A stretch of DNA of 64,000 bases from an uncultured Actinomycetota bacterium (GCA_963836085.1 CAWIHT010000012.1:6527-70526); one strand, 5' to 3'. Positions 1 to 64,000 are shown, counted from the first letter of the stretch. Program-made: numbers and translations. Notes: generated by a model not told the origin, from the letters alone.

Positions 1-2
1 AG

Positions 3-257
3 GGAACGGTCTATGCGTCGTGTGAACCGTGTCCGATGTGTGTGGGGTCCATGTTCTGGGCCGGGGTCCGCCGGGTGACCTACGGACTCTCGGCGGTTCA
101 CCTCATGGATCTCGCGGTCGCTCCGGGGCATGAATCCATGGGTTTTGCACTCACGGCGCACACGCTCGGCGCTGCCGCCACACCGCCGATGCGGTTCGAC
201 GGACCCCACCGCGAGGATGAGGCGGCAACTCCCCACATCGGCTTCTGGATTCCCTGA
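3..257 (+). CDS. Nucleoside deaminase (cytidine/guanine deaminase-like zinc family), 5'-truncated by window edge
   Basis: Frame from position 3 reads GTVYASCEPCPMCVGSMFWAG, the EPCxxC zinc motif of CDA-like deaminases. Confidence 0.8.
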   Translation, partial: GTVYASCEPCPMCVGSMFWAGVRRVTYGLSAVHLMDLAVAPGHESMGFALTAHTLGAAATPPMRFDGPHREDEAATPHIGFWIP

Positions 258-331
258 CCGGCCTCCGGGTGAGAACGGCCGTTGAGACCATTACCATTCT
301 GACAGCGTCGCAACAACGAAGGAGTAGAGGC

Positions 332-601
332 ATGGGCATCATCTGGATGATCGTCACAGGACTCATCATGGGCCTCATCCTCGGGCCGCTCGCTCGCCTG
401 ATCATCCCGGGAAAGCAGGACATCTCGCTCCTCGGAACAATCCTCGTTGGCGCCGGCGCCGCCATCATTGGCGGGATCGTTGCCGGATGGCTGGGTGTTG
501 GAGAAACCTCCGGTCCCGACTGGATCAAGTTCTTCATCCAACTCGCTCTTGCGGTGTTCGGGATCCTCGGCTTCGCGACGGCATCCGACAGCAAGTCGTA
601 G
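332..601 (+). CDS. GlsB/YeaQ/YmgE (transglycosylase-associated) small membrane protein
   Basis: RBS AAGGAG before ATG 332; three TM helices; G.LARLIIPGKQ motif. Confidence 0.8.
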   Translation: MGIIWMIVTGLIMGLILGPLARLIIPGKQDISLLGTILVGAGAAIIGGIVAGWLGVGETSGPDWIKFFIQLALAVFGILGFATASDSKS

Positions 602-663
602 GAACTCGACCGGTCGATATCGATCGGCTCGATCGCTGCGCTCTGAACGGGTTGAATAGACCC

Positions 664-1671
664 ATGGATATCGCATCGTTCGTCCGCGCCCTACCCAAGG
701 CCGAACTCCACCTCCACATCGAAGGCACCCTCGAACCGGAGATGATGTTCGAGTTCGCCAGCCGCAACGACATCAACCTGCCATTTGCGGATGTCGAGGA
801 GGTCCGCGCCGCCTATGAGTTCTCCAACCTGCAGTCGTTTCTCGATATCTACTACCAGGGAGCGGCGGTGTTGGTCGCGGAGCAGGACTTCTACGACCTG
901 ATGTTCGCCTACCTCGAGCGTGCAGTTGCCGATGGTGTCCGACGTGCCGAGATCTTCTTCGATCCGCAGACCCACACCGAGAGAGGCGTCGACTTCTCGG
1001 TGTTCATGGACGGGTTCACGCGCGCCATCGAGGCGGGTCGCCGGCAGTGGGGGATTTCGGCGGCGCTGATCATGTGCTTCCTTCGCCATCTCCCGGGTGA
1101 GGCAGCGGTCGTCACATGGGAAGAAGCCGAGCCCTACGTCGACCAGGTCATCGCTGTCGGACTCGATTCGGGCGAGGTTGGCAATCCACCCGAGCGGTTT
1201 GCGGAGGCATATCAACTCGCGCGAGACGCCGGCCTTCACGCCGTCGCCCATGCCGGGGAGGAGGGTCCGCCCGCCTACATCATCGGAGCGCTCGACACAC
1301 TCGGCGCCGAGCGCATCGACCACGGGGTCCGCTGCACCGATGACCCGGAACTCGTAGCGCGCCTCGCCAACGAGCAGATTCCGCTGACGATGTGCCCGCT
1401 TTCGAACTTGAAGCTCCGGGTGTTCAACCAACTCGCCGACCACAATCTGAAGGACCTCCTCGACCAGGGCGTCCTCGTGACCGTGAACTCCGATGACCCC
1501 GCCTACTTCGGCGGCTACGTGCTCGACAACTACATCGCGATCGCCGCGGCCCTCGACCTGAGTCGCGACGACCTCGTGACCCTCGCCCGGAACTCGCTCA
1601 AAGCGACGTTCCTCACGGACGGCGAGAAGTCGGCGCTCCTTGCCGAACTCGCGTCGGTGGCCGCCGGCTGA
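664..1671 (+). CDS. add: Adenosine/adenine deaminase (amidohydrolase)
   Basis: PKAELHLHIEGTLEP, AHAGEEG, ERIDHG and TVNSDDPAYFGG motifs; F.NLQSFLDIYY suggests the adenine-deaminase subgroup. Confidence 0.9.
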   Translation: MDIASFVRALPKAELHLHIEGTLEPEMMFEFASRNDINLPFADVEEVRAAYEFSNLQSFLDIYYQGAAVLVAEQDFYDLMFAYLERAVADGVRRAEIFFDPQTHTERGVDFSVFMDGFTRAIEAGRRQWGISAALIMCFLRHLPGEAAVVTWEEAEPYVDQVIAVGLDSGEVGNPPERFAEAYQLARDAGLHAVAHAGEEGPPAYIIGALDTLGAERIDHGVRCTDDPELVARLANEQIPLTMCPLSNLKLRVFNQLADHNLKDLLDQGVLVTVNSDDPAYFGGYVLDNYIAIAAALDLSRDDLVTLARNSLKATFLTDGEKSALLAELASVAAG

Positions 1672-1794
1672 TCACTCGTGTCGCTCGCATGCAGGTTCCG
1701 TGCTGGCTTGATGCTCGGTGATCCGGCGCCGCCGGCGTTGCCAACGACGGGCCGCGGACTTGCGCTCAATTCGCGAGCGCCCGAGACTCGTGGC

Positions 1795-3228
1795 ATGGAA
1801 CGCTTCACCCACCGCCGAGACCAGTTCGCTGCAGCCATCGAGGGCGGCATCGCCGTTGTGCCCGCCGCCATCGAAGTCACCCGCAACGATGACGTCACGT
1901 TCGAGTTCAGACAGTCGTCGGATTTCTTCTTCCTCACCGGCTTCGACGAGCCGGACGCAATTGCGCTGTTCGATCCCGGCCATGACAAGCCGTACGTCTT
2001 GTTCGTCCGTCCCCGCGACCCGGAGATGGAGGCTTGGAACGGGCGACGGGCCGGGGTCGATGGCGCTAAGGCCGACTTCGGTGCCGACGCCGCCTATCCC
2101 ATCTCGGACTTCGAGAAGGTTCTACGCAACCGACTCAGGGGTCGAGACACTTTGTGGTACGACATTGGCTCCCCGATCGATGGTCGCGTCCTTGGAGCTC
2201 TCAAGCAGGCACGCGGCCTGCGAACGCGAACCGGCATCACCGTTCCATCATCGATCAATGATCCATCGACAATCCTCGACGAACTGCGGCTCATCAAGTC
2301 AACCGAGGAGATCGCGGCCCTGCGCTCGGCCTGCCGCATCTCGGCTGCGGGCCACTCGGAAGCGATCCGCTTTGCCGCCCCCGGTCGCGCAGAGCACGAC
2401 GTTCAAGCGGCCATGGAGTATGTGTTCCGGTCGTGTGGAGCCGTGCGAGAGGGCTACCCGTCGATCGTCGCATCCGGCGACAACGCCTGCATCCTTCACT
2501 ACACCGAAAACAACCGTCTGATGGAGGACGGCGACCTCCTGTTGATCGATGCCGCCGCCGAGATCGGGTACCTGGCTGCGGATATCACAAGGACGTTCCC
2601 GGTGAACGGCCGTTTCACAGCACCACAACGGGCGGTCTACGATGTCGTCCTCGCCGCACAGGAAGCTGTGATCGATGCCTGTCGGCCAGGGTTGCCATTC
2701 ACCGACATGCACGACATCGCCGTCCGAGTCCTCACCAAAGGGATGGTCGACCTCGGTCTGCTGCCCGGACCGGTCGAAGATGCGATCGCCTATGGCTGGT
2801 ACCGGGAGTTCTACTTCCATGGCACCGGCCACTGGCTCGGGATGGACGTCCACGACTCTGGGGCCTATCGGGTCAACGGTGTCGGACGGCCACTCGCAGC
2901 GGGGATGGCATTCACCGTCGAACCGGGAATCTACGTGGCCCGGGAGAAGCACACGCTCACCCTCCCGAAGGTTCCGTTCGACGTGGACGCCGAGCGAGAC
3001 CTCACCTACGAGGTGGGAGGAGCCGAAGCGAAGAGCATCATCGACGGTCGCAAGGCGGACGCCGAGACCGTGAACCATCCGGTTCCCGAGGAGTTCCTCG
3101 GGATCGGTGTGCGGATCGAGGACGACCTTCTCGTCACCGAGACGGGTTGCGAGAACCTCACGAGGGACGTGCCGGTCGATCCCGATGAAATCGAGGCGCT
3201 CTGGCGGATATCGCGAAGCACCACGTAG
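1795..3228 (+). CDS. pepP: Xaa-Pro aminopeptidase (M24B)
   Basis: FRQSSDFFFLTG N-domain; DITRTFP, HGTGHWLGMDVHD, TVEPGIY and GVRIEDDLLVT metal motifs. Confidence 0.9.
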   Translation: MERFTHRRDQFAAAIEGGIAVVPAAIEVTRNDDVTFEFRQSSDFFFLTGFDEPDAIALFDPGHDKPYVLFVRPRDPEMEAWNGRRAGVDGAKADFGADAAYPISDFEKVLRNRLRGRDTLWYDIGSPIDGRVLGALKQARGLRTRTGITVPSSINDPSTILDELRLIKSTEEIAALRSACRISAAGHSEAIRFAAPGRAEHDVQAAMEYVFRSCGAVREGYPSIVASGDNACILHYTENNRLMEDGDLLLIDAAAEIGYLAADITRTFPVNGRFTAPQRAVYDVVLAAQEAVIDACRPGLPFTDMHDIAVRVLTKGMVDLGLLPGPVEDAIAYGWYREFYFHGTGHWLGMDVHDSGAYRVNGVGRPLAAGMAFTVEPGIYVAREKHTLTLPKVPFDVDAERDLTYEVGGAEAKSIIDGRKADAETVNHPVPEEFLGIGVRIEDDLLVTETGCENLTRDVPVDPDEIEALWRISRSTT

Positions 3229-3269
3229 CGGTCGGGAGACCAGGCAAGGACAGCAGGAGCGCTTCGGCG

Positions 3270-6200
3270 CTACGAACCCTTGAGCGACTGTCGGAACGAT
3301 TCGAGCGAGCGGACCACATTGGCTGCGTCGTCGCCGATGCGCGGGAGCTTGGCCGAGTTGCGCTCGTAGCGACTCGCCTGCACTTCCTCTTCCTCCTCGG
3401 TCGAATCCTCGTCGACCTTGGCGGCCGGCGCGAAGTCTGCGAAGTCGTCCTCAACCGTCTCAGGCGACTCGGCCTCGGCCTCGGTCTCGGTCTCGGCCCC
3501 GTAGACCGGCGTCGGCTGGTCGGGAGCCTCGTCCGGCCACACCACGCGGCGTGGCTCTTCGGCCTCCTCGACAGCCGGCGCCGCCTTCGCCGCTGCGAAC
3601 TGTGCTGTCTCGAGCCGCTCTTCGGCAAGCCGGGCACGTTCCTGTTCGATGCGGGCAGCCTGCGCTTCGATCTCACCCTGTCGCCGGTCGGCATCGGCCA
3701 TCACCGACTCCGCAGCTCGTTTCGCATCAGCGATGATCTGCTCCGCCTGAGCGGCTGCTTCTGCGGCGATCTGTTCGGCTCGCTCATTCGCTGCGCGGAG
3801 TGCCTGTTCGGCTTCTTCGCTCACGCTGGCGACTGAGTCCATGGTGACGCCGGCCGCATCCAAGGCGGCGGCCCGCTCGGCCAATTCGACGTCCCAGCGC
3901 TCAATCTCGGCGAGCCGAGAGCGCAGCCCGTCCTCGGCGGCATCCTGCTCGGCAGCACGCCGATTCAGTTCATCGCGTCGACCGGCCAATTCGGCTCGCA
4001 TCTGCTCGACCTCGTGGATCGTGCCCTCGTGCTCGGCCCTTGTGTTCTCGAGTTCGGCTACTTCGGCGAGCAGCCGTTCAATCTCTGCTCTGGCGGCTGT
4101 CGCCTCTCCCTCAGCCGCAGCTCGAATACCGACGGCCTCGCGCTGGGCCTGTTCGACGATCTCGAAGCCCTGACGCTCTGCGTCCGACAGGTCGGATGCC
4201 TGCATGCGGGCCGCGGTGAGGACCCGGTCGGCTTCGTCACGCAACGAGTTCGCCTCGTTGCGAATGCGATTGGCTTCGGCCTCGGCGTTGGCAACCAACT
4301 GCAAGGCGTCCCGCCTCTGAACTTCGGACTCTTGGAGGATGCGTGCGACTTCCTTCTCGCGCTCATCGGCTTCCTGGGTCCGCGCAGTGGCCTCCGAGAG
4401 AACCTGCGCCGCCCGGCCCTCCGCGTCGGCGAGCTTCTCGGATACCTCGGCTTCCACGCCAGCGATGATCTCTGTGGCCTGTCCTTCGGCGTCCTGGATG
4501 ATCTTGAGCTGCTCTTCGTACTCGTGGCGGACAGTGGCGGCCTTCTCCCGCATCCTCGCGACATCGTCGCGGGCTCCTGCAGTCATCGCTTCGACCGAAT
4601 CACGTGTCTCGGTCAGAAGCTGCTCAGCCTCAGACCTCATCTGCTGTGCGTACTCCTCGGCCGCGGCGATGGCGGCCTGAGCGTCGACGTGAACGGCTTC
4701 GGCGATCTCCTCTGCTTTGCGAACGATTGCTGCGCCGGTCTCTTCTGCCTCGTGGTGGACTCTGGCGGACTTCTCCATCGCATCATGGAGTTGGCGCTCA
4801 GCTTCATCACGAGCGGTGGAAAGGAATCCTTCAGCTTCGGCCGCGACCCGACCTGCTTCCTCGCGAACCCGCTCGGCCTCTGCCGTGACTTCGCCGGCGG
4901 ATCGTTCTGCATCGGTCCTGACGCGCTCAGCTTCCTCAGTCGCCTCGCGCAACCTGCGCTCGATCTCCTCGCGAGCACCAGAGCGGATCTGGTCGGCTTC
5001 GGTGGTAGCTTCACCTCGAAGTCGCTCGGCCTCCTCGAAGGCTGCAATGACTGCTTCTTCGGCCTGGCGGGCGATTTCGTCGACCGACGCGATGCGTTCC
5101 TCGGCTCTGACCTCGGCGGCGGCGAGAATCGCATGCTGCTCCTTGGCGGCCTCCCACGACATCTCGGCGTCGGCAAGGATCTGCAAGGCCTGCTGCTGTT
5201 CGGTCTCGGCCTCGACATATCGTGCTTCGATCCGGCGGAAGGCCCCATCAAACAGGTCAGCCGCTTCGGTGTCGGCTCGGGTCAGCGTCGCTGAGGCGTA
5301 CTCCTCAGCCTCAGCCCTGATCGAGTCGGCCTCGCTACGGAGGATCTGTGCGGTCTTCTCAGCTTCTCGCCGGGTCCGATCAGCGTCGTCCTTGACCTCA
5401 ACCGCTTCGTCGCGTGCCGCGGAGCGAACTGATTCCGCTTCCTCATGCAGCCGACGGGCGTCGGCGATGATCTCTTCGGCCTGTGCTTCCGCGGAATGAC
5501 GGGCCCGCTCGGCTTCGTCGCGCATGGTTCGAGCGTCGCGTTTTGCCTCTTCGATGACGGAGGCGGATTCGCTCTCGGCGTCGGTCTTGATCCGGTCCGC
5601 TTCTTCGCGGATCGCCGCTGCCTCGTCCTCGAACCTAGTTGCCTCGGCGCGCAGCTGGTCCACGCGTGCCTGCGCTTCGGCGAGTGCGGCGCCGGTCCGT
5701 TCTTCGGCGGCGACGACCTCTGCGAGACGGTGATCGAGTTCAGCCTTCTGGTCCTCGAACTCTGCGATCTGCTGTGCTGCGAGTGCTGCTGCGGCTTCCT
5801 GAGACTCCTTGATCTCGGAATCCACGCGAGCGCGGCGCTCTTCTGCCGCACTGATCATCTCTTGTGCTGCAGCCTCGGCGCTCGCCTGCGTTTCGGCACT
5901 CTCGGCGAGAGCAGAAGCAAGGATCTCCTGGGCTTCGGCCTCGAGCCGTGCGGCGTCTTCCTCGGCCGCCTCGCGGATTTGGGCGCCACGCTCATCGAAC
6001 CCCGTCAGGATCGACTGCATGCGCTCTTCGGCATCAGCGATCAGTTCCCTGGCGTCGCGTTGGGCCGCCGACACCTTCCGTGCAGCTTCGAGCCGGTCCT
6101 GATCGGCCTGGTCACGTGTCCGTGCCGCGGCCTGTTTGATGGCCCGTGCCGATTCCTCCGACCGGTCCAACACGCCCTGGGCACGCTCGCGTGCCGCGGC

Positions 6201-7505
6201 TTCGATACTTGCAGCCCGCTCAACGCCGGTGAGAGATTCTTCGTCGAGCAACGCGATCCGGGCTTCGAGATCGCGTTGGAGTTCAACCACCTGCTCGGCT
6301 TCTCGTTCGGCACGCATCAACAGCGCTTCGGCCTTCTCGCGGGCATCCTCGCGGATGTGCTCCGCCTCTTGCTCGGCGCGGGCAAGGACCTCGTCGGCCG
6401 TCTCGCCGGGACTCGCCACAACGGTGACTTCTGAGGCAGCTGCGGTTGCCTCGGCGATGATCGCCTCGGCTTGCGCTGCTGCGTTGCTCGCGGCTTCTGC
6501 GAGGATCACACTGGCTCGGTCGCGAGCAGCCCCGACAATCTCTGTCGCTTCAGACTCGCGTTCGGCACGGAGGCTCTCCACCTCGGCCAGCATGGCTGCA
6601 CGCTCGGATTCGAGTTCCCGAACCCGGTCGTCGAATTCGGCAGCCCGAGCTTCGAGATCGGCACCCGTCGCATCTGCGGCGGCAACGATTGCTTCGGCAC
6701 GCTCCTGCGCCTCGGCGAGGATGCGTTCGGCTGCCTCTGCTGCCTCGGCTTCGCGGTTCGAGTCGGGGGCCACGGCTGCTGCCAGCTCTTCCGAGAGGCG
6801 CTGCACATCGGCCGTCAGCCGGTCACGATCAGCTTCCAGCTCAGCGATGCGAGCCTGCTCGCTCTCGCGCTCAGCTGCGAGCAGTTGTTCTGCTTCGAGT
6901 TGGGCGACGGCAATGATCTCTTCGGCCTGCCGCTGCGCCTCTTCAACGAGCGCTGACCCGTCAACAGCATTCTGGCTGGTCTCAGCGATCAGCCGCTCGC
7001 GATCAGCCTCGAGTTCGGCAATGCGTTCTTTGTCGGCCGTTCGCTCGTGAGCGAACAGCTTTTCGGCTTCGACCTTGGCGGCCGCAACGAGTTCGTCGGC
7101 TTGCCGCTGCGCCTGTTCGATGATGGCGTCTGCGTTGGCGTCCGGGGTGGTCGTCTTGGCGCGTTGTTCGGCGTCCCGCTCGATAGCAGCGGCTCGATCT
7201 CGCGCCTCGGACTCGATCTTCGCTGCCTGTTTCCGGGCGCGGCTGAGCACGCGGTCCTTCGCGTCGAACACCGCGACCATGGCGCTGTCGACGGACTGAC
7301 CTTCCGACGATCGGGTCTTCTCCGCTTCAAACTCTGCCTTCTGCAGCCGGGTCTTCGTCTCCTGGGCCCAGTGTTCGAGCTCGCGGAAGTTCGACTCCAG
7401 TTCGCGGAGGAAATCTTTGACTTCACGCTTGTCGTAGCCCTTGCGGGTTGTCGAGAACTCGCGTGTGTCAATGGACTCTGGGAGGTTGGGGGCTTTCTCG
7501 CTCAC
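3270..7505 (-). CDS. DivIVA-domain protein with ~1300-aa Ala/Glu/Arg-rich coiled coil (Scy-like scaffold)
   Basis: N-terminal IDTREFSTTRKGYDKREVKDFL DivIVA signature; extended AE..A..I repeats; GTG start inferred at 7505. Confidence 0.75.
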   Translation of the reverse strand: MSEKAPNLPESIDTREFSTTRKGYDKREVKDFLRELESNFRELEHWAQETKTRLQKAEFEAEKTRSSEGQSVDSAMVAVFDAKDRVLSRARKQAAKIESEARDRAAAIERDAEQRAKTTTPDANADAIIEQAQRQADELVAAAKVEAEKLFAHERTADKERIAELEADRERLIAETSQNAVDGSALVEEAQRQAEEIIAVAQLEAEQLLAAERESEQARIAELEADRDRLTADVQRLSEELAAAVAPDSNREAEAAEAAERILAEAQERAEAIVAAADATGADLEARAAEFDDRVRELESERAAMLAEVESLRAERESEATEIVGAARDRASVILAEAASNAAAQAEAIIAEATAAASEVTVVASPGETADEVLARAEQEAEHIREDAREKAEALLMRAEREAEQVVELQRDLEARIALLDEESLTGVERAASIEAAARERAQGVLDRSEESARAIKQAAARTRDQADQDRLEAARKVSAAQRDARELIADAEERMQSILTGFDERGAQIREAAEEDAARLEAEAQEILASALAESAETQASAEAAAQEMISAAEERRARVDSEIKESQEAAAALAAQQIAEFEDQKAELDHRLAEVVAAEERTGAALAEAQARVDQLRAEATRFEDEAAAIREEADRIKTDAESESASVIEEAKRDARTMRDEAERARHSAEAQAEEIIADARRLHEEAESVRSAARDEAVEVKDDADRTRREAEKTAQILRSEADSIRAEAEEYASATLTRADTEAADLFDGAFRRIEARYVEAETEQQQALQILADAEMSWEAAKEQHAILAAAEVRAEERIASVDEIARQAEEAVIAAFEEAERLRGEATTEADQIRSGAREEIERRLREATEEAERVRTDAERSAGEVTAEAERVREEAGRVAAEAEGFLSTARDEAERQLHDAMEKSARVHHEAEETGAAIVRKAEEIAEAVHVDAQAAIAAAEEYAQQMRSEAEQLLTETRDSVEAMTAGARDDVARMREKAATVRHEYEEQLKIIQDAEGQATEIIAGVEAEVSEKLADAEGRAAQVLSEATARTQEADEREKEVARILQESEVQRRDALQLVANAEAEANRIRNEANSLRDEADRVLTAARMQASDLSDAERQGFEIVEQAQREAVGIRAAAEGEATAARAEIERLLAEVAELENTRAEHEGTIHEVEQMRAELAGRRDELNRRAAEQDAAEDGLRSRLAEIERWDVELAERAAALDAAGVTMDSVASVSEEAEQALRAANERAEQIAAEAAAQAEQIIADAKRAAESVMADADRRQGEIEAQAARIEQERARLAEERLETAQFAAAKAAPAVEEAEEPRRVVWPDEAPDQPTPVYGAETETEAEAESPETVEDDFADFAPAAKVDEDSTEEEEEVQASRYERNSAKLPRIGDDAANVVRSLESFRQSLKGS

Positions 7506-7638
7506 GTGCGTTCTATCGGCCGCACGTGCACCCACCTTGATGCGCAAACTAGTCAGTGCCGAAGGGACCAGTCACCGGCCCTGCGCGCGCGAGTGGGGCG
7601 ACCCGAGGGCCGCCCCACTCGATCAGTCAATCGATCGC

Positions 7639-9165
7639 CTAGATGGCGTTGACGATGCTCTCGTCGAGGCCGGGGAAGCTCCTGAGGAACTCCTTGCGCT
7701 CGGTGTCGAGTTGGTTCACGATCGCGTTGTACTCGTCCATCCGGCCCTGGCGCTCGTAGAGGCGCCGCGGCTGGAGGATCTCCGGGTCGGGGAACCCGGG
7801 CAGATCGGCCGCGACGAAGTAGCCGAAGTCCGGATCCTCTTCCCACTCGATCGCGCCTTCGACGATGCCCTGGACCACGGCGGACGAATGCCTGATCTTG
7901 ACTTTCTTCGAACGCTCGTCGCTGTCCTCGCCGCCGACCCTGCCGGTCGACATGAGGTACACCTCGAGGTCCGGCATGGTCTCGAGCAGTTCGAGGAGCC
8001 GCTTGCCCTGCATCGCGTCGTTGGTGAAGAAGAACGGGTTGGTCCCGGGAACCCTCAGACTCTTCCCCATCTCGGCGGCACCACCGGCCGACGTACCCTT
8101 CGTCTCACCCAGCATGAAGTACGCCGCCGCCTGCTCTCGCTTGAGCTTCGCCACCGCTGGGATGATGTTCTCGTTGCGGTTGAGCAACAACAGGTAGTTG
8201 ACGGGCGGGAGGCCACTCGGATTGCGATGCCGGATATTCGCCAGCGGGAACGTGGAACGTCCGTTGGCGGTGTACGAGTCGTCGAAGAAGTCGACCTTCC
8301 CGTCCGGATCGGTGTGGGTGTTCTCGAGCCAAGCGTCCGGACGGGTGGTCCCGCCGTAGATCGTCGGCTCGTCGTCCTCGTCGAGTCCGAATGTCTTTGC
8401 AAAACATCCGTTCTCGGACGAGTACACCTTGCCGCCGGGGAACAGGGCGACGAAGTCGTCCTGAACCGGAAGCGAACCGAGCTGCCGGCGGAAGGTCGTC
8501 GTCGTCTTCCCGGTGCCCGAGAGGCCCAGGATCAGAGCGACCTTCTCTTCTCCGTCGACGTCCGGGAACGTCTTCAGACCAGAGTGAAGAGCCAGACCGC
8601 CGACCTGGTAGACGAGGAAGTTCCACATGCGGAGGCCGCCCATCTTCGACTCACCAAAGTAGTCGGAACCAAACACACGAGTGACGTAGTTCTCGTGGTC
8701 GACCGCGATGAGTCGGTCATCCGACTTGCCGGGTGCTGGGAGGCCCGGCGTGTAGATGACCGTGAACTCTGGCACATATGCATCGTCCTTGGGGAAGAAC
8801 AGCTGCTGCTGCATCGCAGGAATGTTCGCCGACGTTTTCTCCATGTAGAGACGACTCGCGGTCCGGAACTCCGGATCGGGGCCGATGTAGCCCTCGATCA
8901 GGATCATGTCCTTGTCCGCGATGTATGCGTCCTGCTTGGCAGCCCACTCGTCGTACTCGGCGCGGCTCATTGCCGGCTTGAAGGTCTCGTCGTCGTCGAC
9001 GAAGAACGTCGACTTCGAGAGGCGAGCCGTGATCTCAGCCTTGTAGCTGAGGTTCCCGAACTCGGTCTCGATGATGCGTGGCATGTACTCGAGGGTCCAT
9101 GCCCGCATCTCTTCCTGCGTCGGATTCTTCGCGACCGACGCCGCGTGCGGCAGCCTGATAGCCAT
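7639..9165 (-). CDS. pckA: Phosphoenolpyruvate carboxykinase (ATP)
   Basis: YFGESK, LHSG, GLSGTGKTT P-loop, QDD, ENGCFAKT and NGRSTFP motifs. Confidence 0.85.
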   Translation of the reverse strand: MAIRLPHAASVAKNPTQEEMRAWTLEYMPRIIETEFGNLSYKAEITARLSKSTFFVDDDETFKPAMSRAEYDEWAAKQDAYIADKDMILIEGYIGPDPEFRTASRLYMEKTSANIPAMQQQLFFPKDDAYVPEFTVIYTPGLPAPGKSDDRLIAVDHENYVTRVFGSDYFGESKMGGLRMWNFLVYQVGGLALHSGLKTFPDVDGEEKVALILGLSGTGKTTTTFRRQLGSLPVQDDFVALFPGGKVYSSENGCFAKTFGLDEDDEPTIYGGTTRPDAWLENTHTDPDGKVDFFDDSYTANGRSTFPLANIRHRNPSGLPPVNYLLLLNRNENIIPAVAKLKREQAAAYFMLGETKGTSAGGAAEMGKSLRVPGTNPFFFTNDAMQGKRLLELLETMPDLEVYLMSTGRVGGEDSDERSKKVKIRHSSAVVQGIVEGAIEWEEDPDFGYFVAADLPGFPDPEILQPRRLYERQGRMDEYNAIVNQLDTERKEFLRSFPGLDESIVNAI

Positions 9166-9204
9166 TCGTCGTCCTCCCTGGGATGTGTTGTTCGGCGCCT
9201 TCCC

Positions 9205-10254
9205 CTAGGCGACCGTGATGCTCTCGTCCAGGTAGACATCCTGAATGGCATTGAGCAACGCTGCACCTTCAGCCATCGGACGCTGGAAGGCCTTGCGGCC
9301 CGAGATGAGCCCCATGCCGCCTGCACGCTTGTTGATCACGGCCGTCAAGACCGCTTGCTCGAGGTCGCCTGCGCCCGAGGACGCGCCACCGCTGTTGATC
9401 AGCCCGGCGCGGCCCATGTAGCTGTTGACAACCTGCCAGCGGGTGAGGTCGATCGGGTTGTCGGACGTCAGTTCCTCGTAGACAAGAGGATGCGTCTTCC
9501 CATACCCGACGGCCCCATAGCCGTTGTTGTTCTCCGGAAGCTTCTGCTTGATGATGTCAGCCTCGATCGTCACACCGAGGTGGTTGGCCTGGCTGGTGAG
9601 GTCGGAGGATGCCTCGTAGGAGACGCCGTCGACCGTGAAGCCCGAGTTACGGATGTAGCACCAGAGGACGGTGAACATGCCGAGGGCGTGGGCCTCTTCG
9701 AACGCCGCTGCGACCTCTTGGATCTGGCGGTTCGAGTCTTCGGAACCGAAGTAGATGGTGGCGCCGACACCCGCAGCACCGAGATTCCATGCCTGCTCTA
9801 CCGAGCCGAACATGATCTGGTCGTACGTGGCGGGGTACGTCATCAACTCGTTGTGGTTGATCTTCACGATGAACGGGATCTTGTGCGCGTACTTGCGCGA
9901 CGCCATGCCGAGCACACCGAACGTGGTCGCGACGGCGTTCGTGCCGCCGGCGAGGGCGAGTTCGATGATGTTTACCGGGTCGAAGTACGCGGGGTTCGGA
10001 GCGAACGACGCGGCACCGGAGTGCTCGATTCCCTGATCGACAGGGAGGATCGACACGTAGCCGGTTCCGGCCAGGCGGCCGTTGTTGAACAGGGCCTGGA
10101 GGTTGCGGAGAACCTGCGGGTTCCGGTCGGTCTGACCGAAGACGCGGTCGACGAAGTCGGGTCCGGGAAGAGACAGGGTCTCTTTCGGAATGCCGGTCGC
10201 CTTGTAGTTGAGCAGGGCGTCGGCTTCGGCGCCGAGCAGTTGCTGGATGTCCAT
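9205..10254 (-). CDS. fbaB: Class I (DhnA/FbaB-type) fructose-bisphosphate aldolase
   Basis: [20 protein letters not shown] Schiff-base Lys, [22 protein letters not shown]; RBS AAGGAG. Confidence 0.92.
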
Positions 10255-10355
10255 TGAGACTCCTTGCGAGGGGGGTGTCCTGTTGATTATCGCCGAACCC
10301 GTGCACTGACGTGAATTTCCTCCACCCACACGCCGCGAATCCAGGGGTCGCGGCG

Positions 10356-12050
10356 CTAGAGACCGAGGAAGTTGACCGCGTCCTGGGCTGCCGCGTTCGC
10401 CTTCGCCAGCAGTTCCTCTTCCGCGACCAGCCAATTGTCGCCCGCGTCGCCGCGCAGATCCACGTAGATCTTCAGCTTCGGCTCCGTCCCGGATGGCCGG
10501 ATCAATGCTCGGCCCGCGTCGCCGAGCGACAACTCGACCAGCGGTGTCGCCGCCAGGTAGCGGGGCCGGTCTTCGGCTCCGCTCCGGTAGTCGGTGACTC
10601 CTGTGACCGGCAGACCGCCAAGCGTCTCAGGCGTCCGCTCGCTGAGCAGTCGCATGGCCGCTGCGATCTCGTCGGCTCCCTCGGCTCCCGGTCGGACGGC
10701 GCTCTTCTGCGTCGACACCCAGAGCCCGTGCCGCCGATAGAGGTCGGCGAGGCGATCCCACACCGTCTGGCCCTGCGCTCGGGCGTCTGCGACCAGCGCC
10801 GCAAACGCAACCGCCGCCGAGATCCCGTCTTTGTCCCGCACCGTCTGTCCGACGGAGTAGCCGAGCGCCTCTTCGTATCCGAACACGTACGAGCCGAGTC
10901 CTTCGGCCTCGAGGTCGAGCGCCGCGTTCCAGATCCACTTGAACCCGGTGAGGGTTCGATCGAACCCTGCCCCGTACTCCTCGGCGATCGAGGCAAGCAT
11001 GGGGGACGAGACGATGCTGTTGAACACCAGCGGTCGGTCGGTGCCGCCGCCGGCCAGCATGTAGTCGGCGAGCAGCACGCCGATCTGGTTCCCGGTGAGT
11101 TGCCGATAGCCGACACCCGGTTCCGGGATCGAGACGGCGAGTCGGTCCGTGTCCGGGTCATTGGCGATCACAAGATCGGCGTCCATCGACATGGCGAGTT
11201 CGTGCGACAGGTCCATCGCCCCGGGTTCCTCCGGGTTCGGGAACGCCACGGTCGGGAAGTGCCCGTCCGGTTCGAATTGCGCCGCAACCGGGTGGACCCG
11301 TGAGAAGCCAAAATGGTCGAGCGCGGCGACCACGTACTTGCCGCCTACGCCATGCATGGCGGCGTACACGATGCTGATATCCCGATCCCCCGTCGAGTCC
11401 GGAAGGCTCGTGGCAACGTCGAGCAGATAGTCGGCGAACAGGTCCTCGCCGATCGGCTCTGCCGCAGCGCCGACGATCTCGGCTCGCGGGACTTCGGAAG
11501 CCGGGCCAACGGCGGCGATCGCGGCGGCGATGTCCGAGTCGGTCGGCGGGACGATCTGTGCCCCGTTCTGCGCGTACACCTTGTAGCCGTTGTCGGCCGG
11601 TGGATTGTGCGAAGCGGTCACCACGACAGCGGCAACAGCGCCTGCCTTCAGCGAGGCGTACGCCACCAGCGGTGTCGGGGCAGGGTCGGCGAAGTAGCGC
11701 ACCTTGAAGCCGGCCGCGACGAGCACACCGATTGTGTCGTCCATGAACGTCGCCGACGAAAGCCGCGCATCGCGCCCGACCACGACCGGTCCGGCTTCGG
11801 TGCCGGTCGTCGAGCGAAGGTAGTCGGCCAGTCCCTTGGTTGCCCGGATGACGGTCGCGCGGTTCATCCGGTTCGAACCTGCCTCGACGCGCCCGCGCAG
11901 GCCCGCCGTCCCAAACTGAAGGGTCGCCCCCATCCGTTCGGTGAGTTCGTCGAAGTCGCCGGAGTCGACGATCCCCTGGAGTTCGGCTCGGGTGATGGGA
12001 TCGGGGTCGCCCGCGATCCACTCAGTTGCTGCGGTGGTGAGATCAGTCAT
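10356..12050 (-). CDS. Phosphoglucomutase/phosphomannomutase
   Basis: [14 protein letters not shown] phospho-Ser, DPDTDR metal loop, [15 protein letters not shown]. Confidence 0.92.
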
Positions 12051-12192
12051 AGCCGAATCGTACTGAATCCCGACCGGCCGAGCGCCGGAACGGCCTGACC
12101 GACACCGCAGCAACACTGGGACCATTGGCCCGCGGGCGCGGGTCGTCCTCCCCTGCCCCTCGCACCGGGCGGTGCGTACGATGCACCGAGCG

Positions 12193-14439
12193 ATGTCACC
12201 TCCACCCATCCGCCTCCGTCTTCGCGTCTCTGGAATCGTTCAGGGCGTCGGGTTCCGTCCGTTCATCTATGGCCTCGCAACCGAGGCTCACCTCGGCGGA
12301 TTCGTCGGCAACGACACCGACGGCGTGTTCATCGAGGTCGAAGGCGATGCGTCGGCTTTGGACCAGTTTGCTTCCGACATCGACACGCTCGCCCCGCCGG
12401 CCGCACGGGTCCAGCGAGTCGAGGCCGAGGAAGTGCCCGCCACCGGCGACACGTCGTTCGGCATCGTCGCCAGCCACCACGCCATGACCGGGACCGCACT
12501 CGTCTCTCCCGACCTCCGCACCTGTGACGACTGTCTGAAAGAGTTGCACGACCCCGATGACCGACGCCACGCCTATCCATTCATCAACTGCACCAACTGC
12601 GGGCCCCGGTTCACCATCACCGAACGCACACCGTACGACCGGCCGGACACCACAATGCGCCCATTCCCCATGTGCGAGCGGTGCCTGGCCGAATATGAGG
12701 ATCCGGCCGATCGGCGTTTCCATGCCCAGCCGAACGCGTGCCCGGATTGCGGCCCTGTCGTGGAGTCGGTGCCGGCGACGTCAGACCCGATCGGGGAGAC
12801 GCGCCGCCGCGTCACTGCCGGCGAGATCGTCGCCATCAAAGGCCTCGGTGGATTCCACCTTGCCTGCGACGCAACATCGGATGTCGCAGTCGGACTCCTT
12901 CGGGAACGAAAGGGAAGGGTCGACAAGCCATTTGCGGTGATGGTCGCCGACCTCACGACCGCCCTTGCCTTCGCTCAGATCGACGAGGACGAGGCACGCC
13001 TTCTCACATCGCAAGAGCGGCCGATCGTTCTCCTCGCACGGCGCCCCAACACGAGCCTCGCCGCGGCGGTGGCTCCTGGCAACGGCCACATCGGGATGAT
13101 GCTCCCGTACACCCCCCTTCACGACCTCCTCCTTGCACCGGGGGACGTGTGGGTGATGACCTCGGGCAACCTCGCTGAGGAGCCGATCGTCACCGGCAAC
13201 GACGAGGCCCTCGAACGCCTCTCCGGCCTCGCCGACGCGTATCTCCTCCACAACAGGGACATCTACGTGCCGTGCGACGACTCCGTCGTCCGCATCCTCG
13301 ACGGCGCCGAGTACCCGATCCGCCGCTCACGCGGCTACGCGCCGTTCCCGGTTCCGCTTCCGTTCGACGTGGCGCCGATCCTCGCGACCGGCGGAGAACT
13401 GAAGGCGACGTTCTGCCTGGCGGCGGGGCGAGATGGGTTCATGAGCCAACACATCGGCGACATGGAGAACCTCGAGACGCTCGATGCGTTCAGCCGATCC
13501 GTCGAACACTTCACCGAGTTGTTCCGAATCGAACCCGAGGCGATCGCCGCCGACCTCCACCCCGGATATCTGTCGACCAAGTGGGCGGAACGCCACCACC
13601 TGCCGGTGATCAAGGTCCAGCATCACCACGCGCATATCGCATCGGTCATGGCCGAGCACGGCATCAGTGAACCCGTGATCGGCTTCTCGTTCGATGGCAC
13701 CGGATACGGCACCGACGGGACCGTCTGGGGTGGCGAGATCCTCGTTGCCGACTACGGGCGATTCGACCGGGTCGGGCACCTCGCGCCGGTCCCCCTCGCT
13801 GGCGGCAATGCCGCCGTCCGCCATCCCTCACGCATGGCACTCGCACATCTACAGGCAGCCGGTATCCCCTGGTCGGATGATCTCGCACCGGTCCTCCACT
13901 ACACGAAGAGCGAGCGCCGGATGATCAAGACGCAGATCGAGCGCGAGATCCACACCGTTCCGACGACCAGCATGGGGCGCCTCTTCGATGCAGCCGCGGC
14001 GCTCTCCGGTGTCCGGCAGACAGCCTCATATGAGGCTCAGGCGGCCATCGAGTTCGAGGCGTTGGTCGACCGATCCGAACGGTGCTCGTACGACTTCGCG
14101 ATCACCGGCGACGCTGACCGGATCGTCCTCGAGCCAGGACCGGTCCTCCGAGCGATCGTCGACGACCTACGAGACGGTGTCTCAACCGGTGTGATCGCGG
14201 CCCGCTTCCACACCGCGGTCACGACAATGATCGTCGAGGTCGCCGAGCGGATCCGGTCTCGAACAGGCATCGCTACCGTTGGCTTGAGCGGAGGGGTATT
14301 TCAGAACGTGACAGTGACACATGCAGCCGCCATCGCCTTGAGTGGGAAGGATTTCTCCGTTCTCACCCACCGGCTTGTGCCACCCAACGACGGAGGTCTG
14401 GCGCTCGGCCAGGCCGTGATCGCGGCGACGCGGAGGTGA
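12193..14439 (+). CDS. hypF: Carbamoyltransferase HypF
   Basis: GIVQGVGFRPF acylphosphatase domain, CxxC zinc fingers, KGLGGFHL, QHHHAH, PPNDGGLALGQ. Confidence 0.95.
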   Translation: MSPPPIRLRLRVSGIVQGVGFRPFIYGLATEAHLGGFVGNDTDGVFIEVEGDASALDQFASDIDTLAPPAARVQRVEAEEVPATGDTSFGIVASHHAMTGTALVSPDLRTCDDCLKELHDPDDRRHAYPFINCTNCGPRFTITERTPYDRPDTTMRPFPMCERCLAEYEDPADRRFHAQPNACPDCGPVVESVPATSDPIGETRRRVTAGEIVAIKGLGGFHLACDATSDVAVGLLRERKGRVDKPFAVMVADLTTALAFAQIDEDEARLLTSQERPIVLLARRPNTSLAAAVAPGNGHIGMMLPYTPLHDLLLAPGDVWVMTSGNLAEEPIVTGNDEALERLSGLADAYLLHNRDIYVPCDDSVVRILDGAEYPIRRSRGYAPFPVPLPFDVAPILATGGELKATFCLAAGRDGFMSQHIGDMENLETLDAFSRSVEHFTELFRIEPEAIAADLHPGYLSTKWAERHHLPVIKVQHHHAHIASVMAEHGISEPVIGFSFDGTGYGTDGTVWGGEILVADYGRFDRVGHLAPVPLAGGNAAVRHPSRMALAHLQAAGIPWSDDLAPVLHYTKSERRMIKTQIEREIHTVPTTSMGRLFDAAAALSGVRQTASYEAQAAIEFEALVDRSERCSYDFAITGDADRIVLEPGPVLRAIVDDLRDGVSTGVIAARFHTAVTTMIVEVAERIRSRTGIATVGLSGGVFQNVTVTHAAAIALSGKDFSVLTHRLVPPNDGGLALGQAVIAATRR

Positions 14440-14445
14440 TGTGAA

Positions 14446-14736
14446 ATGTGTCTCGGCATCCCCGGGAGAGTCATAGAGATCAGCGGTGAGGGTATGACCC
14501 GCACCGGGCGAGTCGATTTCGACGGCATCGTCAAAGAGGTGAATCTCGCCTATGTGCCGGAGATCTCGATCGGCGACTACACGATCGTCCACGTCGGCTT
14601 CGCCATCACGCAACTCGACGAAGAGGCAGCACTCGCCACTCTGGCCCACCTACAGGAGCTCGAGGCCGTCGAAGTGGAACTCGATCCCACCGCGGCGCTT
14701 GCTGCAGAGGAAGCGGCGGCGAAGGGCGAGGCATGA
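14446..14736 (+). CDS. hypC: Hydrogenase maturation chaperone HypC
   Basis: MCLGIPG N-terminus; IVHVGFAI. Confidence 0.95.
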
Positions 14737-15839
14737 AGTACCTCGATGAGTTCCGGGATCCCGACCTCGCGCTCCGTCTGATTGACGACATCTCCCGGAT
14801 CGCGACGAAGCGCCACGTCTTGATGGAGGTGTGTGGGGGACAGACGCACTCGATCATTCGCAACGGCATCGACCGCCTCCTCCCTGACCAGATCGAGATG
14901 GTTCATGGCCCCGGTTGCCCCGTCTGCGTGACGCCCCTCGAGACGATCGACAAGGCCCTCGCGATCGCGTCACGCGACGGCGTCATCTTCTGCTCGTTCG
15001 GCGACATGCTCCGGGTGCCCGGTTCCGGTCGGGATCTGTTCTCGGTCAAGAGTTCCGGTGGCGACGTCCGGATCGTCTACTCCCCGTTGGATGCGGTCCA
15101 GGTCGCGCGCGACAACCCGGACCGCGAGGTCGTCTTCTTCGGCATCGGGTTCGAGACCACGGCACCGGCCAACGCCATGGCGGTGTACCAGGCGAAGCAG
15201 GAGGGCCTGACGAACTTCTCGATGCTCGTGTCACACGTGCTGGTGCCTCCGGCGATGCGCGCCATCCTCGAATCGCCGACCAACCGGGTCGAGGCCTTCC
15301 TCGCCGCGGGCCATGTCTGCTCCGTGATGGGCTACACGGAGTACGACCCGATCGCGGAGCAGTACGGCACCCCGATCGTCGTGACCGGCTTTGAACCGCT
15401 CGATCTGCTGCAGGGCATCAAGATGGCCGTCCTGCAACTCGAAGAGGGGCGCGGCGAGGTCGAGAATGCCTACGAACGGGCCGTCAACCGGATCGGCAAC
15501 CTGCCGGCGCAAGAGATGGTTGGCGATGTGTTCAAGACCATCGACCGCAACTGGCGCGGCATCGGGATGATCCCGCAGTCCGGGTGGGCACTCGCCGACG
15601 CCTACGCCGACTTCGATGCTGCCGAACGATTCACGGTCACCGACATCGACACGGTTGAGTCGCCGCTCTGCCACGCAGGAGAGGTCCTGCGCGGCACTCT
15701 GAAGCCGGATGAGTGCCCGGCATTCGGCAAGGAGTGCACGCCGCGCACGCCGCTCGGCGCCACCATGGTGTCGGCAGAAGGGGCCTGCGCCGCCTACTAC
15801 CTGTACGGAAGATTCAAGGAACTGGAGGCGACCCCGTGA
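14733..15839 (+). CDS. hypD: Hydrogenase formation protein HypD
   Basis: [21 protein letters not shown] and C-terminal [4Fe-4S] cysteines; ATGA overlap with hypC. Confidence 0.95.
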
Positions 15840-16879
15840 CGATCGACAACTGGTCGTGCCCGATGCCACTACGCGACCAGCCGATGATCGTGATGGGTCA
15901 CGGCGGCGGCGGGCAACTCTCGGCGGAGCTGATCGAGCACCTCTTCGTGCCGGCGTTCGGTGACAGGGAACTCGCTGAACTCGCCGACGCCGCAGTCCTC
16001 GACCCTGGCGGCAAGATCTCGTTCTCGACCGACTCGTTCGTCGTCCGTCCCCGCTTCTTTCCCGGTGGCAACATCGGAGAGTTGGCGGTCAACGGCACCG
16101 TCAACGACGTCGCCATGCGCGGCGCATACCCCCGGTATCTCAGCGTTGGCCTCATCCTCGAAGAAGGCCTTCCGCTCGCCGAACTCGGTGTCATCGTCGA
16201 CTCGATGGCAGCCGCCGCGGCCCACGCGGGCGTAACGATCGTCACCGGGGACACGAAAGTCGTCGACCGCGGACACGGCGACGGCATCTACGTCAACACC
16301 ACCGGCATCGGGATCCTCCGCGACGGTGCCGACATTCGGCCACAGCGCGCAGCCCCTGGTGACGTCGTGATCGTCTCCGGCACCGTCGGCGACCACGGCA
16401 TGGCGATCATGTCGGTGCGGGAAGGCCTCGAGTTTGAGACGTCGATCGTCTCCGACACGGCAGCGTTGAATCACATGATCAACGACGTGCTCGACACCGG
16501 AGCGGACGTGCATGTGTTGCGCGATCCAACCCGGGGCGGCCTTGCTGCCTCGCTCAACGAGATCGCTCACGCCGCGAACGTCGGTGTGCTGCTCGACGAA
16601 CGCGCCATCCCCGTCGACCGCACCGTCGCTGCAGCATGCGAAATGCTCGGGATGGACCCGATGTATGTAGCGAACGAGGGCAAGGTCGTTGCGGTCGTCC
16701 CGGCGGACGACGCGGACAAGGTTCTCGAGACCATGCGGTCCCACCCCGAGGGTGTCGACGCCACCGTGGTGGGTGAAGTGACCGACACCCATCGGAAGAT
16801 GGTCGCCGCAAGGACGCCGCTCGGTGCGACCAGGGTCGTCGACATGCAGGTCGGCGAGCAATTGCCCCGCATCTGCTGA
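15836..16879 (+). CDS. hypE: Hydrogenase maturation protein HypE
   Basis: HGGGG, NGTVND, GDTKVV, RDPTRGG and C-terminal PRIC; GTGA overlap with hypD. Confidence 0.95.
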
Positions 16880-16885
16880 CCTCAA

Positions 16886-16944
16886 CTCCCCGTTCTTGCG
16901 TAGATAGTGGAAGCCGGCTTCCCATAGTTACGCAAGAACGGGAG
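16886..16944. repeat. Long inverted repeat (REP-like hairpin or terminator) after hypE
   Basis: CCCGTTCTTGCGTA (16889-16902) pairs with TACGCAAGAACGGG (16929-16942); internal perfect palindrome GGAAGCCGGCTTCC (16909-16922). Confidence 0.75.
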
Positions 16945-17321
16945 GGTTCCGTGATTGACTCCAGGTCCATCGGAACGCTACGGGAACATTCCCGGTCCGA
17001 GAATGGTGGGACGGATCGGGACCTCGTGGTCGATACTGCCCGGATATGGATCGGCGACAGAGCGACCGCTCGATTCCGACCGGCGCCAATCACACCGCCC
17101 GAAACCGAGGCGACCCGCGGTTCGGATCGACGTGCGCCAACCAACGGCGTCAGGCATCGCGGTGCTCACCTCGGGCGAAGCGTCGGCGGCGTCGGCGGCG
17201 AGCGGATTCGAGTTCCACCCCATGACGTCACACTCCTCGGTCTGGGGACCAATCGCTCCCCGCCTCATCACAACCCGGGTCTCCGGTGCGCCTGAATCGT
17301 GGAACGACTCGTCGATCTATG

Positions 17322-17344
17322 TGAACTACATTCATATTATACCA
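17322..17344 (-). promoter_or_regulatory. Extended -10 promoter (TGGTATAAT) with adjacent TGAA-N5-TTCA operator-like palindrome, divergent from TetR gene
   Basis: Minus strand reads TGGTATAAT at 17344-17336; TGAACTACATTCA at 17322-17334. Confidence 0.55.
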
Positions 17345-17356
17345 AGACGCCGTCGT

Positions 17357-17393
17357 GATATCTAGAGATATCTTCGATTCTACCGGGTATACT
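17357..17393 (+). promoter_or_regulatory. Leaderless TetR promoter with 7-2-7 inverted repeat
   Basis: GATATCT-AG-AGATATC at 17357-17372; TATACT at 17388-17393, 6 nt before ATG 17400. Confidence 0.6.
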
Positions 17394-17399
17394 GTCAGC

Positions 17400-17966
17400 A
17401 TGGTGAAACAACGGATTGACTCCGAAGACGTGACAGGGGCTGCGCTTGAGGTCCTTGATGCGAACGGACCGGACGAACTGACGCTCTCCAAGGTGGCAGG
17501 CGAGTTGGGCGTTCAGTCGTCCGCCCTGTACAACCACGTGCGGGGCGTCAGCGGTCTTCGTCAGAACGTCGCCGCCGCCTCGTCCGAGGCATTGACGACG
17601 TCGCTGCGTGACGCCGCTATTGCGCGGTCGGGGCGTGACGCCCTGTGGGCGGTTGGCACCGCATATCGCCAGTTCGCCGTGGACCATCCCGGCCAGTTCG
17701 CAGCGGCAACCCTCATGTTCGGCGACCCGGCGCCGGAGACCACCGAAGCCATCACCTCAATCACCGAACTGTTCGTCCGCATCGTTGACGGTCTCGGCGT
17801 AGCGGAGGATCGCATCATCGACGACGCTCGAGCGATCCACAGCGCGATCAGGGGATTCGTCATCCTTGAACTTACCCTCGGTTTCGATGCGAGCGCCGAT
17901 CTGAACAAGTCGTTTGAACATCTCCTGGAGGTCCTCCTGCGCGGTATATCACCCGACCACGCCTGA
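17400..17966 (+). CDS. TetR/AcrR family regulator (WHG-type C-terminal domain)
   Basis: HTH LTLSKVAGELGVQSSALYNHV; C-terminal AYRQFA..HPG and IHSAIRGFVILE. Confidence 0.85.
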   Translation: MVKQRIDSEDVTGAALEVLDANGPDELTLSKVAGELGVQSSALYNHVRGVSGLRQNVAAASSEALTTSLRDAAIARSGRDALWAVGTAYRQFAVDHPGQFAAATLMFGDPAPETTEAITSITELFVRIVDGLGVAEDRIIDDARAIHSAIRGFVILELTLGFDASADLNKSFEHLLEVLLRGISPDHA

Positions 17967-18017
17967 CGCGTCCGTCTCTCAGCACAACAAGCACACCATC
18001 ACCGAAAGGAACACACA

Positions 18018-19061
18018 TTGAGGATTGCATTTGTCGTCAATGACATCGCGACCGAAGAGCCCGGCTACACCACCACGCGACTCGGAATCGCAGCCACCAA
18101 CCGCGGCCACGAGGCGTGGGTGATCGGCGTCGGTGACCTGGCCTACGATCCAGACGAGCGCGTGAAGGCACGAGCCCGGCGCGTCCACCGGGCTCGGTAC
18201 ACGACCGGCCAGGCCTACCTCCGCGACCTTCAGGGCAAGAACGCCATCCAGGAGCGCGTCACCGTCGACGACCTCGACATTCTGATGCTCCGGAACGATC
18301 CGTCGACTGAGAAGGGCAAGCGGGAGTGGGCCAAGACTGCGGCCATTGACTTCGGACGGGTCGCGATGCGCCACGGCGTGATCGTGCTGAACGATCCGAA
18401 CGGTCTTGCAAAGGCTCAGAACAAGATGTACTTCCAAACGTTCCCCGAGGAAGTGCGACCCGAGACACTCATCACCCGGAACCGCGACGAGATCAAGGCA
18501 TTCGTGGCCGATCGCGGCAAATGCGTGCTGAAGCCGTTGCAGGGATCAGGAGGCGACGGCGTGTTCCTCGTCCGATCCGACGATGTCGCGAACCTGAATC
18601 AGATCATCGACGCCGTGACTCGGGACGGCTACGTGATTGCACAGGAGTACCTCACGCGAGCGGAAGAAGGCGACACCCGGCTCTTCCTCATGAACGGCCG
18701 GCCGCTGCGCCATCGCGGGCGATACGCCGCGTTCCGTCGCATCCGCACCGGGGGCGACATGCGCTCCAACGTCCACGCGGGCGGGAAACTCGGCAAGGCA
18801 CACCTCGATGACGACGCACTCCGTCTCGCCGAGATGGTCCGGCCCAAGCTGGTCCAGGACGGCATGTTCCTCGTTGGCCTCGACATCGTTGGCGACAAAC
18901 TGATGGAGATCAACGTGTTCTCTCCTGGCGGCCTCGGGTCGGCGCAGAAGCAGGAGGGCGTCAACTTCTCCGAAGCGGTGATCGACGCGCTCGAGAACAA
19001 GGTGGACTACATGACGTACTACCGGCGGAGTTTCGAGAACTCGGAGATGGCAACGCTATGA
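18018..19061 (+). CDS. Glutathione-synthetase-like ATP-grasp ligase
   Basis: GshB-like N-domain; KPLQGSGG, QEYL, RSNVHAGG, GLDIVGDKLMEINVFSP; TTG start after AAAGGA. Confidence 0.85.
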   Translation: MRIAFVVNDIATEEPGYTTTRLGIAATNRGHEAWVIGVGDLAYDPDERVKARARRVHRARYTTGQAYLRDLQGKNAIQERVTVDDLDILMLRNDPSTEKGKREWAKTAAIDFGRVAMRHGVIVLNDPNGLAKAQNKMYFQTFPEEVRPETLITRNRDEIKAFVADRGKCVLKPLQGSGGDGVFLVRSDDVANLNQIIDAVTRDGYVIAQEYLTRAEEGDTRLFLMNGRPLRHRGRYAAFRRIRTGGDMRSNVHAGGKLGKAHLDDDALRLAEMVRPKLVQDGMFLVGLDIVGDKLMEINVFSPGGLGSAQKQEGVNFSEAVIDALENKVDYMTYYRRSFENSEMATL

Positions 19062-19858
19062 CCGATACAGGTTGGACGATCACCACAGACTCAGACGATC
19101 CAATCGTTGCCACGGCGATCCACGCCGGTCACAGGCTCCGGCCGGACGTCGTCCCATTCACAGCCCTCGACGATGATGTCCGCCTCCGCGAGGAGGATCC
19201 GTTCACGAATCGGTGGCTCTCGATCTCGAAGAATCAGGTCGACGTTCGCACTTCACGATTTGAGGTCGACGTCAACCGGCCAAGAGACGGTGCCGTGTAT
19301 CTCGATTCCGATGCGGCCTGGGCCCTCGATCTTTGGACGTCCCCGCTCCCGGACGACGTGATCGAAGGATCGCTCGCCGAATACGACGCCTTCTATCAAG
19401 ACCTGGCCGCGGTCTGCGACGAGGTGGCCGCGAAACACCCCAGGTTCGTCGTCCTCGACCTCCACTCCTACAACCATCGACGAGGTGGGCCCGACGCACC
19501 GGTCGACGATCCTGAACTGAACCCAGAGGTCAATGTCGGTACCGGTACGGTGGATGGCGCGCAATGGGCCGACGTCGTCGATGCGTTCTCGACTGCGATG
19601 AGAGAAGCACCGTTTGACGGCGGCCATCTCGACGTACGCGAGAACGTTCGTTTCAAGGGCGGCTACATGAGCCGGTGGATCAACGAACGGTACGCGGGAC
19701 GCGGTTGTGCTCTAGCGATCGAAATGAAGAAGATCTTCATGGACGAGTGGACGGGCGAGGTCGACGAGGCCGTGCTCGCCACCATCGGGGACGCGCTCTC
19801 CACGGCAACGGACGCAGTTCGCGACGTCCTTGCCTCGTCACCTACCGCGGTTCGGTGA
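19058..19858 (+). CDS. N-formylglutamate amidohydrolase family protein
   Basis: AIHAGH, REEDPFT, SRFEVDVNR, DLHSY and AIE motifs; ATGA overlap with the ligase. Confidence 0.85.
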   Translation: MTDTGWTITTDSDDPIVATAIHAGHRLRPDVVPFTALDDDVRLREEDPFTNRWLSISKNQVDVRTSRFEVDVNRPRDGAVYLDSDAAWALDLWTSPLPDDVIEGSLAEYDAFYQDLAAVCDEVAAKHPRFVVLDLHSYNHRRGGPDAPVDDPELNPEVNVGTGTVDGAQWADVVDAFSTAMREAPFDGGHLDVRENVRFKGGYMSRWINERYAGRGCALAIEMKKIFMDEWTGEVDEAVLATIGDALSTATDAVRDVLASSPTAVR

Positions 19859-21749
19859 GTGCCACGAGGTCGTCGTTGCCGCGCAGGCGCTCCAGGCGAT
19901 AGTGCGTGTCTGGCTGGTCGAGATAGCTGGGTCGCAGCGGCGGCGGTACAAGGACGCGCCGTCGCTGGAGTTCCTCAATCACCGGTGCGTGCTTCACTGA
20001 GATCTTCCCGACCAGGAGCGTCTCGAGGCGCCCACCGTCGCCGAGGTACTCCACAACGCGCTGGAGACCTCGGAGGTAGATCGCGTCCTTGACGAATCCT
20101 CCACTGCGGTGGACGCGTGCGGCGATCTGGAACGCCGTGCGCGGCGTCATGCCGTAGTCGCCGGTCAGAAGACCGAAGGTCTCGACGAACTCGCTACCGT
20201 CGCTCACCGCCCGTGCCGCAATCACGCGTGCCGCCAGCGTCCTGAGGCGGGCCTCCGTGAGTCCGGCAACGAGGTACTCGGCGAGCACGCCGAGTCCCTC
20301 CTGCAGTTCGTCGTACCCGGCAAGACCGTTCGCGAGGAGCTTGAACCGCTGAGCAGCCCCGTTCCAGTACGTCAGGATGTGCGTGCCAACCTCGTGCTGG
20401 ATGAGCGGCTCAACCCGGTTGTCGGCGAATCGCATCTTCGACCCCACGAGGAGGCTCCCTTGCGAGACGACGAGCGACGTCACATCGTCGCGCAACTCGA
20501 CGGTGGCGCTGACACGTGGGTCAGCCTGCCGAAAGCGCTCGATCTCTTCTGCAGCAACGGCAGCGAAGGCCTCGGCATCAACGCTCTTGCCCCTGCGCTT
20601 CGACTCGGCGGGCGGCACCCGAGTGAGGAGGTCGCGCGCCGTCGCCACCATGGAAGGTTCCACCGCCCCATAGAGGGCAATGCTGGAGGGGAGAAAGCGG
20701 GGCCTGCCACGATCGCCGAGAAGGTCGAGTTGCAGGGACAACTCTCTCTGCTTCTCTCGGAAGATCGACTCGAGTGTGGGGTCCTCCACACGTTCGATAG
20801 GTATCGCATACAACGCCCGCTTCAGCGCCGTGGGGTCAACATCGAGGTGCCGATAGGCAAACCGCGGCGACCGGCCGAACTTCGCTCGTCGGAAGGCACT
20901 GTATTCGGAGTTGGTGTTCACGGGCGAAGCCATGAGGAGCAGATCGAACGCCGAGCCCACGGCCGCGAGCTCCCGATCGACGCGAGTGGCGGCACGCACG
21001 AAGGCACGGCGACCGAGTGCCTGGTAGTGCCGGGGACGATGGGTGGTTTGGTTGAATGCAAACTCATAGAGCGACTGCTGGAGCGCCCTCGAGAACTGGC
21101 GGTGGAGTGCCCGGGCGACGACCGGGTACACCTCTCCGGTGTCGTCGTCCCGGTAGATCGGCCTCACCTCGACTCCCGTCACTCGTACCGGCGATGTCGC
21201 TGTGCCAAACGAGCGCGAGATCTTCGGCACCCCGGGCGGCGAGAGGCGGCCACCGGCCGCGAGATCGACCTCCGCCGGCACGCCATCGATCTGAACCCTG
21301 CGCAAACCCTTCAGCAGGCGCACGACGCTCGGAGACTCGGCCTCGCGTCGTGCCACTACCACCCTGAATCCAGGCGGTCGAGGGGCACCGTCGGGCATAG
21401 CTCCGTTCTCGCCACGGGCACCGTCCCAAACCTCAACGATCAGGAACCCGCCAAACACCTCCGTCATTGCCTCGGCGATCGTCGAGATCAAGACGGCGGT
21501 CTGTTGCCGGTGTTTGCGATGCCGTGGAGCGATGAGATACGAGGCCTCACCCTTCACGAAGCGTGCCGCACCGGCATCCTCACTGTCGCCGGGCGGGCGA
21601 TAGACGATCAGGAACGGCAACTGCCGATCGATGTGAAGTCGCCCACCGTCGGGCAGGGATCGGCGGATCGGCAGGTCGCGTTCGAGCCGATCCGCGATCT
21701 GCCCGATCAGCTTGGTACCGATGACGGAACGATTTCCAGTCGATGCCAC
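19842..21749 (-). CDS. DUF1704 / 'QEGLA-motif' (MATCAP-like) metallocarboxypeptidase
   Basis: HEVGTH (HExxxH), LQEGLG and RVHRSGGFVKDAIYLRG; RBS GGAG before GTG 21749. Confidence 0.8.
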   Translation of the reverse strand: MASTGNRSVIGTKLIGQIADRLERDLPIRRSLPDGGRLHIDRQLPFLIVYRPPGDSEDAGAARFVKGEASYLIAPRHRKHRQQTAVLISTIAEAMTEVFGGFLIVEVWDGARGENGAMPDGAPRPPGFRVVVARREAESPSVVRLLKGLRRVQIDGVPAEVDLAAGGRLSPPGVPKISRSFGTATSPVRVTGVEVRPIYRDDDTGEVYPVVARALHRQFSRALQQSLYEFAFNQTTHRPRHYQALGRRAFVRAATRVDRELAAVGSAFDLLLMASPVNTNSEYSAFRRAKFGRSPRFAYRHLDVDPTALKRALYAIPIERVEDPTLESIFREKQRELSLQLDLLGDRGRPRFLPSSIALYGAVEPSMVATARDLLTRVPPAESKRRGKSVDAEAFAAVAAEEIERFRQADPRVSATVELRDDVTSLVVSQGSLLVGSKMRFADNRVEPLIQHEVGTHILTYWNGAAQRFKLLANGLAGYDELQEGLGVLAEYLVAGLTEARLRTLAARVIAARAVSDGSEFVETFGLLTGDYGMTPRTAFQIAARVHRSGGFVKDAIYLRGLQRVVEYLGDGGRLETLLVGKISVKHAPVIEELQRRRVLVPPPLRPSYLDQPDTHYRLERLRGNDDLVALTEPR

Positions 21750-21912
21750 GATGCTCCATTCGGGCCGGGAGTGGACAACCACACGCGCCCACATTGCCGC
21801 GGCGCCCAGCCGAGTCTACGGTCCCGCTGCGGCCTCGCCGTACGATCCCAGATGCCCCATGAGGCACGATCGTCTGTCGCTAGGATCGGTGTTCGATCCA
21901 GGAGGATGCGCC

Positions 21913-22641
21913 TTGGCACTGGTGGACTGCCCAGAATGCGGTGATCGCGTCTCAACAATCTCGCCGCAGTGTCCCAACTGCGGTCACGTTCTCTCCAAGG
22001 AGACCGCGGAGATCCAGCAGGACCCCGACGCTGTTGCCGCCGCACGTCTGCCGGTTGATCCGCCCGCTCCCGCGACACAGGCCCAGCCACGTTCGCAGAG
22101 CAACTGGGTTGTCGCCGCCGTCGTCGCGGCGATCGTCGGAGCGATCCTCGCCGTTGTAGCGGCCGCGGTGATCCTTGCCGGATCGGTCACCATCGAGAAC
22201 CCGTTCGACGACTCCGACTCCACCGATGCGGCCGGCCAGACGGCCATTGTTGAGACGACCGTCGTCGTGGACGCACCCAGCGACTACGGACTGGCGGTCG
22301 GCGAGTGCATCGACGACAGCGAACTGGAGCACTACTTCGCAGGCGACGACTACGCCACGACATCGTGCGATGGTCCGCATGACAACGAGGTGTACTACCT
22401 CCACGAGTATCTGCCCGGGCCGTTCCCAGGAGAGGACGCCGTCAGCGAGGAACTGGAGGACGTGTGCCGGGGAGAGTTCGAGGGGTACGTCGGCCGTGAC
22501 TACGAGTCGTCTTCCCTGGTGATCTACCGCCTCTGGCCGGGATCGGATTTGTGGGAGTCTGGGGGACGCATCGGCGAATGCCTGCTCTACGACAGCGATC
22601 TGGAGCCATTGACCGGATCGGCCTACCAGAGCGGCTGGTAG
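21913..22641 (+). CDS. Zinc-ribbon + TM + septum-formation-like domain protein
   Basis: CPECG..CPNCG ribbon, one TM helix, GECI..SCDGPHDNEVY motif; GGAGG before TTG. Confidence 0.7.
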   Translation: MALVDCPECGDRVSTISPQCPNCGHVLSKETAEIQQDPDAVAAARLPVDPPAPATQAQPRSQSNWVVAAVVAAIVGAILAVVAAAVILAGSVTIENPFDDSDSTDAAGQTAIVETTVVVDAPSDYGLAVGECIDDSELEHYFAGDDYATTSCDGPHDNEVYYLHEYLPGPFPGEDAVSEELEDVCRGEFEGYVGRDYESSSLVIYRLWPGSDLWESGGRIGECLLYDSDLEPLTGSAYQSGW

Positions 22642-22658
22642 GTCCAGCTAGCTGCCTT

Positions 22659-23189
22659 TCAACCCGGCCGGGTGTCGTAGACCAGACGGATCGCACCGTT
22701 GGCATATGGCACGGACCCGACCAATCGCATCGGACCGTCGTAGGCGTCGGCGAAGAGCGGGATCCCGCTGCCGAGTGCCAGTGGCATCACGGTGATATCG
22801 AGCGTGTCGATCGCACCACCGCGCAGACCCTCGGTGACGACCTTCCCGCCGCCGAACACCCACAAGCGTTTCGGCGTCTCTGCTGAGAATGAGCGAATCG
22901 CCTCTGCGGTCGGCGTCGACGCAAAGCGGATGTCGGCACCGTCGGGAACCGGGAGGTCGGTGCGGGTGGTGAGCACCATCGTTGGCCGAGCACCCCACAT
23001 CCACCCCCACTCGACGGCCTGCACATATGACGTGCTCCCCATGATCAGGGCACCGATGCTCTCCGTGAACGCGTCGAAGTCAAACTCCTCGATCGGGTAG
23101 TTCTCGAGATAGTCGACGGACCCATTGGTCCGGCACACGTATCCATCGAGTGTGACGGCAAGACTCGCGACAACGTCTCCTTCTCTCAT
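22659..23189 (-). CDS. Dihydrofolate reductase-like (RibD C-terminal) protein
   Basis: AVTLDGY, MGSTSY, WVFGGG, LGSGIPLF. Confidence 0.85.
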   Translation of the reverse strand: MREGDVVASLAVTLDGYVCRTNGSVDYLENYPIEEFDFDAFTESIGALIMGSTSYVQAVEWGWMWGARPTMVLTTRTDLPVPDGADIRFASTPTAEAIRSFSAETPKRLWVFGGGKVVTEGLRGGAIDTLDITVMPLALGSGIPLFADAYDGPMRLVGSVPYANGAIRLVYDTRPG

Positions 23190-23277
23190 CGCCTCACCCT
23201 ATTCGACCGCGCCGATCGGCGGGTTGTGAGTCGCCCCGCGTTCACCCGTACGATCAGCCACCGCCGATAGGAGCAGA

Positions 23278-24144
23278 ATGCCAGATCTCGTCGTTGTCAC
23301 CGGTGCCTTGGGCAATGTGGGCGCCGGGGTCGTCGCTGCCCTCGCCGGCCGCGACGTCGCAGTTCGCGTTGCAGACATCAACGAGGCGGCGCTCGCCGAG
23401 CGGTTCCCCGACTGTGACCGGGCGATGCTGGACTTCACGGACCCGTCCACGTTCGATGCTGTCGTTGCGGGCGCCCGCCGTCTGTTTCTGATTCGACCGC
23501 CGGCAATCTCACGTGTGTCGAACACGATCAACCCATTCATCGACGCGGCTCAAGATCACGACGTCGCCCATGTGGTGTTCTCGTCGGTGGCCGGGGCCGA
23601 ATCGAACCGGATCGTCCCCCACCACCGGATCGAGGCCCACCTGACGGCGTCGTCGATGGCGTGGACGATGCTGCGCCCCGGCTTCTTCGACCAGAACATC
23701 GCCACGGCCTATCGCCAGGACATCGTGGAAGACGATCGGATCTACGTCCCGGCTGGGGACGGACTCGTGGCGTTCATCGACGCCCGCGACATCGGAGAAG
23801 TCGCCGCCATGTGTCTCTCGGAGGCCGGGCACGAGATGCAGGGCTACCACCTGACCGGGCCGGAGGCCGTCACCTTCGAGCAGGTTGCAGCGGTGCTCTC
23901 CAATCATCTCGGTCGGACCATCACCTATGAGCCGGCGTCGGTATTGGGATATTTCCGGCACCTCAGAAGTCAGGGCCTCGTGCTGCCCCACGCCGTCGTC
24001 CAGACGATCCTCCACACCGGCCTCCGCACGGGCGATGCCGAGGCGGTCACGTCAACGGTCCAGGATCTTCTCGGCAGACCGGCCCGATCTCTCAGCGAGT
24101 ACATCGCCGACAACCTCGAACTCTGGCGGCCGACGAGTCCGTAG
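23278..24144 (+). CDS. NmrA-like NAD(P)-binding oxidoreductase
   Basis: VTGALGNVG Rossmann motif, HHRIE, LRPGFF, FIDARDIG. Confidence 0.85.
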   Translation: MPDLVVVTGALGNVGAGVVAALAGRDVAVRVADINEAALAERFPDCDRAMLDFTDPSTFDAVVAGARRLFLIRPPAISRVSNTINPFIDAAQDHDVAHVVFSSVAGAESNRIVPHHRIEAHLTASSMAWTMLRPGFFDQNIATAYRQDIVEDDRIYVPAGDGLVAFIDARDIGEVAAMCLSEAGHEMQGYHLTGPEAVTFEQVAAVLSNHLGRTITYEPASVLGYFRHLRSQGLVLPHAVVQTILHTGLRTGDAEAVTSTVQDLLGRPARSLSEYIADNLELWRPTSP

Positions 24145-24163
24145 TGACGACTCCGGCGGATCT

Positions 24164-25492
24164 CTACCGGGTGGCGAGATCGATCCCGGTCTCGACCGCC
24201 TGGAGGTTGACCTCGGAGAATGAGCCCACGCCTGCGGACTGGCGCAGAGCGTCGATCGGATAGGGATTGGTGAGCGTGAGCGCGGCGGTGAGGAACACGA
24301 GTCCCAGTGAGGTCTTCGGGATGCGCGTCGGGGCGGCCTTCGGATCGATCACCACGACGCGAGCATCCGTCACAACATCGGCGTAGTCGGGGATCGTCAG
24401 CACGAGGTCGTCGGTGCTCATACCAGACAGGTATGGGCCGGCCTTGCCGTAGCCGTCGGCGGAGATGATCCCGAGCACGTCTGGGCTCGTCACCGCGGTC
24501 AGCGGCATCTCCTCAGGGGCGAGCCACATCTCGGTCACCGAGTGGCCGGCCTTCACCGTCACCGGGTAGTCGTCGCGCTGTGCCGCCCAGAGGCCCGAAC
24601 GAATCCCGCCGACGGCGACCAGTCGGGCCGCCGACCGGACCTTGCCTCCTGCGGATCCGGCGATGACGATCGACATCGGCCGCTCGAGCGTGTGCTGGAA
24701 GTCGACCGGAATCGGGCGGGCGCCGGCAACGGGAGATCCTGCGACGGCGGCATGCGCGGCCCGGTAGCCGGATGCGTACTCCGTCACCGATCTCTCGTAG
24801 AGGAGGCCCGGATCCATCCCCCAGGACCGCATCGACTCTTCCATCCCTGCGCGGGTGAACTTGTTCGACCGCACGTAGTAGGCGGTGCACAGGTCCCAGA
24901 TGTCGAGCAGCGCAAAGCCAGGCGTGGTCATCGCCGCAACGAACCGGTCTGCCAGATCCTTGTCGAACGACGACCCGCGGTAGACGTATGCGGCACCGTT
25001 GACGCCGACGGTCGCGCAGATGTCGAGGGGGTGCTCGAGGTTGCCGTGCGGCGTCGTCGACGTGACGCCGCCTTCGGGTGTCGTCGTGGAGTGCTGGCCT
25101 CCGGTCATGCCGAAGTTGAGGTTGTTCATCACGATGACGGTGATCCCGATGTTGCGGCGTGCCGCAGAGAGCAGGTGCGCGCCGCCGATGCCCGTCCCGC
25201 CATCACCCATGATGACGATGACTTCGAGGTCGGGGCTGGCGAGTTTGATCCCGGTGGCGTAGGTGATCGAGCGTCCGTGGAGTCCGTGGAACGCCGAGGT
25301 GTTGAAGTACTGGTCGGAGAGCCCTGAACAGCCAATGTCGGAGACGATCACCACGTTCGCCGGGTCGAGGTCGAGTTTGATCATCGCCTCGTTGAGGCGG
25401 TCGAGGATGGGGCCGTGGCCACATCCCGGACAGAACGGGTAGGGATCGTCGGTGCGGAACGTGGCGATGGGGGTGATCGTGATCGTGCTCAT
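24164..25492 (-). CDS. 2-oxoacid:ferredoxin oxidoreductase beta subunit fused to a gamma-like domain
   Basis: FCPGCGH, DIGCS, HGRS, GDGG..NN TPP motif; C-terminal IAGSAGGKV gamma-like domain. Confidence 0.85.
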   Translation of the reverse strand: MSTITITPIATFRTDDPYPFCPGCGHGPILDRLNEAMIKLDLDPANVVIVSDIGCSGLSDQYFNTSAFHGLHGRSITYATGIKLASPDLEVIVIMGDGGTGIGGAHLLSAARRNIGITVIVMNNLNFGMTGGQHSTTTPEGGVTSTTPHGNLEHPLDICATVGVNGAAYVYRGSSFDKDLADRFVAAMTTPGFALLDIWDLCTAYYVRSNKFTRAGMEESMRSWGMDPGLLYERSVTEYASGYRAAHAAVAGSPVAGARPIPVDFQHTLERPMSIVIAGSAGGKVRSAARLVAVGGIRSGLWAAQRDDYPVTVKAGHSVTEMWLAPEEMPLTAVTSPDVLGIISADGYGKAGPYLSGMSTDDLVLTIPDYADVVTDARVVVIDPKAAPTRIPKTSLGLVFLTAALTLTNPYPIDALRQSAGVGSFSEVNLQAVETGIDLATR

Positions 25493-26616
25493 CGCACGGC
25501 CTCGGCGATCTCATCGACGGTGATCAGCGTGCCGTCGATCCGGTTTACGCCGAGCACCTCGCGGTCGCCTGCGATGCGTTCGATCTCCCTCCGGTACAGA
25601 CCCATGTTGAGTTCTGGAACGATGATCCGAATGATCCCTTCGAACGCGGCAGCCAGCGCCGACTCGGGGATCGGCCACAAGCTCTGCACGACCAGCCCCG
25701 ACGCTTTGATGCCCTCGGACCGAAGCCTGGCGATTGCACCGCGCGCCGCGCCGGCGGTGACGCCGTAGGAGATGACCAGCGTGTCGGCTCCCGGTTCCGG
25801 GTCGGCGTCGACCATCTCGATCTCATCGCGGTGCGCTTCGATCTTGTCGATCAGGTGCTGGTTGAGATCACCGACCTTCTCGGCGCTCTTGGTGATGTAG
25901 GCGCCTTCGTCGTGCGTGGATCCCGTGAGGCGGAACGGGTCGCCGTCGCCGTAGCGCCGCATCGGTTCGACGGCGTCGGAGGGGTGCCAGGCATACGGGA
26001 GGCCGTGGTCCTTCTCGACCCGATCAATCGCTTCGACGTCGGGGTACTCGTCGACATCGACCGCGGACAAGGTCATGGCGAGTTCCTTGTCGGTCAGAAG
26101 GAAGACCGGGCAGCGGAACCGCTCGGCGAGTTCGAAGGCCTTGGCGGTCAGCCCGTAGGACTCGGGGACGCTCGACGGGGCGAGCACGATCACGGGGTAT
26201 CCCCCGCCGGTGCCCCACCGCACAAACTGGATGTCGCCCTGGGCAACGGTGGTGGCACCGCCGGTCGCCGGGCCAAGACGCTGCACGTCGACGATGACGA
26301 GCGGAACCTCTCCCATGATGGCGAGGCCGATGTTCTCGGAGTAGAGGCTGATCCCAGGCCCGGATGTAGCCGTCATCGACTTCGCCCCTGCCATGGCTGC
26401 GCCGAGGCACATCCCCATCGATGCGATCTCGTCCTCGCCCTGCATGGCGACGCCACCCACCTTGGGGAGTTCGCGCATCATCGCCATGAGGATTCCGGAA
26501 GCGGGCGTGATGGGGTAGCCGGCGAAGAAGGTGCAGCCGGCGTCGATCGCTCCACGCACGATCGCGGTTGCTCCGTCCACGTACTCGCGGCGCGGCGCTT
26601 CAGTAGTCGTAGTCAT
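25489..26616 (-). CDS. 2-oxoacid:ferredoxin oxidoreductase alpha subunit
   Basis: FFAGYPITPAS, QGEDEIAS, TATSGPG, VQRLGPATG, PELNMG. Confidence 0.9.
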   Translation of the reverse strand: MTTTTEAPRREYVDGATAIVRGAIDAGCTFFAGYPITPASGILMAMMRELPKVGGVAMQGEDEIASMGMCLGAAMAGAKSMTATSGPGISLYSENIGLAIMGEVPLVIVDVQRLGPATGGATTVAQGDIQFVRWGTGGGYPVIVLAPSSVPESYGLTAKAFELAERFRCPVFLLTDKELAMTLSAVDVDEYPDVEAIDRVEKDHGLPYAWHPSDAVEPMRRYGDGDPFRLTGSTHDEGAYITKSAEKVGDLNQHLIDKIEAHRDEIEMVDADPEPGADTLVISYGVTAGAARGAIARLRSEGIKASGLVVQSLWPIPESALAAAFEGIIRIIVPELNMGLYRREIERIAGDREVLGVNRIDGTLITVDEIAEAVR

Positions 26617-26723
26617 TCCGAAAGGCTAGACCCGGAGCCCACCATCGGGCGGTTACTTCGCACCCCAAACGCGGGCATCCACGCGACCGGAGCCGCGTGG
26701 ATGCGCCGTGGTCATTTGGCTGA

Positions 26724-28667
26724 TCAGTCTTCCGTGCCTGCGGCCTCCGACGTGAGTTCGGCAACGATGTCTGCATTGGCCAGCGTCGTCACATCGCCGA
26801 GTTGGCGCTGTTCCGAGATGTCCTTGAGCAGGCGTCGCATGATTTTGCCGGACCGCGTCTTCGGGAGGTCGGGCGTGAACACGATGCTCTTCGGCTTCGC
26901 GATCGGGCCGATCGTCTCGGCTACGTGATTGCGCAGGTCCTGGAGCAGCGCCTCGTCTCCGACAACGCCACCGCGGACCGTGACGAACGCCGCAATGGCC
27001 TGGCCGGTGACCGGATCGGCGCGGCCGACGACCGCCGCCTCGGCAACAGCCGGATGCGACACGAGCGCCGACTCGACCTCGGTGGTCGAGATGTTGTGGC
27101 CGGCGATCAACATGATGTCATCGACACGGCCAAGCAGCCAGAAGTAGCCATCATCGTCGCGCTTGGCGCCGTCACCCGGGAAGTACATCCCGTCGAACCG
27201 CGACCAGTAGGTGTCGACATAGCGCTCTGGGTCGCCCCAAATACCTCGCAGCATCGATGGCCACGCATGGGGGATGGCGAGGAACCCGCCGCCCGGGATG
27301 CCGACCTCAACGCCGTCGTCATCGACGACGGTGATGCCGATGCCGGGGAACGGTCGCGTTGCCGAGCCGGGCTTCGTGGGGAGCGCTCCGGGGAGCGGTG
27401 CGATCATCATGGCGCCGGTCTCGGTCTGCCACCACGTGTCGACGATCGGGCAGTTGTTGAGGCCGATGTGCTCGTTGTACCACATCCATGCCTCGGGGTT
27501 GATCGGCTCACCGACCGTACCGAGGACACGCAGCGACGAAAGGTCGTGCATCGCGGGGTACTTGTCGCCCCACTTCATGAACGCGCGAATGGCCGTCGGA
27601 GCCGTGTAGAAGACCGATACCTTGTAGTCCTCGACAATCTTCCACAGACGGTCGAAGTCCGGGTAGTCGGGGGCACCCTCGAACATGACGCCGGTGGTCC
27701 CGTTGGCCAGCGGTCCATACACGATGTAGGAGTGGCCGGTGACCCATCCGATGTCGGCCGTGCACCAGTAGACGTCGTCGTCCTTGATGTCGAACACGAG
27801 ATCGTGGGTCGCCATAACGCCGGCCAGATAGCCGCCCTGCGTGTGGACGATGCCCTTGGGCTTGCCGGTGGTCCCTGAGGTGTACAAGACGAAGAGGATG
27901 TCCTCGGCGTCCATGACCTCTGGTTCACAGTCGGCTGACTGATCGGCCATCAGGTCGCTCCACCAGATGTCCCGACCTTCGGTCATGTTGACATCGTTCT
28001 CGGTGCGCTTGACGACCACAACCTTGTCGATCGAGGGGGAAGCGGCGACGGAGACGTCGGCGTGTTCCTTCAGAGGGAAGACCCCGCCCTTGCGCCATGA
28101 ACCGTCCTGGGTGACGAGGACCTTTGCCTCGCCGTCCTGGATGCGATCGGCAAGCGAGTCGGAGGAGAAGCCGCCGAACACGACCGAGTGGATGGCGCCG
28201 ATGCGGGCACATGCGAGCAGCGTGATCGGCAGCTCGGGAATCATGCCCATGTAGACGGCGACGCGATCGCCCTTCTCGACGCCGAGGGACTTGAGTCCGT
28301 TGGCGAACTTCGAGACCTCTTCGTGGAGTTCCTTGAAGGTGATGTCACGGGTGTCGCCGGGCTCGCCGACCCAGTGGTACGCAACCTTGTCGGGGATGGT
28401 CTCGAGGTGACGGTCGAGACAGTTGTAGGAGAGGTTCAGCTTCCCGTCCTCGAACCACTTGAAGAACGGAGCGTCCTCATCGTTGAGGCCGATGGTCGGC
28501 TCCTGGTACCAGTCGATGCGCTCGAGCGCTTGCTTCATCCACCAGGCTTCCCAGTCCTCAGACTCTTCGTAGATCTCCGGACCGGCGTTTGCCGCAGCGA
28601 CAAAAGCCTCCGACGGCGGGAAGACTCGCTCCTCCGACATCAGGTTTTCGAGAGTGTTTTCGGCCAC
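26724..28667 (-). CDS. acs: Acetyl-CoA synthetase (AMP-forming)
   Basis: [31 protein letters not shown]; GGAGG before GTG 28667. Confidence 0.95.
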
Positions 28668-28846
28668 ATCTACCTCCAGATCGCGAACGGATATGCGCAG
28701 GTTAAGTGGTGTGTCCACTCCTGGGGAGGGCCGGATGGCCCTGTCGTCCGGGAAAGACGACTCTGGTCCGCATGTTGACAAGGGAATTGGGTCGATATAC
28801 TCCGATACTCACTGCCTATCCGACGCCGTTATGCTTTCGGGGCCCT

Positions 28847-28919
28847 GCCCCCATCGTCCAGCGGCCTAGGACTCCGCCCTTTCAAGGCGGCAACGGGGAT
28901 TCGAATTCCCCTGGGGGCA
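28847..28919 (+). tRNA. tRNA-Glu (TTC)
   Basis: Acceptor GCCCCCA/TGGGGGC; anticodon arm CCGCC-CTTTCAA-GGCGG; T-loop TTCGAAT. Confidence 0.95.
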
Positions 28920-28924
28920 CGAAC

Positions 28925-29002
28925 GGGGGCGTGGTGAAGTCTGGAGTTCACGCCGGCCTGTCAAGCCGGAGGTCGCGGGTTCAAATCCCGTCGCTCCCGC
29001 CA
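28925..29002 (+). tRNA. tRNA-Asp (GTC)
   Basis: Acceptor GGGGGCG/CGCTCCC; CCGGC-CTGTCAA-GCCGG; TTCAAAT; encoded CCA. Confidence 0.95.
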
Positions 29003-29045
29003 GACACTCCCGCCCGGGTCGCGACCCGGGCGTCGGTGTCTCCCC

Positions 29046-29121
29046 GGTCAGGTAGCTCAGCTGGTAGAGCGCTGGTCTGAAAAACCAGAGGTCGGCAGTT
29101 CGACCCTGCCCCTGACCACCA
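29046..29121 (+). tRNA. tRNA-Phe (GAA)
   Basis: Acceptor GGTCAGG/CCTGACC; CTGGT-CTGAAAA-ACCAG; encoded CCA. Confidence 0.95.
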
Positions 29122-29125
29122 TCCG

Positions 29126-29158
29126 GAACCCTCGCCATGCGGGGGTTCTTGTCGCTTT
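29126..29158 (+). terminator. Probable intrinsic terminator after the tRNA operon
   Basis: GAACCCTCGC-CAT-GCGGGGGTTC hairpin followed by TTGTCGCTTT. Confidence 0.6.
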
Positions 29159-29291
29159 CGGGGCTTCAGTTGGTGCCCGGAAGCGCTCGTTTCCTGTTCA
29201 GACTCGGCGCGTCTTCGGCGCCACCTTCGCCCTCGTGGATCGGCGCGAGCCGACACCGCCACACCGCCGCTGTAGCAGACCGCATTGCCGG

Positions 29292-29984
29292 CTACGGCGC
29301 GAGCAAGGACTCGTCGAGTGCCCCGCGCAGTGCGGTCTCGTCGGCGGCTTGTCCGGTCCACAGGTCGAAGCTGATCGCTGCCTGCTTCACGAGCATCTCG
29401 GCACCGACCACGGTTCGCAGTCCGCGCTCCGAGGCATCGGCCAGGATCGCCGTCTCGCGAGGTGCGATCACAGCATCAGCGACGACTGCATTGGGACCGA
29501 GTTGCGAGAGGTCGACATCCGCCCGTTCATCGGGATCCAACATCCCGATCGATGTCCCGTTGACCACCAGGTCCACGTCCGCCGGAACCGCGAACTCACC
29601 ATCCCACGGCACATACCGGCACTCCGCATCGACAAGCGACCGACCCGCCTCCGCTGTGCGGTTCACGACAGTGATCTCGCGGGCCCCCGCCAGGCCGAGT
29701 TCGACGGCGATCGCCCGAGCGGCACCGCCGGCACCGAGCACGACCACCGACGCTCCGCCGACGGAGCAGGTTCCGGCGAGGGCACTGACCAGACCGCGGC
29801 CATCGGTATTGTCACCAACCAGCCGGTCGCCCGATCGGTAGACGCAGTTGACCGCGCCGATCTTCGCTGCCGCCTCCGTCAGTTCATCGGTGGCGGCAAA
29901 CGCGGCCGCCATCATCTCCTGCGTCGGGTTCCCGTCAACAACCTCGCCGAGGAGTCCAAAGAACCTCCGATCGGTGAGTTTCAT
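29292..29984 (-). pseudogene. aroE: Shikimate dehydrogenase with an in-frame internal deletion (probably inactive)
   Basis: IGAVNC, GDNTDG and LGAGGAARA present, but AAFAAT joins directly to DELTEAA and the NVTxPHK segment is absent; 230 aa. Confidence 0.7.
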
Positions 29985-30222
29985 GCAGTCCTCGACTCCT
30001 CCTAGCGAACGGCCTCGCCGTCGGCGCCAGGGCCGAAGGTCGGCTGAATCGCAGCTTCCCATGCTCCGTCGCAGGCGGCGAACCGCCCGATGCCCCGCCC
30101 CATCACGGACGCCGGTTGGTGCCGCCTGGCGTTCGTTCACCAAGCGCGCGGTGAGTAGGGTCGCTGCCGATGCTCTGGGAGACCACCTGCAACCGTGCAC
30201 GCCCGATGGGCGACGAGGCGTG

Positions 30223-31941
30223 ATGGGCGTCCTCCAACGCTGGGTGCCCGGCGTCACGATGGTTCGAACCTACGAGAAGGGTTGGCTCCGCAAGGACCTC
30301 GTCGCGGCGCTCGTCTTGACCGCGCTCCTCGTTCCCCAGGGCATGGCGTACGCGGAACTTGCCGGTCTCCCGGCCGTCACCGGCCTCTATACAACCGTCG
30401 CTGCCTTGATCGGGTACGCGATCTTCGGCCCATCGCGCATCATGGTCCTCGGACCAGACTCATCCCTTGCGCCGCTCATCGCCGCCATCATCGCCCCGCT
30501 GGTCATCGGTGACAGCCCGGCAGAGGCGGTCGCCCTGGCGGGCATGCTCGCGATCCTCGCCGGACTGATCGAAATCGTGGTCGGCCTGGTCAAACTCGGA
30601 ACCATCACCGACCTGCTCTCGATGCCGGTACGGGTCGGCTACCTGAACGGCATCGCCCTGCTCGTTCTCGTGAGCCAACTACCAAAGCTCTTCGGCTTCT
30701 CGACCGACGGTGACGGATTCATCTCCGACGTCATCGAGTTCGTCAAGGGTGTGGCGAACGGCGAGACCGTCATCGCCGCACTGCTCCTCGGCGGCGTCGC
30801 GATCGCGGTGATGCTCCTCGGTCGCCACTTCGCGCCGCGTGTCCCGTGGGTGCTCGTCGCCGTCGTCGGGGCGATCGCGGTGGTGGCGCTGCTCGATCTC
30901 GCCGACGAGGGTGTCTCGGTGGTCGGGGTGCTGCCCTCCGGCTTCCCGAGTCCGACCTTCCCAAGTGTGCCGTTTGATGATCTCGGCCCGCTACTCGTCG
31001 GGGCGCTCGGCATCGCCATCGTCAGCGTCGCCGATACTGCAGCGCTCTCACGGAGTTTCGCTGCCAAGCGCGGCGATCGCGTTGACCAGAACCAGGAAGC
31101 CGTAGGCCTGGGAATGGCGAACATCGCTGCCGGTCTGTTCCAGGGATTCCCCATGAGCGCGAGCTCCTCGCGGACCGTGGTCGCCGATTCGGTGGGCGCC
31201 AAGACCCAACTCACCGGGGTCATCTCAGCGGTAGCGATCATCGTTCTCTTGGTCGGTGCCAACGGTCTGCTTGCCGACCTGCCGTCATCGGTACTCGCCG
31301 CCGTGGTGATCGTCGCTTCGTTCGGCCTGTTCGACCTGAAGACGCTCCGGTGGTTGGCTCGGGTCCGGCGCACCGACTTCGCGGCGGCGGTCATCGCGAT
31401 GCTCGGCGTCATCCTGGTCGGAGTCCTCGAAGGTCTCCTCATTGCGATCGCTGTCTCGCTTGCGGTGTTCATCTGGAAGCGGTGGAGGCCCTACACGGCC
31501 GTCCTCGGCCGCGTCGCTGGCGCCAAGGGCTACCACGACGTCGAACGGCATCCCGACGCCTACCTCGTGCCGAGCCTCCTCCTGTTCCGGTTCGACTCAC
31601 CGATCTTCTTCGCCAACTCCGGCTTCTTCGAGGAGCAGCTCAGCGACGCCATCGAAGCCACCCCCGGTGGAGTCAGCCGGGTCGTCGTTGCCGCCGAACC
31701 GATCACCGACATCGACAGCACCGGAGCCGAGATGCTCAACCTCCTCCTCGATGATCTCGACACCAGGAATATCGAGTTCGCCTTCGCTGAACTCAAGGGA
31801 CCGGTGAAGGACCGCCTGCGCAGCTACGGCCTGTACGACCGGATCGGCGATCGGTTCTTCTATCCCACCATCGGCGTTGCGGTGACCGCCTACGCCGACG
31901 AGACCGGAGAGCCAACGCGGGACCCCGGCAGCACAGTGTGA
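30223..31941 (+). CDS. SulP/SLC26 anion transporter with STAS domain
   Basis: LVPQGMAYAELAGLP..GLY, SASSSRT, and STAS motifs FFANS and DIDSTG. Confidence 0.92.
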   Translation: MGVLQRWVPGVTMVRTYEKGWLRKDLVAALVLTALLVPQGMAYAELAGLPAVTGLYTTVAALIGYAIFGPSRIMVLGPDSSLAPLIAAIIAPLVIGDSPAEAVALAGMLAILAGLIEIVVGLVKLGTITDLLSMPVRVGYLNGIALLVLVSQLPKLFGFSTDGDGFISDVIEFVKGVANGETVIAALLLGGVAIAVMLLGRHFAPRVPWVLVAVVGAIAVVALLDLADEGVSVVGVLPSGFPSPTFPSVPFDDLGPLLVGALGIAIVSVADTAALSRSFAAKRGDRVDQNQEAVGLGMANIAAGLFQGFPMSASSSRTVVADSVGAKTQLTGVISAVAIIVLLVGANGLLADLPSSVLAAVVIVASFGLFDLKTLRWLARVRRTDFAAAVIAMLGVILVGVLEGLLIAIAVSLAVFIWKRWRPYTAVLGRVAGAKGYHDVERHPDAYLVPSLLLFRFDSPIFFANSGFFEEQLSDAIEATPGGVSRVVVAAEPITDIDSTGAEMLNLLLDDLDTRNIEFAFAELKGPVKDRLRSYGLYDRIGDRFFYPTIGVAVTAYADETGEPTRDPGSTV

Positions 31942-31993
31942 CATTCGGACGGTCAGGTTCGATAATGCGCTGAACACTCAGAGAGGCGACCAC

Positions 31994-32641
31994 GTGCGCG
32001 GAGACATCATCCTCGTCGGTGACGAGCACCGGCGTGCCGCAGGCATCATCATCGACCGCCTGGTCGACACCATTCGGTCGTTTCCGCGCCGGTTTACGAT
32101 CACCGTTGCCGGGGAATCTGGGAGCGGGAAGTCCGAGACGGGACAGGCCCTCGCAGAAGCGCTCGAGGAACGGGGTGTGCACTCCGTCGTCCTGCAGCAG
32201 GACGACTACTACGTGCTGCCGCCGAGATTCAACGATGCCGCCCGTCGCGCCAACTTCGCCTGGGTGGGTACCACCGAGGTGAGGATCGACCTTCTCGATG
32301 CCCACCTCCAGGCGGCGCAGGAAGGTGCGTCCGAGATCACGAAGCCCCTCGTGATCTACGAAGACAACGCGATCGTCGAAGAGACGCTCTCCTACGAAGG
32401 AGCCGCTGTTGTTATCGCCGAAGGCGTCTACACATCGCTGTGCGAGCACGTCGACTATCGGGTGTTCATCGCACGCAATCGTCTCGAAACGATGGAGCAT
32501 CGGATGAAGCGTGGGCGTGAGGAGTTCGATCCCTTCATCGAGCAAGTGCTCGTCGAAGAGCACGAGATCATCTCTCAACACCGGCCGAAGGCGGATGTAA
32601 TCATCACCCGGGACTACGACGTCGAGTTCGTGACAGAGTGA
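31994..32641 (+). CDS. Uridine-kinase/phosphoribulokinase-like P-loop kinase
   Basis: AGESGSGKS Walker A, QQDDYY, IAEG. Confidence 0.75.
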   Translation: MRGDIILVGDEHRRAAGIIIDRLVDTIRSFPRRFTITVAGESGSGKSETGQALAEALEERGVHSVVLQQDDYYVLPPRFNDAARRANFAWVGTTEVRIDLLDAHLQAAQEGASEITKPLVIYEDNAIVEETLSYEGAAVVIAEGVYTSLCEHVDYRVFIARNRLETMEHRMKRGREEFDPFIEQVLVEEHEIISQHRPKADVIITRDYDVEFVTE

Positions 32642-34719
32642 CCGCTCCGCACGCCGGTCTCGACGCCTACCGGGCACGGGAAGCATCCTTCGCCGTCGGT
32701 CTCCGACCACAGGACGCCGTCGCCATGCCGCTGGCCGAGGCGCTCGCAGCGCTGAAGGAACGATTTGGCGATGCGGTCTCGATCGCACTGTCGGACGATG
32801 CCGTCGACCTCGATCGACCCCTCGGCGGGTTGCCGCCAGCAGTCCGGTCGCCGCGCTCCCACGAACCGGATTCGGCATGGATGCGGCGATCCAATGTCGT
32901 CGGCATCAACGTCAGGACCGTTGGCGACCTCGGCGGGGTGGTCAAGTATGCGCTCACCCTCCCCGCGTCATCCGATTCGATCCAGCTGCTCCCGATCTGG
33001 GAGCCTGGCGTCGTGAAGTCTTTGTACGGGATTGCCGGGTGGAACCTGAACTACGAGTTCTTCTCCGACGAACTCTACGAGTACGCGCCGAACCTCGACA
33101 CCATCGAGAAGCAACTCAGGGCCACGTCGAACCTCCTGCACGTGATGGGCAAAGCCGTGGGGATGGATGTGATTCCGCACACCGACCGCTTCTCTGAGAT
33201 CGCCCTCGGGAACCCGGATCTGTTCGAATGGATGAAGGTGCGGGACCGAGCCATCGTGGACCACTCCGACGGTGTCGTCGATGAGGTCAAGAACTCGATC
33301 ATCGCCTGGCTCGAGGACCGCGGCCCCGCCGTTGCCGGCCGCACCGTCCCCGGCAGTACCGAAGCGCTATACGCCCTCGACGAGGACGCGCGTCTGGAGC
33401 TCCTCTTCGGCGCTCCGGACGACCTGTTCGGTCGCATCGACCGCCGCGTCGATCTGGTCATGCACCTCAAGTGGTTCGGACTCGAACCGGTGCCGGCCAC
33501 GATGGGTGTGCCGTTCCGCGGGATACAGGTCGATCCTGACCCGGCGCACACGGTCACCGACACCCACGGGATGGAGTGGCCCGACTTCGTGATCACCGAA
33601 CCCGGGTTCATGTCACGGGTGTTCTCCCCCCTTGCCCGCTTCAAGCTCTACGAACGTCTCGACGACAACGCCGATTGGCGGATCGATTTCGACCGGCCGC
33701 GCCAACGGGTTTGGGACTATGTGTGCCGGCACTACGCGGCGGTGCAGCACATCGGGAACTTCGACTTCATGCGCGGAGACATGTCGCACGTGCAGATGCG
33801 GCCGGGAGGCGTCCCCGACGAAGTCGACAAGTACTACGACATCCTCGGTTCGGTGAAGACCCACATCCAGGACACGGCTGCCGCACCGTGGTTCGCCTAC
33901 TTCGCCGAGACATTCCTCCCGGCGAGGGACATCTTCCAGTACGGCGAGGAACTCGACCACCTCGAAGCTTCCCTCGCCGATGTCACCCTCGGAGACCTCC
34001 AGTCGACCGTGGTCGGCGACCACGAGTTCCTTCGTCGGTTCCGGCGCTACCTCGACGACCTCGCTACACGGTCCACGGCGCCGGCGTTCACCGTCATGAC
34101 GGCGGACAAGGACGACCCGCGCTTCGACAGCTTCTACCGGGCGGGGAACGAGGTGCGGCTCTTCACAGCTCTCTTGCTGCCCGACATGCCGTCCTACGTC
34201 GGACTTGGGTTCGAGGTCCGCGACGTGCACTGGGAACCGGTCGAGAACGAGCGATACACCAAGCTCTTCGTGTTCCACGAAGAGGGTGAGTCGAACATCC
34301 ACCCGTCGAAGGCCCGGTTCTCCGACGACTTCATCTGGGGCACCAACGATGAACTCTTCGCACGTCTCACCGATCTGCGGGTGTTCGTCGAGACGGTGTT
34401 GCCGGATATCGCCGACTCAACCACCCGATGGCTGGTGCCGCCCGACGCGACGACGCTGCGCGGGATCGCGGCATGGACGCAGAAGCCGTCGTCGCTCCCG
34501 CCGGGTGCACGGAGGTACATGTGTCTCGCCAACTACGACCTTGAACGAGACTCGGGATACTTCGGGGTACCCGGGCTACCGTCGGATGCGGTGCTCAGGC
34601 CGCTCTTCACGACCCTCGGCGCCGAAAGACTCGACGATTCCACCGTGGCCTCGAACGGCTTCTTCCACCGCATCGAGAATCTCGAACCTGGTGAGGGTCG
34701 CGTCTACACCGTCGAGTAG
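32638..34719 (+). CDS. Divergent alpha-amylase-superfamily (GH13-like) enzyme
   Basis: IQLLPIWE, SLYG, GMDVIPHT (region I), FDFMRGDMSH (region II), YFAETF (region III); GTGA overlap with the kinase. Confidence 0.65.
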   Translation: MTAPHAGLDAYRAREASFAVGLRPQDAVAMPLAEALAALKERFGDAVSIALSDDAVDLDRPLGGLPPAVRSPRSHEPDSAWMRRSNVVGINVRTVGDLGGVVKYALTLPASSDSIQLLPIWEPGVVKSLYGIAGWNLNYEFFSDELYEYAPNLDTIEKQLRATSNLLHVMGKAVGMDVIPHTDRFSEIALGNPDLFEWMKVRDRAIVDHSDGVVDEVKNSIIAWLEDRGPAVAGRTVPGSTEALYALDEDARLELLFGAPDDLFGRIDRRVDLVMHLKWFGLEPVPATMGVPFRGIQVDPDPAHTVTDTHGMEWPDFVITEPGFMSRVFSPLARFKLYERLDDNADWRIDFDRPRQRVWDYVCRHYAAVQHIGNFDFMRGDMSHVQMRPGGVPDEVDKYYDILGSVKTHIQDTAAAPWFAYFAETFLPARDIFQYGEELDHLEASLADVTLGDLQSTVVGDHEFLRRFRRYLDDLATRSTAPAFTVMTADKDDPRFDSFYRAGNEVRLFTALLLPDMPSYVGLGFEVRDVHWEPVENERYTKLFVFHEEGESNIHPSKARFSDDFIWGTNDELFARLTDLRVFVETVLPDIADSTTRWLVPPDATTLRGIAAWTQKPSSLPPGARRYMCLANYDLERDSGYFGVPGLPSDAVLRPLFTTLGAERLDDSTVASNGFFHRIENLEPGEGRVYTVE

Positions 34720-34728
34720 GGCGGCTGC

Positions 34729-35094
34729 CTACTCGACGACCCACGCAACGGCATCGGCCCGGTCCGCCACCGCATAGACCTTCAGTTCGCACGGCATCAT
34801 CCATGCAAAGGCCTTGACACCCTCTTCATAGTGCTTGTGATCGGTGACGAGAGCGATCTTCTCGAACTTGGACCAGTGAGCGACGCCGACCTTCGTGTCT
34901 TCCCACATCGCACCACCGGAGTATCCGTCGAAGTCGTCTCCGAGGACGTACAGGAGCCGGATCTTGTCCTGCTTCTCGAGGGCCTCGTCGACGGCTGGGT
35001 CGAGCACTGACTTGTAGTCACCGGCCCGGACCTCACCAACGGCCTCAAAGCCGATGACGTTGTCGGGCAGACCGTCGATCAGGCGAATCATCAT
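34729..35094 (-). CDS. STAS/SEC14 (SpoIIAA-like) domain protein
   Basis: G.V.A.DY, AMWED.K.G..HW..FEKIALVTD pattern. Confidence 0.85.
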   Translation of the reverse strand: MMIRLIDGLPDNVIGFEAVGEVRAGDYKSVLDPAVDEALEKQDKIRLLYVLGDDFDGYSGGAMWEDTKVGVAHWSKFEKIALVTDHKHYEEGVKAFAWMMPCELKVYAVADRADAVAWVVE

Positions 35095-35205
35095 GTGCTC
35101 CTAGGTTCGAACGATTGGCCCCACGATTGTACCGATCCGCGTGACAGTCTCATACCTCCCCATCGCCCGCTCGGCGCTGCGCGTGCACCCATCTGGCGCA
35201 CGCTG

Positions 35206-36666
35206 TCACCCGAGCGGCTCGACAAGGGTGTCGACCCGCTCCCCGTCGATCACATCCGAATCGGCGTCCGAGGCTCGTCGTGCCGCGGTGGAGAGACCCC
35301 ACAGATAGAGGGCAAGGAGTCCGGCGACCACGAGCACCGATGCGAAGCCGATGCCGGTGATGAACAGCACGATCACGGCAACGGCGATGCCCACAATCCG
35401 CATCGCGTCGTGACGCGGCGCAATCCACTGGTCGAGTCCGCCTCCACCCGACTCTGAAGCGCTGTCGCCCTTCAGACGATCTGAGAGACCGGTAATCCAG
35501 GCGGGCCGACCGAGAAGGTATGCGGCGATCGCTACGACCATCGCAACCACCACAACGATGACAACCATGCTCCGCAGGCTCGCGACCACCTCGGAAAGAA
35601 GCGATTCCCCTGCGGCTCGTCCGTTGGGGTTCGCGATCTGTTCCACGACGGCCGATTCGAGACGACGTATCGCCGCGACCCCGATGACCAGGCCTGCAAC
35701 AGTCGCGAGCGCCAGTTGGATGACGGTCCTACGGCGGGTGGGAGAGACCGCAACGGTAACCACCATCAGAACGATGCTGAGCAACACGAGCAGCCACACG
35801 AACTGGTCAAGGCGCTGTGCTGCGTCTTGCGCCTCGACCAACTTCTGCTCACTGAGCAGAGTGACTTGACCGAAGTCCTCAGGCAGTTGTGCCTTGACGG
35901 CTTCCGAGAGCTGTTGCCTGCCCTCGTCCACGCCAGTGGAGATCACGTCTGGCAGGGTGACGTCCGGGAGGAAGTCCCTAACTTCGGCTGCAACGAGGCG
36001 CAGTGCTTCGTTGATCGTGGGCACCAGGTTGAGGCGAACTTCGCCGTTCTCGATGTAGACATTCGGCATCTCCGCAAGGTCGTTGCGCAGCAGCGCGACG
36101 CCTGCCACGTGAGCCTGCTCCACGATATTGGTGAAGCGAGCCTCGAACTCCGGCGACGTGACGAATGCGTCAACGACCTCGGTGATGCGCGTCTCCAGCG
36201 CTGCCGCAATCGGCGCCGCGAGAACGGCCAACGATGGCCGATCGAGGCGGTCGAGCGCGGCTTGACCCCGATCCCCGACCTCGAGCGCTTCTATGAGCGT
36301 CTGCGACAGGTACTCATCGACGCCGGTGAGGGTTGCGGCGGCCCGTGCCTCCAGGGCGAGGGCCACGATGATCTCCGCCGAGACCCGTTCACTCATCGCC
36401 GCGTAGAGAGCAGGGTCGTCCAGGGCTGGCTGCACCACCTCCATGAATTGGTCCGTGTCAAACACCGTCTCATGTGCCCACACCGCGACCGTCGTCGTGA
36501 CGACGGAGAGGGCGGTCAGGATCACGAGGACGACCGTCAGCCACCGTCGCCACCGCGTCCGCGTGGCGAGCCGCGAACGGAGCGCCTCGTTCTCGCTGCG
36601 AAGCTGCGACAACTCGGCTGTGGTGACAGTCGATCCCTGATCGGTGGTTTCGCGCGAGACGGTCAT
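35206..36666 (-). CDS. Hypothetical integral membrane protein
   Basis: N-terminal TM, large helical domain, several C-terminal TM helices; typical codon usage. Confidence 0.7.
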   Translation of the reverse strand: MTVSRETTDQGSTVTTAELSQLRSENEALRSRLATRTRWRRWLTVVLVILTALSVVTTTVAVWAHETVFDTDQFMEVVQPALDDPALYAAMSERVSAEIIVALALEARAAATLTGVDEYLSQTLIEALEVGDRGQAALDRLDRPSLAVLAAPIAAALETRITEVVDAFVTSPEFEARFTNIVEQAHVAGVALLRNDLAEMPNVYIENGEVRLNLVPTINEALRLVAAEVRDFLPDVTLPDVISTGVDEGRQQLSEAVKAQLPEDFGQVTLLSEQKLVEAQDAAQRLDQFVWLLVLLSIVLMVVTVAVSPTRRRTVIQLALATVAGLVIGVAAIRRLESAVVEQIANPNGRAAGESLLSEVVASLRSMVVIVVVVAMVVAIAAYLLGRPAWITGLSDRLKGDSASESGGGGLDQWIAPRHDAMRIVGIAVAVIVLFITGIGFASVLVVAGLLALYLWGLSTAARRASDADSDVIDGERVDTLVEPLG

Positions 36667-36887
36667 GCGGGGTGTTCCTTGGGAGCGTGGACGACTGCTG
36701 TCGTGTCCCTCGGATTCTACGATACGTCCAGCGCCTCGGCGTCAAGAACGGGTCGCTTTCTTGTCCAACCGCGAACGGTAGGTCGAGCTGCTCGCAGGCG
36801 AGGATTCGAAACGAATGTCCCACGGGACCGGTCGCCGCGAGTGCGTTGCACCGGCTCGACACCGTGGGGTTTCGCTCGCTGTCCCAG

Positions 36888-37412
36888 CTAGGGGCGTTCC
36901 GGGAACCGCATCAGTTGCGGATCCAGGTCATTCGTCCATGGCAGGCCGGCGTTCTTCCACCCGTTCACCATCCGCTTGCGGTGGAACACGCTTCTTGGAT
37001 CGTTGACCCGTTCGCCCTCCATGCCTTCGAGGATGTTGTAGACGTTCTGGTACCCGGCCTCTGCGAGGATGTTGACTGCGAGGGCGGCACGCCCGCCGGA
37101 GCGGCACATGACCAGGATCGTGTCGGCCGGGTCCGCCCAGCGCGTCACATCGGGGATGAAGCGCGGGTTCCCGACGATCGCGACCCGCCCCTTCTCCGGT
37201 TCCCACTCGTAGGTGTGCATCACGAACGGGATGTTCATCGCCATCTCCGGGTGCCCCACGAAGGCGTACTCCTCGGGTGTTCGCACGTCGAGGACCTTCA
37301 CGTGGTCGCTGTCGGCCCCCCACTGCTCGTATGCCTCTCTTGGTGTCACGTAGAGACCGAGCTTGGTACGGCAGCCTTCCGGGACGGCGTACTCCGCCTT
37401 TGATGTATCCAT
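36888..37412 (-). CDS. Single-domain rhodanese-like sulfurtransferase
   Basis: LDVRTPEEY..GHP, active loop MCRSGGRA, GWKNAGLPW. Confidence 0.88.
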   Translation of the reverse strand: MDTSKAEYAVPEGCRTKLGLYVTPREAYEQWGADSDHVKVLDVRTPEEYAFVGHPEMAMNIPFVMHTYEWEPEKGRVAIVGNPRFIPDVTRWADPADTILVMCRSGGRAALAVNILAEAGYQNVYNILEGMEGERVNDPRSVFHRKRMVNGWKNAGLPWTNDLDPQLMRFPERP

Positions 37413-37431
37413 CGCCAATCACATCTCCCGT

Positions 37432-38598
37432 CTAGCCGAGCCGGGTGTCACTGACCTCGAGGGTGCCTCCCTCGGGGAGCTTCGTCCAACTCCGTCGCTC
37501 CCATTCCTCGGCAAGCACTTCTTTGGCTGCTTGCTCGAGGAACTCGGGGGCCGCCCACTCATCGACATCGAAGTCGTTCTTGATGTAGCCGTGCTCGAAC
37601 ATGAAGTCCTTGCCGATCTCGATCGTGGCCATGTTCATTGCATCCAGGCTCGGAACCATATCAACCTGCTTGATGCCCTGATACGTGTCCTCTGCATCCA
37701 GGTAGAACGTCTGCCGGTTGAGGATCGCTCCGGCGGCCCGCTTGTGATCGTTTGACCAACGACCGACCTTGATCATCGCCTTCATATAGGCAATGACCAG
37801 TTCAGGATGCTCATCGGCCATCACGTCGGTGCAGGTGATGACGGCAGGTGTATTGGCGACCTGGATCGTCCAGTCCGAACGCTTTGACAGGTCTTCGATC
37901 ATCTTGATCTTGCCCGTGGCCTCCTGGAGGTGCTGGAAGACCTTGCTCTGCGTGTAGATCGCATCCACCTCACCGGCAAGCAGGGCGTTTTCGAGCGGCC
38001 GGAACGCCAAGTCGTGCTTGTGGTCGCGGCGCATCCACAGCTCTGACGGGTTGTTCATCTGGTTGACGAGCATCTCGGGCTTGTCGTACCAGTCATCGGC
38101 ATAGGGATACTCAACCAACTCGATGTCATCCATGGTCATGTCGTTGAGTGCGAGCATGTTCAAGATGCCCATGTGCTCCTGGATGCGCCACCAGTCGTTC
38201 TTGATGGTGTTCAGGCTCTTCGAGATGCCGACCCTTTTGCCCTTCAGGTCGCTCATCTTCATCAACGGATCACCGGCACGCACCGCCATGCAGCCACCCT
38301 CGTGCACCCACGTGGCACCGAGCAGGCGCGTGCGACGCACATCTGCCTGAACGTGGATCGGCGGATACAGCCCACCGAAACGGATCAGGTTGTCGAGATT
38401 GTGGATGTAGTGCGGATACCAGTTGTTCTCCGGTGCGTGACGGAAGTAGGCGTACTCCACACCGATCTTCTTGAACTCCTCACGGCACCAACCCAACTCC
38501 TGATCCACATTGTTCGCCGACACCATCGGACAGTTCGTGAACCACACCTCCGACCAATCCAACGGGACGGTGGTAGAAACTCGCTCGACTTCAGACAT
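37432..38598 (-). CDS. DszB-like (type II PBP-fold) sulfinate desulfinase homologue
   Basis: WFTNCP, PHY....NLIRFGGLYPP..RTRLLG; no signal peptide; RBS AAGGAG. Confidence 0.7.
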   Translation of the reverse strand: MSEVERVSTTVPLDWSEVWFTNCPMVSANNVDQELGWCREEFKKIGVEYAYFRHAPENNWYPHYIHNLDNLIRFGGLYPPIHVQADVRRTRLLGATWVHEGGCMAVRAGDPLMKMSDLKGKRVGISKSLNTIKNDWWRIQEHMGILNMLALNDMTMDDIELVEYPYADDWYDKPEMLVNQMNNPSELWMRRDHKHDLAFRPLENALLAGEVDAIYTQSKVFQHLQEATGKIKMIEDLSKRSDWTIQVANTPAVITCTDVMADEHPELVIAYMKAMIKVGRWSNDHKRAAGAILNRQTFYLDAEDTYQGIKQVDMVPSLDAMNMATIEIGKDFMFEHGYIKNDFDVDEWAAPEFLEQAAKEVLAEEWERRSWTKLPEGGTLEVSDTRLG

Positions 38599-38741
38599 GA
38601 CCAATCATCTCCTTGAAGACTGCAGTGGAAATCCGGATTCGCCTGGCACCAACAGTACGCCGCCACACACTCCGCCGGTAGAGGCCTACGCCACCAGCCA
38701 TTGGGTGTGGCCGCTCGGCGACGCCGCAGTACGATCCGCTG

Positions 38742-39617
38742 ATGCGTGGCACTTGGTTGATCCTCTTCGCCGCGGTGTTGTGGGGCACGACCGGAACGAC
38801 CCAGGAGTTGGGACCCGAGGCGGCCAGTCCACTGGCCGTCGGATCGCTGCGGCTCCTCATTGGAGCCGTCGTTCTGGTGGTGATGGCACTCACCGCGAAA
38901 CGCGAAGGCGGCTGGCGGTGGCTCGCCCGACCGGCCACGGTGTTTGCGGCGCTCGGAGTGGCGGCCTTCCAACTCTTCTTCTTCTCGGGGGTTGACCGGA
39001 CAGGGGTGGCTGTGGGAACACTCCTCGCGCTCGGGTCTGCGGTGTTGTTCGTCGGCGCAATCGAGGCAATCCTCTCCGGTGCATGGCCGGATCCCAAGTG
39101 GATCGCAGCCACGGTCCCCGCGATCGTCGGACTCGCCTTGCTTGCATTGTCGACGCGTGAGGCCGACGTCGACGGCATGGGGGTGATCCTGTCGCTGGCA
39201 GCCGGCCTCTCATACGCGACCTACATCGTCGGTGCAGCCCGGCTGGCCCGGCTCGGCTCGGTGCGTCACTCGACCGCTGCGGTCTTCACCCTGGCCTCGG
39301 TGATGCTTTTCCCGGTGGCGTTGAGCCAGGACCTGTCCTTCGTCGGTACCGTCGAAGGCGCCGCGATGGTCCTGTGGTTGGGTCTGGCGACTCTCGCGCT
39401 CGCCTACCTGCTGTTCACCTCGGGATTGCGAACGACCGACTCGGGCACGGCCGCGACGCTCTCGCTCGCGGAGCCGGTGACGGCCACCCTGCTTGGCGTT
39501 GTGGTGCTCGCCGAGCGACCGAGCGCCGGAGCCTGGCTCGGAATCGGCCTCATCGTTCTCGGCCTCGTACTCGCCGCCCGATGGTCCCAATCAGACGTCG
39601 CTTTGGTCCCCGGATAG
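38742..39617 (+). CDS. EamA/DMT family transporter
   Basis: AAVLWGTTG, about 10 TM helices, LSLAEPVTATLLG. Confidence 0.88.
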   Translation: MRGTWLILFAAVLWGTTGTTQELGPEAASPLAVGSLRLLIGAVVLVVMALTAKREGGWRWLARPATVFAALGVAAFQLFFFSGVDRTGVAVGTLLALGSAVLFVGAIEAILSGAWPDPKWIAATVPAIVGLALLALSTREADVDGMGVILSLAAGLSYATYIVGAARLARLGSVRHSTAAVFTLASVMLFPVALSQDLSFVGTVEGAAMVLWLGLATLALAYLLFTSGLRTTDSGTAATLSLAEPVTATLLGVVVLAERPSAGAWLGIGLIVLGLVLAARWSQSDVALVPG

Positions 39618-39657
39618 GCCCGAACCGCCAGACCTGCAACCCGATTTCATCCTCACC

Positions 39658-40920
39658 TCACGCGGCCGCGGCCGGTTCCGCTGTTCCTGCCGCCGAGCGG
39701 CGTTGGGTCAGCAGATAGCGGGCGATCGCGACGACAACGTATGCGGTGATCACAGAAACTGTGACAGGCGCGATCGTCTCCGCTCCGAGGCCCAACGCAA
39801 TCGCAGCGATGAAAGTGAGGCTGACCGGAGCGCGGAGGTACGAACCGGGGACGGCAGCAAGCATGCACGACAAGGCAAGGGCGAACGGTACGTCGGGGAA
39901 CACCAGGAATACGAGGGTTCCCGCCGTCCCTCCGATGAAGATCAACGGAAAGACGTTGCCGCCCATGAACCCGGCACGCAGACTCAACGCCATCGCGATC
40001 ATTTTGCCGATCAGAGCCGCAGCCAACAGACCGATGCCGAGCCCTGAAGCCCCGTCGACCACCGTGCCGAGCTGGGTCTGCCCAGCGCCGAGCGTGAGCG
40101 GGAGCGCGACCGCGATGAGACCGACCAGAGCACCGCCCCCGACACCCCGGACGTAGGGATTCGGGACGAAGCCCGTGACCCACTTGATCGCGAGCAGGAT
40201 CACGACGAAGAGCGCCATCACGAGTGCCGCGAGCACGCCCAAAGCGACGGCGATCACCAAGTCCAAGTTCCGATACTCGTAGGCGGGGACTTCGTAGGAC
40301 CCGAGAAAGGTCCGCCCGACCACGACGTAGAAGATGGCGAAGCCGATCACCGCAGCGATGAGTTGCGGGATGATCGCCGTCACATAGCGCTCCTTGCGCG
40401 TGGGCGCGATCTCGGACACGAGGAAGGCGCCGAGGATCGGAGAGGTGAATGCTGCACCGAACGCCCCGGAAACACCCGTCAGCGTGTAGTCCTGGTCCGC
40501 CTGACCCTCGGCCCACCGGCGGTGCGCAATCCACGATCCGAGTCCTCCGCCCATCACGACCAGTGCGAACGACGGCCCGAGGCTGGCACCGGCGATGGCG
40601 GAGACGGCAGCGATACCCGCCCACTGTGGCGCGGTGGTGTGGTCGACGGCGCCCGACTCGATGATTGCGACGCCACCCGGCACTTTCTCGGGGATGTGCC
40701 ACATCTGACGAAGCACCGCAACGGTCAGCCCACCGGCCGCGATCAGGGGTATCCACCACCACTCGCCGGACCACCATGCTGTACCGGCGTCGCCGAAGAA
40801 GAGATCGATGATCTCCCCTGTTACGCCGAGATAGATCAATCCCAACACACCGCCGGCAATGCCGAGGATGACGGCCACGCCAAGAAGGCGCCGATACCAA
40901 TCCGAGCCGAAGGGGAGCAT
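39658..40920 (-). CDS. ClC-family chloride channel protein
   Basis: GASLGP, GAAFTSPI..A, GFMGGNVFP; multiple TM helices. Confidence 0.8.
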   Translation of the reverse strand: MLPFGSDWYRRLLGVAVILGIAGGVLGLIYLGVTGEIIDLFFGDAGTAWWSGEWWWIPLIAAGGLTVAVLRQMWHIPEKVPGGVAIIESGAVDHTTAPQWAGIAAVSAIAGASLGPSFALVVMGGGLGSWIAHRRWAEGQADQDYTLTGVSGAFGAAFTSPILGAFLVSEIAPTRKERYVTAIIPQLIAAVIGFAIFYVVVGRTFLGSYEVPAYEYRNLDLVIAVALGVLAALVMALFVVILLAIKWVTGFVPNPYVRGVGGGALVGLIAVALPLTLGAGQTQLGTVVDGASGLGIGLLAAALIGKMIAMALSLRAGFMGGNVFPLIFIGGTAGTLVFLVFPDVPFALALSCMLAAVPGSYLRAPVSLTFIAAIALGLGAETIAPVTVSVITAYVVVAIARYLLTQRRSAAGTAEPAAAA

Positions 40921-41169
40921 CTCAGAACCTCACACGTCGGCGATTCGTTGGAAGCGGCAGGCGGTTTGATCTGAGCACAGGGTCCCCTGGGTGGCGGAGT
41001 GCGTGTCGATCGTAGTCTTGACAGGAACCATCGCCGTGCTCGCCCAAGCCCGAGGCTCACCGCAGATGAAGAGTCGACTCCTGCCGTCGAGGACCGTACG
41101 CTCAGAACGACCGCGACGGAGCTCGATACCTCCGCTGCGGAAGCGAATCAAGGACGGAGTGGTTGAACC

Positions 41170-41544
41170 ATGGCGGATGTGAGGATCATCCTGTCGGGAC
41201 TGTGGGTGGCGACGATGCTCGTCTACCTCCTCGGCGACGTGCTGCGACTGTTCGCCGGCGATATGACTCCCGGCGAGATCGACGGCCAACCGGCGTCGCA
41301 GACCATGTGGCTGGGTGCTGCCGCGATCATGCTGGTTCCGATCGTGATGGTCGTGCTCTCGCTGACGCTCCCCTATCCCGCCATCCGGTGGGTCAGCATC
41401 GTGGTCGCCACGCTCGCCGTGGTCTTCAACCTCTTCGGCCTCCCATACGACGGCTGGTACGACAACTTCTTGATCTTCGTGGGATTCGTCTTCAACGGCC
41501 TCGTCATTTGGTACGCCTGGACGTGGGCGACGACGGTTCCGTAG
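41170..41544 (+). CDS. Small four-TM membrane protein (DUF6326-like)
   Basis: LSGLWVATML.YL.GDV..F..G and C-terminal IWYAW.W; RBS GGAG. Confidence 0.65.
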   Translation: MADVRIILSGLWVATMLVYLLGDVLRLFAGDMTPGEIDGQPASQTMWLGAAAIMLVPIVMVVLSLTLPYPAIRWVSIVVATLAVVFNLFGLPYDGWYDNFLIFVGFVFNGLVIWYAWTWATTVP

Positions 41545-41569
41545 CGATACCGGGAGCAACTCGGCGTGG

Positions 41570-43465
41570 TCAGCCCGTCAGGTCGAGATTGGTGTCGACG
41601 AGTTCGCACGACTCCTTCCGGAGGAGGCCGAGATCGTCGGACGCGTCGCCCCCGAAGTTCGTGTCGTAGCGGATCCCCTCCCAGATGTACTCCGCGGCAA
41701 GGAGCAGACCGGACCGTTCGTGATACCAACTGGTGATCGTCAAGACCTTCTCTGCATCGATTGTGCCCAGCGACTCCGAGTCGTAGTCAAGCGTCGAGGT
41801 GTAGCTGCCCGAATACGGGACCACAGACCAGTCCTGCCCGTGCGCCGTCACGGTCGTCGTCGCACCCGGTGTCATCGTCAATTCGGAGAAGGTCTCCACT
41901 TCCGTCGTGGTCTTCGAGATGGAGCCATCGGCGTTGTAGTGTTCGTGATTCACCACGGCGCCTGGGCGAACGTAGGGACCGCGACCGGACGGCACGGTCA
42001 GGCCCGGAGCGCCCCAATAGTCCCCCATACCCCAGCCGGCCGCGGCCTCCTCCATCACCTCGTACTCGGCACCGATGGAGAGGATGGGCACCACCAGCAG
42101 TTGATCCGCCCAGCGGAACTTCCTTCGATAGTCCGATTCGACTCCCCGCGTTGTCTCCTCGCAGTGGTAGATCGCCTCGAAACCCTCGGTCGACACGGAC
42201 GGGATCTCGCCTCCGATCGGCGGGGCCGGAAGTGTTGTCGTAGTCGTCGATGTCGTGGTGGTCGACGTCGTCGATGCGTCTCCCGCGGCCACAGCATCGG
42301 TCTCGTCAACTGCCGTCGCGCTCGCGATGCACTGCCGGTACTGCCCATCATCAACACCGTTGAACTGGCCACAACAGGTGCGGTACAACGCGTCGTCCAC
42401 GATGTTCGTGCAGTGGCGCCAGTCCTGGTCGACGTGGGCAGCACAGTCGTGTTGCATCGCTGCGTCGCCAATTGACCCACATACCGACGACTCGCCGACA
42501 GCAGCGGCCATGTCGTATGTGCAGAGGTCGCCCTCCAGATCCGGTTCATCTGCACACATATTGAAGATGGCGTCATCGACAAACACCCTGCAGGCGTACT
42601 GCACATCCTCGCTCGCCGCCGAGCTACATCCGAAGAAGGCGAGGCTGTTCGGTTGCGAGATGCCAAGGATGGATGCGCAGGCTCGAGTGAAGCCCCTCCA
42701 CGTCGGACCGGAGTGTCCATAGTCCGTCACGAGGCTGGCGCACTGCTCGACGTTGAACGCGTCCTGGTTCTCTGCCATGACCTTGAGAACACACGATGCA
42801 TTCCAGAAGTCGCCGCGGTCCACTCCGTTCACACCGCACACGGTGAGTTGGAAGTGTGCACGCTGTGCATTCGTTCGCTTCACGAGCAGATCCATGAGTT
42901 CGAGCGGGGTGCTACGCGGGATGGCGGCGGTGGCGATGCCGATTGCGCGGTCCTGATCCCTCGCCATGTCGACCACCCACCGGAGAACCGGGTCCGGGTT
43001 GACGATGGCATCCGGCATGGGTTCGAAGACGATCAGATCCGCCGTCTCGGCGAAGTCCTTTGGCAACGAGACGGTGAACTCGAACTCCTTGGGACTCGCC
43101 GGCCCGCCGGCGAACTCCCACAGCACCGTCGGCACCAACCCACCGGGTTCGCTGATCCACATCGTGTGCATCGCGACCACGACGCCGTCGGCCAGTTGCT
43201 GGACCGGGAACGAGTAGACATAGGAGGTCCCGGAATCCGACTCGACCGTCAGGATGTCCTCCGCTGTGACCTCCGGCATGAACGCGGCGGCCATCTCGTC
43301 CCAGTCGATGAGTTCGCGATCCTCGAGAACTTCGGCACCGTTCTCGGAAGCGGCATCCACCTCATCCGATGCCGACGATCCACACGCGCCCGCTCCGATT
43401 GCCAGGCTCGCGACAAGAATCCAGCGTGCAATCCCACGGTGCCCTACCCAGAACCCCATACCCAT
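41570..43465 (-). CDS. Putative secreted lipoprotein with Cys-rich repeats and Thr-rich linker
   Basis: Lipobox AGAC; central region with many regularly spaced Cys; STTSTTTTSTTTT linker. Confidence 0.65.
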   Translation of the reverse strand: MGMGFWVGHRGIARWILVASLAIGAGACGSSASDEVDAASENGAEVLEDRELIDWDEMAAAFMPEVTAEDILTVESDSGTSYVYSFPVQQLADGVVVAMHTMWISEPGGLVPTVLWEFAGGPASPKEFEFTVSLPKDFAETADLIVFEPMPDAIVNPDPVLRWVVDMARDQDRAIGIATAAIPRSTPLELMDLLVKRTNAQRAHFQLTVCGVNGVDRGDFWNASCVLKVMAENQDAFNVEQCASLVTDYGHSGPTWRGFTRACASILGISQPNSLAFFGCSSAASEDVQYACRVFVDDAIFNMCADEPDLEGDLCTYDMAAAVGESSVCGSIGDAAMQHDCAAHVDQDWRHCTNIVDDALYRTCCGQFNGVDDGQYRQCIASATAVDETDAVAAGDASTTSTTTTSTTTTTLPAPPIGGEIPSVSTEGFEAIYHCEETTRGVESDYRRKFRWADQLLVVPILSIGAEYEVMEEAAAGWGMGDYWGAPGLTVPSGRGPYVRPGAVVNHEHYNADGSISKTTTEVETFSELTMTPGATTTVTAHGQDWSVVPYSGSYTSTLDYDSESLGTIDAEKVLTITSWYHERSGLLLAAEYIWEGIRYDTNFGGDASDDLGLLRKESCELVDTNLDLTG

Positions 43466-43579
43466 CCTTCGGCAGAATCGCCAGAATCCTAAGCCCAGTA
43501 ACAGAAACGGAGAAATCCACCAAACGGGCCCGTACCATCTTCACGAGTGTGACAACGCCCGATGTGGGACGATGACGGC

Positions 43580-43861
43580 ATGGCAGAAGCGAAGGCCATA
43601 TCAGCGACCATCACCGGACGGGTTCAGGGTGTCGGCTACCGCTACTCCGTGGTGGGCATGGCCGGGAGGTTGGGCCTCATCGGATGGGTGCGAAACGCAC
43701 CCGACGGATCCGTCGAGACGTGGGCTCAAGGTCGTGGACCCGTCCTCGACGAGTTCGTGGCGTTCCTGGAGGAAGGACCGCGATCGGCACGGGTCGATGG
43801 CGTTGGCGTCCGGCCCGTGACGCCCGACGAGTCGCTGACGAGCTTCACCGTTCGGTCCTGA
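43580..43861 (+). CDS. acyP: Acylphosphatase
   Basis: GRVQGVGYR, GWVRN..DGSVE. Confidence 0.92.
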   Translation: MAEAKAISATITGRVQGVGYRYSVVGMAGRLGLIGWVRNAPDGSVETWAQGRGPVLDEFVAFLEEGPRSARVDGVGVRPVTPDESLTSFTVRS

Positions 43862-43944
43862 ACCACCCGGCGTGGAGTCGATCGCTTCCCGAACTCGCTC
43901 CTGATCCGTCACCGTCGGGGAACCGGGTGTACCTTGAGAGGGAC

Positions 43945-44547
43945 ATGGTCACCGGACGAAGCCGGCTCTTCGTTGCATCGGGAGCGATGGCGGCTCTCGG
44001 TCTCTTGATCAACGCCTGCGGCACCACCTCGGAGTCCTCCACCACGGCGTCCACGATCGCCGACCCCCCGGCATCGACGTCACCGTCCACCCAGGCAACA
44101 ACCACCAGCACTGAGTTGCCAGACGGGGTCACGGTTCACCTTGCCTTCTCGGCAGGTGATGGATCCGACTGCTCCGAGGTGGTGGCCGTTCCCCGACTCG
44201 TTGCGGCGAATGCCGATCCGATGAAGGCTGCATTCGACCTCCTCGTCGCCGGGCCGACGGTCGACGAGGTAGCCGATGGAGCATCGTCCTTCTTCTCAGA
44301 GGCCACGGCCGGATCCGTTCGATCTGCGACGCTCGACGGTGACCTCCTCACCGTCGACTTCGAAGACATCCGCAACGACCTGAACAACGCCTCCACGACC
44401 TGTGGGAGCGAAGCCCTCCTCGCTCAACTCACCGGCACCGCGTTCCAGTTTGTCGAGGTGGAGCGAGTCACGTACACCATCGACGGAAGCTGCGATGCGT
44501 TCTTCAACTGGATCCAACGCGGCTGCGAGGTGTTTGGCAGGGAGTAG
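43945..44547 (+). CDS. GerMN-domain lipoprotein
   Basis: Lipobox INAC, Thr/Ser linker, LVAGPT..E, QL..TA.QF.EVE.V. Confidence 0.75.
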   Translation: MVTGRSRLFVASGAMAALGLLINACGTTSESSTTASTIADPPASTSPSTQATTTSTELPDGVTVHLAFSAGDGSDCSEVVAVPRLVAANADPMKAAFDLLVAGPTVDEVADGASSFFSEATAGSVRSATLDGDLLTVDFEDIRNDLNNASTTCGSEALLAQLTGTAFQFVEVERVTYTIDGSCDAFFNWIQRGCEVFGRE

Positions 44548-44582
44548 GACTCGGATTCGCTCCGAAGTCCCTTCCCCCCTCC

Positions 44583-44610
44583 TCGATTCCTTCCCCTGAA
44601 AGGGAGGAAT
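44583..44610. repeat. REP-like palindrome between convergent genes
   Basis: TCGATTCCTTCCCCTGAAAGGGAGGAAT, similar to the units at 55996-56148 and 57432. Confidence 0.6.
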
Positions 44611-44901
44611 TCAAGAGGCTTCGGCGAATGTGTCGAACTGCGCGGCCAGGGCCAGGTCTTTGCTGGTGAGGGCGGCTTGGTCGTGGGTGGTCAGGAGGAG
44701 GGTCACCTTGTTCCAACGGATGTCGATGTCTGGGTGGTGGTCCGCCACCTCCGAAGCTACGGCCACCCGCGTGACGAATCCCATCGCCTCGTTGAAGTCA
44801 CGGAAGACAAAGGTACGTGAGATCGACTCGCCGGCTCGGACCCAGTGAGGATGGGCCGCCAAGAACGCTTCTGCATCTTCCGGGGTGAGATCGGTGGGCA
44901 T
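44611..44901 (-). CDS. Pterin-4-alpha-carbinolamine dehydratase
   Basis: DHHPDIDIRWNKV..LTTHD motif. Confidence 0.92.
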   Translation of the reverse strand: MPTDLTPEDAEAFLAAHPHWVRAGESISRTFVFRDFNEAMGFVTRVAVASEVADHHPDIDIRWNKVTLLLTTHDQAALTSKDLALAAQFDTFAEAS

Positions 44902-44942
44902 CCAGCAACGCTACCCGCAAATCACGGCGAGCGAGCAACTCG

Positions 44943-45521
44943 CTACGGAGCTTCGATCTCGCTCATGCCGAGAGTTGCCAGATGATGGTTGCAGGCAGCG
45001 TCGGCGGATTCGAAGTCGGCTGCGCCGACGTCTCCCAAGTCGATCATGCCTGATGAGAGGTCGGGGTCCGGCATGTCGACGCCGTTGTCACGCATGCAAG
45101 CGGCATATGCCAGGAGCGAGTCCTCCATCTCGGTCGTGTCGACCGGTGCGGCATTCATGACGATTCCCTCGAGGTACTCATCGCACGAGCCGATGAGCGC
45201 TTCGAACTCGGACGGATCCGGCATCGCTTCCGGGTCATCCGAAGATGTCTCGACTTCGATGGTGATCGGGGCGAGTTGCACATTGCCGTTGGCATCCACC
45301 GTCGGATCGTCGACATCGATGCCCTGATCACGCAGGCACTGTGTGAAGGCGAGCATGGCAGCTTCCGAGTCGACGAGCGGTTCGGCCTCGATCTCGGCCG
45401 GCGCGGTGGTCGACGCCTCGGTCTCGAGGCTCGCAACCGATGGCGGGACGCTGTCGTCCGAACACGCACCCGCCACGACGGCGAGCGTCAGGATCAGAAC
45501 AATGAGGACATTGCGGTTCAT
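44943..45521 (-). CDS. Hypothetical lipoprotein with duplicated 'C(L/M)RD.G.D..DP' motif
   Basis: Lipobox AGAC; FTQCLRDQGIDVDDP and YAACMRDNGVDMPDP. Confidence 0.75.
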   Translation of the reverse strand: MNRNVLIVLILTLAVVAGACSDDSVPPSVASLETEASTTAPAEIEAEPLVDSEAAMLAFTQCLRDQGIDVDDPTVDANGNVQLAPITIEVETSSDDPEAMPDPSEFEALIGSCDEYLEGIVMNAAPVDTTEMEDSLLAYAACMRDNGVDMPDPDLSSGMIDLGDVGAADFESADAACNHHLATLGMSEIEAP

Positions 45522-45618
45522 GGAGCGGAACCTACCGGTCGTTTCCAGAAACAGGACGCTGCCCTGGTCCGTCCGAGCAGCGGACGCAGCAGCGGCGATC
45601 CCGCCAACGGCAACTCCC

Positions 45619-48354
45619 CTACAGCAGACGCCCCGGGACGTCCTTCCGGCTCGGGAGCATGGCACCCTCGACCTTCCTGACCCGGATCCGGGAGTCGACG
45701 ACGATTGCGCCTTCGCCTGGTGCGAGAACCTTGACCGGGTTCAGGTCCATCTCGGCGATCTCCGGGATGTGGTCGATCAGCACCGAGAGCCGCATCAGCA
45801 ACTCCCTGAGCGCCGGAATGTCGCCGGGCTCTGAACCGCGGTAGCCCTCGAGCAGCCTGGCGGTCTTCACATCCGCGATCATCGAGTCGACGTCGAGATC
45901 GGTGAGCGGATTGATCCGGAAGGCCACGTCCTTCATCAGTTCCACGTAGACGCCGCCGAGGCCGAACACGACCAGGGGTCCGAAGAGCGGATCTTCGACC
46001 ATGCCGACGAGCACCTCGCGCCCACCGCCCACGAAGTCCTGGACAAGGACACCCTCGGAGTCGTCGCTCACGCTCATCACGCTGCGATAGGCCTCACGGA
46101 CTTTTTCGTCACCCGAGAGGTCGAGCGCAACGCCACCGACATCGCTCTTGTGAAGCACCGACGGGGCGATGACCTTCATGGCAACCGGACCGCCGAAGTC
46201 AGCTGCGATCGCTGCCGCTTCGTCCTCTGTGGCGGCGACCGCCATGCGAGCGCTCCTGATCCCGTAGGCCGAGAGGATGTCTCCGATCTCCTCCGGCTCG
46301 AGCCATCCGCCGTCGGAGCCCATACGGGAGACGGCACGACGGATGATCTGCTCGGCGGTGGGCCGGTCGATATCGTCGAACTTGGGGTACTCACCGGGAG
46401 GCGTGTCACGCCACTCGGTGTACTGATAGGCCGCACCAAGAGCACGGGCTGCCGATTCGGGGTAGGCGTAGAGCGGGATCCGCAGATCATCGGTGGCGAG
46501 AGGATCAGTCGACGCCGGATCTGCGGCCATGAATACGGCAACCACCGGGATTGAACCGTCGCCGTCAGCTACCGCAGCGTGAACAGCTCTCGCGACATCC
46601 TCGCACGTGTCGGGCCCGGTAGGGATCTGGATCACCATCAGGGCGTCGACTTCCTTGTATTCGAGGATCGTCTCGATCGTCTGCGCGTAGTTCCCCGGCT
46701 GCGCGGCTGCGATCATGTCCACCGGATTCTGAACAGCCGCTTCGGCCGGCAGGTGCTCACGGAGGGCCGCCTGAAGCTCAGCCGAGAACTCCGGGAGTTC
46801 GAGGCCGTTCGCCTCGAGGGCATCGGCCGCGAGGATCGCGGGACCGCCGGCGTTCGTCATCACCGCAACCTTCGGTCCAGTGGGCAGCGGCTGATTGGCA
46901 AGCAGCGAGGTGACATTGAAGAGTTCGACCATCGTGTCGGTTCGGATCGTCCCCGACTGCTCGAAGAGGGCGTCGACCGCGACATCGAGGCTGGCCATCG
47001 AACCGGTGTGGCTGCTCGCAGCCCGGGCGCCGGAACGCGAACGGCCCGACTTCACGACGACGATCGGCTTGTCGCGTCCGACGCGGCGGGCAATGCGACC
47101 GAAGCGACGCGGATTTCCGAACGACTCCGTGTACATGACGATCACGTCGGTCATCGGATCGTCTTCCCAGTACAGCATCAGGTCGTTGTTGCTGATGTCG
47201 GCCTGGTTGCCCAGGGAGACGAAAGACGACAGACCGATCTTCAACTGCGTGGCCTGCTTCAAGATGGCGAGGCCAAGCGCACCGCTCTGGCTCGCCATGG
47301 CGACGTTCCCCGGAGGCGGGAACGTGGGGCCGAACTGTCCATCAAGCCTCACAGCGTCGTCCGTGTTGAGGATGCCCATGCAGTTCGGACCGATGAGACG
47401 CATGCCGTAACGGCGTGCCGTCTGGACAAGTACGCGCTCAGCGCTGTCCCCAGTGTCGCTCACCTCGCCAAACCCGGCGGTGATGATGACGACGCCGCGG
47501 ACGCCCTTGCGCCCGCACTCCTCAACGGCGTTGAGGACGAGCGGTGCCGGCACGGTGATGATTGCCAGGTCGACAGAGTCTTCGATGTCGAGCACCGACG
47601 GGTAAGCCTTGACGGCGTGCACGAACGCTGCGTTTGGATTGACCGGGAACACCGGACCGGTGAACCCACCGGCCAGGAGGTTTCCGAAGAGGCGCCCACC
47701 GATGGAACGGTCGTTGCGGCTGGCTCCGATCACGGCGATGGACTTCGGACCGAGAATCGGCATGAGGGAGGCCGTGACCGAACGCTTCTCGTGCTCCCAC
47801 TCGGCCTCGCGGGCCTCGAGGGAGTACTCAATCGGGTATTCGACGCGGTATACGCCTTCGCCCAACTGGCGGACGAGCTTGTAGCCGGAGTTGCGGAAGA
47901 TGCGCATCATGCCGCGGTTCTCGTCGAGGACGAACGCCTCGAACTCGGTGATGCCTTGCAGCCGTGCGTAGACCGTGAGGTGCTGGAGCAGCAGCGAGCC
48001 AATGCCCCGGCCCTGGAAGTCGTCCTGCACGAGGAACGCGACCTCAGCAACCCGGTTCTCGTCGTCGCTCTTGTCGAGGAGAACGTCGTAGCGGCCGACG
48101 GCGACCATCTCATCATCGCGGATCGCCACAAAGGCCATCCGATCGACGTAGTCGACATTGGTGAAGTGCCGCAATTCGTCCGGCGTCAGATCGGTCTTGA
48201 CCTGGAAGAACCGGCGGTAGACGCTCTCCGGGCCCACCCTCTGGAAGAAAGCATGCTCAAGAGGGGCGTCCTCCGGCTTGATGGGACGAAGGTGGATCGC
48301 TCGCCCGTCACGAAGAAGGACGTCGAACTCGAACTCACTGGGGTATTCAGCCAC
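45619..48354 (-). CDS. GNAT + NDP-forming acyl-CoA synthetase fusion (Pat-type protein lysine acetyltransferase)
   Basis: N-terminal GNAT (QGRGIG), CoA-binding GAS..GPNCMG, SHTG, C-terminal ATP-grasp (EMDLNP); GGAG before GTG 48354. Confidence 0.88.
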   Translation of the reverse strand: MAEYPSEFEFDVLLRDGRAIHLRPIKPEDAPLEHAFFQRVGPESVYRRFFQVKTDLTPDELRHFTNVDYVDRMAFVAIRDDEMVAVGRYDVLLDKSDDENRVAEVAFLVQDDFQGRGIGSLLLQHLTVYARLQGITEFEAFVLDENRGMMRIFRNSGYKLVRQLGEGVYRVEYPIEYSLEAREAEWEHEKRSVTASLMPILGPKSIAVIGASRNDRSIGGRLFGNLLAGGFTGPVFPVNPNAAFVHAVKAYPSVLDIEDSVDLAIITVPAPLVLNAVEECGRKGVRGVVIITAGFGEVSDTGDSAERVLVQTARRYGMRLIGPNCMGILNTDDAVRLDGQFGPTFPPPGNVAMASQSGALGLAILKQATQLKIGLSSFVSLGNQADISNNDLMLYWEDDPMTDVIVMYTESFGNPRRFGRIARRVGRDKPIVVVKSGRSRSGARAASSHTGSMASLDVAVDALFEQSGTIRTDTMVELFNVTSLLANQPLPTGPKVAVMTNAGGPAILAADALEANGLELPEFSAELQAALREHLPAEAAVQNPVDMIAAAQPGNYAQTIETILEYKEVDALMVIQIPTGPDTCEDVARAVHAAVADGDGSIPVVAVFMAADPASTDPLATDDLRIPLYAYPESAARALGAAYQYTEWRDTPPGEYPKFDDIDRPTAEQIIRRAVSRMGSDGGWLEPEEIGDILSAYGIRSARMAVAATEDEAAAIAADFGGPVAMKVIAPSVLHKSDVGGVALDLSGDEKVREAYRSVMSVSDDSEGVLVQDFVGGGREVLVGMVEDPLFGPLVVFGLGGVYVELMKDVAFRINPLTDLDVDSMIADVKTARLLEGYRGSEPGDIPALRELLMRLSVLIDHIPEIAEMDLNPVKVLAPGEGAIVVDSRIRVRKVEGAMLPSRKDVPGRLL

Positions 48355-48417
48355 TGGGTCTCCCGGAAAAATCGCTGTCCCACAGGGTACCGGCATTGGA
48401 GACCCGAGCGTTCGGCC

Positions 48418-49416
48418 TCAAACCCCAGAACTCGTCCCCATCGGCTTCCTGAACGCCATCGTGCGCTTCTCGGGTGCGAAACCGAGCCGCTCATAGATCT
48501 GGTTTGCTCCAGTCGGGTTCTCGGAGTCCACGCCGAGACAGGCGTACTCCATTCCGTCATCGCGGAATCCGACCAACGCCATGGTGATAAGCGCCGATGC
48601 GATCCCTTTGCCGCGGTGACTTCGCAGCGTCCCGACACCCTCGATCCACGACTCGGTACGACCACGGTCCGCGAAGTCGTGCGGGTACTTCGCCGACTTG
48701 ACGTAGGCCACCGGCATCGATCCTTCGTACGCGACCCATGACGTGGCCGCTTCGAAGAACTCGCCGGCGTTGTATGACCTCCATGTGTCGGCTTCGATCG
48801 GCTGCGAGCCCCAGTGGTCCGCGAACGCAGCATTGTGAACGGCCAAGGCGTCGGCCTCGGCATGCACTGACCATGGTCGAGCAACCAGGCCCTCTGGGAG
48901 GGGGCGATCCTCGATTGGCAAGGAGAGATCGCGGATGTTCTCGGTGAAGTACCGGACGACCTCGTAGTCGTGGCGTTCCATGAGGGCGATCGTGTCGGTC
49001 ATCCAGTCGTAGACCTCATATCGGTACATCGCCGTGGGGATCCCGTCGTCGAACAGCGCGAGTCGACGACCGCCCGCATGCTCAACCCACGAAAGGAGGC
49101 CGTCCTCGACCGGGCCCCGACACTCGGGATCGACCTCGATCCAGATGAAGCCTCGATGCTCCGTCACGCCACTGTCGGGGACCTGTGCCCATCCCAATGC
49201 CAGCAATCGTCCGTCGGGGGTGAATGCCCCGACCGAACAGGTCGGAGCATCATCGCCGAACCGATCGAACTCTTCGCGCATCTCGACCGCGGTGATTCGA
49301 TACCCACCATCCTCGGCGAAACAGGCTTGCTGGAGGGCTGACATTGCCTCGGCATCGTCGGCCGAGAGCGGACGCCACACGGCGTTGGCGATTCCGGGGA
49401 GTTCACTGTCGGGCAT
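48418..49416 (-). CDS. Tandem-GNAT acetyltransferase
   Basis: AFADHWG, HRGKGIA, LGVDSENPTGA..YERLGF. Confidence 0.85.
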   Translation of the reverse strand: MPDSELPGIANAVWRPLSADDAEAMSALQQACFAEDGGYRITAVEMREEFDRFGDDAPTCSVGAFTPDGRLLALGWAQVPDSGVTEHRGFIWIEVDPECRGPVEDGLLSWVEHAGGRRLALFDDGIPTAMYRYEVYDWMTDTIALMERHDYEVVRYFTENIRDLSLPIEDRPLPEGLVARPWSVHAEADALAVHNAAFADHWGSQPIEADTWRSYNAGEFFEAATSWVAYEGSMPVAYVKSAKYPHDFADRGRTESWIEGVGTLRSHRGKGIASALITMALVGFRDDGMEYACLGVDSENPTGANQIYERLGFAPEKRTMAFRKPMGTSSGV

Positions 49417-49492
49417 CGCAATATCGTAGGCGCCTGGCGTGAGGCAATCCGGGGCAGGCCCCCAGATTGAAGAGCCCTGGCAGAATGGAGCG

Positions 49493-51361
49493 ATGCCGTA
49501 CTTCGCCGATCAACTGTTCCACGGCGTCCCGGGAGATCTCAACCCATGGGATGTGCGTTTCGACCCGGCGGATGCTGCCCATCTGTCGGTCGAATCCGAC
49601 GGCCGAATCCGGTTCCGTATCGTGACCGAGCCTTCGTTCGCCAACGCTGCCGTGGTTGCCGATGATGGCGTCGGCCACGCCATGAACCTCGTGTTCGATG
49701 AGCGAACGATCCAGGTGTGGGAGACGACGCTGGAGGTCGACGACGGGACGCAGTACACGTTCGCACTCGAGACAACCGACGGGCGCCCGGTCTATCGCGT
49801 GCCTGCCGGCATCGGCAACGCCGTGGAACGCCTCGATCGATGGACAATCGACCGCGCCACCATCCGGAACGTCGTCGTTCCATCGTGGTCTCGCGGCATG
49901 GTCATGTATCAGATCTTCCCCGAGCGGTTCGAGAACGGTGACCCGTCACTCAACCCGGACCCCGTTGCGTCGTGGGGATCCGAGCCCGACTGGCTCGACT
50001 TCCAGGGCGGGGATCTCGCCGGCATCTCCAACCGGGTCGATCACCTCGTAGCGCTTGGTGTCGACTGTGTCTATTTGAATCCGATCTTCGAGTCTCCGTC
50101 CACGCACCGCTACGACGCCATCGACTACTACTCCGTTGACCCTGCGCTCGGGGGCAATGAAGCACTTCGATCCCTCATCGACACGCTCCACTCTCGTGGT
50201 ATCCGGGTCATCGTGGACGCCTCGTTCAACCACTGCCATCCGAAGTTCTTCGCGTTCGCGGATCTCATAGAGAATGGGCCGGGTTCCGAGTACGCCGACT
50301 GGTTCAATGTCGCGAACTGGCCGCCGAGCGTCGTCGTCCGACCCGACCAGTTCGCCGCCGAAGCGTTCCGGTCCCCTGATCAATACCTCGCGTATCTCCA
50401 GCGGTTCGCTCCGAAGTCCGGGATCCCCGTCCAGATCGCATCCGATGACGGCCCGGCCGTGGACGTCAGCTATGAGGCCTGGTACGGGGTGCCGTCGTTG
50501 CCTCGCATCAATCTGGCAAATCCGGAGGCACGCTCCTACTTCCTTGACGTTGCCCGCCACTGGGTCCGGGAGTACAACATCGATGGGTGGCGCATGGACG
50601 TGGCCCGCTACGTCGACTTCGACTTCTGGCCTGAGTTCCGAGCAGCGGTCAAGGCCGAGAACCCTGACGCCTACCTCATCGCCGAGATCATGGGCGACGC
50701 CTCCGACTGGCTCCAGGGGAACGCTTTCGACGCGACGATGAACTACACGTTCCGTCAACTCGCCCTCGACTTCTTCGCGACGCAGACACGCAGCGGGTTC
50801 GAGCTCGCCGATAGGATTGCCCGGATGTCCGCGGCGTACGCCCCGGACGCGCTCGCCGCTTCGCAGAACCTCCTTGGCAGCCATGACACCGCCCGGTTCC
50901 TCCATGAGGCAGGCGACCGTCCGGAGCGACTCCACCTCGCCACCGTCCTGCAGATGACACTTCCCGGGTCCCCCGGTCTCTACTACGGCGACGAAGTCGG
51001 CATGACCGGCGGTGAAGAGCCTGCTTCTCGAGGCGCCTTCCCCTGGCATCAGCCGGAGACATGGGACACCACTCAACTCGATCTTGTTCGATCGCTGGCT
51101 GCACTGCGTCGTTCGCATCCGGTCCTGCGGTCGGGTCGCCTCGAGATCGCCTCCCGGAGCGACGACGCCCTCGCCTACATCCGGTCGGACGATTCGGATC
51201 GCCTCCTGGTCGCCATCAGTCGCTCGGAGCAATCGGTCGACATGACCCTTCCGGTGCAGTCGGTGAATCCCGAAGTGCTGTGGGGCGGAAGCCAGGCAGC
51301 GTCGGTGAATAGCGCGACCGTCATCACCGGCCTACTCGGAGCGGTGATCGTCAGGCTTTGA
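49493..51361 (+). CDS. GH13 neopullulanase/cyclomaltodextrinase-like glycosidase
   Basis: YQIFPERF, DASFNH, DGWRMDVA, IAEI, LLGSHD, LYYGDEVG. Confidence 0.9.
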   Translation: MPYFADQLFHGVPGDLNPWDVRFDPADAAHLSVESDGRIRFRIVTEPSFANAAVVADDGVGHAMNLVFDERTIQVWETTLEVDDGTQYTFALETTDGRPVYRVPAGIGNAVERLDRWTIDRATIRNVVVPSWSRGMVMYQIFPERFENGDPSLNPDPVASWGSEPDWLDFQGGDLAGISNRVDHLVALGVDCVYLNPIFESPSTHRYDAIDYYSVDPALGGNEALRSLIDTLHSRGIRVIVDASFNHCHPKFFAFADLIENGPGSEYADWFNVANWPPSVVVRPDQFAAEAFRSPDQYLAYLQRFAPKSGIPVQIASDDGPAVDVSYEAWYGVPSLPRINLANPEARSYFLDVARHWVREYNIDGWRMDVARYVDFDFWPEFRAAVKAENPDAYLIAEIMGDASDWLQGNAFDATMNYTFRQLALDFFATQTRSGFELADRIARMSAAYAPDALAASQNLLGSHDTARFLHEAGDRPERLHLATVLQMTLPGSPGLYYGDEVGMTGGEEPASRGAFPWHQPETWDTTQLDLVRSLAALRRSHPVLRSGRLEIASRSDDALAYIRSDDSDRLLVAISRSEQSVDMTLPVQSVNPEVLWGGSQAASVNSATVITGLLGAVIVRL

Positions 51362-51602
51362 CGTCGGGGTCGGCCCGGTTCGCCCTCACTCGCATGATGA
51401 ACGGGGCAGCAGCCAGCAGCAGGAAGATGGTGATACCGGCCACCTCGACGACACGCTGATGAACGGTCGACTGGCCATCGATTCCCACGAGCGAGGCGAT
51501 CGATCCGACAAGCAGGGCGAGGATCAGAGCGATGGCGATCGCGGCAAACAGCCAGGCGACATAGCCAAGGAGGAGCTTCCAGCCGGCAGCGTCGGGCTTC
51601 AC
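51351..51602 (-). CDS. Small two-TM hypothetical protein
   Basis: Two hydrophobic helices; GTGA coupling to the upstream DUF4870 gene. Confidence 0.55.
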   Translation of the reverse strand: MKPDAAGWKLLLGYVAWLFAAIAIALILALLVGSIASLVGIDGQSTVHQRVVEVAGITIFLLLAAAPFIMRVRANRADPDVKA

Positions 51603-51958
51603 GGACCGCTGATGAACCGGATGCTCAACGGATACCGATAGAACTCCCCGCCCGCCGCTTTGACGCCGGCAACGATGATCACCACGAAGGCGAAGACGCC
51701 AACGACTGCGATCATCACGATGCCGATGAGGATCAGGATCGCCAGGACCGACACGAGCATGTAGATCATCAGCGAGAACTGGAAATTCAGTGACTCCCTG
51801 GCGTGATACTCCACGAACGCATCTTCGTCACGTTTGATGAGCCAGATCACAAGCGGAGCAATGAAGCCGACGAGGAACGTGCCCAAGTGGGCCGCTGCCG
51901 CCCAGCCACGCGAGTCGGAGGGGACGGGATCGGGTACCGGGGGATAGTCGTTGGTCAT
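51599..51958 (-). CDS. DUF4870 (Tic20-like) membrane protein
   Basis: WAAAAHL, PLVIWLIK, HARESLNFQ, GEFYRYP; RBS AAAGGA. Confidence 0.85.
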   Translation of the reverse strand: MTNDYPPVPDPVPSDSRGWAAAAHLGTFLVGFIAPLVIWLIKRDEDAFVEYHARESLNFQFSLMIYMLVSVLAILILIGIVMIAVVGVFAFVVIIVAGVKAAGGEFYRYPLSIRFISGP

Positions 51959-52010
51959 CGCTGTCCTTTCGAGCGCGGCCACAGGATACCGACCCTGCGC
52001 ATCCGCCCGG

Positions 52011-52760
52011 CTAGTTCGAGAACGTGAGCGCCTGGCGACTCGCCCAGCGGGTCGCCACGCGGGTGTATGCGGCGCGAGAGGCTTCTCCGTCGCCACGTTC
52101 GAGCGCTTCGAGACTCTCGCGTATATCGAGGGCCGACTCGTCGAACGTCAGCGCGCCGTCAGGGAAGTGCGATGCCACGGTGCCGTAGTCGAGTTCGACC
52201 ATCGATCCGGTGTCGTACTCGGCAAGCCATCGCTCGAGGTCGCGCACCTGGTCCACAACCGGATCCGAGAATCCGGCGCCGTCGAGGACGCGAACCGCCC
52301 AGTCGATCCGATCGACGGCTTCACCGAGCCCGGTCCGGTACCGGATACCGAGCCCTTCGGGCCGATCGAACAGCTCTCGCTCGGTGGGATTGAATGCGCC
52401 GAACCATCGCAGTGGAACATGCCACGGTGAGGTGAGGATGTAGCTCCTACGATCCTGTGCACGGAGGCTGGCGAGTTCGCTCTTGAACGACTCCCGCTCG
52501 TCCTCGTCGAGCAACGGTATCCGCGGGTAGGTCGCAGAGAAGGCGAGCGCACCTTCGATCATCCTCAGCCTCGCATTGCGGGGACACACATACGACAACC
52601 CATTCCAGTCCGCCGTGAATGCGTCCTCGCGAATCGGCTCATTCCAGATGAATCGCCCGTCGGATTGGATCGGAGTGTCGAGCATGGCCACGTCGGCTTG
52701 CCGCCCCGTGGCGGTGCCGTCGTCCTCGATGTAGACCCGGAGATAGGCGGTGCTGATCAT
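52011..52760 (-). CDS. Conserved actinobacterial hypothetical protein divergent from Leu/Val dehydrogenase
   Basis: AYLRVY, WHVPLRWF, RYRT, SMVELDYG motifs; leaderless TACCAT-N6-ATG. Confidence 0.7.
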   Translation of the reverse strand: MISTAYLRVYIEDDGTATGRQADVAMLDTPIQSDGRFIWNEPIREDAFTADWNGLSYVCPRNARLRMIEGALAFSATYPRIPLLDEDERESFKSELASLRAQDRRSYILTSPWHVPLRWFGAFNPTERELFDRPEGLGIRYRTGLGEAVDRIDWAVRVLDGAGFSDPVVDQVRDLERWLAEYDTGSMVELDYGTVASHFPDGALTFDESALDIRESLEALERGDGEASRAAYTRVATRWASRQALTFSN

Positions 52761-52869
52761 CGGGCGATGGTACCGGGAGAGGTCCGGGTACGGACCCGGA
52801 ACCGCCCAACTAGAATCCCTTGTGCACCTCGGGCAGCGGCATCTCCCGTTTGCATCGAAAGGAGCCCCG

Positions 52870-53946
52870 TTGGGAGTATTCGAAGCGATCGGCACCGAAA
52901 CCCATGAAGAGATCCTGTTCGGTGCAGACCTGGCAAGCGGTCTCCGAACGATCATCGCAATCCATGACACGTCCCTCGGTCCCGCCCTCGGTGGGACCCG
53001 TTTCTATCCGTATGCGGATGAAGACGCCGCACTCCTCGATGTTCTCCGCCTTGCGAAGGGGATGACGCTGAAGTCGGCCGCGGCGGGCTTGGATTTCGGC
53101 GGCGGGAAGGCTGTCATCATCGGTGACCCGGCGACGCTGTGGAGCAAGGACCTGATCCGCGCCTACGGGCGCGAGGTCAACACGCTTGGCGGCCGCTACG
53201 TCACGGCCGAGGATGTCGGCACCACCGTTGAGGACATGGTTCTCGTCTCCGAGGAGACTCCGTACGTCTCTGGCCTGCCATTCGATCTTGGCGGATCGGG
53301 CGATCCGTCCCCGGCCACGGCGCGGGGAGTGATGGCTGCCCTGCGTGCCATCGCCGAGCGTCTGTGGGGGACCAGCGATCTTGAAGGCCGTCGTGTCGCT
53401 GTTCAAGGCATCGGCAAGGTCGGCATGGACCTGGTTCGACGGCTCACCGAGGTTGGAGCCGAAACCGTCGTCGCCGACCCGAACGTCGCCGCCGTCGATT
53501 TCGCCACGGAGACATACGGCTCGGCGCCAGTGGCGCTCGACGAGATCTACGACGTCGACTGCGACGTCTTCTCTCCCTGTGCTCTCGGTGCGACGCTCAA
53601 CGAGGAGACCATCCCACGCTTGCGGTGTGCTGCGATTGCAGGTTCGGCCAACAACCAACTCGCCGTTGACTGGGATATGGACGCCATCACCGATCGCGGG
53701 ATCCTCTACGCACCCGACTTCGTCGTGAACGCCGGTGGCGTCATCAACATTGCCGTCGAGGCCGATGGCTACTCGCCCGAGCGTTCTGCCGTGATGGTCG
53801 ACCGCATCTACGACAACCTGATGATCGTCTTCGAAACCGCCGACAGCGAAGGCGTGAACCCGAACGTGGCCGGGTTGCGCTTCGCAGCACGCAGGATCGA
53901 GGAGGCGGGCAGTCGCCGATTCCAACACCTGTGTGACGAGAAGTGA
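52870..53946 (+). CDS. Glu/Leu/Phe/Val dehydrogenase (leucine/valine dehydrogenase-like)
   Basis: GPALGGTR, GMTLK, GGGKAVI, AEDVGT, QGIGKVG, PDFVVNAGG; AAAGGAG before TTG. Confidence 0.9.
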   Translation: MGVFEAIGTETHEEILFGADLASGLRTIIAIHDTSLGPALGGTRFYPYADEDAALLDVLRLAKGMTLKSAAAGLDFGGGKAVIIGDPATLWSKDLIRAYGREVNTLGGRYVTAEDVGTTVEDMVLVSEETPYVSGLPFDLGGSGDPSPATARGVMAALRAIAERLWGTSDLEGRRVAVQGIGKVGMDLVRRLTEVGAETVVADPNVAAVDFATETYGSAPVALDEIYDVDCDVFSPCALGATLNEETIPRLRCAAIAGSANNQLAVDWDMDAITDRGILYAPDFVVNAGGVINIAVEADGYSPERSAVMVDRIYDNLMIVFETADSEGVNPNVAGLRFAARRIEEAGSRRFQHLCDEK

Positions 53947-53956
53947 GAGGAGTGCC

Positions 53957-55975
53957 GTGACCCTGGACTTCAACCACAAGGACCTCGGGTTGACCGACGA
54001 TGACCTCGTTGACCTCTACCGCAAGATGCTCATCTCGCGCCGCCTCGACGACAAGATGTGGGCGCTCAACCGGCAGGGGCGGGTCCCGTTCGTTGTCTCA
54101 GTCTCGGGCCACGAGGCGACGCAGATCGGCATGGCAGCCGCCCTCGATCCGACCAGGGATTGGTCGCTGCCCTACTACCGCGACATCGCGTTCAACATCG
54201 GCCTCGGGGTCACTCCCCTCGACGTGTTCCTCGGCGTCTTCGCCAAGGCTGACGATCCGTCGTCCGGCGGCCGGCAGATGCCGAATCACTGGTCGGAACC
54301 GGACCTCAACCTCTTCACCCACTCCTCGGTGATTGCCACGCAGTACCCGCACGCCGTCGGCATCGCGTACGAGTTGAAGCGACGGGGCACCGACTCGGTC
54401 GTCTACGTGTCCGGCGGCGAAGGCTCGACATCCGAGGGCGACTGGCATGAGGCGATGAACTTCGCCGGAATCCACAAACTCCCGGTGGTCTTCCTCATCC
54501 AGAACAACCTCTACGCCATTTCCGTGCCGGCGGACGAAGAGGTCGCAGGCCAGGTCGCCGACCGGGCCGAGGGCTACGGCATGCACGGCGTCGTCGTCGA
54601 CGGCAACAACATCATTGCAATGTACGCCGCAGCCTCAGCAGCCGTCGAGCGGGCCCGAGCAGGCGACGGTCCGACGCTCATCGAGGCGAAGACCTACCGC
54701 TACTACGCCCACACGTCGGACGACGACGACAAGCTCTATCGGACCAGGGAAGAAGTCGAACTCTGGCGCAGGAAGGATCCGGTCCCGAACTTCCGACAGT
54801 ACCTCGTCGAGCAGCGAGCCCTCAGCCCTGCCGCTGAGGCGAAACTCGAATTCGAAGTGACGGCGCTCGTCAACAATGCGGCTGCTGCTGCGGAGGACGC
54901 CGCCGACCCGACCGACGCGACCAGCAACGTCTACGCAAACCCAATTGTCCCGTCGGTGCCGGTCGAGACCATTGAGCCAACGCCGATCGGCGAAGAGGTC
55001 AACCTCATCACCGCCGTCAACCGCACACTGCACTACGCCATGGGGCGAGAGCCGAACAGCGTCATCTTCGGCGAGGACGTCGCCGACCCGAAGGGCGGCG
55101 TATTCAAGGCAACGGCCGGCCTCACCGACGCCTACGGGGCCGACCGTTCGTTCAACGCGCCGCTCGCCGAGTCGGTGATCATCGGTCTCGGTGTTGGCAT
55201 CGCCGCTACCGGCACAAAGACGATCGCGGAGATCCAGTTCGCCGATTTCATCCACCCGGCGTTCGACCAGATCGTCTCCGAGGTCGCCAGGATTCGCTAC
55301 CGGACCAACGGCCGATGGGCCTGCCCGATGGTGATCCGAACGCCATACGGCGGAGGCATCCACGGGGCGCTCTATCACTCGCAGTCGATCGAAGCGTTCT
55401 ACGCACACGTGCCCGGCCTCAAGATCGTCACGCCCTCAACACCGGCGGATACGAAGGGCCTGCTGCTGTCGGCCATCGACGACCCCGATCCGGTGATGTT
55501 CCTCGAGCCGAAGAAGCTGTACCGCCTGGCAGTCGGACCCATGCCCGAGGGCGACCATCGAGTCCCGATCGGCAAGGCAGCCCTGCGCCGCACCGGGAAC
55601 GATCTGACGATCATCTCGTACGGATCGATGGCTCACTTCTCCGTCGAAGCTGCCGATATCCTGCGCGCCGAGGGCATCGATGCGACGGTCGTCGACCTCC
55701 GCTCCCTCCGTCCGCTCGACTGGCCGACCGTTGAGGCAGCGGTCAAGCGCACCAGCAAGGTGCTGATCGTCTACGAAGACAACGAGTTCCTCGGCTACGG
55801 GGCCGAGGTCTCCGCCCAGATCTCCGAGAAGGCATTCGATTGGCTCGACGCCCCGGTCCGCCGCTACGCGTCTCCGGACGTTCCAACCTTCCCCTACGCC
55901 GCCTCCCTCGAAGACCAGATCATCCCGAACGTCGCAGGCATCGTCGAACAAGCAAGATCCCTCGCCGCGTTCTGA
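53957..55975 (+). CDS. 2-oxoacid (branched-chain) dehydrogenase E1, fused alpha/beta subunits
   Basis: PYYRD, GEGSTSEG..NN TPP motif, HTSDDD, then GEDV..GGVF, EIQFADF, HSQSIE. Confidence 0.9.
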   Translation: MTLDFNHKDLGLTDDDLVDLYRKMLISRRLDDKMWALNRQGRVPFVVSVSGHEATQIGMAAALDPTRDWSLPYYRDIAFNIGLGVTPLDVFLGVFAKADDPSSGGRQMPNHWSEPDLNLFTHSSVIATQYPHAVGIAYELKRRGTDSVVYVSGGEGSTSEGDWHEAMNFAGIHKLPVVFLIQNNLYAISVPADEEVAGQVADRAEGYGMHGVVVDGNNIIAMYAAASAAVERARAGDGPTLIEAKTYRYYAHTSDDDDKLYRTREEVELWRRKDPVPNFRQYLVEQRALSPAAEAKLEFEVTALVNNAAAAAEDAADPTDATSNVYANPIVPSVPVETIEPTPIGEEVNLITAVNRTLHYAMGREPNSVIFGEDVADPKGGVFKATAGLTDAYGADRSFNAPLAESVIIGLGVGIAATGTKTIAEIQFADFIHPAFDQIVSEVARIRYRTNGRWACPMVIRTPYGGGIHGALYHSQSIEAFYAHVPGLKIVTPSTPADTKGLLLSAIDDPDPVMFLEPKKLYRLAVGPMPEGDHRVPIGKAALRRTGNDLTIISYGSMAHFSVEAADILRAEGIDATVVDLRSLRPLDWPTVEAAVKRTSKVLIVYEDNEFLGYGAEVSAQISEKAFDWLDAPVRRYASPDVPTFPYAASLEDQIIPNVAGIVEQARSLAAF

Positions 55976-55995
55976 TCAGGTCGCCGGAGGCCAGA

Positions 55996-56170
55996 TCGTT
56001 TCCTCCCCTTCAGGGGGAGGTGGCAGCGCCCTCTTCGATTCCTCCCCTTCCAGGGGGAGGTGGCAGCGCCCTCTTCGTTTCGTCCCCTTCAGGGGGAGGT
56101 GGCAGCGCCCTCTTCGATTCCTCCCCTTCAGGGGGAGGTGGCAGCGCCTCCGAGGCGCTGACGGAGGGGG
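55996..56170. repeat. Tandem array of four 39-40 bp REP-like palindromic units
   Basis: Unit TCG(A/T)TTCCTCCCCTTCAGGGGGAGGTGGCAGCGCCCTCT at 55996, 56035, 56075 and 56114; the last runs into CAGCGCCTCCGAGGCGCTG-ACGGAGGGGG. Confidence 0.9.
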
Positions 56171-56271
56171 TCTCTCGCCGGCGTCGAGCGGCGGCCAGAG
56201 ATCTCAGAATTCTTCGAGATTCTTGTTTCTCGGCCCCGGTTTCTGTCACACCCGGCAGGTAGGTTGCGGGT

Positions 56272-57409
56272 ATGGGACATCACGATCTCTCCACCGCAAC
56301 GATCGAGGAACAGTTCCTCGACCACGAGGCGATCATCGCCCGGTCCCGAGCCGCACAGATGTCGCTGTTGCGGGAACTCGACCGGCGTCAGGTCGCTGTG
56401 CGGGACGGGCATCGGTCGTTGAAGGAGTGGGCGGCGGGTCGGATGGACGTGGCCCCGGAGACGGCCGGGATGCTGGTGTGCAACGGCGTGGCGTCTCGAA
56501 GACCTCCCCGACGTTGATCGAAGCCGTCGCTTCTGGTGTGATCGGGTTTGATCGGGCCGTTGCGGTCTGCCGGTTTGCGCGACGTGACGACTCGTGTGAC
56601 ATTCTGGGTGAGACGGCCGGGTTCGATATTGCCGGGATCCGCATCCGTACGGCACGGCGGCGGCGTTTGGCGCCGATCGATGAGGAGATGTCGTTCGAAC
56701 AGCGCTACGTCGCGATCCAGCCGAACCTCGACGAATCAGCGTGGACCCTGTCGGGTCGCCTCCCCGGCTACGCCGGACGCACCGTCGTGGCCGCCCTCGA
56801 AGCGAGAGCCGACAGCTTCCCGTACGGACCGACCGTGAACCCGTCCCGCACCACGAGGAACGCGGATGCGTTGTGGGCGATCAGCCAAGACTCGATCACC
56901 GGCGACAACGGAAGCCGCCGTCGACAGTCACGGCTCCGATGGTGTCAGTCTTTGTCGACGCCACCGAAGCGGCAGCCACCAACGCCGAGACCGGTATCAC
57001 GGTTGAGGCGGCCCGCAGGTCGGGCTGAACACGCTCCAAGCAATCCTGTGTGACGGTGTGGTTGAGGTCACCGCCCGCACCTCGGACGGGACACCGCTCG
57101 CCGTCGGGTCGACGCACCAGAGTCATCCCGCCGAGACTCCGAAGGTTCATCCTGCATCGTGACGGCGGGGTCTGCACCATCTCGGGCTGCGTCTCCCGCT
57201 ACCGCCTCCAGGTGCATCACACCACCCCATGGTCTGAGGGCGGACGAACCGACGCCGAGAACCTGTCGACCGTCTGCTGGTTCCACCACCATGTCGTGAT
57301 CCACGGCCACGGCTTCACCATCGACCCGGGCTCCCCACCCCAGAGGAGACGCCTCACCCGACCCCGAATCCACGCCCCACCCCACCGCACCACCTGGCGA
57401 ATCGCATAG
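56272..57409 (+). pseudogene. DUF222/HNH endonuclease (13E12-repeat-like) gene, multiply frameshifted
   Basis: Protein-like segments alternate between frames (about 56478, 56519, 56910, 57008, 57108); C-terminal RDGGVC..GC..HH..PW.EGG.T...NL..CWFHH HNH motif intact. Confidence 0.8.
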
Positions 57410-57431
57410 ACCACGGAGCCGAGCAGCCGAA

Positions 57432-57487
57432 TCGACTCCTCCCCTGACGGGAAGGAATTGTGGGAAGGAATTGTGGGAAGGAATCGA
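57432..57487. repeat. REP-like palindrome plus 13-bp tandem repeat
   Basis: TCGACTCCTCCCCTGACGGGAAGGAAT; GGGAAGGAATTGT repeated about 2.7 times (57449-57484). Confidence 0.7.
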
Positions 57488-57516
57488 ACTGGCTGCTGGC
57501 TGCTGGCGAGGTCGTC

Positions 57517-58296
57517 CTACAACCGCTTCACGCGTCGTTCGATCTTCTTGCGGATGCGGGCGTAGGACGGCGGCGGGCCCTTCTGTAGGGACTTCCCGTC
57601 GAGGTAGACACAGTCGCTCTGACCACACGCAATCATGTCTGCCTGTTCGCTCGTGTCGAAACTCTCGAACACGACGTTGTCTCCGAGTTCGGCCGCGGCT
57701 CGTCGCGCCCGTTCGTAGACCAGGTTCTGCGCAGGACACCACCCGCTGATATAGCCGGTGACGGTGACCTGGCCTTCGATCGGTTGCGGCTTCGGTCCCG
57801 GTTCGATCCATCGCGGGGGAGACGCGTCCGACGTGAACGGCTTCCACAGCAGCTTCTGTATTCCGCTGCGATCAGCTGTCTGATACCCGTGTTTCTTGAA
57901 CCAGCGGGCCTTCATCCACCACGGAAGCGCCACTCCCCATGCGACCATCCCCTTCGCCCCGAGAGCTTCGGCGTCGCGTTCGGCGGCTGAGAGGAGTGCT
58001 GTGCCGATGCCGTGACCTTGATGGTCGCCGACCCCCTGCTTGTACCCGTGCACCCAGATGCACAGGATCATGAAGAGGTCCGAGCCGACCGCCATGGAGT
58101 GTTCGATCGGCACGTACTGGATCATCCCGACCGGCCGGTCGTCGTCGATCGCGAGCTTGACCCGGAGTCCGCGCTCGCGCATCGTCCGATACCAACGTGA
58201 TTTGTGGTCGCCCGCCTCGTCCATCTCGCCGGACCAGTCTTCGAGACAGCGGACGTACGAGTCCTCGTACTCTGCTGAGAGATCAACGACCTTCAT
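57517..58296 (-). CDS. GNAT acetyltransferase (YoaP-like, thioredoxin-like C-terminus)
   Basis: GMIQYVP, ILCIWV, HQGHGIG, GWCP; RBS GGAGGAG. Confidence 0.8.
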   Translation of the reverse strand: MKVVDLSAEYEDSYVRCLEDWSGEMDEAGDHKSRWYRTMRERGLRVKLAIDDDRPVGMIQYVPIEHSMAVGSDLFMILCIWVHGYKQGVGDHQGHGIGTALLSAAERDAEALGAKGMVAWGVALPWWMKARWFKKHGYQTADRSGIQKLLWKPFTSDASPPRWIEPGPKPQPIEGQVTVTGYISGWCPAQNLVYERARRAAAELGDNVVFESFDTSEQADMIACGQSDCVYLDGKSLQKGPPPSYARIRKKIERRVKRL

Positions 58297-58421
58297 CGCA
58301 TGCTCCTCCGCCACGAGCGTATCAGTGCCGTCGACGACTGACGGCGGAAACACACCCGATCGCTAGGTCCGCGGAGCCGCTGGTCTTCTGGATTGAAAGG
58401 CGACACTGAGGCTTCGCCGGA

Positions 58422-58685
58422 TTAGGCGGTGGCCACGGAGCGAGTGAGGTCGCCGATGAGCGAGGCGAGATCCTCGGGGCGTGACCACATCGGCCAGTGG
58501 CTTGTTGGCCGACCGACGTAGGTCACGTCGCGCAACTCGATGAGACCCGCCAGCCAGGCGTATCCCTCAGCCACCGCTGCTCTGACAAGGCCGGAGGAAT
58601 ACCCGGTGCGCACGATCGTGCTCGTCACGTCCAAGCGCGCATCGGTGACGAGGACAGACCCCTCCCGGATCGGCCCGACCGGACT
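58422..58685 (-). pseudogene. C-terminal remnant of an alpha/beta-hydrolase (esterase)
   Basis: DARLDVTSTIV..PTSHWPMWSRPEDLA resembles the catalytic-His end of an esterase; no N-terminal part. Confidence 0.55.
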
Positions 58686-58756
58686 CGTGGATCGAGCCCG
58701 TTTCGACGGTCCGACCGCGCAACGGCCGCGGCGCCGACGTGCCGTATTCTGAGCGC

Positions 58757-59635
58757 ATGACTTCCGAGATCTTCGTCCGCCCAGCCCTGCCGAGTGACCG
58801 CGAAACGATCGTCGAATTCACCCGGGATACGTTCGACTGGGGCGACTACATCGCCGACGTCTTCGACGAGTGGCTCGAACGGGAGGACACGTTCGTCGCG
58901 GTCGCCGAAAGTGAAGACAATCGTCCCATCGCTATCGGGGCGGTCCGCATGCTCTCACCGAAGGAGGCCTGGTACTCGGCGGCGCGGGTCAGTCCCGAGT
59001 ATCGCGGACGCGGGATCGCCGCCAAGGTCTCGAACGAGTTGCGGTCATGGGCCCGGGAGCGTGGCGCCGTCGTCGGACGGCTACTCGTTGAGGACTGGAA
59101 CGAGGTTGCGATCCGCCACATCGAGAAGACCGGGCCGCGCAGAATCGCGTCCGTCGTGCGGTGTACGAAGCCCGTCGGAGATGCCTCGCCGTCGCCCTCG
59201 GGAAATGGCGGTCGGCGTCTCCCATCGAAGCTCAGGTCCCGTCCGGCCGGATCCTCCGAAGCGCAACCGGCCTATGCATCCTGGTCGGTCGGTGAATTGG
59301 GTCGGGCATCGCGCGGCCTCATCGGCATCGGCTGGACATTCCGTCGCCTCACGCTTGCCGACCTCGAGACCGCCGCCAAGGCGAGCGCGTTCTGGGAGAT
59401 CGGTGCAGGCTGGGCGCTCGCAGCACCGGCTTCCGAAGCGCGATTCGAAGTGGCGTGGCTCGAGACCAGAGAAGAAGACGCCAGCGACCTGATCCGCTCC
59501 CTCGTCGACTTGGCGATCGGCTCGGGTTCCGAATCGATCTCGATCTGGGTCCCGGCTGTCGACTGGATGGTCCAAGCCGCCCGCCGCCTCGGTTTCGAGA
59601 CATCGGTACTGCACATCTACGCCCGAGAGGTGTGA
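58757..59635 (+). CDS. GNAT acetyltransferase
   Basis: WGDYI, RVSPEYRGRGIA; leaderless TATTCT-N6-ATG. Confidence 0.8.
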   Translation: MTSEIFVRPALPSDRETIVEFTRDTFDWGDYIADVFDEWLEREDTFVAVAESEDNRPIAIGAVRMLSPKEAWYSAARVSPEYRGRGIAAKVSNELRSWARERGAVVGRLLVEDWNEVAIRHIEKTGPRRIASVVRCTKPVGDASPSPSGNGGRRLPSKLRSRPAGSSEAQPAYASWSVGELGRASRGLIGIGWTFRRLTLADLETAAKASAFWEIGAGWALAAPASEARFEVAWLETREEDASDLIRSLVDLAIGSGSESISIWVPAVDWMVQAARRLGFETSVLHIYAREV

Positions 59636-59649
59636 AGGTAAGTCGCCAG

Positions 59650-60876
59650 TCACCCGCTGGGTGCGGTCTTCTGGATCGCTTTCCAGTACAGCTCTATGGG
59701 GTGCTTCACGTCGTACTCATCGCCGAGGTAGGTCTTCAACTGCATCTCGCAGCCGGGGTTGGCAGAGGCGACCTGGGTAAGACCGGTAGCGGCAATCTCC
59801 CCGGCCTTGATGAGGCCGAGTTCACGAGACACCTCAGGATGGGAGAGTTGGTAGGCGCCCGCTGCTCCGCAACACATGCCTTCCGGGTCAATCTCGATCG
59901 GCTCATACCCGGCGGCCCGCAAAATCATCCGGGGTTCGACGACGATCCGTTGCGCGTGCCCGAGGTGACATGGGTCCTGGACCGCAATCGGCTGCTCCCC
60001 TTCGACCACCGGCAACTCCCCTTCCGCGATCAGGGAGGCGACGAACTCGGTGGCATCGACGATCCGGTCGGCGAGATCTGCACCGCCGTCGGTCCAGTGG
60101 CCGTAACCCTTCATGTGCGCGCTGCACCCGGCGGAGTCGACCACGATCCGGTCGTACCCGGCGAACGCTGCCACATTCTTGGCTGCCATCGCCGCAGCGT
60201 CATACGAAGCACCCTCGTGAGCAGCGAGCGCCCCGCAGCACGTCTGGAGGGAAGGCGCGACAACGCGATAGCCGGCCGTGCGCAAGACCTGGATCACGGC
60301 GACGTGAGTGTCGGAGTACCAGGCATCCATCACGCAGCCGGAGAGGAATGCCACGGTCCCGATCGGTTCGCCGTCCGGGAACCACTCACGCCCTGCGGTC
60401 GTCGGGACCGGGAGCGGCACCGTCCGGAGTGCCTCCGTCTTCCCGATCATCCCAGGCATCCATCTGCCGAGTCCCGAGCGCTGCGCCAGCGCGATCCCCA
60501 ACGAAGCAAACGCGAGCAGCGGGCGATTCCCGATCGCCTTGCCGAAGACCAGACGCTTCCCAATGGTGACGGTGTCGGGTTCGGCAGCAGCGGCTTCGCC
60601 CCGTGCTCCCTCCATGAGCCTGCCGAACGGCACGAGGGACGGACATGCCGTCTCACAGGCCCGGCACTGGAGGCACAGGTCCATGATCTCTCCAAAACGT
60701 GCATCGATCGGTGCCAGGCCACGGTCGACGGCGCGCATTGCCGCGATGCGTCCTCGCGGGGAGGCCGACTCGTCTCCGGTGAGCCGGAACGTGGGACAGG
60801 CCGGGAGGCACAGTCCGCAGTCGATGCAGGCGCTGAGTTCGTCGCCCGTCGGAGCCCAATCGGTGACCCAGGTCAT
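59650..60876 (-). CDS. glcF: Glycolate oxidase Fe-S subunit
   Basis: CIDCGLCLPACPT, CLQCRACETACPS, two CCG domains. Confidence 0.88.
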   Translation of the reverse strand: MTWVTDWAPTGDELSACIDCGLCLPACPTFRLTGDESASPRGRIAAMRAVDRGLAPIDARFGEIMDLCLQCRACETACPSLVPFGRLMEGARGEAAAAEPDTVTIGKRLVFGKAIGNRPLLAFASLGIALAQRSGLGRWMPGMIGKTEALRTVPLPVPTTAGREWFPDGEPIGTVAFLSGCVMDAWYSDTHVAVIQVLRTAGYRVVAPSLQTCCGALAAHEGASYDAAAMAAKNVAAFAGYDRIVVDSAGCSAHMKGYGHWTDGGADLADRIVDATEFVASLIAEGELPVVEGEQPIAVQDPCHLGHAQRIVVEPRMILRAAGYEPIEIDPEGMCCGAAGAYQLSHPEVSRELGLIKAGEIAATGLTQVASANPGCEMQLKTYLGDEYDVKHPIELYWKAIQKTAPSG

Positions 60877-61991
60877 CAGAGATTCCCGGGGAGGATGGAG
60901 CGGTTGCAGATCCCGGCCGGGTCGAACGCAGCCTTGATACGTCGTTGGATGTCGAGCGACGGCGGCGGCGAACCCCACGCGGCGAGGTCATCGTCGGACC
61001 CCGCCACCACGACCACGGCTCCCGCAACCGACTCGGCCCAGGCACGCGCCTCGGCCAACTCACCGGCATCGACGACTGCAAACCCCGCGGACACGATCCC
61101 GACGCCGTGCTCGGCGATCCATCTCGACGCCCCAAGGTCGCGCACCATCCCGACCGCAGTCGACAGGTGCGCCGCCGGAATCCGGAACTCGACCCGGATC
61201 GGTTCGGAGATCGGTTCCGGCCAGACAAGACCGCGTCGGTGAACAACGCCGAGTTGCCGAGCCTGGGCAGCGACCTGGTTCCCTGCACCGCCGAGGTAGG
61301 CGAACGATCCCTCTGATGTCTCAAGGACGGCGAGTGGCCGATACAACGTCCCGAGCGCCGTTCCAGCATCATCCACCTCGACGGTCGCAACCGAGAGCGG
61401 CTGCGACCAGAGCTTCAACGTCACCTCGCCGATCAGACCAAGGCTGCCGAGCGAGCCAGTGGCGAGTCGCGTCAGGCCGTACCCGGTCGAAGACTTGACG
61501 ACGGGACTCCCTCCGGTGACGATCTTGCCGTAGCCAGTCGCCACCCTGACCTGCAGCACCCGGTCACGGGTGGGTCCATACCGCAGTCGTCGGTAGCCGG
61601 AGAGGCCAATCGCTATGGCACCACCGACGGTGGAACCCGGCATCGTCTCGGGCAGCACGGCGGTCTGGCGACGGGTTGCGATCTCGGCTTCGAGGACATC
61701 GATCGGCACGCCGGCCTGGACAACCAGCGTGAGATCGTCCGGCTGCCAGTCGACGATCGCATCGAGACGGGTTGTGGTGATGACCAGGTCGGCGGAGACC
61801 GGGTTCCCATATCCCCGGTGCGTTCCGCTCCCCCGAAAGGCGGTCGACATCCCGGCTTCGGCGGCCGCGGCCAGGATCGCTGCCGCCTCATCGAGTGAGG
61901 ACGGCGCCACAACGTGGGCGGCATCGATGTCCACCGATTCGTCCCTGAGTCGCTCGAGGAGCCGAAGGGTGACGCCGCGTAGACTCGTCAT
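60876..61991 (-). CDS. glcE: FAD-binding subunit of glycolate oxidase
   Basis: STVGG, VVKSSTGYGLTRLATGSLGSLG, FDPAGICN; start uncertain. Confidence 0.8.
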   Translation of the reverse strand: MTSLRGVTLRLLERLRDESVDIDAAHVVAPSSLDEAAAILAAAAEAGMSTAFRGSGTHRGYGNPVSADLVITTTRLDAIVDWQPDDLTLVVQAGVPIDVLEAEIATRRQTAVLPETMPGSTVGGAIAIGLSGYRRLRYGPTRDRVLQVRVATGYGKIVTGGSPVVKSSTGYGLTRLATGSLGSLGLIGEVTLKLWSQPLSVATVEVDDAGTALGTLYRPLAVLETSEGSFAYLGGAGNQVAAQARQLGVVHRRGLVWPEPISEPIRVEFRIPAAHLSTAVGMVRDLGASRWIAEHGVGIVSAGFAVVDAGELAEARAWAESVAGAVVVVAGSDDDLAAWGSPPPSLDIQRRIKAAFDPAGICNRSILPGNL

Positions 61992-63385
61992 CCGGCCGGC
62001 CGATCGAAGCATCGGGATCCGCCGGGCAACACCTTGCCCGGGTTCATCAGTCGGTCGGGATCGAACGCGTCCCGCACCCTGGCCTGGGCGTCGAGATCGT
62101 CGGCGTTGAACACCTGGGACATCAGATCCCGCTTCTCCAGGCCGATGCCGTGCTCCCCGCTGAGGGTGCCGCCGGCGGCAACCGAGATCCGCACCATCTC
62201 GTGAGCGGCCTCGATCACCTTCTCGGCCATGCCCGGCTCTGCGGCGTCATAGGACACGAGGGGGTGCAGGTTCCCGTCGCCGGCATGGAACACGTTCATA
62301 AGTCGAAGGCCGTAGGTGTCGGCGATGGTGTAGATCTCGTCGAGCACCTCGACGAACCGAGTCCGTGGCACAACCGTGTCGTTGAGGTAGTAGTCGGGGG
62401 CCGCTTGAGCGATCGCGCCGAACGCCGACTTGCGGCCCTTCCACAGCAGCGCCCGCTCGTCGTCATCCGACGCGGTGCGGATCTCACGGGCTCGGTTCCG
62501 TTCGGCAATGTCCTGGATGAGATCGACCTCGGCCGCAATGCCCTTGGGGTGGCCGACGACCTCAGCGAGCAGAACGGCGTCAGCGCCGACGGGGAGTCCG
62601 GCATTCACGAAGTTCTCGATCGCCTCGATCATGCCACGGTCCATCATCTCCAGGGCTGCCGGGACGAGGCCGCTCCCGATAATCTCCGACACGGTTCGTG
62701 CGGCGTCGTTGATGTCATCGAACGAGATGAGCATCGTCGCAACGGCGGGCGAGTTCTCGGTGAGGCGGACGAGGACGCGCGTGGCGATGCCGAGGGTGCC
62801 CTCGGAACCGACAATGAGGCCGCGCAGGTCGTAGCCCGGCAGATCCGGTGCGGCCCCTCCGAGCATCACGACATCGCCCTCGGCTGTTACGAGTTCGACC
62901 CCGAGCACGTGAGCGATCGTCGAACCCTCCGCGAGACAATGCGGACCACCGGCGTTGGTCGCCGTGTTTCCTCCGACCGTCGACGCCTGCTGGGACGCGG
63001 GGTCGGGGGCGAAATGAAGGCCCCGTTCCGTGAGCGCGTTGGAGAGGTCGAGGTTGATCAATCCGGGACCAACCCAGGCGGTACGCCCGACCTCGTCGAT
63101 CTCGAAGATCTCATTCATCCGTGTGAGCACAACGAGGACCGAACCGGGACAAGGGACGGCTCCCCCGGCGAGACCGGTTCCGGCACCGCGAGCGACAACC
63201 GGCATGCCGGCGCCGGCTGCGACCCGGACGACTGCTGCCACTTCTTCAGTCGACTCGGGGAGCACCACGATGGCCGGATCGCCCGCCGTCACACCTGAAT
63301 CCTTCGCGTAGATCAGACGGTCGATCGGGTGGGTGTGGACATGCGAGGCACCGAGTAGTTCGACCAGTTGGGCAGGCACGTCCAT
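61988..63385 (-). CDS. glcD: Glycolate oxidase FAD subunit
   Basis: RGAGTGLAGG, PDPASQ, GSEGTLG, HAGDGNLH, GEHGIG, MNPGK. Confidence 0.9.
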   Translation of the reverse strand: MDVPAQLVELLGASHVHTHPIDRLIYAKDSGVTAGDPAIVVLPESTEEVAAVVRVAAGAGMPVVARGAGTGLAGGAVPCPGSVLVVLTRMNEIFEIDEVGRTAWVGPGLINLDLSNALTERGLHFAPDPASQQASTVGGNTATNAGGPHCLAEGSTIAHVLGVELVTAEGDVVMLGGAAPDLPGYDLRGLIVGSEGTLGIATRVLVRLTENSPAVATMLISFDDINDAARTVSEIIGSGLVPAALEMMDRGMIEAIENFVNAGLPVGADAVLLAEVVGHPKGIAAEVDLIQDIAERNRAREIRTASDDDERALLWKGRKSAFGAIAQAAPDYYLNDTVVPRTRFVEVLDEIYTIADTYGLRLMNVFHAGDGNLHPLVSYDAAEPGMAEKVIEAAHEMVRISVAAGGTLSGEHGIGLEKRDLMSQVFNADDLDAQARVRDAFDPDRLMNPGKVLPGGSRCFDRPAG

Positions 63386-63526
63386 AGCGGCAGCGTAGTG
63401 ACCGGGGCCGGTTCGGGGGCCGGTAGCGGCACCCGCCGGCGATCCGATCGACCCCGGCCCCGTGCTCTATCGTGGAGGATCCGCATGGAGCACCGCATCG
63501 CCAGCACATCCCCCGGACGACCGGAC

Positions 63527-64000
63527 ATGAGCGACACAACGGACCGTGGACCCGTCCAGCTTTTCGTCACGTGCATCGTCGATGTGTTCTACCCCGCCGT
63601 CGGCCGGGCTGTCATTCGGGTGCTCGAGGGGCATGGCTTCACCGTCGAATTCCCGGAGGATCAGACCTGCTGTGGGCAGCCAGCGTTCAACACCGGTCAT
63701 CGTGCCGAGGCGACGTCGGTGGCTGAGCACACCGTGCGCGTCCTCGATGCAACAAACGGCCCGATCGTGGTGCCATCTGGTTCGTGCACAGCGATGATCA
63801 TCGACCACTACGAGGAGCTCTTCGCCGACAGCCCCGAACTGCTTGCGGTTGGCCGGCGTGTCGCATCGCGGGTTCACGAGTTCACGCAGTTCCTCGTCGA
63901 CGAGATCGGCCTCGACGGGATCGAATCGGCCACGACCGGCACTGCAACGTTCCATCCCTCCTGCCATGGTCTCCGCCACCTCGGCCTGGGCGGCTACGGC
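63527..64000 (+). CDS. lutA: LutA/LldE-type CCG Fe-S protein (lactate utilisation), 3'-truncated by window edge
   Basis: Translated by hand: QLFVTCIVD, QTCCGQPAFNTG, PSGSC, HPSCHGLR; absent from the ORF track because no stop lies in the window. Confidence 0.85.
   Translation, partial: MSDTTDRGPVQLFVTCIVDVFYPAVGRAVIRVLEGHGFTVEFPEDQTCCGQPAFNTGHRAEATSVAEHTVRVLDATNGPIVVPSGSCTAMIIDHYEELFADSPELLAVGRRVASRVHEFTQFLVDEIGLDGIESATTGTATFHPSCHGLRHLGLGGYG

Follow-up and report, generated by a model that had tools for sequence, protein, structure and literature searches.

The locus lies within a 64,000-nucleotide window, the whole stretch of DNA that was analyzed. It contains a gene for a GshB-family ATP-grasp ligase, a gene for an FGase-family metal amidohydrolase, and a convergent gene for a two-domain MATCAP-like peptidase, with a TetR-family regulator gene upstream. 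The features are as follows.

17355..17966, + strand: TetR-family regulator gene (PF13305, 4.5e-18; PF00440, 5.2e-05)
18018..19061, + strand: GshB-family ATP-grasp ligase gene, TTG start, 347 aa
19058..19061, + strand: ATGA junction of the ligase stop and the FGase-like start, read directly from the sequence
19058..19858, + strand: FGase-family metal amidohydrolase gene, 266 aa (PF05013)
19842..19858, no strand assigned: 17-bp convergent 3'-end overlap of the FGase-like and MATCAP-like genes, from ORF coordinates and sequence
19842..21749, − strand: two-domain MATCAP-like gene, 635 aa from the GTG at 21749 (PF08014)
19857..20939, − strand: C-terminal MATCAP-type gluzincin carboxypeptidase domain, residues 271-631 of the 635-aa protein
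20289..20303, − strand: QEGLG motif (family consensus QEGLA), from the translation
20379..20396, − strand: HEVGTH (HExxxH) metal-binding and catalytic motif, from the translation
21048..21653, − strand: N-terminal degenerate FGase-fold domain, residues 33-234, from structure and profile matches

The stop codon of the ligase gene overlaps the ATG of the FGase-like gene (...gctATGAcc... by direct reading), and the two genes are translationally coupled. A gap of 51 nt separates the TetR gene from the ligase gene that follows it, and the TetR reading frame may in fact start further downstream than the GTG at 17355. The longest ORF of the MATCAP-like gene begins at an ATG at 21794 and encodes 650 aa. 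Alignment with 46 homologues favored the GTG at 21749 as the probable start, in agreement with the initial annotation. Pfam scans, run on non-overlapping ORFs spanning the whole window, detected no gshA or hut family. The gene arrangement is that of the initial annotation, which had described a GshB-like gene coupled through ATGA to an FGase-like gene, a convergent gene carrying HEVGTH and QEGLG with a 17-bp 3' overlap, a TetR gene just upstream, and a window devoid of gshA and hut genes.

Folds and conserved residues of the three enzymes

The ligase matched PF02955 GSH-S_ATP (4e-52, 176.6 bits; cut-off 23) and PF02951 GSH-S_N (6e-11, 42.8 bits; cut-off 21.3), and passed NCBIfam model NF009110 (470 bits; cut-off 408). 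Its scores were below the cut-offs of both GshB equivalogs, NF003573 (220.3 against 272 bits) and TIGR01380 (207.6 against 299.05 bits), and it is not a certified GshB; its earlier description as GshB-like holds. RimK was the next-closest ATP-grasp family after GshB, and the RimK equivalogs TIGR00768 (77.3 against 143.4 bits) and NF007764 (30.5 against 331 bits) were far under their cut-offs. Among the Pfam families, GshB, RimK, and YheCD matched and TTL did not; the match to the RimK domain (58.1 bits) is one that GshB-type proteins in general also give. E. coli GshB (PDB 1GSA) matched the ligase at 4e-37. The two proteins share the two-domain architecture, and the ligase retains counterparts of R86, K125, K160, the GxGG loop, D208/R210, R225, R233/N235, D273, E281, and N283 of GshB. 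The residues and segments that we take, from their presumed roles in GshB, to bind ATP and Mg and to form the two active-site loops, small and large, were fully conserved or conserved to 90% or more among 58 family members, and mean column identity in the family alignment was 70% across phyla. The ligase was the only strong GshB-type (GSH-S_ATP) gene in its own genome and in each of five complete module-bearing chromosomes, and no other RimK-type gene was found in its own genome.

The FGase-like protein matched PF05013 (5.7e-22, 79.4 bits; cut-off 28.9). Its AF2 model (pLDDT 94.1) has the fold of the HutG/FGase family, as seen in comparison with FGase 2Q7S (Z 24.1, rmsd 3.0 over 245 aa) and Atu2144 (2ODF; Z 21.9). 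H22, E45, D47, D71, N73, R74, D134, H136, and E222 were invariant in 44 homologues; the conserved His, Glu, and Asp positions, shared with that family, are presumably metal ligands. At lower scores, the model also resembled carboxypeptidases A/B (Z 11-12), the tubulin deglutamylase CCP5 (Z 9.3), MpaA (Z 9.0), Csd4 (Z 11.7), and poly-gamma-glutamate hydrolases (Z 11-12). An assignment as HutG was rejected: the protein scored 27.3 bits against a TIGR02017 cut-off of 278.75, and the window lacks hut genes.

The peptidase matched PF08014 MATCAP (1.9e-84, 284.2 bits; cut-off 27; residues 300-637) and fell narrowly under the cut-off of the hypothetical equivalog TIGR02421 QEGLA (318.5 against 338.65 bits). 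In its AF2 model (pLDDT 91.1, pTM 0.89), the C-terminal domain aligned with human MATCAP 7Z6S_C (VIA-align: Z 23.6, rmsd 3.3 over 292 aa, 19% identity; Foldseek E 1.3e-07). The family profile matched MATCAP 7Z5G at 2.8e-11, and in this alignment HEVGTH pairs with human HEIGTH and QEGLA with EEGLA. The H, E, and H of HExxxH and the Q, E, and G of QEGLG were invariant in 47 homologues. The initial annotation had proposed that the third protein is a MATCAP-related HExxxH enzyme, and these structural and motif alignments bear this out. Eight Arg/Lys residues are also invariant in the peptidase, which is consistent with an acidic substrate.

The approximately 250-residue N-terminal extension had been proposed as a possible selector of the substrate. 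It is no unknown selector domain but a degenerate FGase-fold copy homologous to the product of the neighboring FGase gene. It aligned with FGase 2Q7S_A (VIA-align: Z 13.4, rmsd 3.3 over 183 aa), Atu2144 (Z 11.1), M14 carboxypeptidases (Z 9-11), and PghP (Z 9.7), and with the stand-alone FGase family by hhalign (probability 95.3%, E 2.1e-08, 177 columns). The domain has W108 where FGase has H136, and it has no counterpart of the first ~65 FGase residues, which carry H22, H25, E45, and D47. Because ligand residues are missing, the domain is probably inactive. All three enzymes retain their catalytic residues and, judged from these, look active.

Conservation of the module and its genomic surroundings

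The distribution of the genes was examined around the 80 best peptidase relatives in a species-level genome collection, which carry at least 15 phylum-level names. All three genes lay inside 6 kb in 67 of the 80 loci, and the co-occurrence in other genomes anticipated by the initial annotation was thus found. The ligase was present in 75, and 58 showed a canonical FGase-MATCAP-ligase order on one strand, often with 4-bp gene overlaps, as in several of the cassettes. No further family occurred in more than 12 of the 80 loci by all-against-all ORF clustering. Among the 19 other MATCAP-bearing genomes in a sample of the phylum, including two unpublished ones, an NF009110-type ligase gene directly adjoined the MATCAP gene in 12 (10 of 17 without the unpublished genomes), and the FGase gene was also alongside in eight (seven of 17). 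In addition, FGase-ligase fusion proteins formed 45 clusters, 63-71% identical to the ligase of the window; the long peptidase, too, is a fusion, of a pseudo-FGase with MATCAP, and some planctomycete loci carry tandem second and third ligase genes. The co-occurrence of the trio is far beyond chance. Based on the synteny conserved over many phyla, the translational coupling, and the gene fusions, the three genes are a genuine functional unit.

The window has all three genes within a few kb but departs from the canonical order, the ligase and FGase genes being on one strand and the MATCAP gene convergent. Five relatives (L040, L041, L043, L051, and L057), named Actinomycetota, Actinomycetes, or Acidimicrobiia, share this layout, a rearrangement particular to the lineage, the operon being co-directional otherwise. 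A TetR homologue was found beside the module in one of the 80 loci, that of L040, the closest relative with the convergent layout; TetR is lineage-specific and outside the conserved module. The locus is a rearranged copy of a widespread three-gene bacterial module, hitherto unstudied, for which no biochemical description was found in the published literature.

ORFs for MscS-type (stretch-activated) channels occurred in 10 of the 80 best loci, six of them Pfam-checked, compared with ~0.7 expected by rough arithmetic from a background of only five genomes (29 genes in 26.3 Mb). In one complete chromosome, all four MscS-domain genes were within ~15 kb of the module. CorA, MgtE, CNNM, TrkA-C, and cation-chloride transporters were other recurrent neighbors. 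Most loci lack such channel and transporter genes, and there are none next to the module in this window. In Photobacterium damselae at low salt, adjacent genes annotated as GshB and QEGLA protein were up 38-fold and 27.5-fold, respectively (PMC10308900); their placement in the module follows from annotation names and consecutive locus tags only. The channel neighbors and this induction point to a role in osmotic or ionic stress. The induction is silent on whether synthesis or breakdown matters.

No conserved small ORF that could be a precursor gene was found within 700 nt of 44 canonical cassettes, and no conserved peptide transporter or cell-wall gene was found beside the module in the 80 best loci.

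Proposed activity and alternative readings

The module probably assembles and trims an acidic tail, either of a peptide or of a protein. The initial annotation had named both options, one writer with two erasers for a protein tag, or the production and turnover of a small peptide. We tentatively favor the reading that the substrate is a small acidic (glutamate-type) peptide, at whose carboxyl end the module would form and cleave amide bonds; this seems plausible to us although still open to doubt. A small peptide is suggested because the canonical cassettes have no conserved small ORF nearby and ligase genes are in tandem in planctomycetes. By GshB chemistry, the ligase would activate a carboxylate with ATP to an acyl-phosphate and then add an amino acid. 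The MATCAP-type HExxxH carboxypeptidase would trim C-terminal residues off the ligase product, and the FGase-type amidohydrolase would cut the remaining N-acyl-amino-acid or dipeptide-like amide. The inactivated FGase copy at the N-terminus of the peptidase probably serves to bind the same ligand or as a docking site for the active FGase. The peptide pool would likely be adjusted during osmotic or ionic shifts. The lineage of this genome has the ligase and FGase genes inverted with respect to the peptidase gene and set behind a TetR regulator. A ligase and hydrolases acting on the same bond from one operon or polypeptide would form a futile cycle unless regulated.

Related arrangements are known. 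Glutathionylspermidine synthetase/amidase joins a carboxylate-amine ligase and a hydrolase of the same bond in one polypeptide, recalling the FGase-ligase fusions, but has a CHAP hydrolase fold and a ligase of another subfamily. In the RimK-RimB system of Pseudomonas and E. coli, which also includes RimA, and in the related RloABC operon, an ATP-grasp ligase is co-transcribed with a peptidase that undoes its product. RimK glutamylates the C-terminus of RpsF and makes poly-alpha-glutamate, RimB cleaves the glutamates, and Rlo peptidases are required in hypoosmotic stress (PMC12239564). The peptidases of the two systems are unrelated, being retropepsin-like aspartic enzymes there and two metallohydrolases here, and the ligase of the module is GshB-type with a GSH-S_N domain. 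In the tubulin tail cycle, TTL/TTLL ligases are opposed by MATCAP/TMCP1-2 and CCP, and the module likewise combines an ATP-grasp ligase, a MATCAP-family HExxxH carboxypeptidase, and an M14-fold hydrolase. However, the module has neither tubulin nor a microtubule-binding region, and its ligase has no Pfam TTL match. Identity to human MATCAP is just 19-20%, and the bacterial peptidase adds a pseudo-FGase domain.

These parallels bear on a possible but rather unlikely alternative, namely that a protein encoded elsewhere is tagged reversibly at its C-terminus; the ligase would extend an acidic tail and the MATCAP-type and FGase-type enzymes would trim it. The clear structural homology of the peptidase domain to human MATCAP favors protein tagging over a small peptide, since MATCAP relatives work on protein tails: MATCAP-family enzymes (TMCPs) cut Tyr and Glu from C-termini and also trim polyglutamate chains to shorter ones (PMC10499314). 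The fold of FGase is that of M14 carboxypeptidases including CCP5, and RimK, in the next-closest family to the ligase, lengthens a protein C-terminus from which RimB strips glutamates (PMC12239564). The unusual conservation of the ligase across phyla would be expected with a conserved macromolecular target, and the absence of another RimK-type gene from the own genome also fits. However, no conserved candidate target gene was found near the module, the RimK equivalog scores of the ligase are far under cut-off, and tandem ligase paralogues suit stepwise peptide synthesis better. The ligase also shares its N-terminal domain and its two active-site loops with GshB, in which these loops close over a small substrate. 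Peptide salvage, for which murein-peptide recycling by E. coli MpaA/Mpl offers a comparison, appears improbable. Here the hydrolases would act on a peptide that is imported, stored, or derived from the cell wall, and would liberate an amino acid or a short peptide that the ligase would then join to another acceptor. Fusion of a hydrolase to a ligase is more sensible for consecutive than for opposing steps, and the FGase model is structurally similar to MpaA (a murein tripeptide amidase), Csd4, and poly-gamma-glutamate hydrolases; however, the scores to MpaA-type enzymes indicate no more than a common fold, and the module lacks a conserved transporter or cell-wall neighbor.

Glutathione synthesis by the ligase is unlikely. 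As the sole strong GshB-type gene, keeping every mappable GshB hallmark, it could simply be the true glutathione synthetase of the organism, as in its public annotation, with the hydrolases breaking down glutathione or its conjugates; we give this reading very little weight. NF009110, whose cut-off the ligase exceeds, bears the name glutathione synthetase, the match to E. coli GshB is strong with catalytic residues retained, and a GCS2-family ligase occurs in nine of the 11 genomes of the phylum that bear the module, as well as in four of the five chromosomes. Against this, the ligase is under both curated GshB equivalog cut-offs (220/272 and 208/299), is tied to two hydrolases and not to gshA, and is fused to FGase in the 45 clusters, and actinobacteria generally use mycothiol. 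As to gshA elsewhere in the genome, which the initial annotation had singled out as a sign of glutathione synthesis, the outcome was mixed: PF04262 GshA was found neither in the own genome (92.6% complete) nor in the five chromosomes, but a GCS2 gene is present. This gene encodes a YbdK-type carboxylate-amine ligase (NF010039) and lies on another contig beside nadE. A GCS2 match is absent in three module-bearing genomes, G124 (100% complete), G338 (92% complete), and G401 (a complete chromosome), and neither gshA nor GCS2 ever adjoins the module.

The acidic-peptide cycle remains our preferred reading. A bolder proposal, which we consider doubtful, is that the tubulin code had a prokaryotic forerunner in this module, which would tag the acidic C-terminal tail of a conserved protein reversibly in response to turgor or ionic strength, and that eukaryotic MATCAP descends from it. 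If this were true, the target might be, for example, a ribosomal or cytoskeletal bacterial protein, and the module would unite an ATP-grasp writer with both classes of eraser, MATCAP and M14-fold, that were later used on tubulin.

Organization and conservation of the three-gene module

The window has a G+C content of 65% and comes from a source genome of 3.12 Mb in 19 contigs (92.6% complete). It carries genes for a GshB-like ATP-grasp ligase, an N-formylglutamate amidohydrolase (FGase)-like protein and a MATCAP (DUF1704)-like HExxxH peptidase, preceded by a TetR gene:

17355–17966, + strand: TetR gene, 51 nt upstream of the ligase gene
18018–19061, + strand: ligase gene, two-domain GshB-type ATP-grasp, TTG start, 347 aa (PF02955, 4e-52; PF02951, 6e-11)
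19058–19858, + strand: FGase-family gene, 266 aa (PF05013, 5.7e-22)
ending at 19842, − strand: convergent MATCAP/DUF1704 gene with HEVGTH and QEGLG motifs (PF08014, 1.9e-84, residues 300–637 of a 650-aa reading)

The stop codon of the ligase gene overlaps the ATG of the FGase gene (ATGA), and the 3′ ends of the FGase and peptidase genes overlap by 17 bp. Homologue alignments placed the peptidase start at GTG 21749 (635 aa), as the initial annotation had proposed, and not at ATG 21794. Scans for promoters, terminators and inverted repeats around the TetR gene yielded no operator-like signal above the shuffled expectation.

A MATCAP-family gene was present in 20 of 401 evenly drawn genomes of the phylum, the source genome included. 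In 12 of the 19 others, a ligase of the NCBIfam NF009110 type (E < 1e-94) was encoded directly beside it on the same strand, and 8 of those 12 also had an FGase gene on its other side; when two unpublished genomes (G001 and G228) were left out, these counts were 10/17 and 7/17, respectively. The trio of this sample was confirmed by tblastn at 34–57% identity (10 loci). A species-level scan (one genome per species, with a family alignment as query) confirmed at least 572 relatives, the best 80 loci of which were analyzed.

Gene content of the best 80 loci (tblastn with the window's proteins)
FGase-MATCAP-ligase on one strand: 58/80
All three genes, any arrangement: 67/80
Ligase present: 75/80
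Ligase absent: 5/80

Among the five ligase-less loci, the contig ends at the peptidase gene in L042, L111 and L114; L100 and L102 have room for a ligase gene, yet lack one. When 3445 ORFs were clustered all against all, the three module families were found in 78, 73 and 70 of the best 80 loci, and no further real family occurred in more than 12. The variability of its flanking genes marks the module as self-contained. Overlaps of 4 bp join the FGase and MATCAP genes in L023, L024, L027, L028 and L029, and the MATCAP and ligase genes in L023, L024, L027, L029, L030 and L031. The best 80 loci bear at least 15 phylum-level names in their record titles, including Actinomycetota, Chloroflexota, Planctomycetota, Acidobacteriota, Gemmatimonadota, Calditrichota and Myxococcota. 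Coordinates, family matches and synteny therefore bear out the trio noticed in the initial annotation as a real and widespread module that recurs across phyla.

The convergent layout of the window, with the ligase and FGase genes facing the peptidase gene, was also found in L040, L041, L043, L051 and L057; the record titles of these loci give Actinomycetota, Actinomycetes or Acidimicrobiia. Among the best 80 loci the TetR gene recurs only in the closest relative, L040 (peptidase 89% identical). Since the layout is confined to a few actinobacterial loci and the TetR gene to L040, the arrangement in the window arose from a co-directional operon by an inversion specific to the lineage, and the TetR gene joined it recently.

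Variants of the module were also found. Two or three tandem GshB-like ligase genes, 55–64% identical to that of the window, characterize expanded modules (L054, L058, L062, L064, L077, L079 and L087), some of which have two long peptidase genes; these loci are named Planctomycetota, except L062 (Gemmatimonadota) and L087 (Proteobacteria). When relatives longer than the ligase were sought, 45 clusters of FGase-ligase fusions (615–704 aa) emerged, with an N-terminal FGase domain and 63–71% identity across the whole ligase. Two proteins joining a long peptidase to a ligase (P0050 and P0051) were left out of the evidence. A second MATCAP subfamily of approximately 430 aa occurs in seven genomes of the phylum sample (L033–L039, in G091, G271, G391, G095, G136, G208 and G285) and scores higher with the Pfam model (up to 5e-120). 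Its genes stand alone in variable contexts with no ligase or FGase gene adjoining, and it was rejected as a module member.

Elsewhere in the window, hypF, hypC, hypD and hypE (Pfam) lie in a row at 12172–16879 (+), upstream of the TetR gene, and are followed by a 27-nt inverted repeat (16889–16942) that looks like their terminator. A Septum_form-domain ORF (21712–22641) adjoins the start of the peptidase gene, and the sole Pfam match of a 1425-aa ORF (3270–7547, −) is an N-terminal DivIVA domain. Furthermore, a 925-aa ORF (45622–48396, −) encodes a GNAT acetyltransferase fused to an ADP-forming acyl-CoA synthetase-like region (CoA_binding, Succ_CoA_lig and ATP-grasp_5), which we take to resemble Pat-type protein acetyltransferases.

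Catalytic residues and the N-terminal domain of the peptidase

The AlphaFold model of the 635-aa peptidase, built with 47 homologues, had a pLDDT of 91.1 and a pTM of 0.89. Residues 271–631 superpose on human MATCAP (7Z6S_C) with Z 23.6 and an rmsd of 3.3 over 292 residues at 19% identity, and the family profile matches HEVGTH to HEIGTH and QEGLA to EEGLA in the human enzyme (E 2.8e-11). The 47 homologues share both motifs and eight Arg/Lys residues without exception. The FGase model (pLDDT 94.1) matched 2Q7S (Z 24.1) and 2ODF (Z 21.9); its profile gave E 0.054 to 2ODF and nothing better among PDB sequences, and single-sequence PDB searches with the peptidase and the FGase gave no match. The invariant residues of the stand-alone FGase are H22, E45, D47, D71, N73, R74, D134, H136 and E222. 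Aligned with E. coli GshB (4e-37), the ligase has counterparts of R86, K125, K160, the GxGG loop, D208/R210, R225, R233/N235, D273, E281 and N283; across 58 members each of these is either invariant or conserved to 90% or more. Mean column identity was 70% in the ligase family, which is strikingly conserved, 56% in the FGase family and 51% in the peptidase family. All three enzymes look active.

Pfam detected nothing significant in the N-terminal domain of the peptidase (residues 33–234). In the model, this domain superposes on the N-formylglutamate amidohydrolase 2Q7S (Z 13.4, rmsd 3.3 over 183 residues), and the next-best structures were Atu2144, M14 carboxypeptidases and poly-gamma-glutamate hydrolases (Z 9–11). 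A profile-profile comparison with the stand-alone FGase family gave a probability of 95.3% (E 2.1e-08, 177 columns). A nearly invariant Trp takes the place of FGase H136, and the first ~65 residues of the FGase, bearing H22, H25, E45 and D47, have no counterpart. Because of this replacement and the missing segment, the N-terminal domain is read as a copy of the FGase that was putatively inactivated and joined to the peptidase. A search with the domain's profile retrieved 867 representatives at E ≤ 0.001; among the best 150 of these, 87 are 600 aa or longer and have the domain N-terminally, and 63 are 184–555 aa long, possibly fragments. A short peptidase lacking the domain is encoded in 8 of 10 cassettes of the phylum sample.

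Ion and turgor genes near the module

No ion-channel or turgor gene lies directly beside the module in the window. Among the best 80 loci, 11 MscS-type channel ORFs were found in 10 (six were checked with Pfam), one of them between the peptidase and ligase genes of L079 (Pfam-checked), and a further MscS-like protein is encoded beside the module in L061. The five complete module-bearing chromosomes contain 29 MscS-domain genes in 26.3 Mb, from which about 0.7 would be expected by arithmetic in the ~0.6 Mb of flanks examined, related loci being non-independent. All four MscS-domain genes of one chromosome (G401, with L053) lie within ~15 kb of the module at ~2.920–2.936 Mb; the corresponding numbers were 2/9 in G402, 2/6 in G403 and none in G404 and G405. 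In addition, CorA occurred in five loci (BLAST cluster; the L045 member was Pfam-checked), cation-chloride cotransporters in five (BLAST cluster; L049 Pfam-checked, L108 a permease domain match only) and MgtE between the module genes of L097, and CNNM/CorC and TrkA-C proteins recur as neighbours. DUF3828 proteins are immediate neighbours in L093, L103, L106 and L110, which are named Pyrinomonadaceae or Acidobacteriota.

In one study, consecutive Photobacterium damselae genes annotated as GshB and QEGLA motif protein were up 38- and 27.5-fold in 1% NaCl, alongside a 52-fold increase of RimK (PMC10308900). This pair was assigned to the module by gene names and locus tags only.

Possible function of the module

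The ligase gene of the module is the only RimK/GshB-type gene in the source genome and the only strong GSH-S_ATP match in the five complete chromosomes. Its score exceeded the NF009110 cut-off (470 bits against 408) and fell below those of both glutathione-synthase equivalogs (NF003573, 220/272; TIGR01380, 208/299). The earlier remark that the window contains no gshA or hut family held when Pfam was run on its ORF set. PF04262 GshA was not found in the source genome or the five complete chromosomes (six genomes). The sole GCS2 gene of the source genome, on another contig (L002, G000:C14:208779-212615), is a YbdK-type carboxylate-amine ligase gene between the NAD synthase gene nadE and an M20-type amidohydrolase gene. 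GCS2 was detected in 9 of 11 module-bearing phylum genomes and four of the five chromosomes, never adjoining the module, and was missing from G124 (100% complete), G338 and G401. Because PF04262 GshA is absent, and GCS2 is YbdK-type here, never beside the module and missing from three genomes, glutathione synthesis by the module is unlikely; that the ligase is a true glutathione synthetase is very improbable. The FGase-like protein is far from HutG (27 bits, cut-off 279). For two of the three module genes, the public annotation (glutathione and histidine metabolism) is probably mistaken.

The initial annotation had offered two readings, one writer and two erasers of a C-terminal tag, or the synthesis and turnover of a small peptide. 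MATCAP-family enzymes remove C-terminal Tyr and Glu and shorten polyglutamate (PMC10499314); glutamates added by RimK are taken off by RimB, and Rlo peptidases are required in hypoosmotic media (PMC12239564). The 700 nt adjoining 44 canonical cassettes contained no conserved small ORF. In one Caldilineaceae locus, a 129-aa protein containing a pair of LysW-like zinc ribbons is encoded directly 3′ of the ligase gene (L049:9120-9506); it was rejected as a carrier, its C terminus being basic without an acidic tail. Reversible tagging of a protein tail is a minority reading, at perhaps one chance in a few, and a salvage route is rather improbable. The reading we tentatively favour, at somewhat short of even chances, is that the module makes and trims a small acidic peptide in connection with osmotic or ionic stress.

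No biochemical description of the trio was found in the literature searched, in which one paper states of PA3697 only that it regulates fhp. The comparative genomics of amidoligases by Iyer et al. in 2009 may already predict the neighbourhood of the trio. The present analysis brought out the pseudo-FGase N-terminal domain, the 45 clusters of FGase-ligase fusions and, in actinobacteria, the inversion with its TetR gene. As all three proteins are small, soluble, high-confidence predictions, their biochemistry is directly approachable. Human MATCAP is a tubulin detyrosinase and deglutamylase, and the module holds its bacterial relatives, which, adjoining an ATP-grasp ligase, could reveal the origin of that enzyme pair. 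The recurring stretch-activated, Mg and K channel neighbours and the low-salt induction in Photobacterium suggest that the condensation and release of an acidic amino acid might serve bacteria as a buffer against osmotic or ionic stress.
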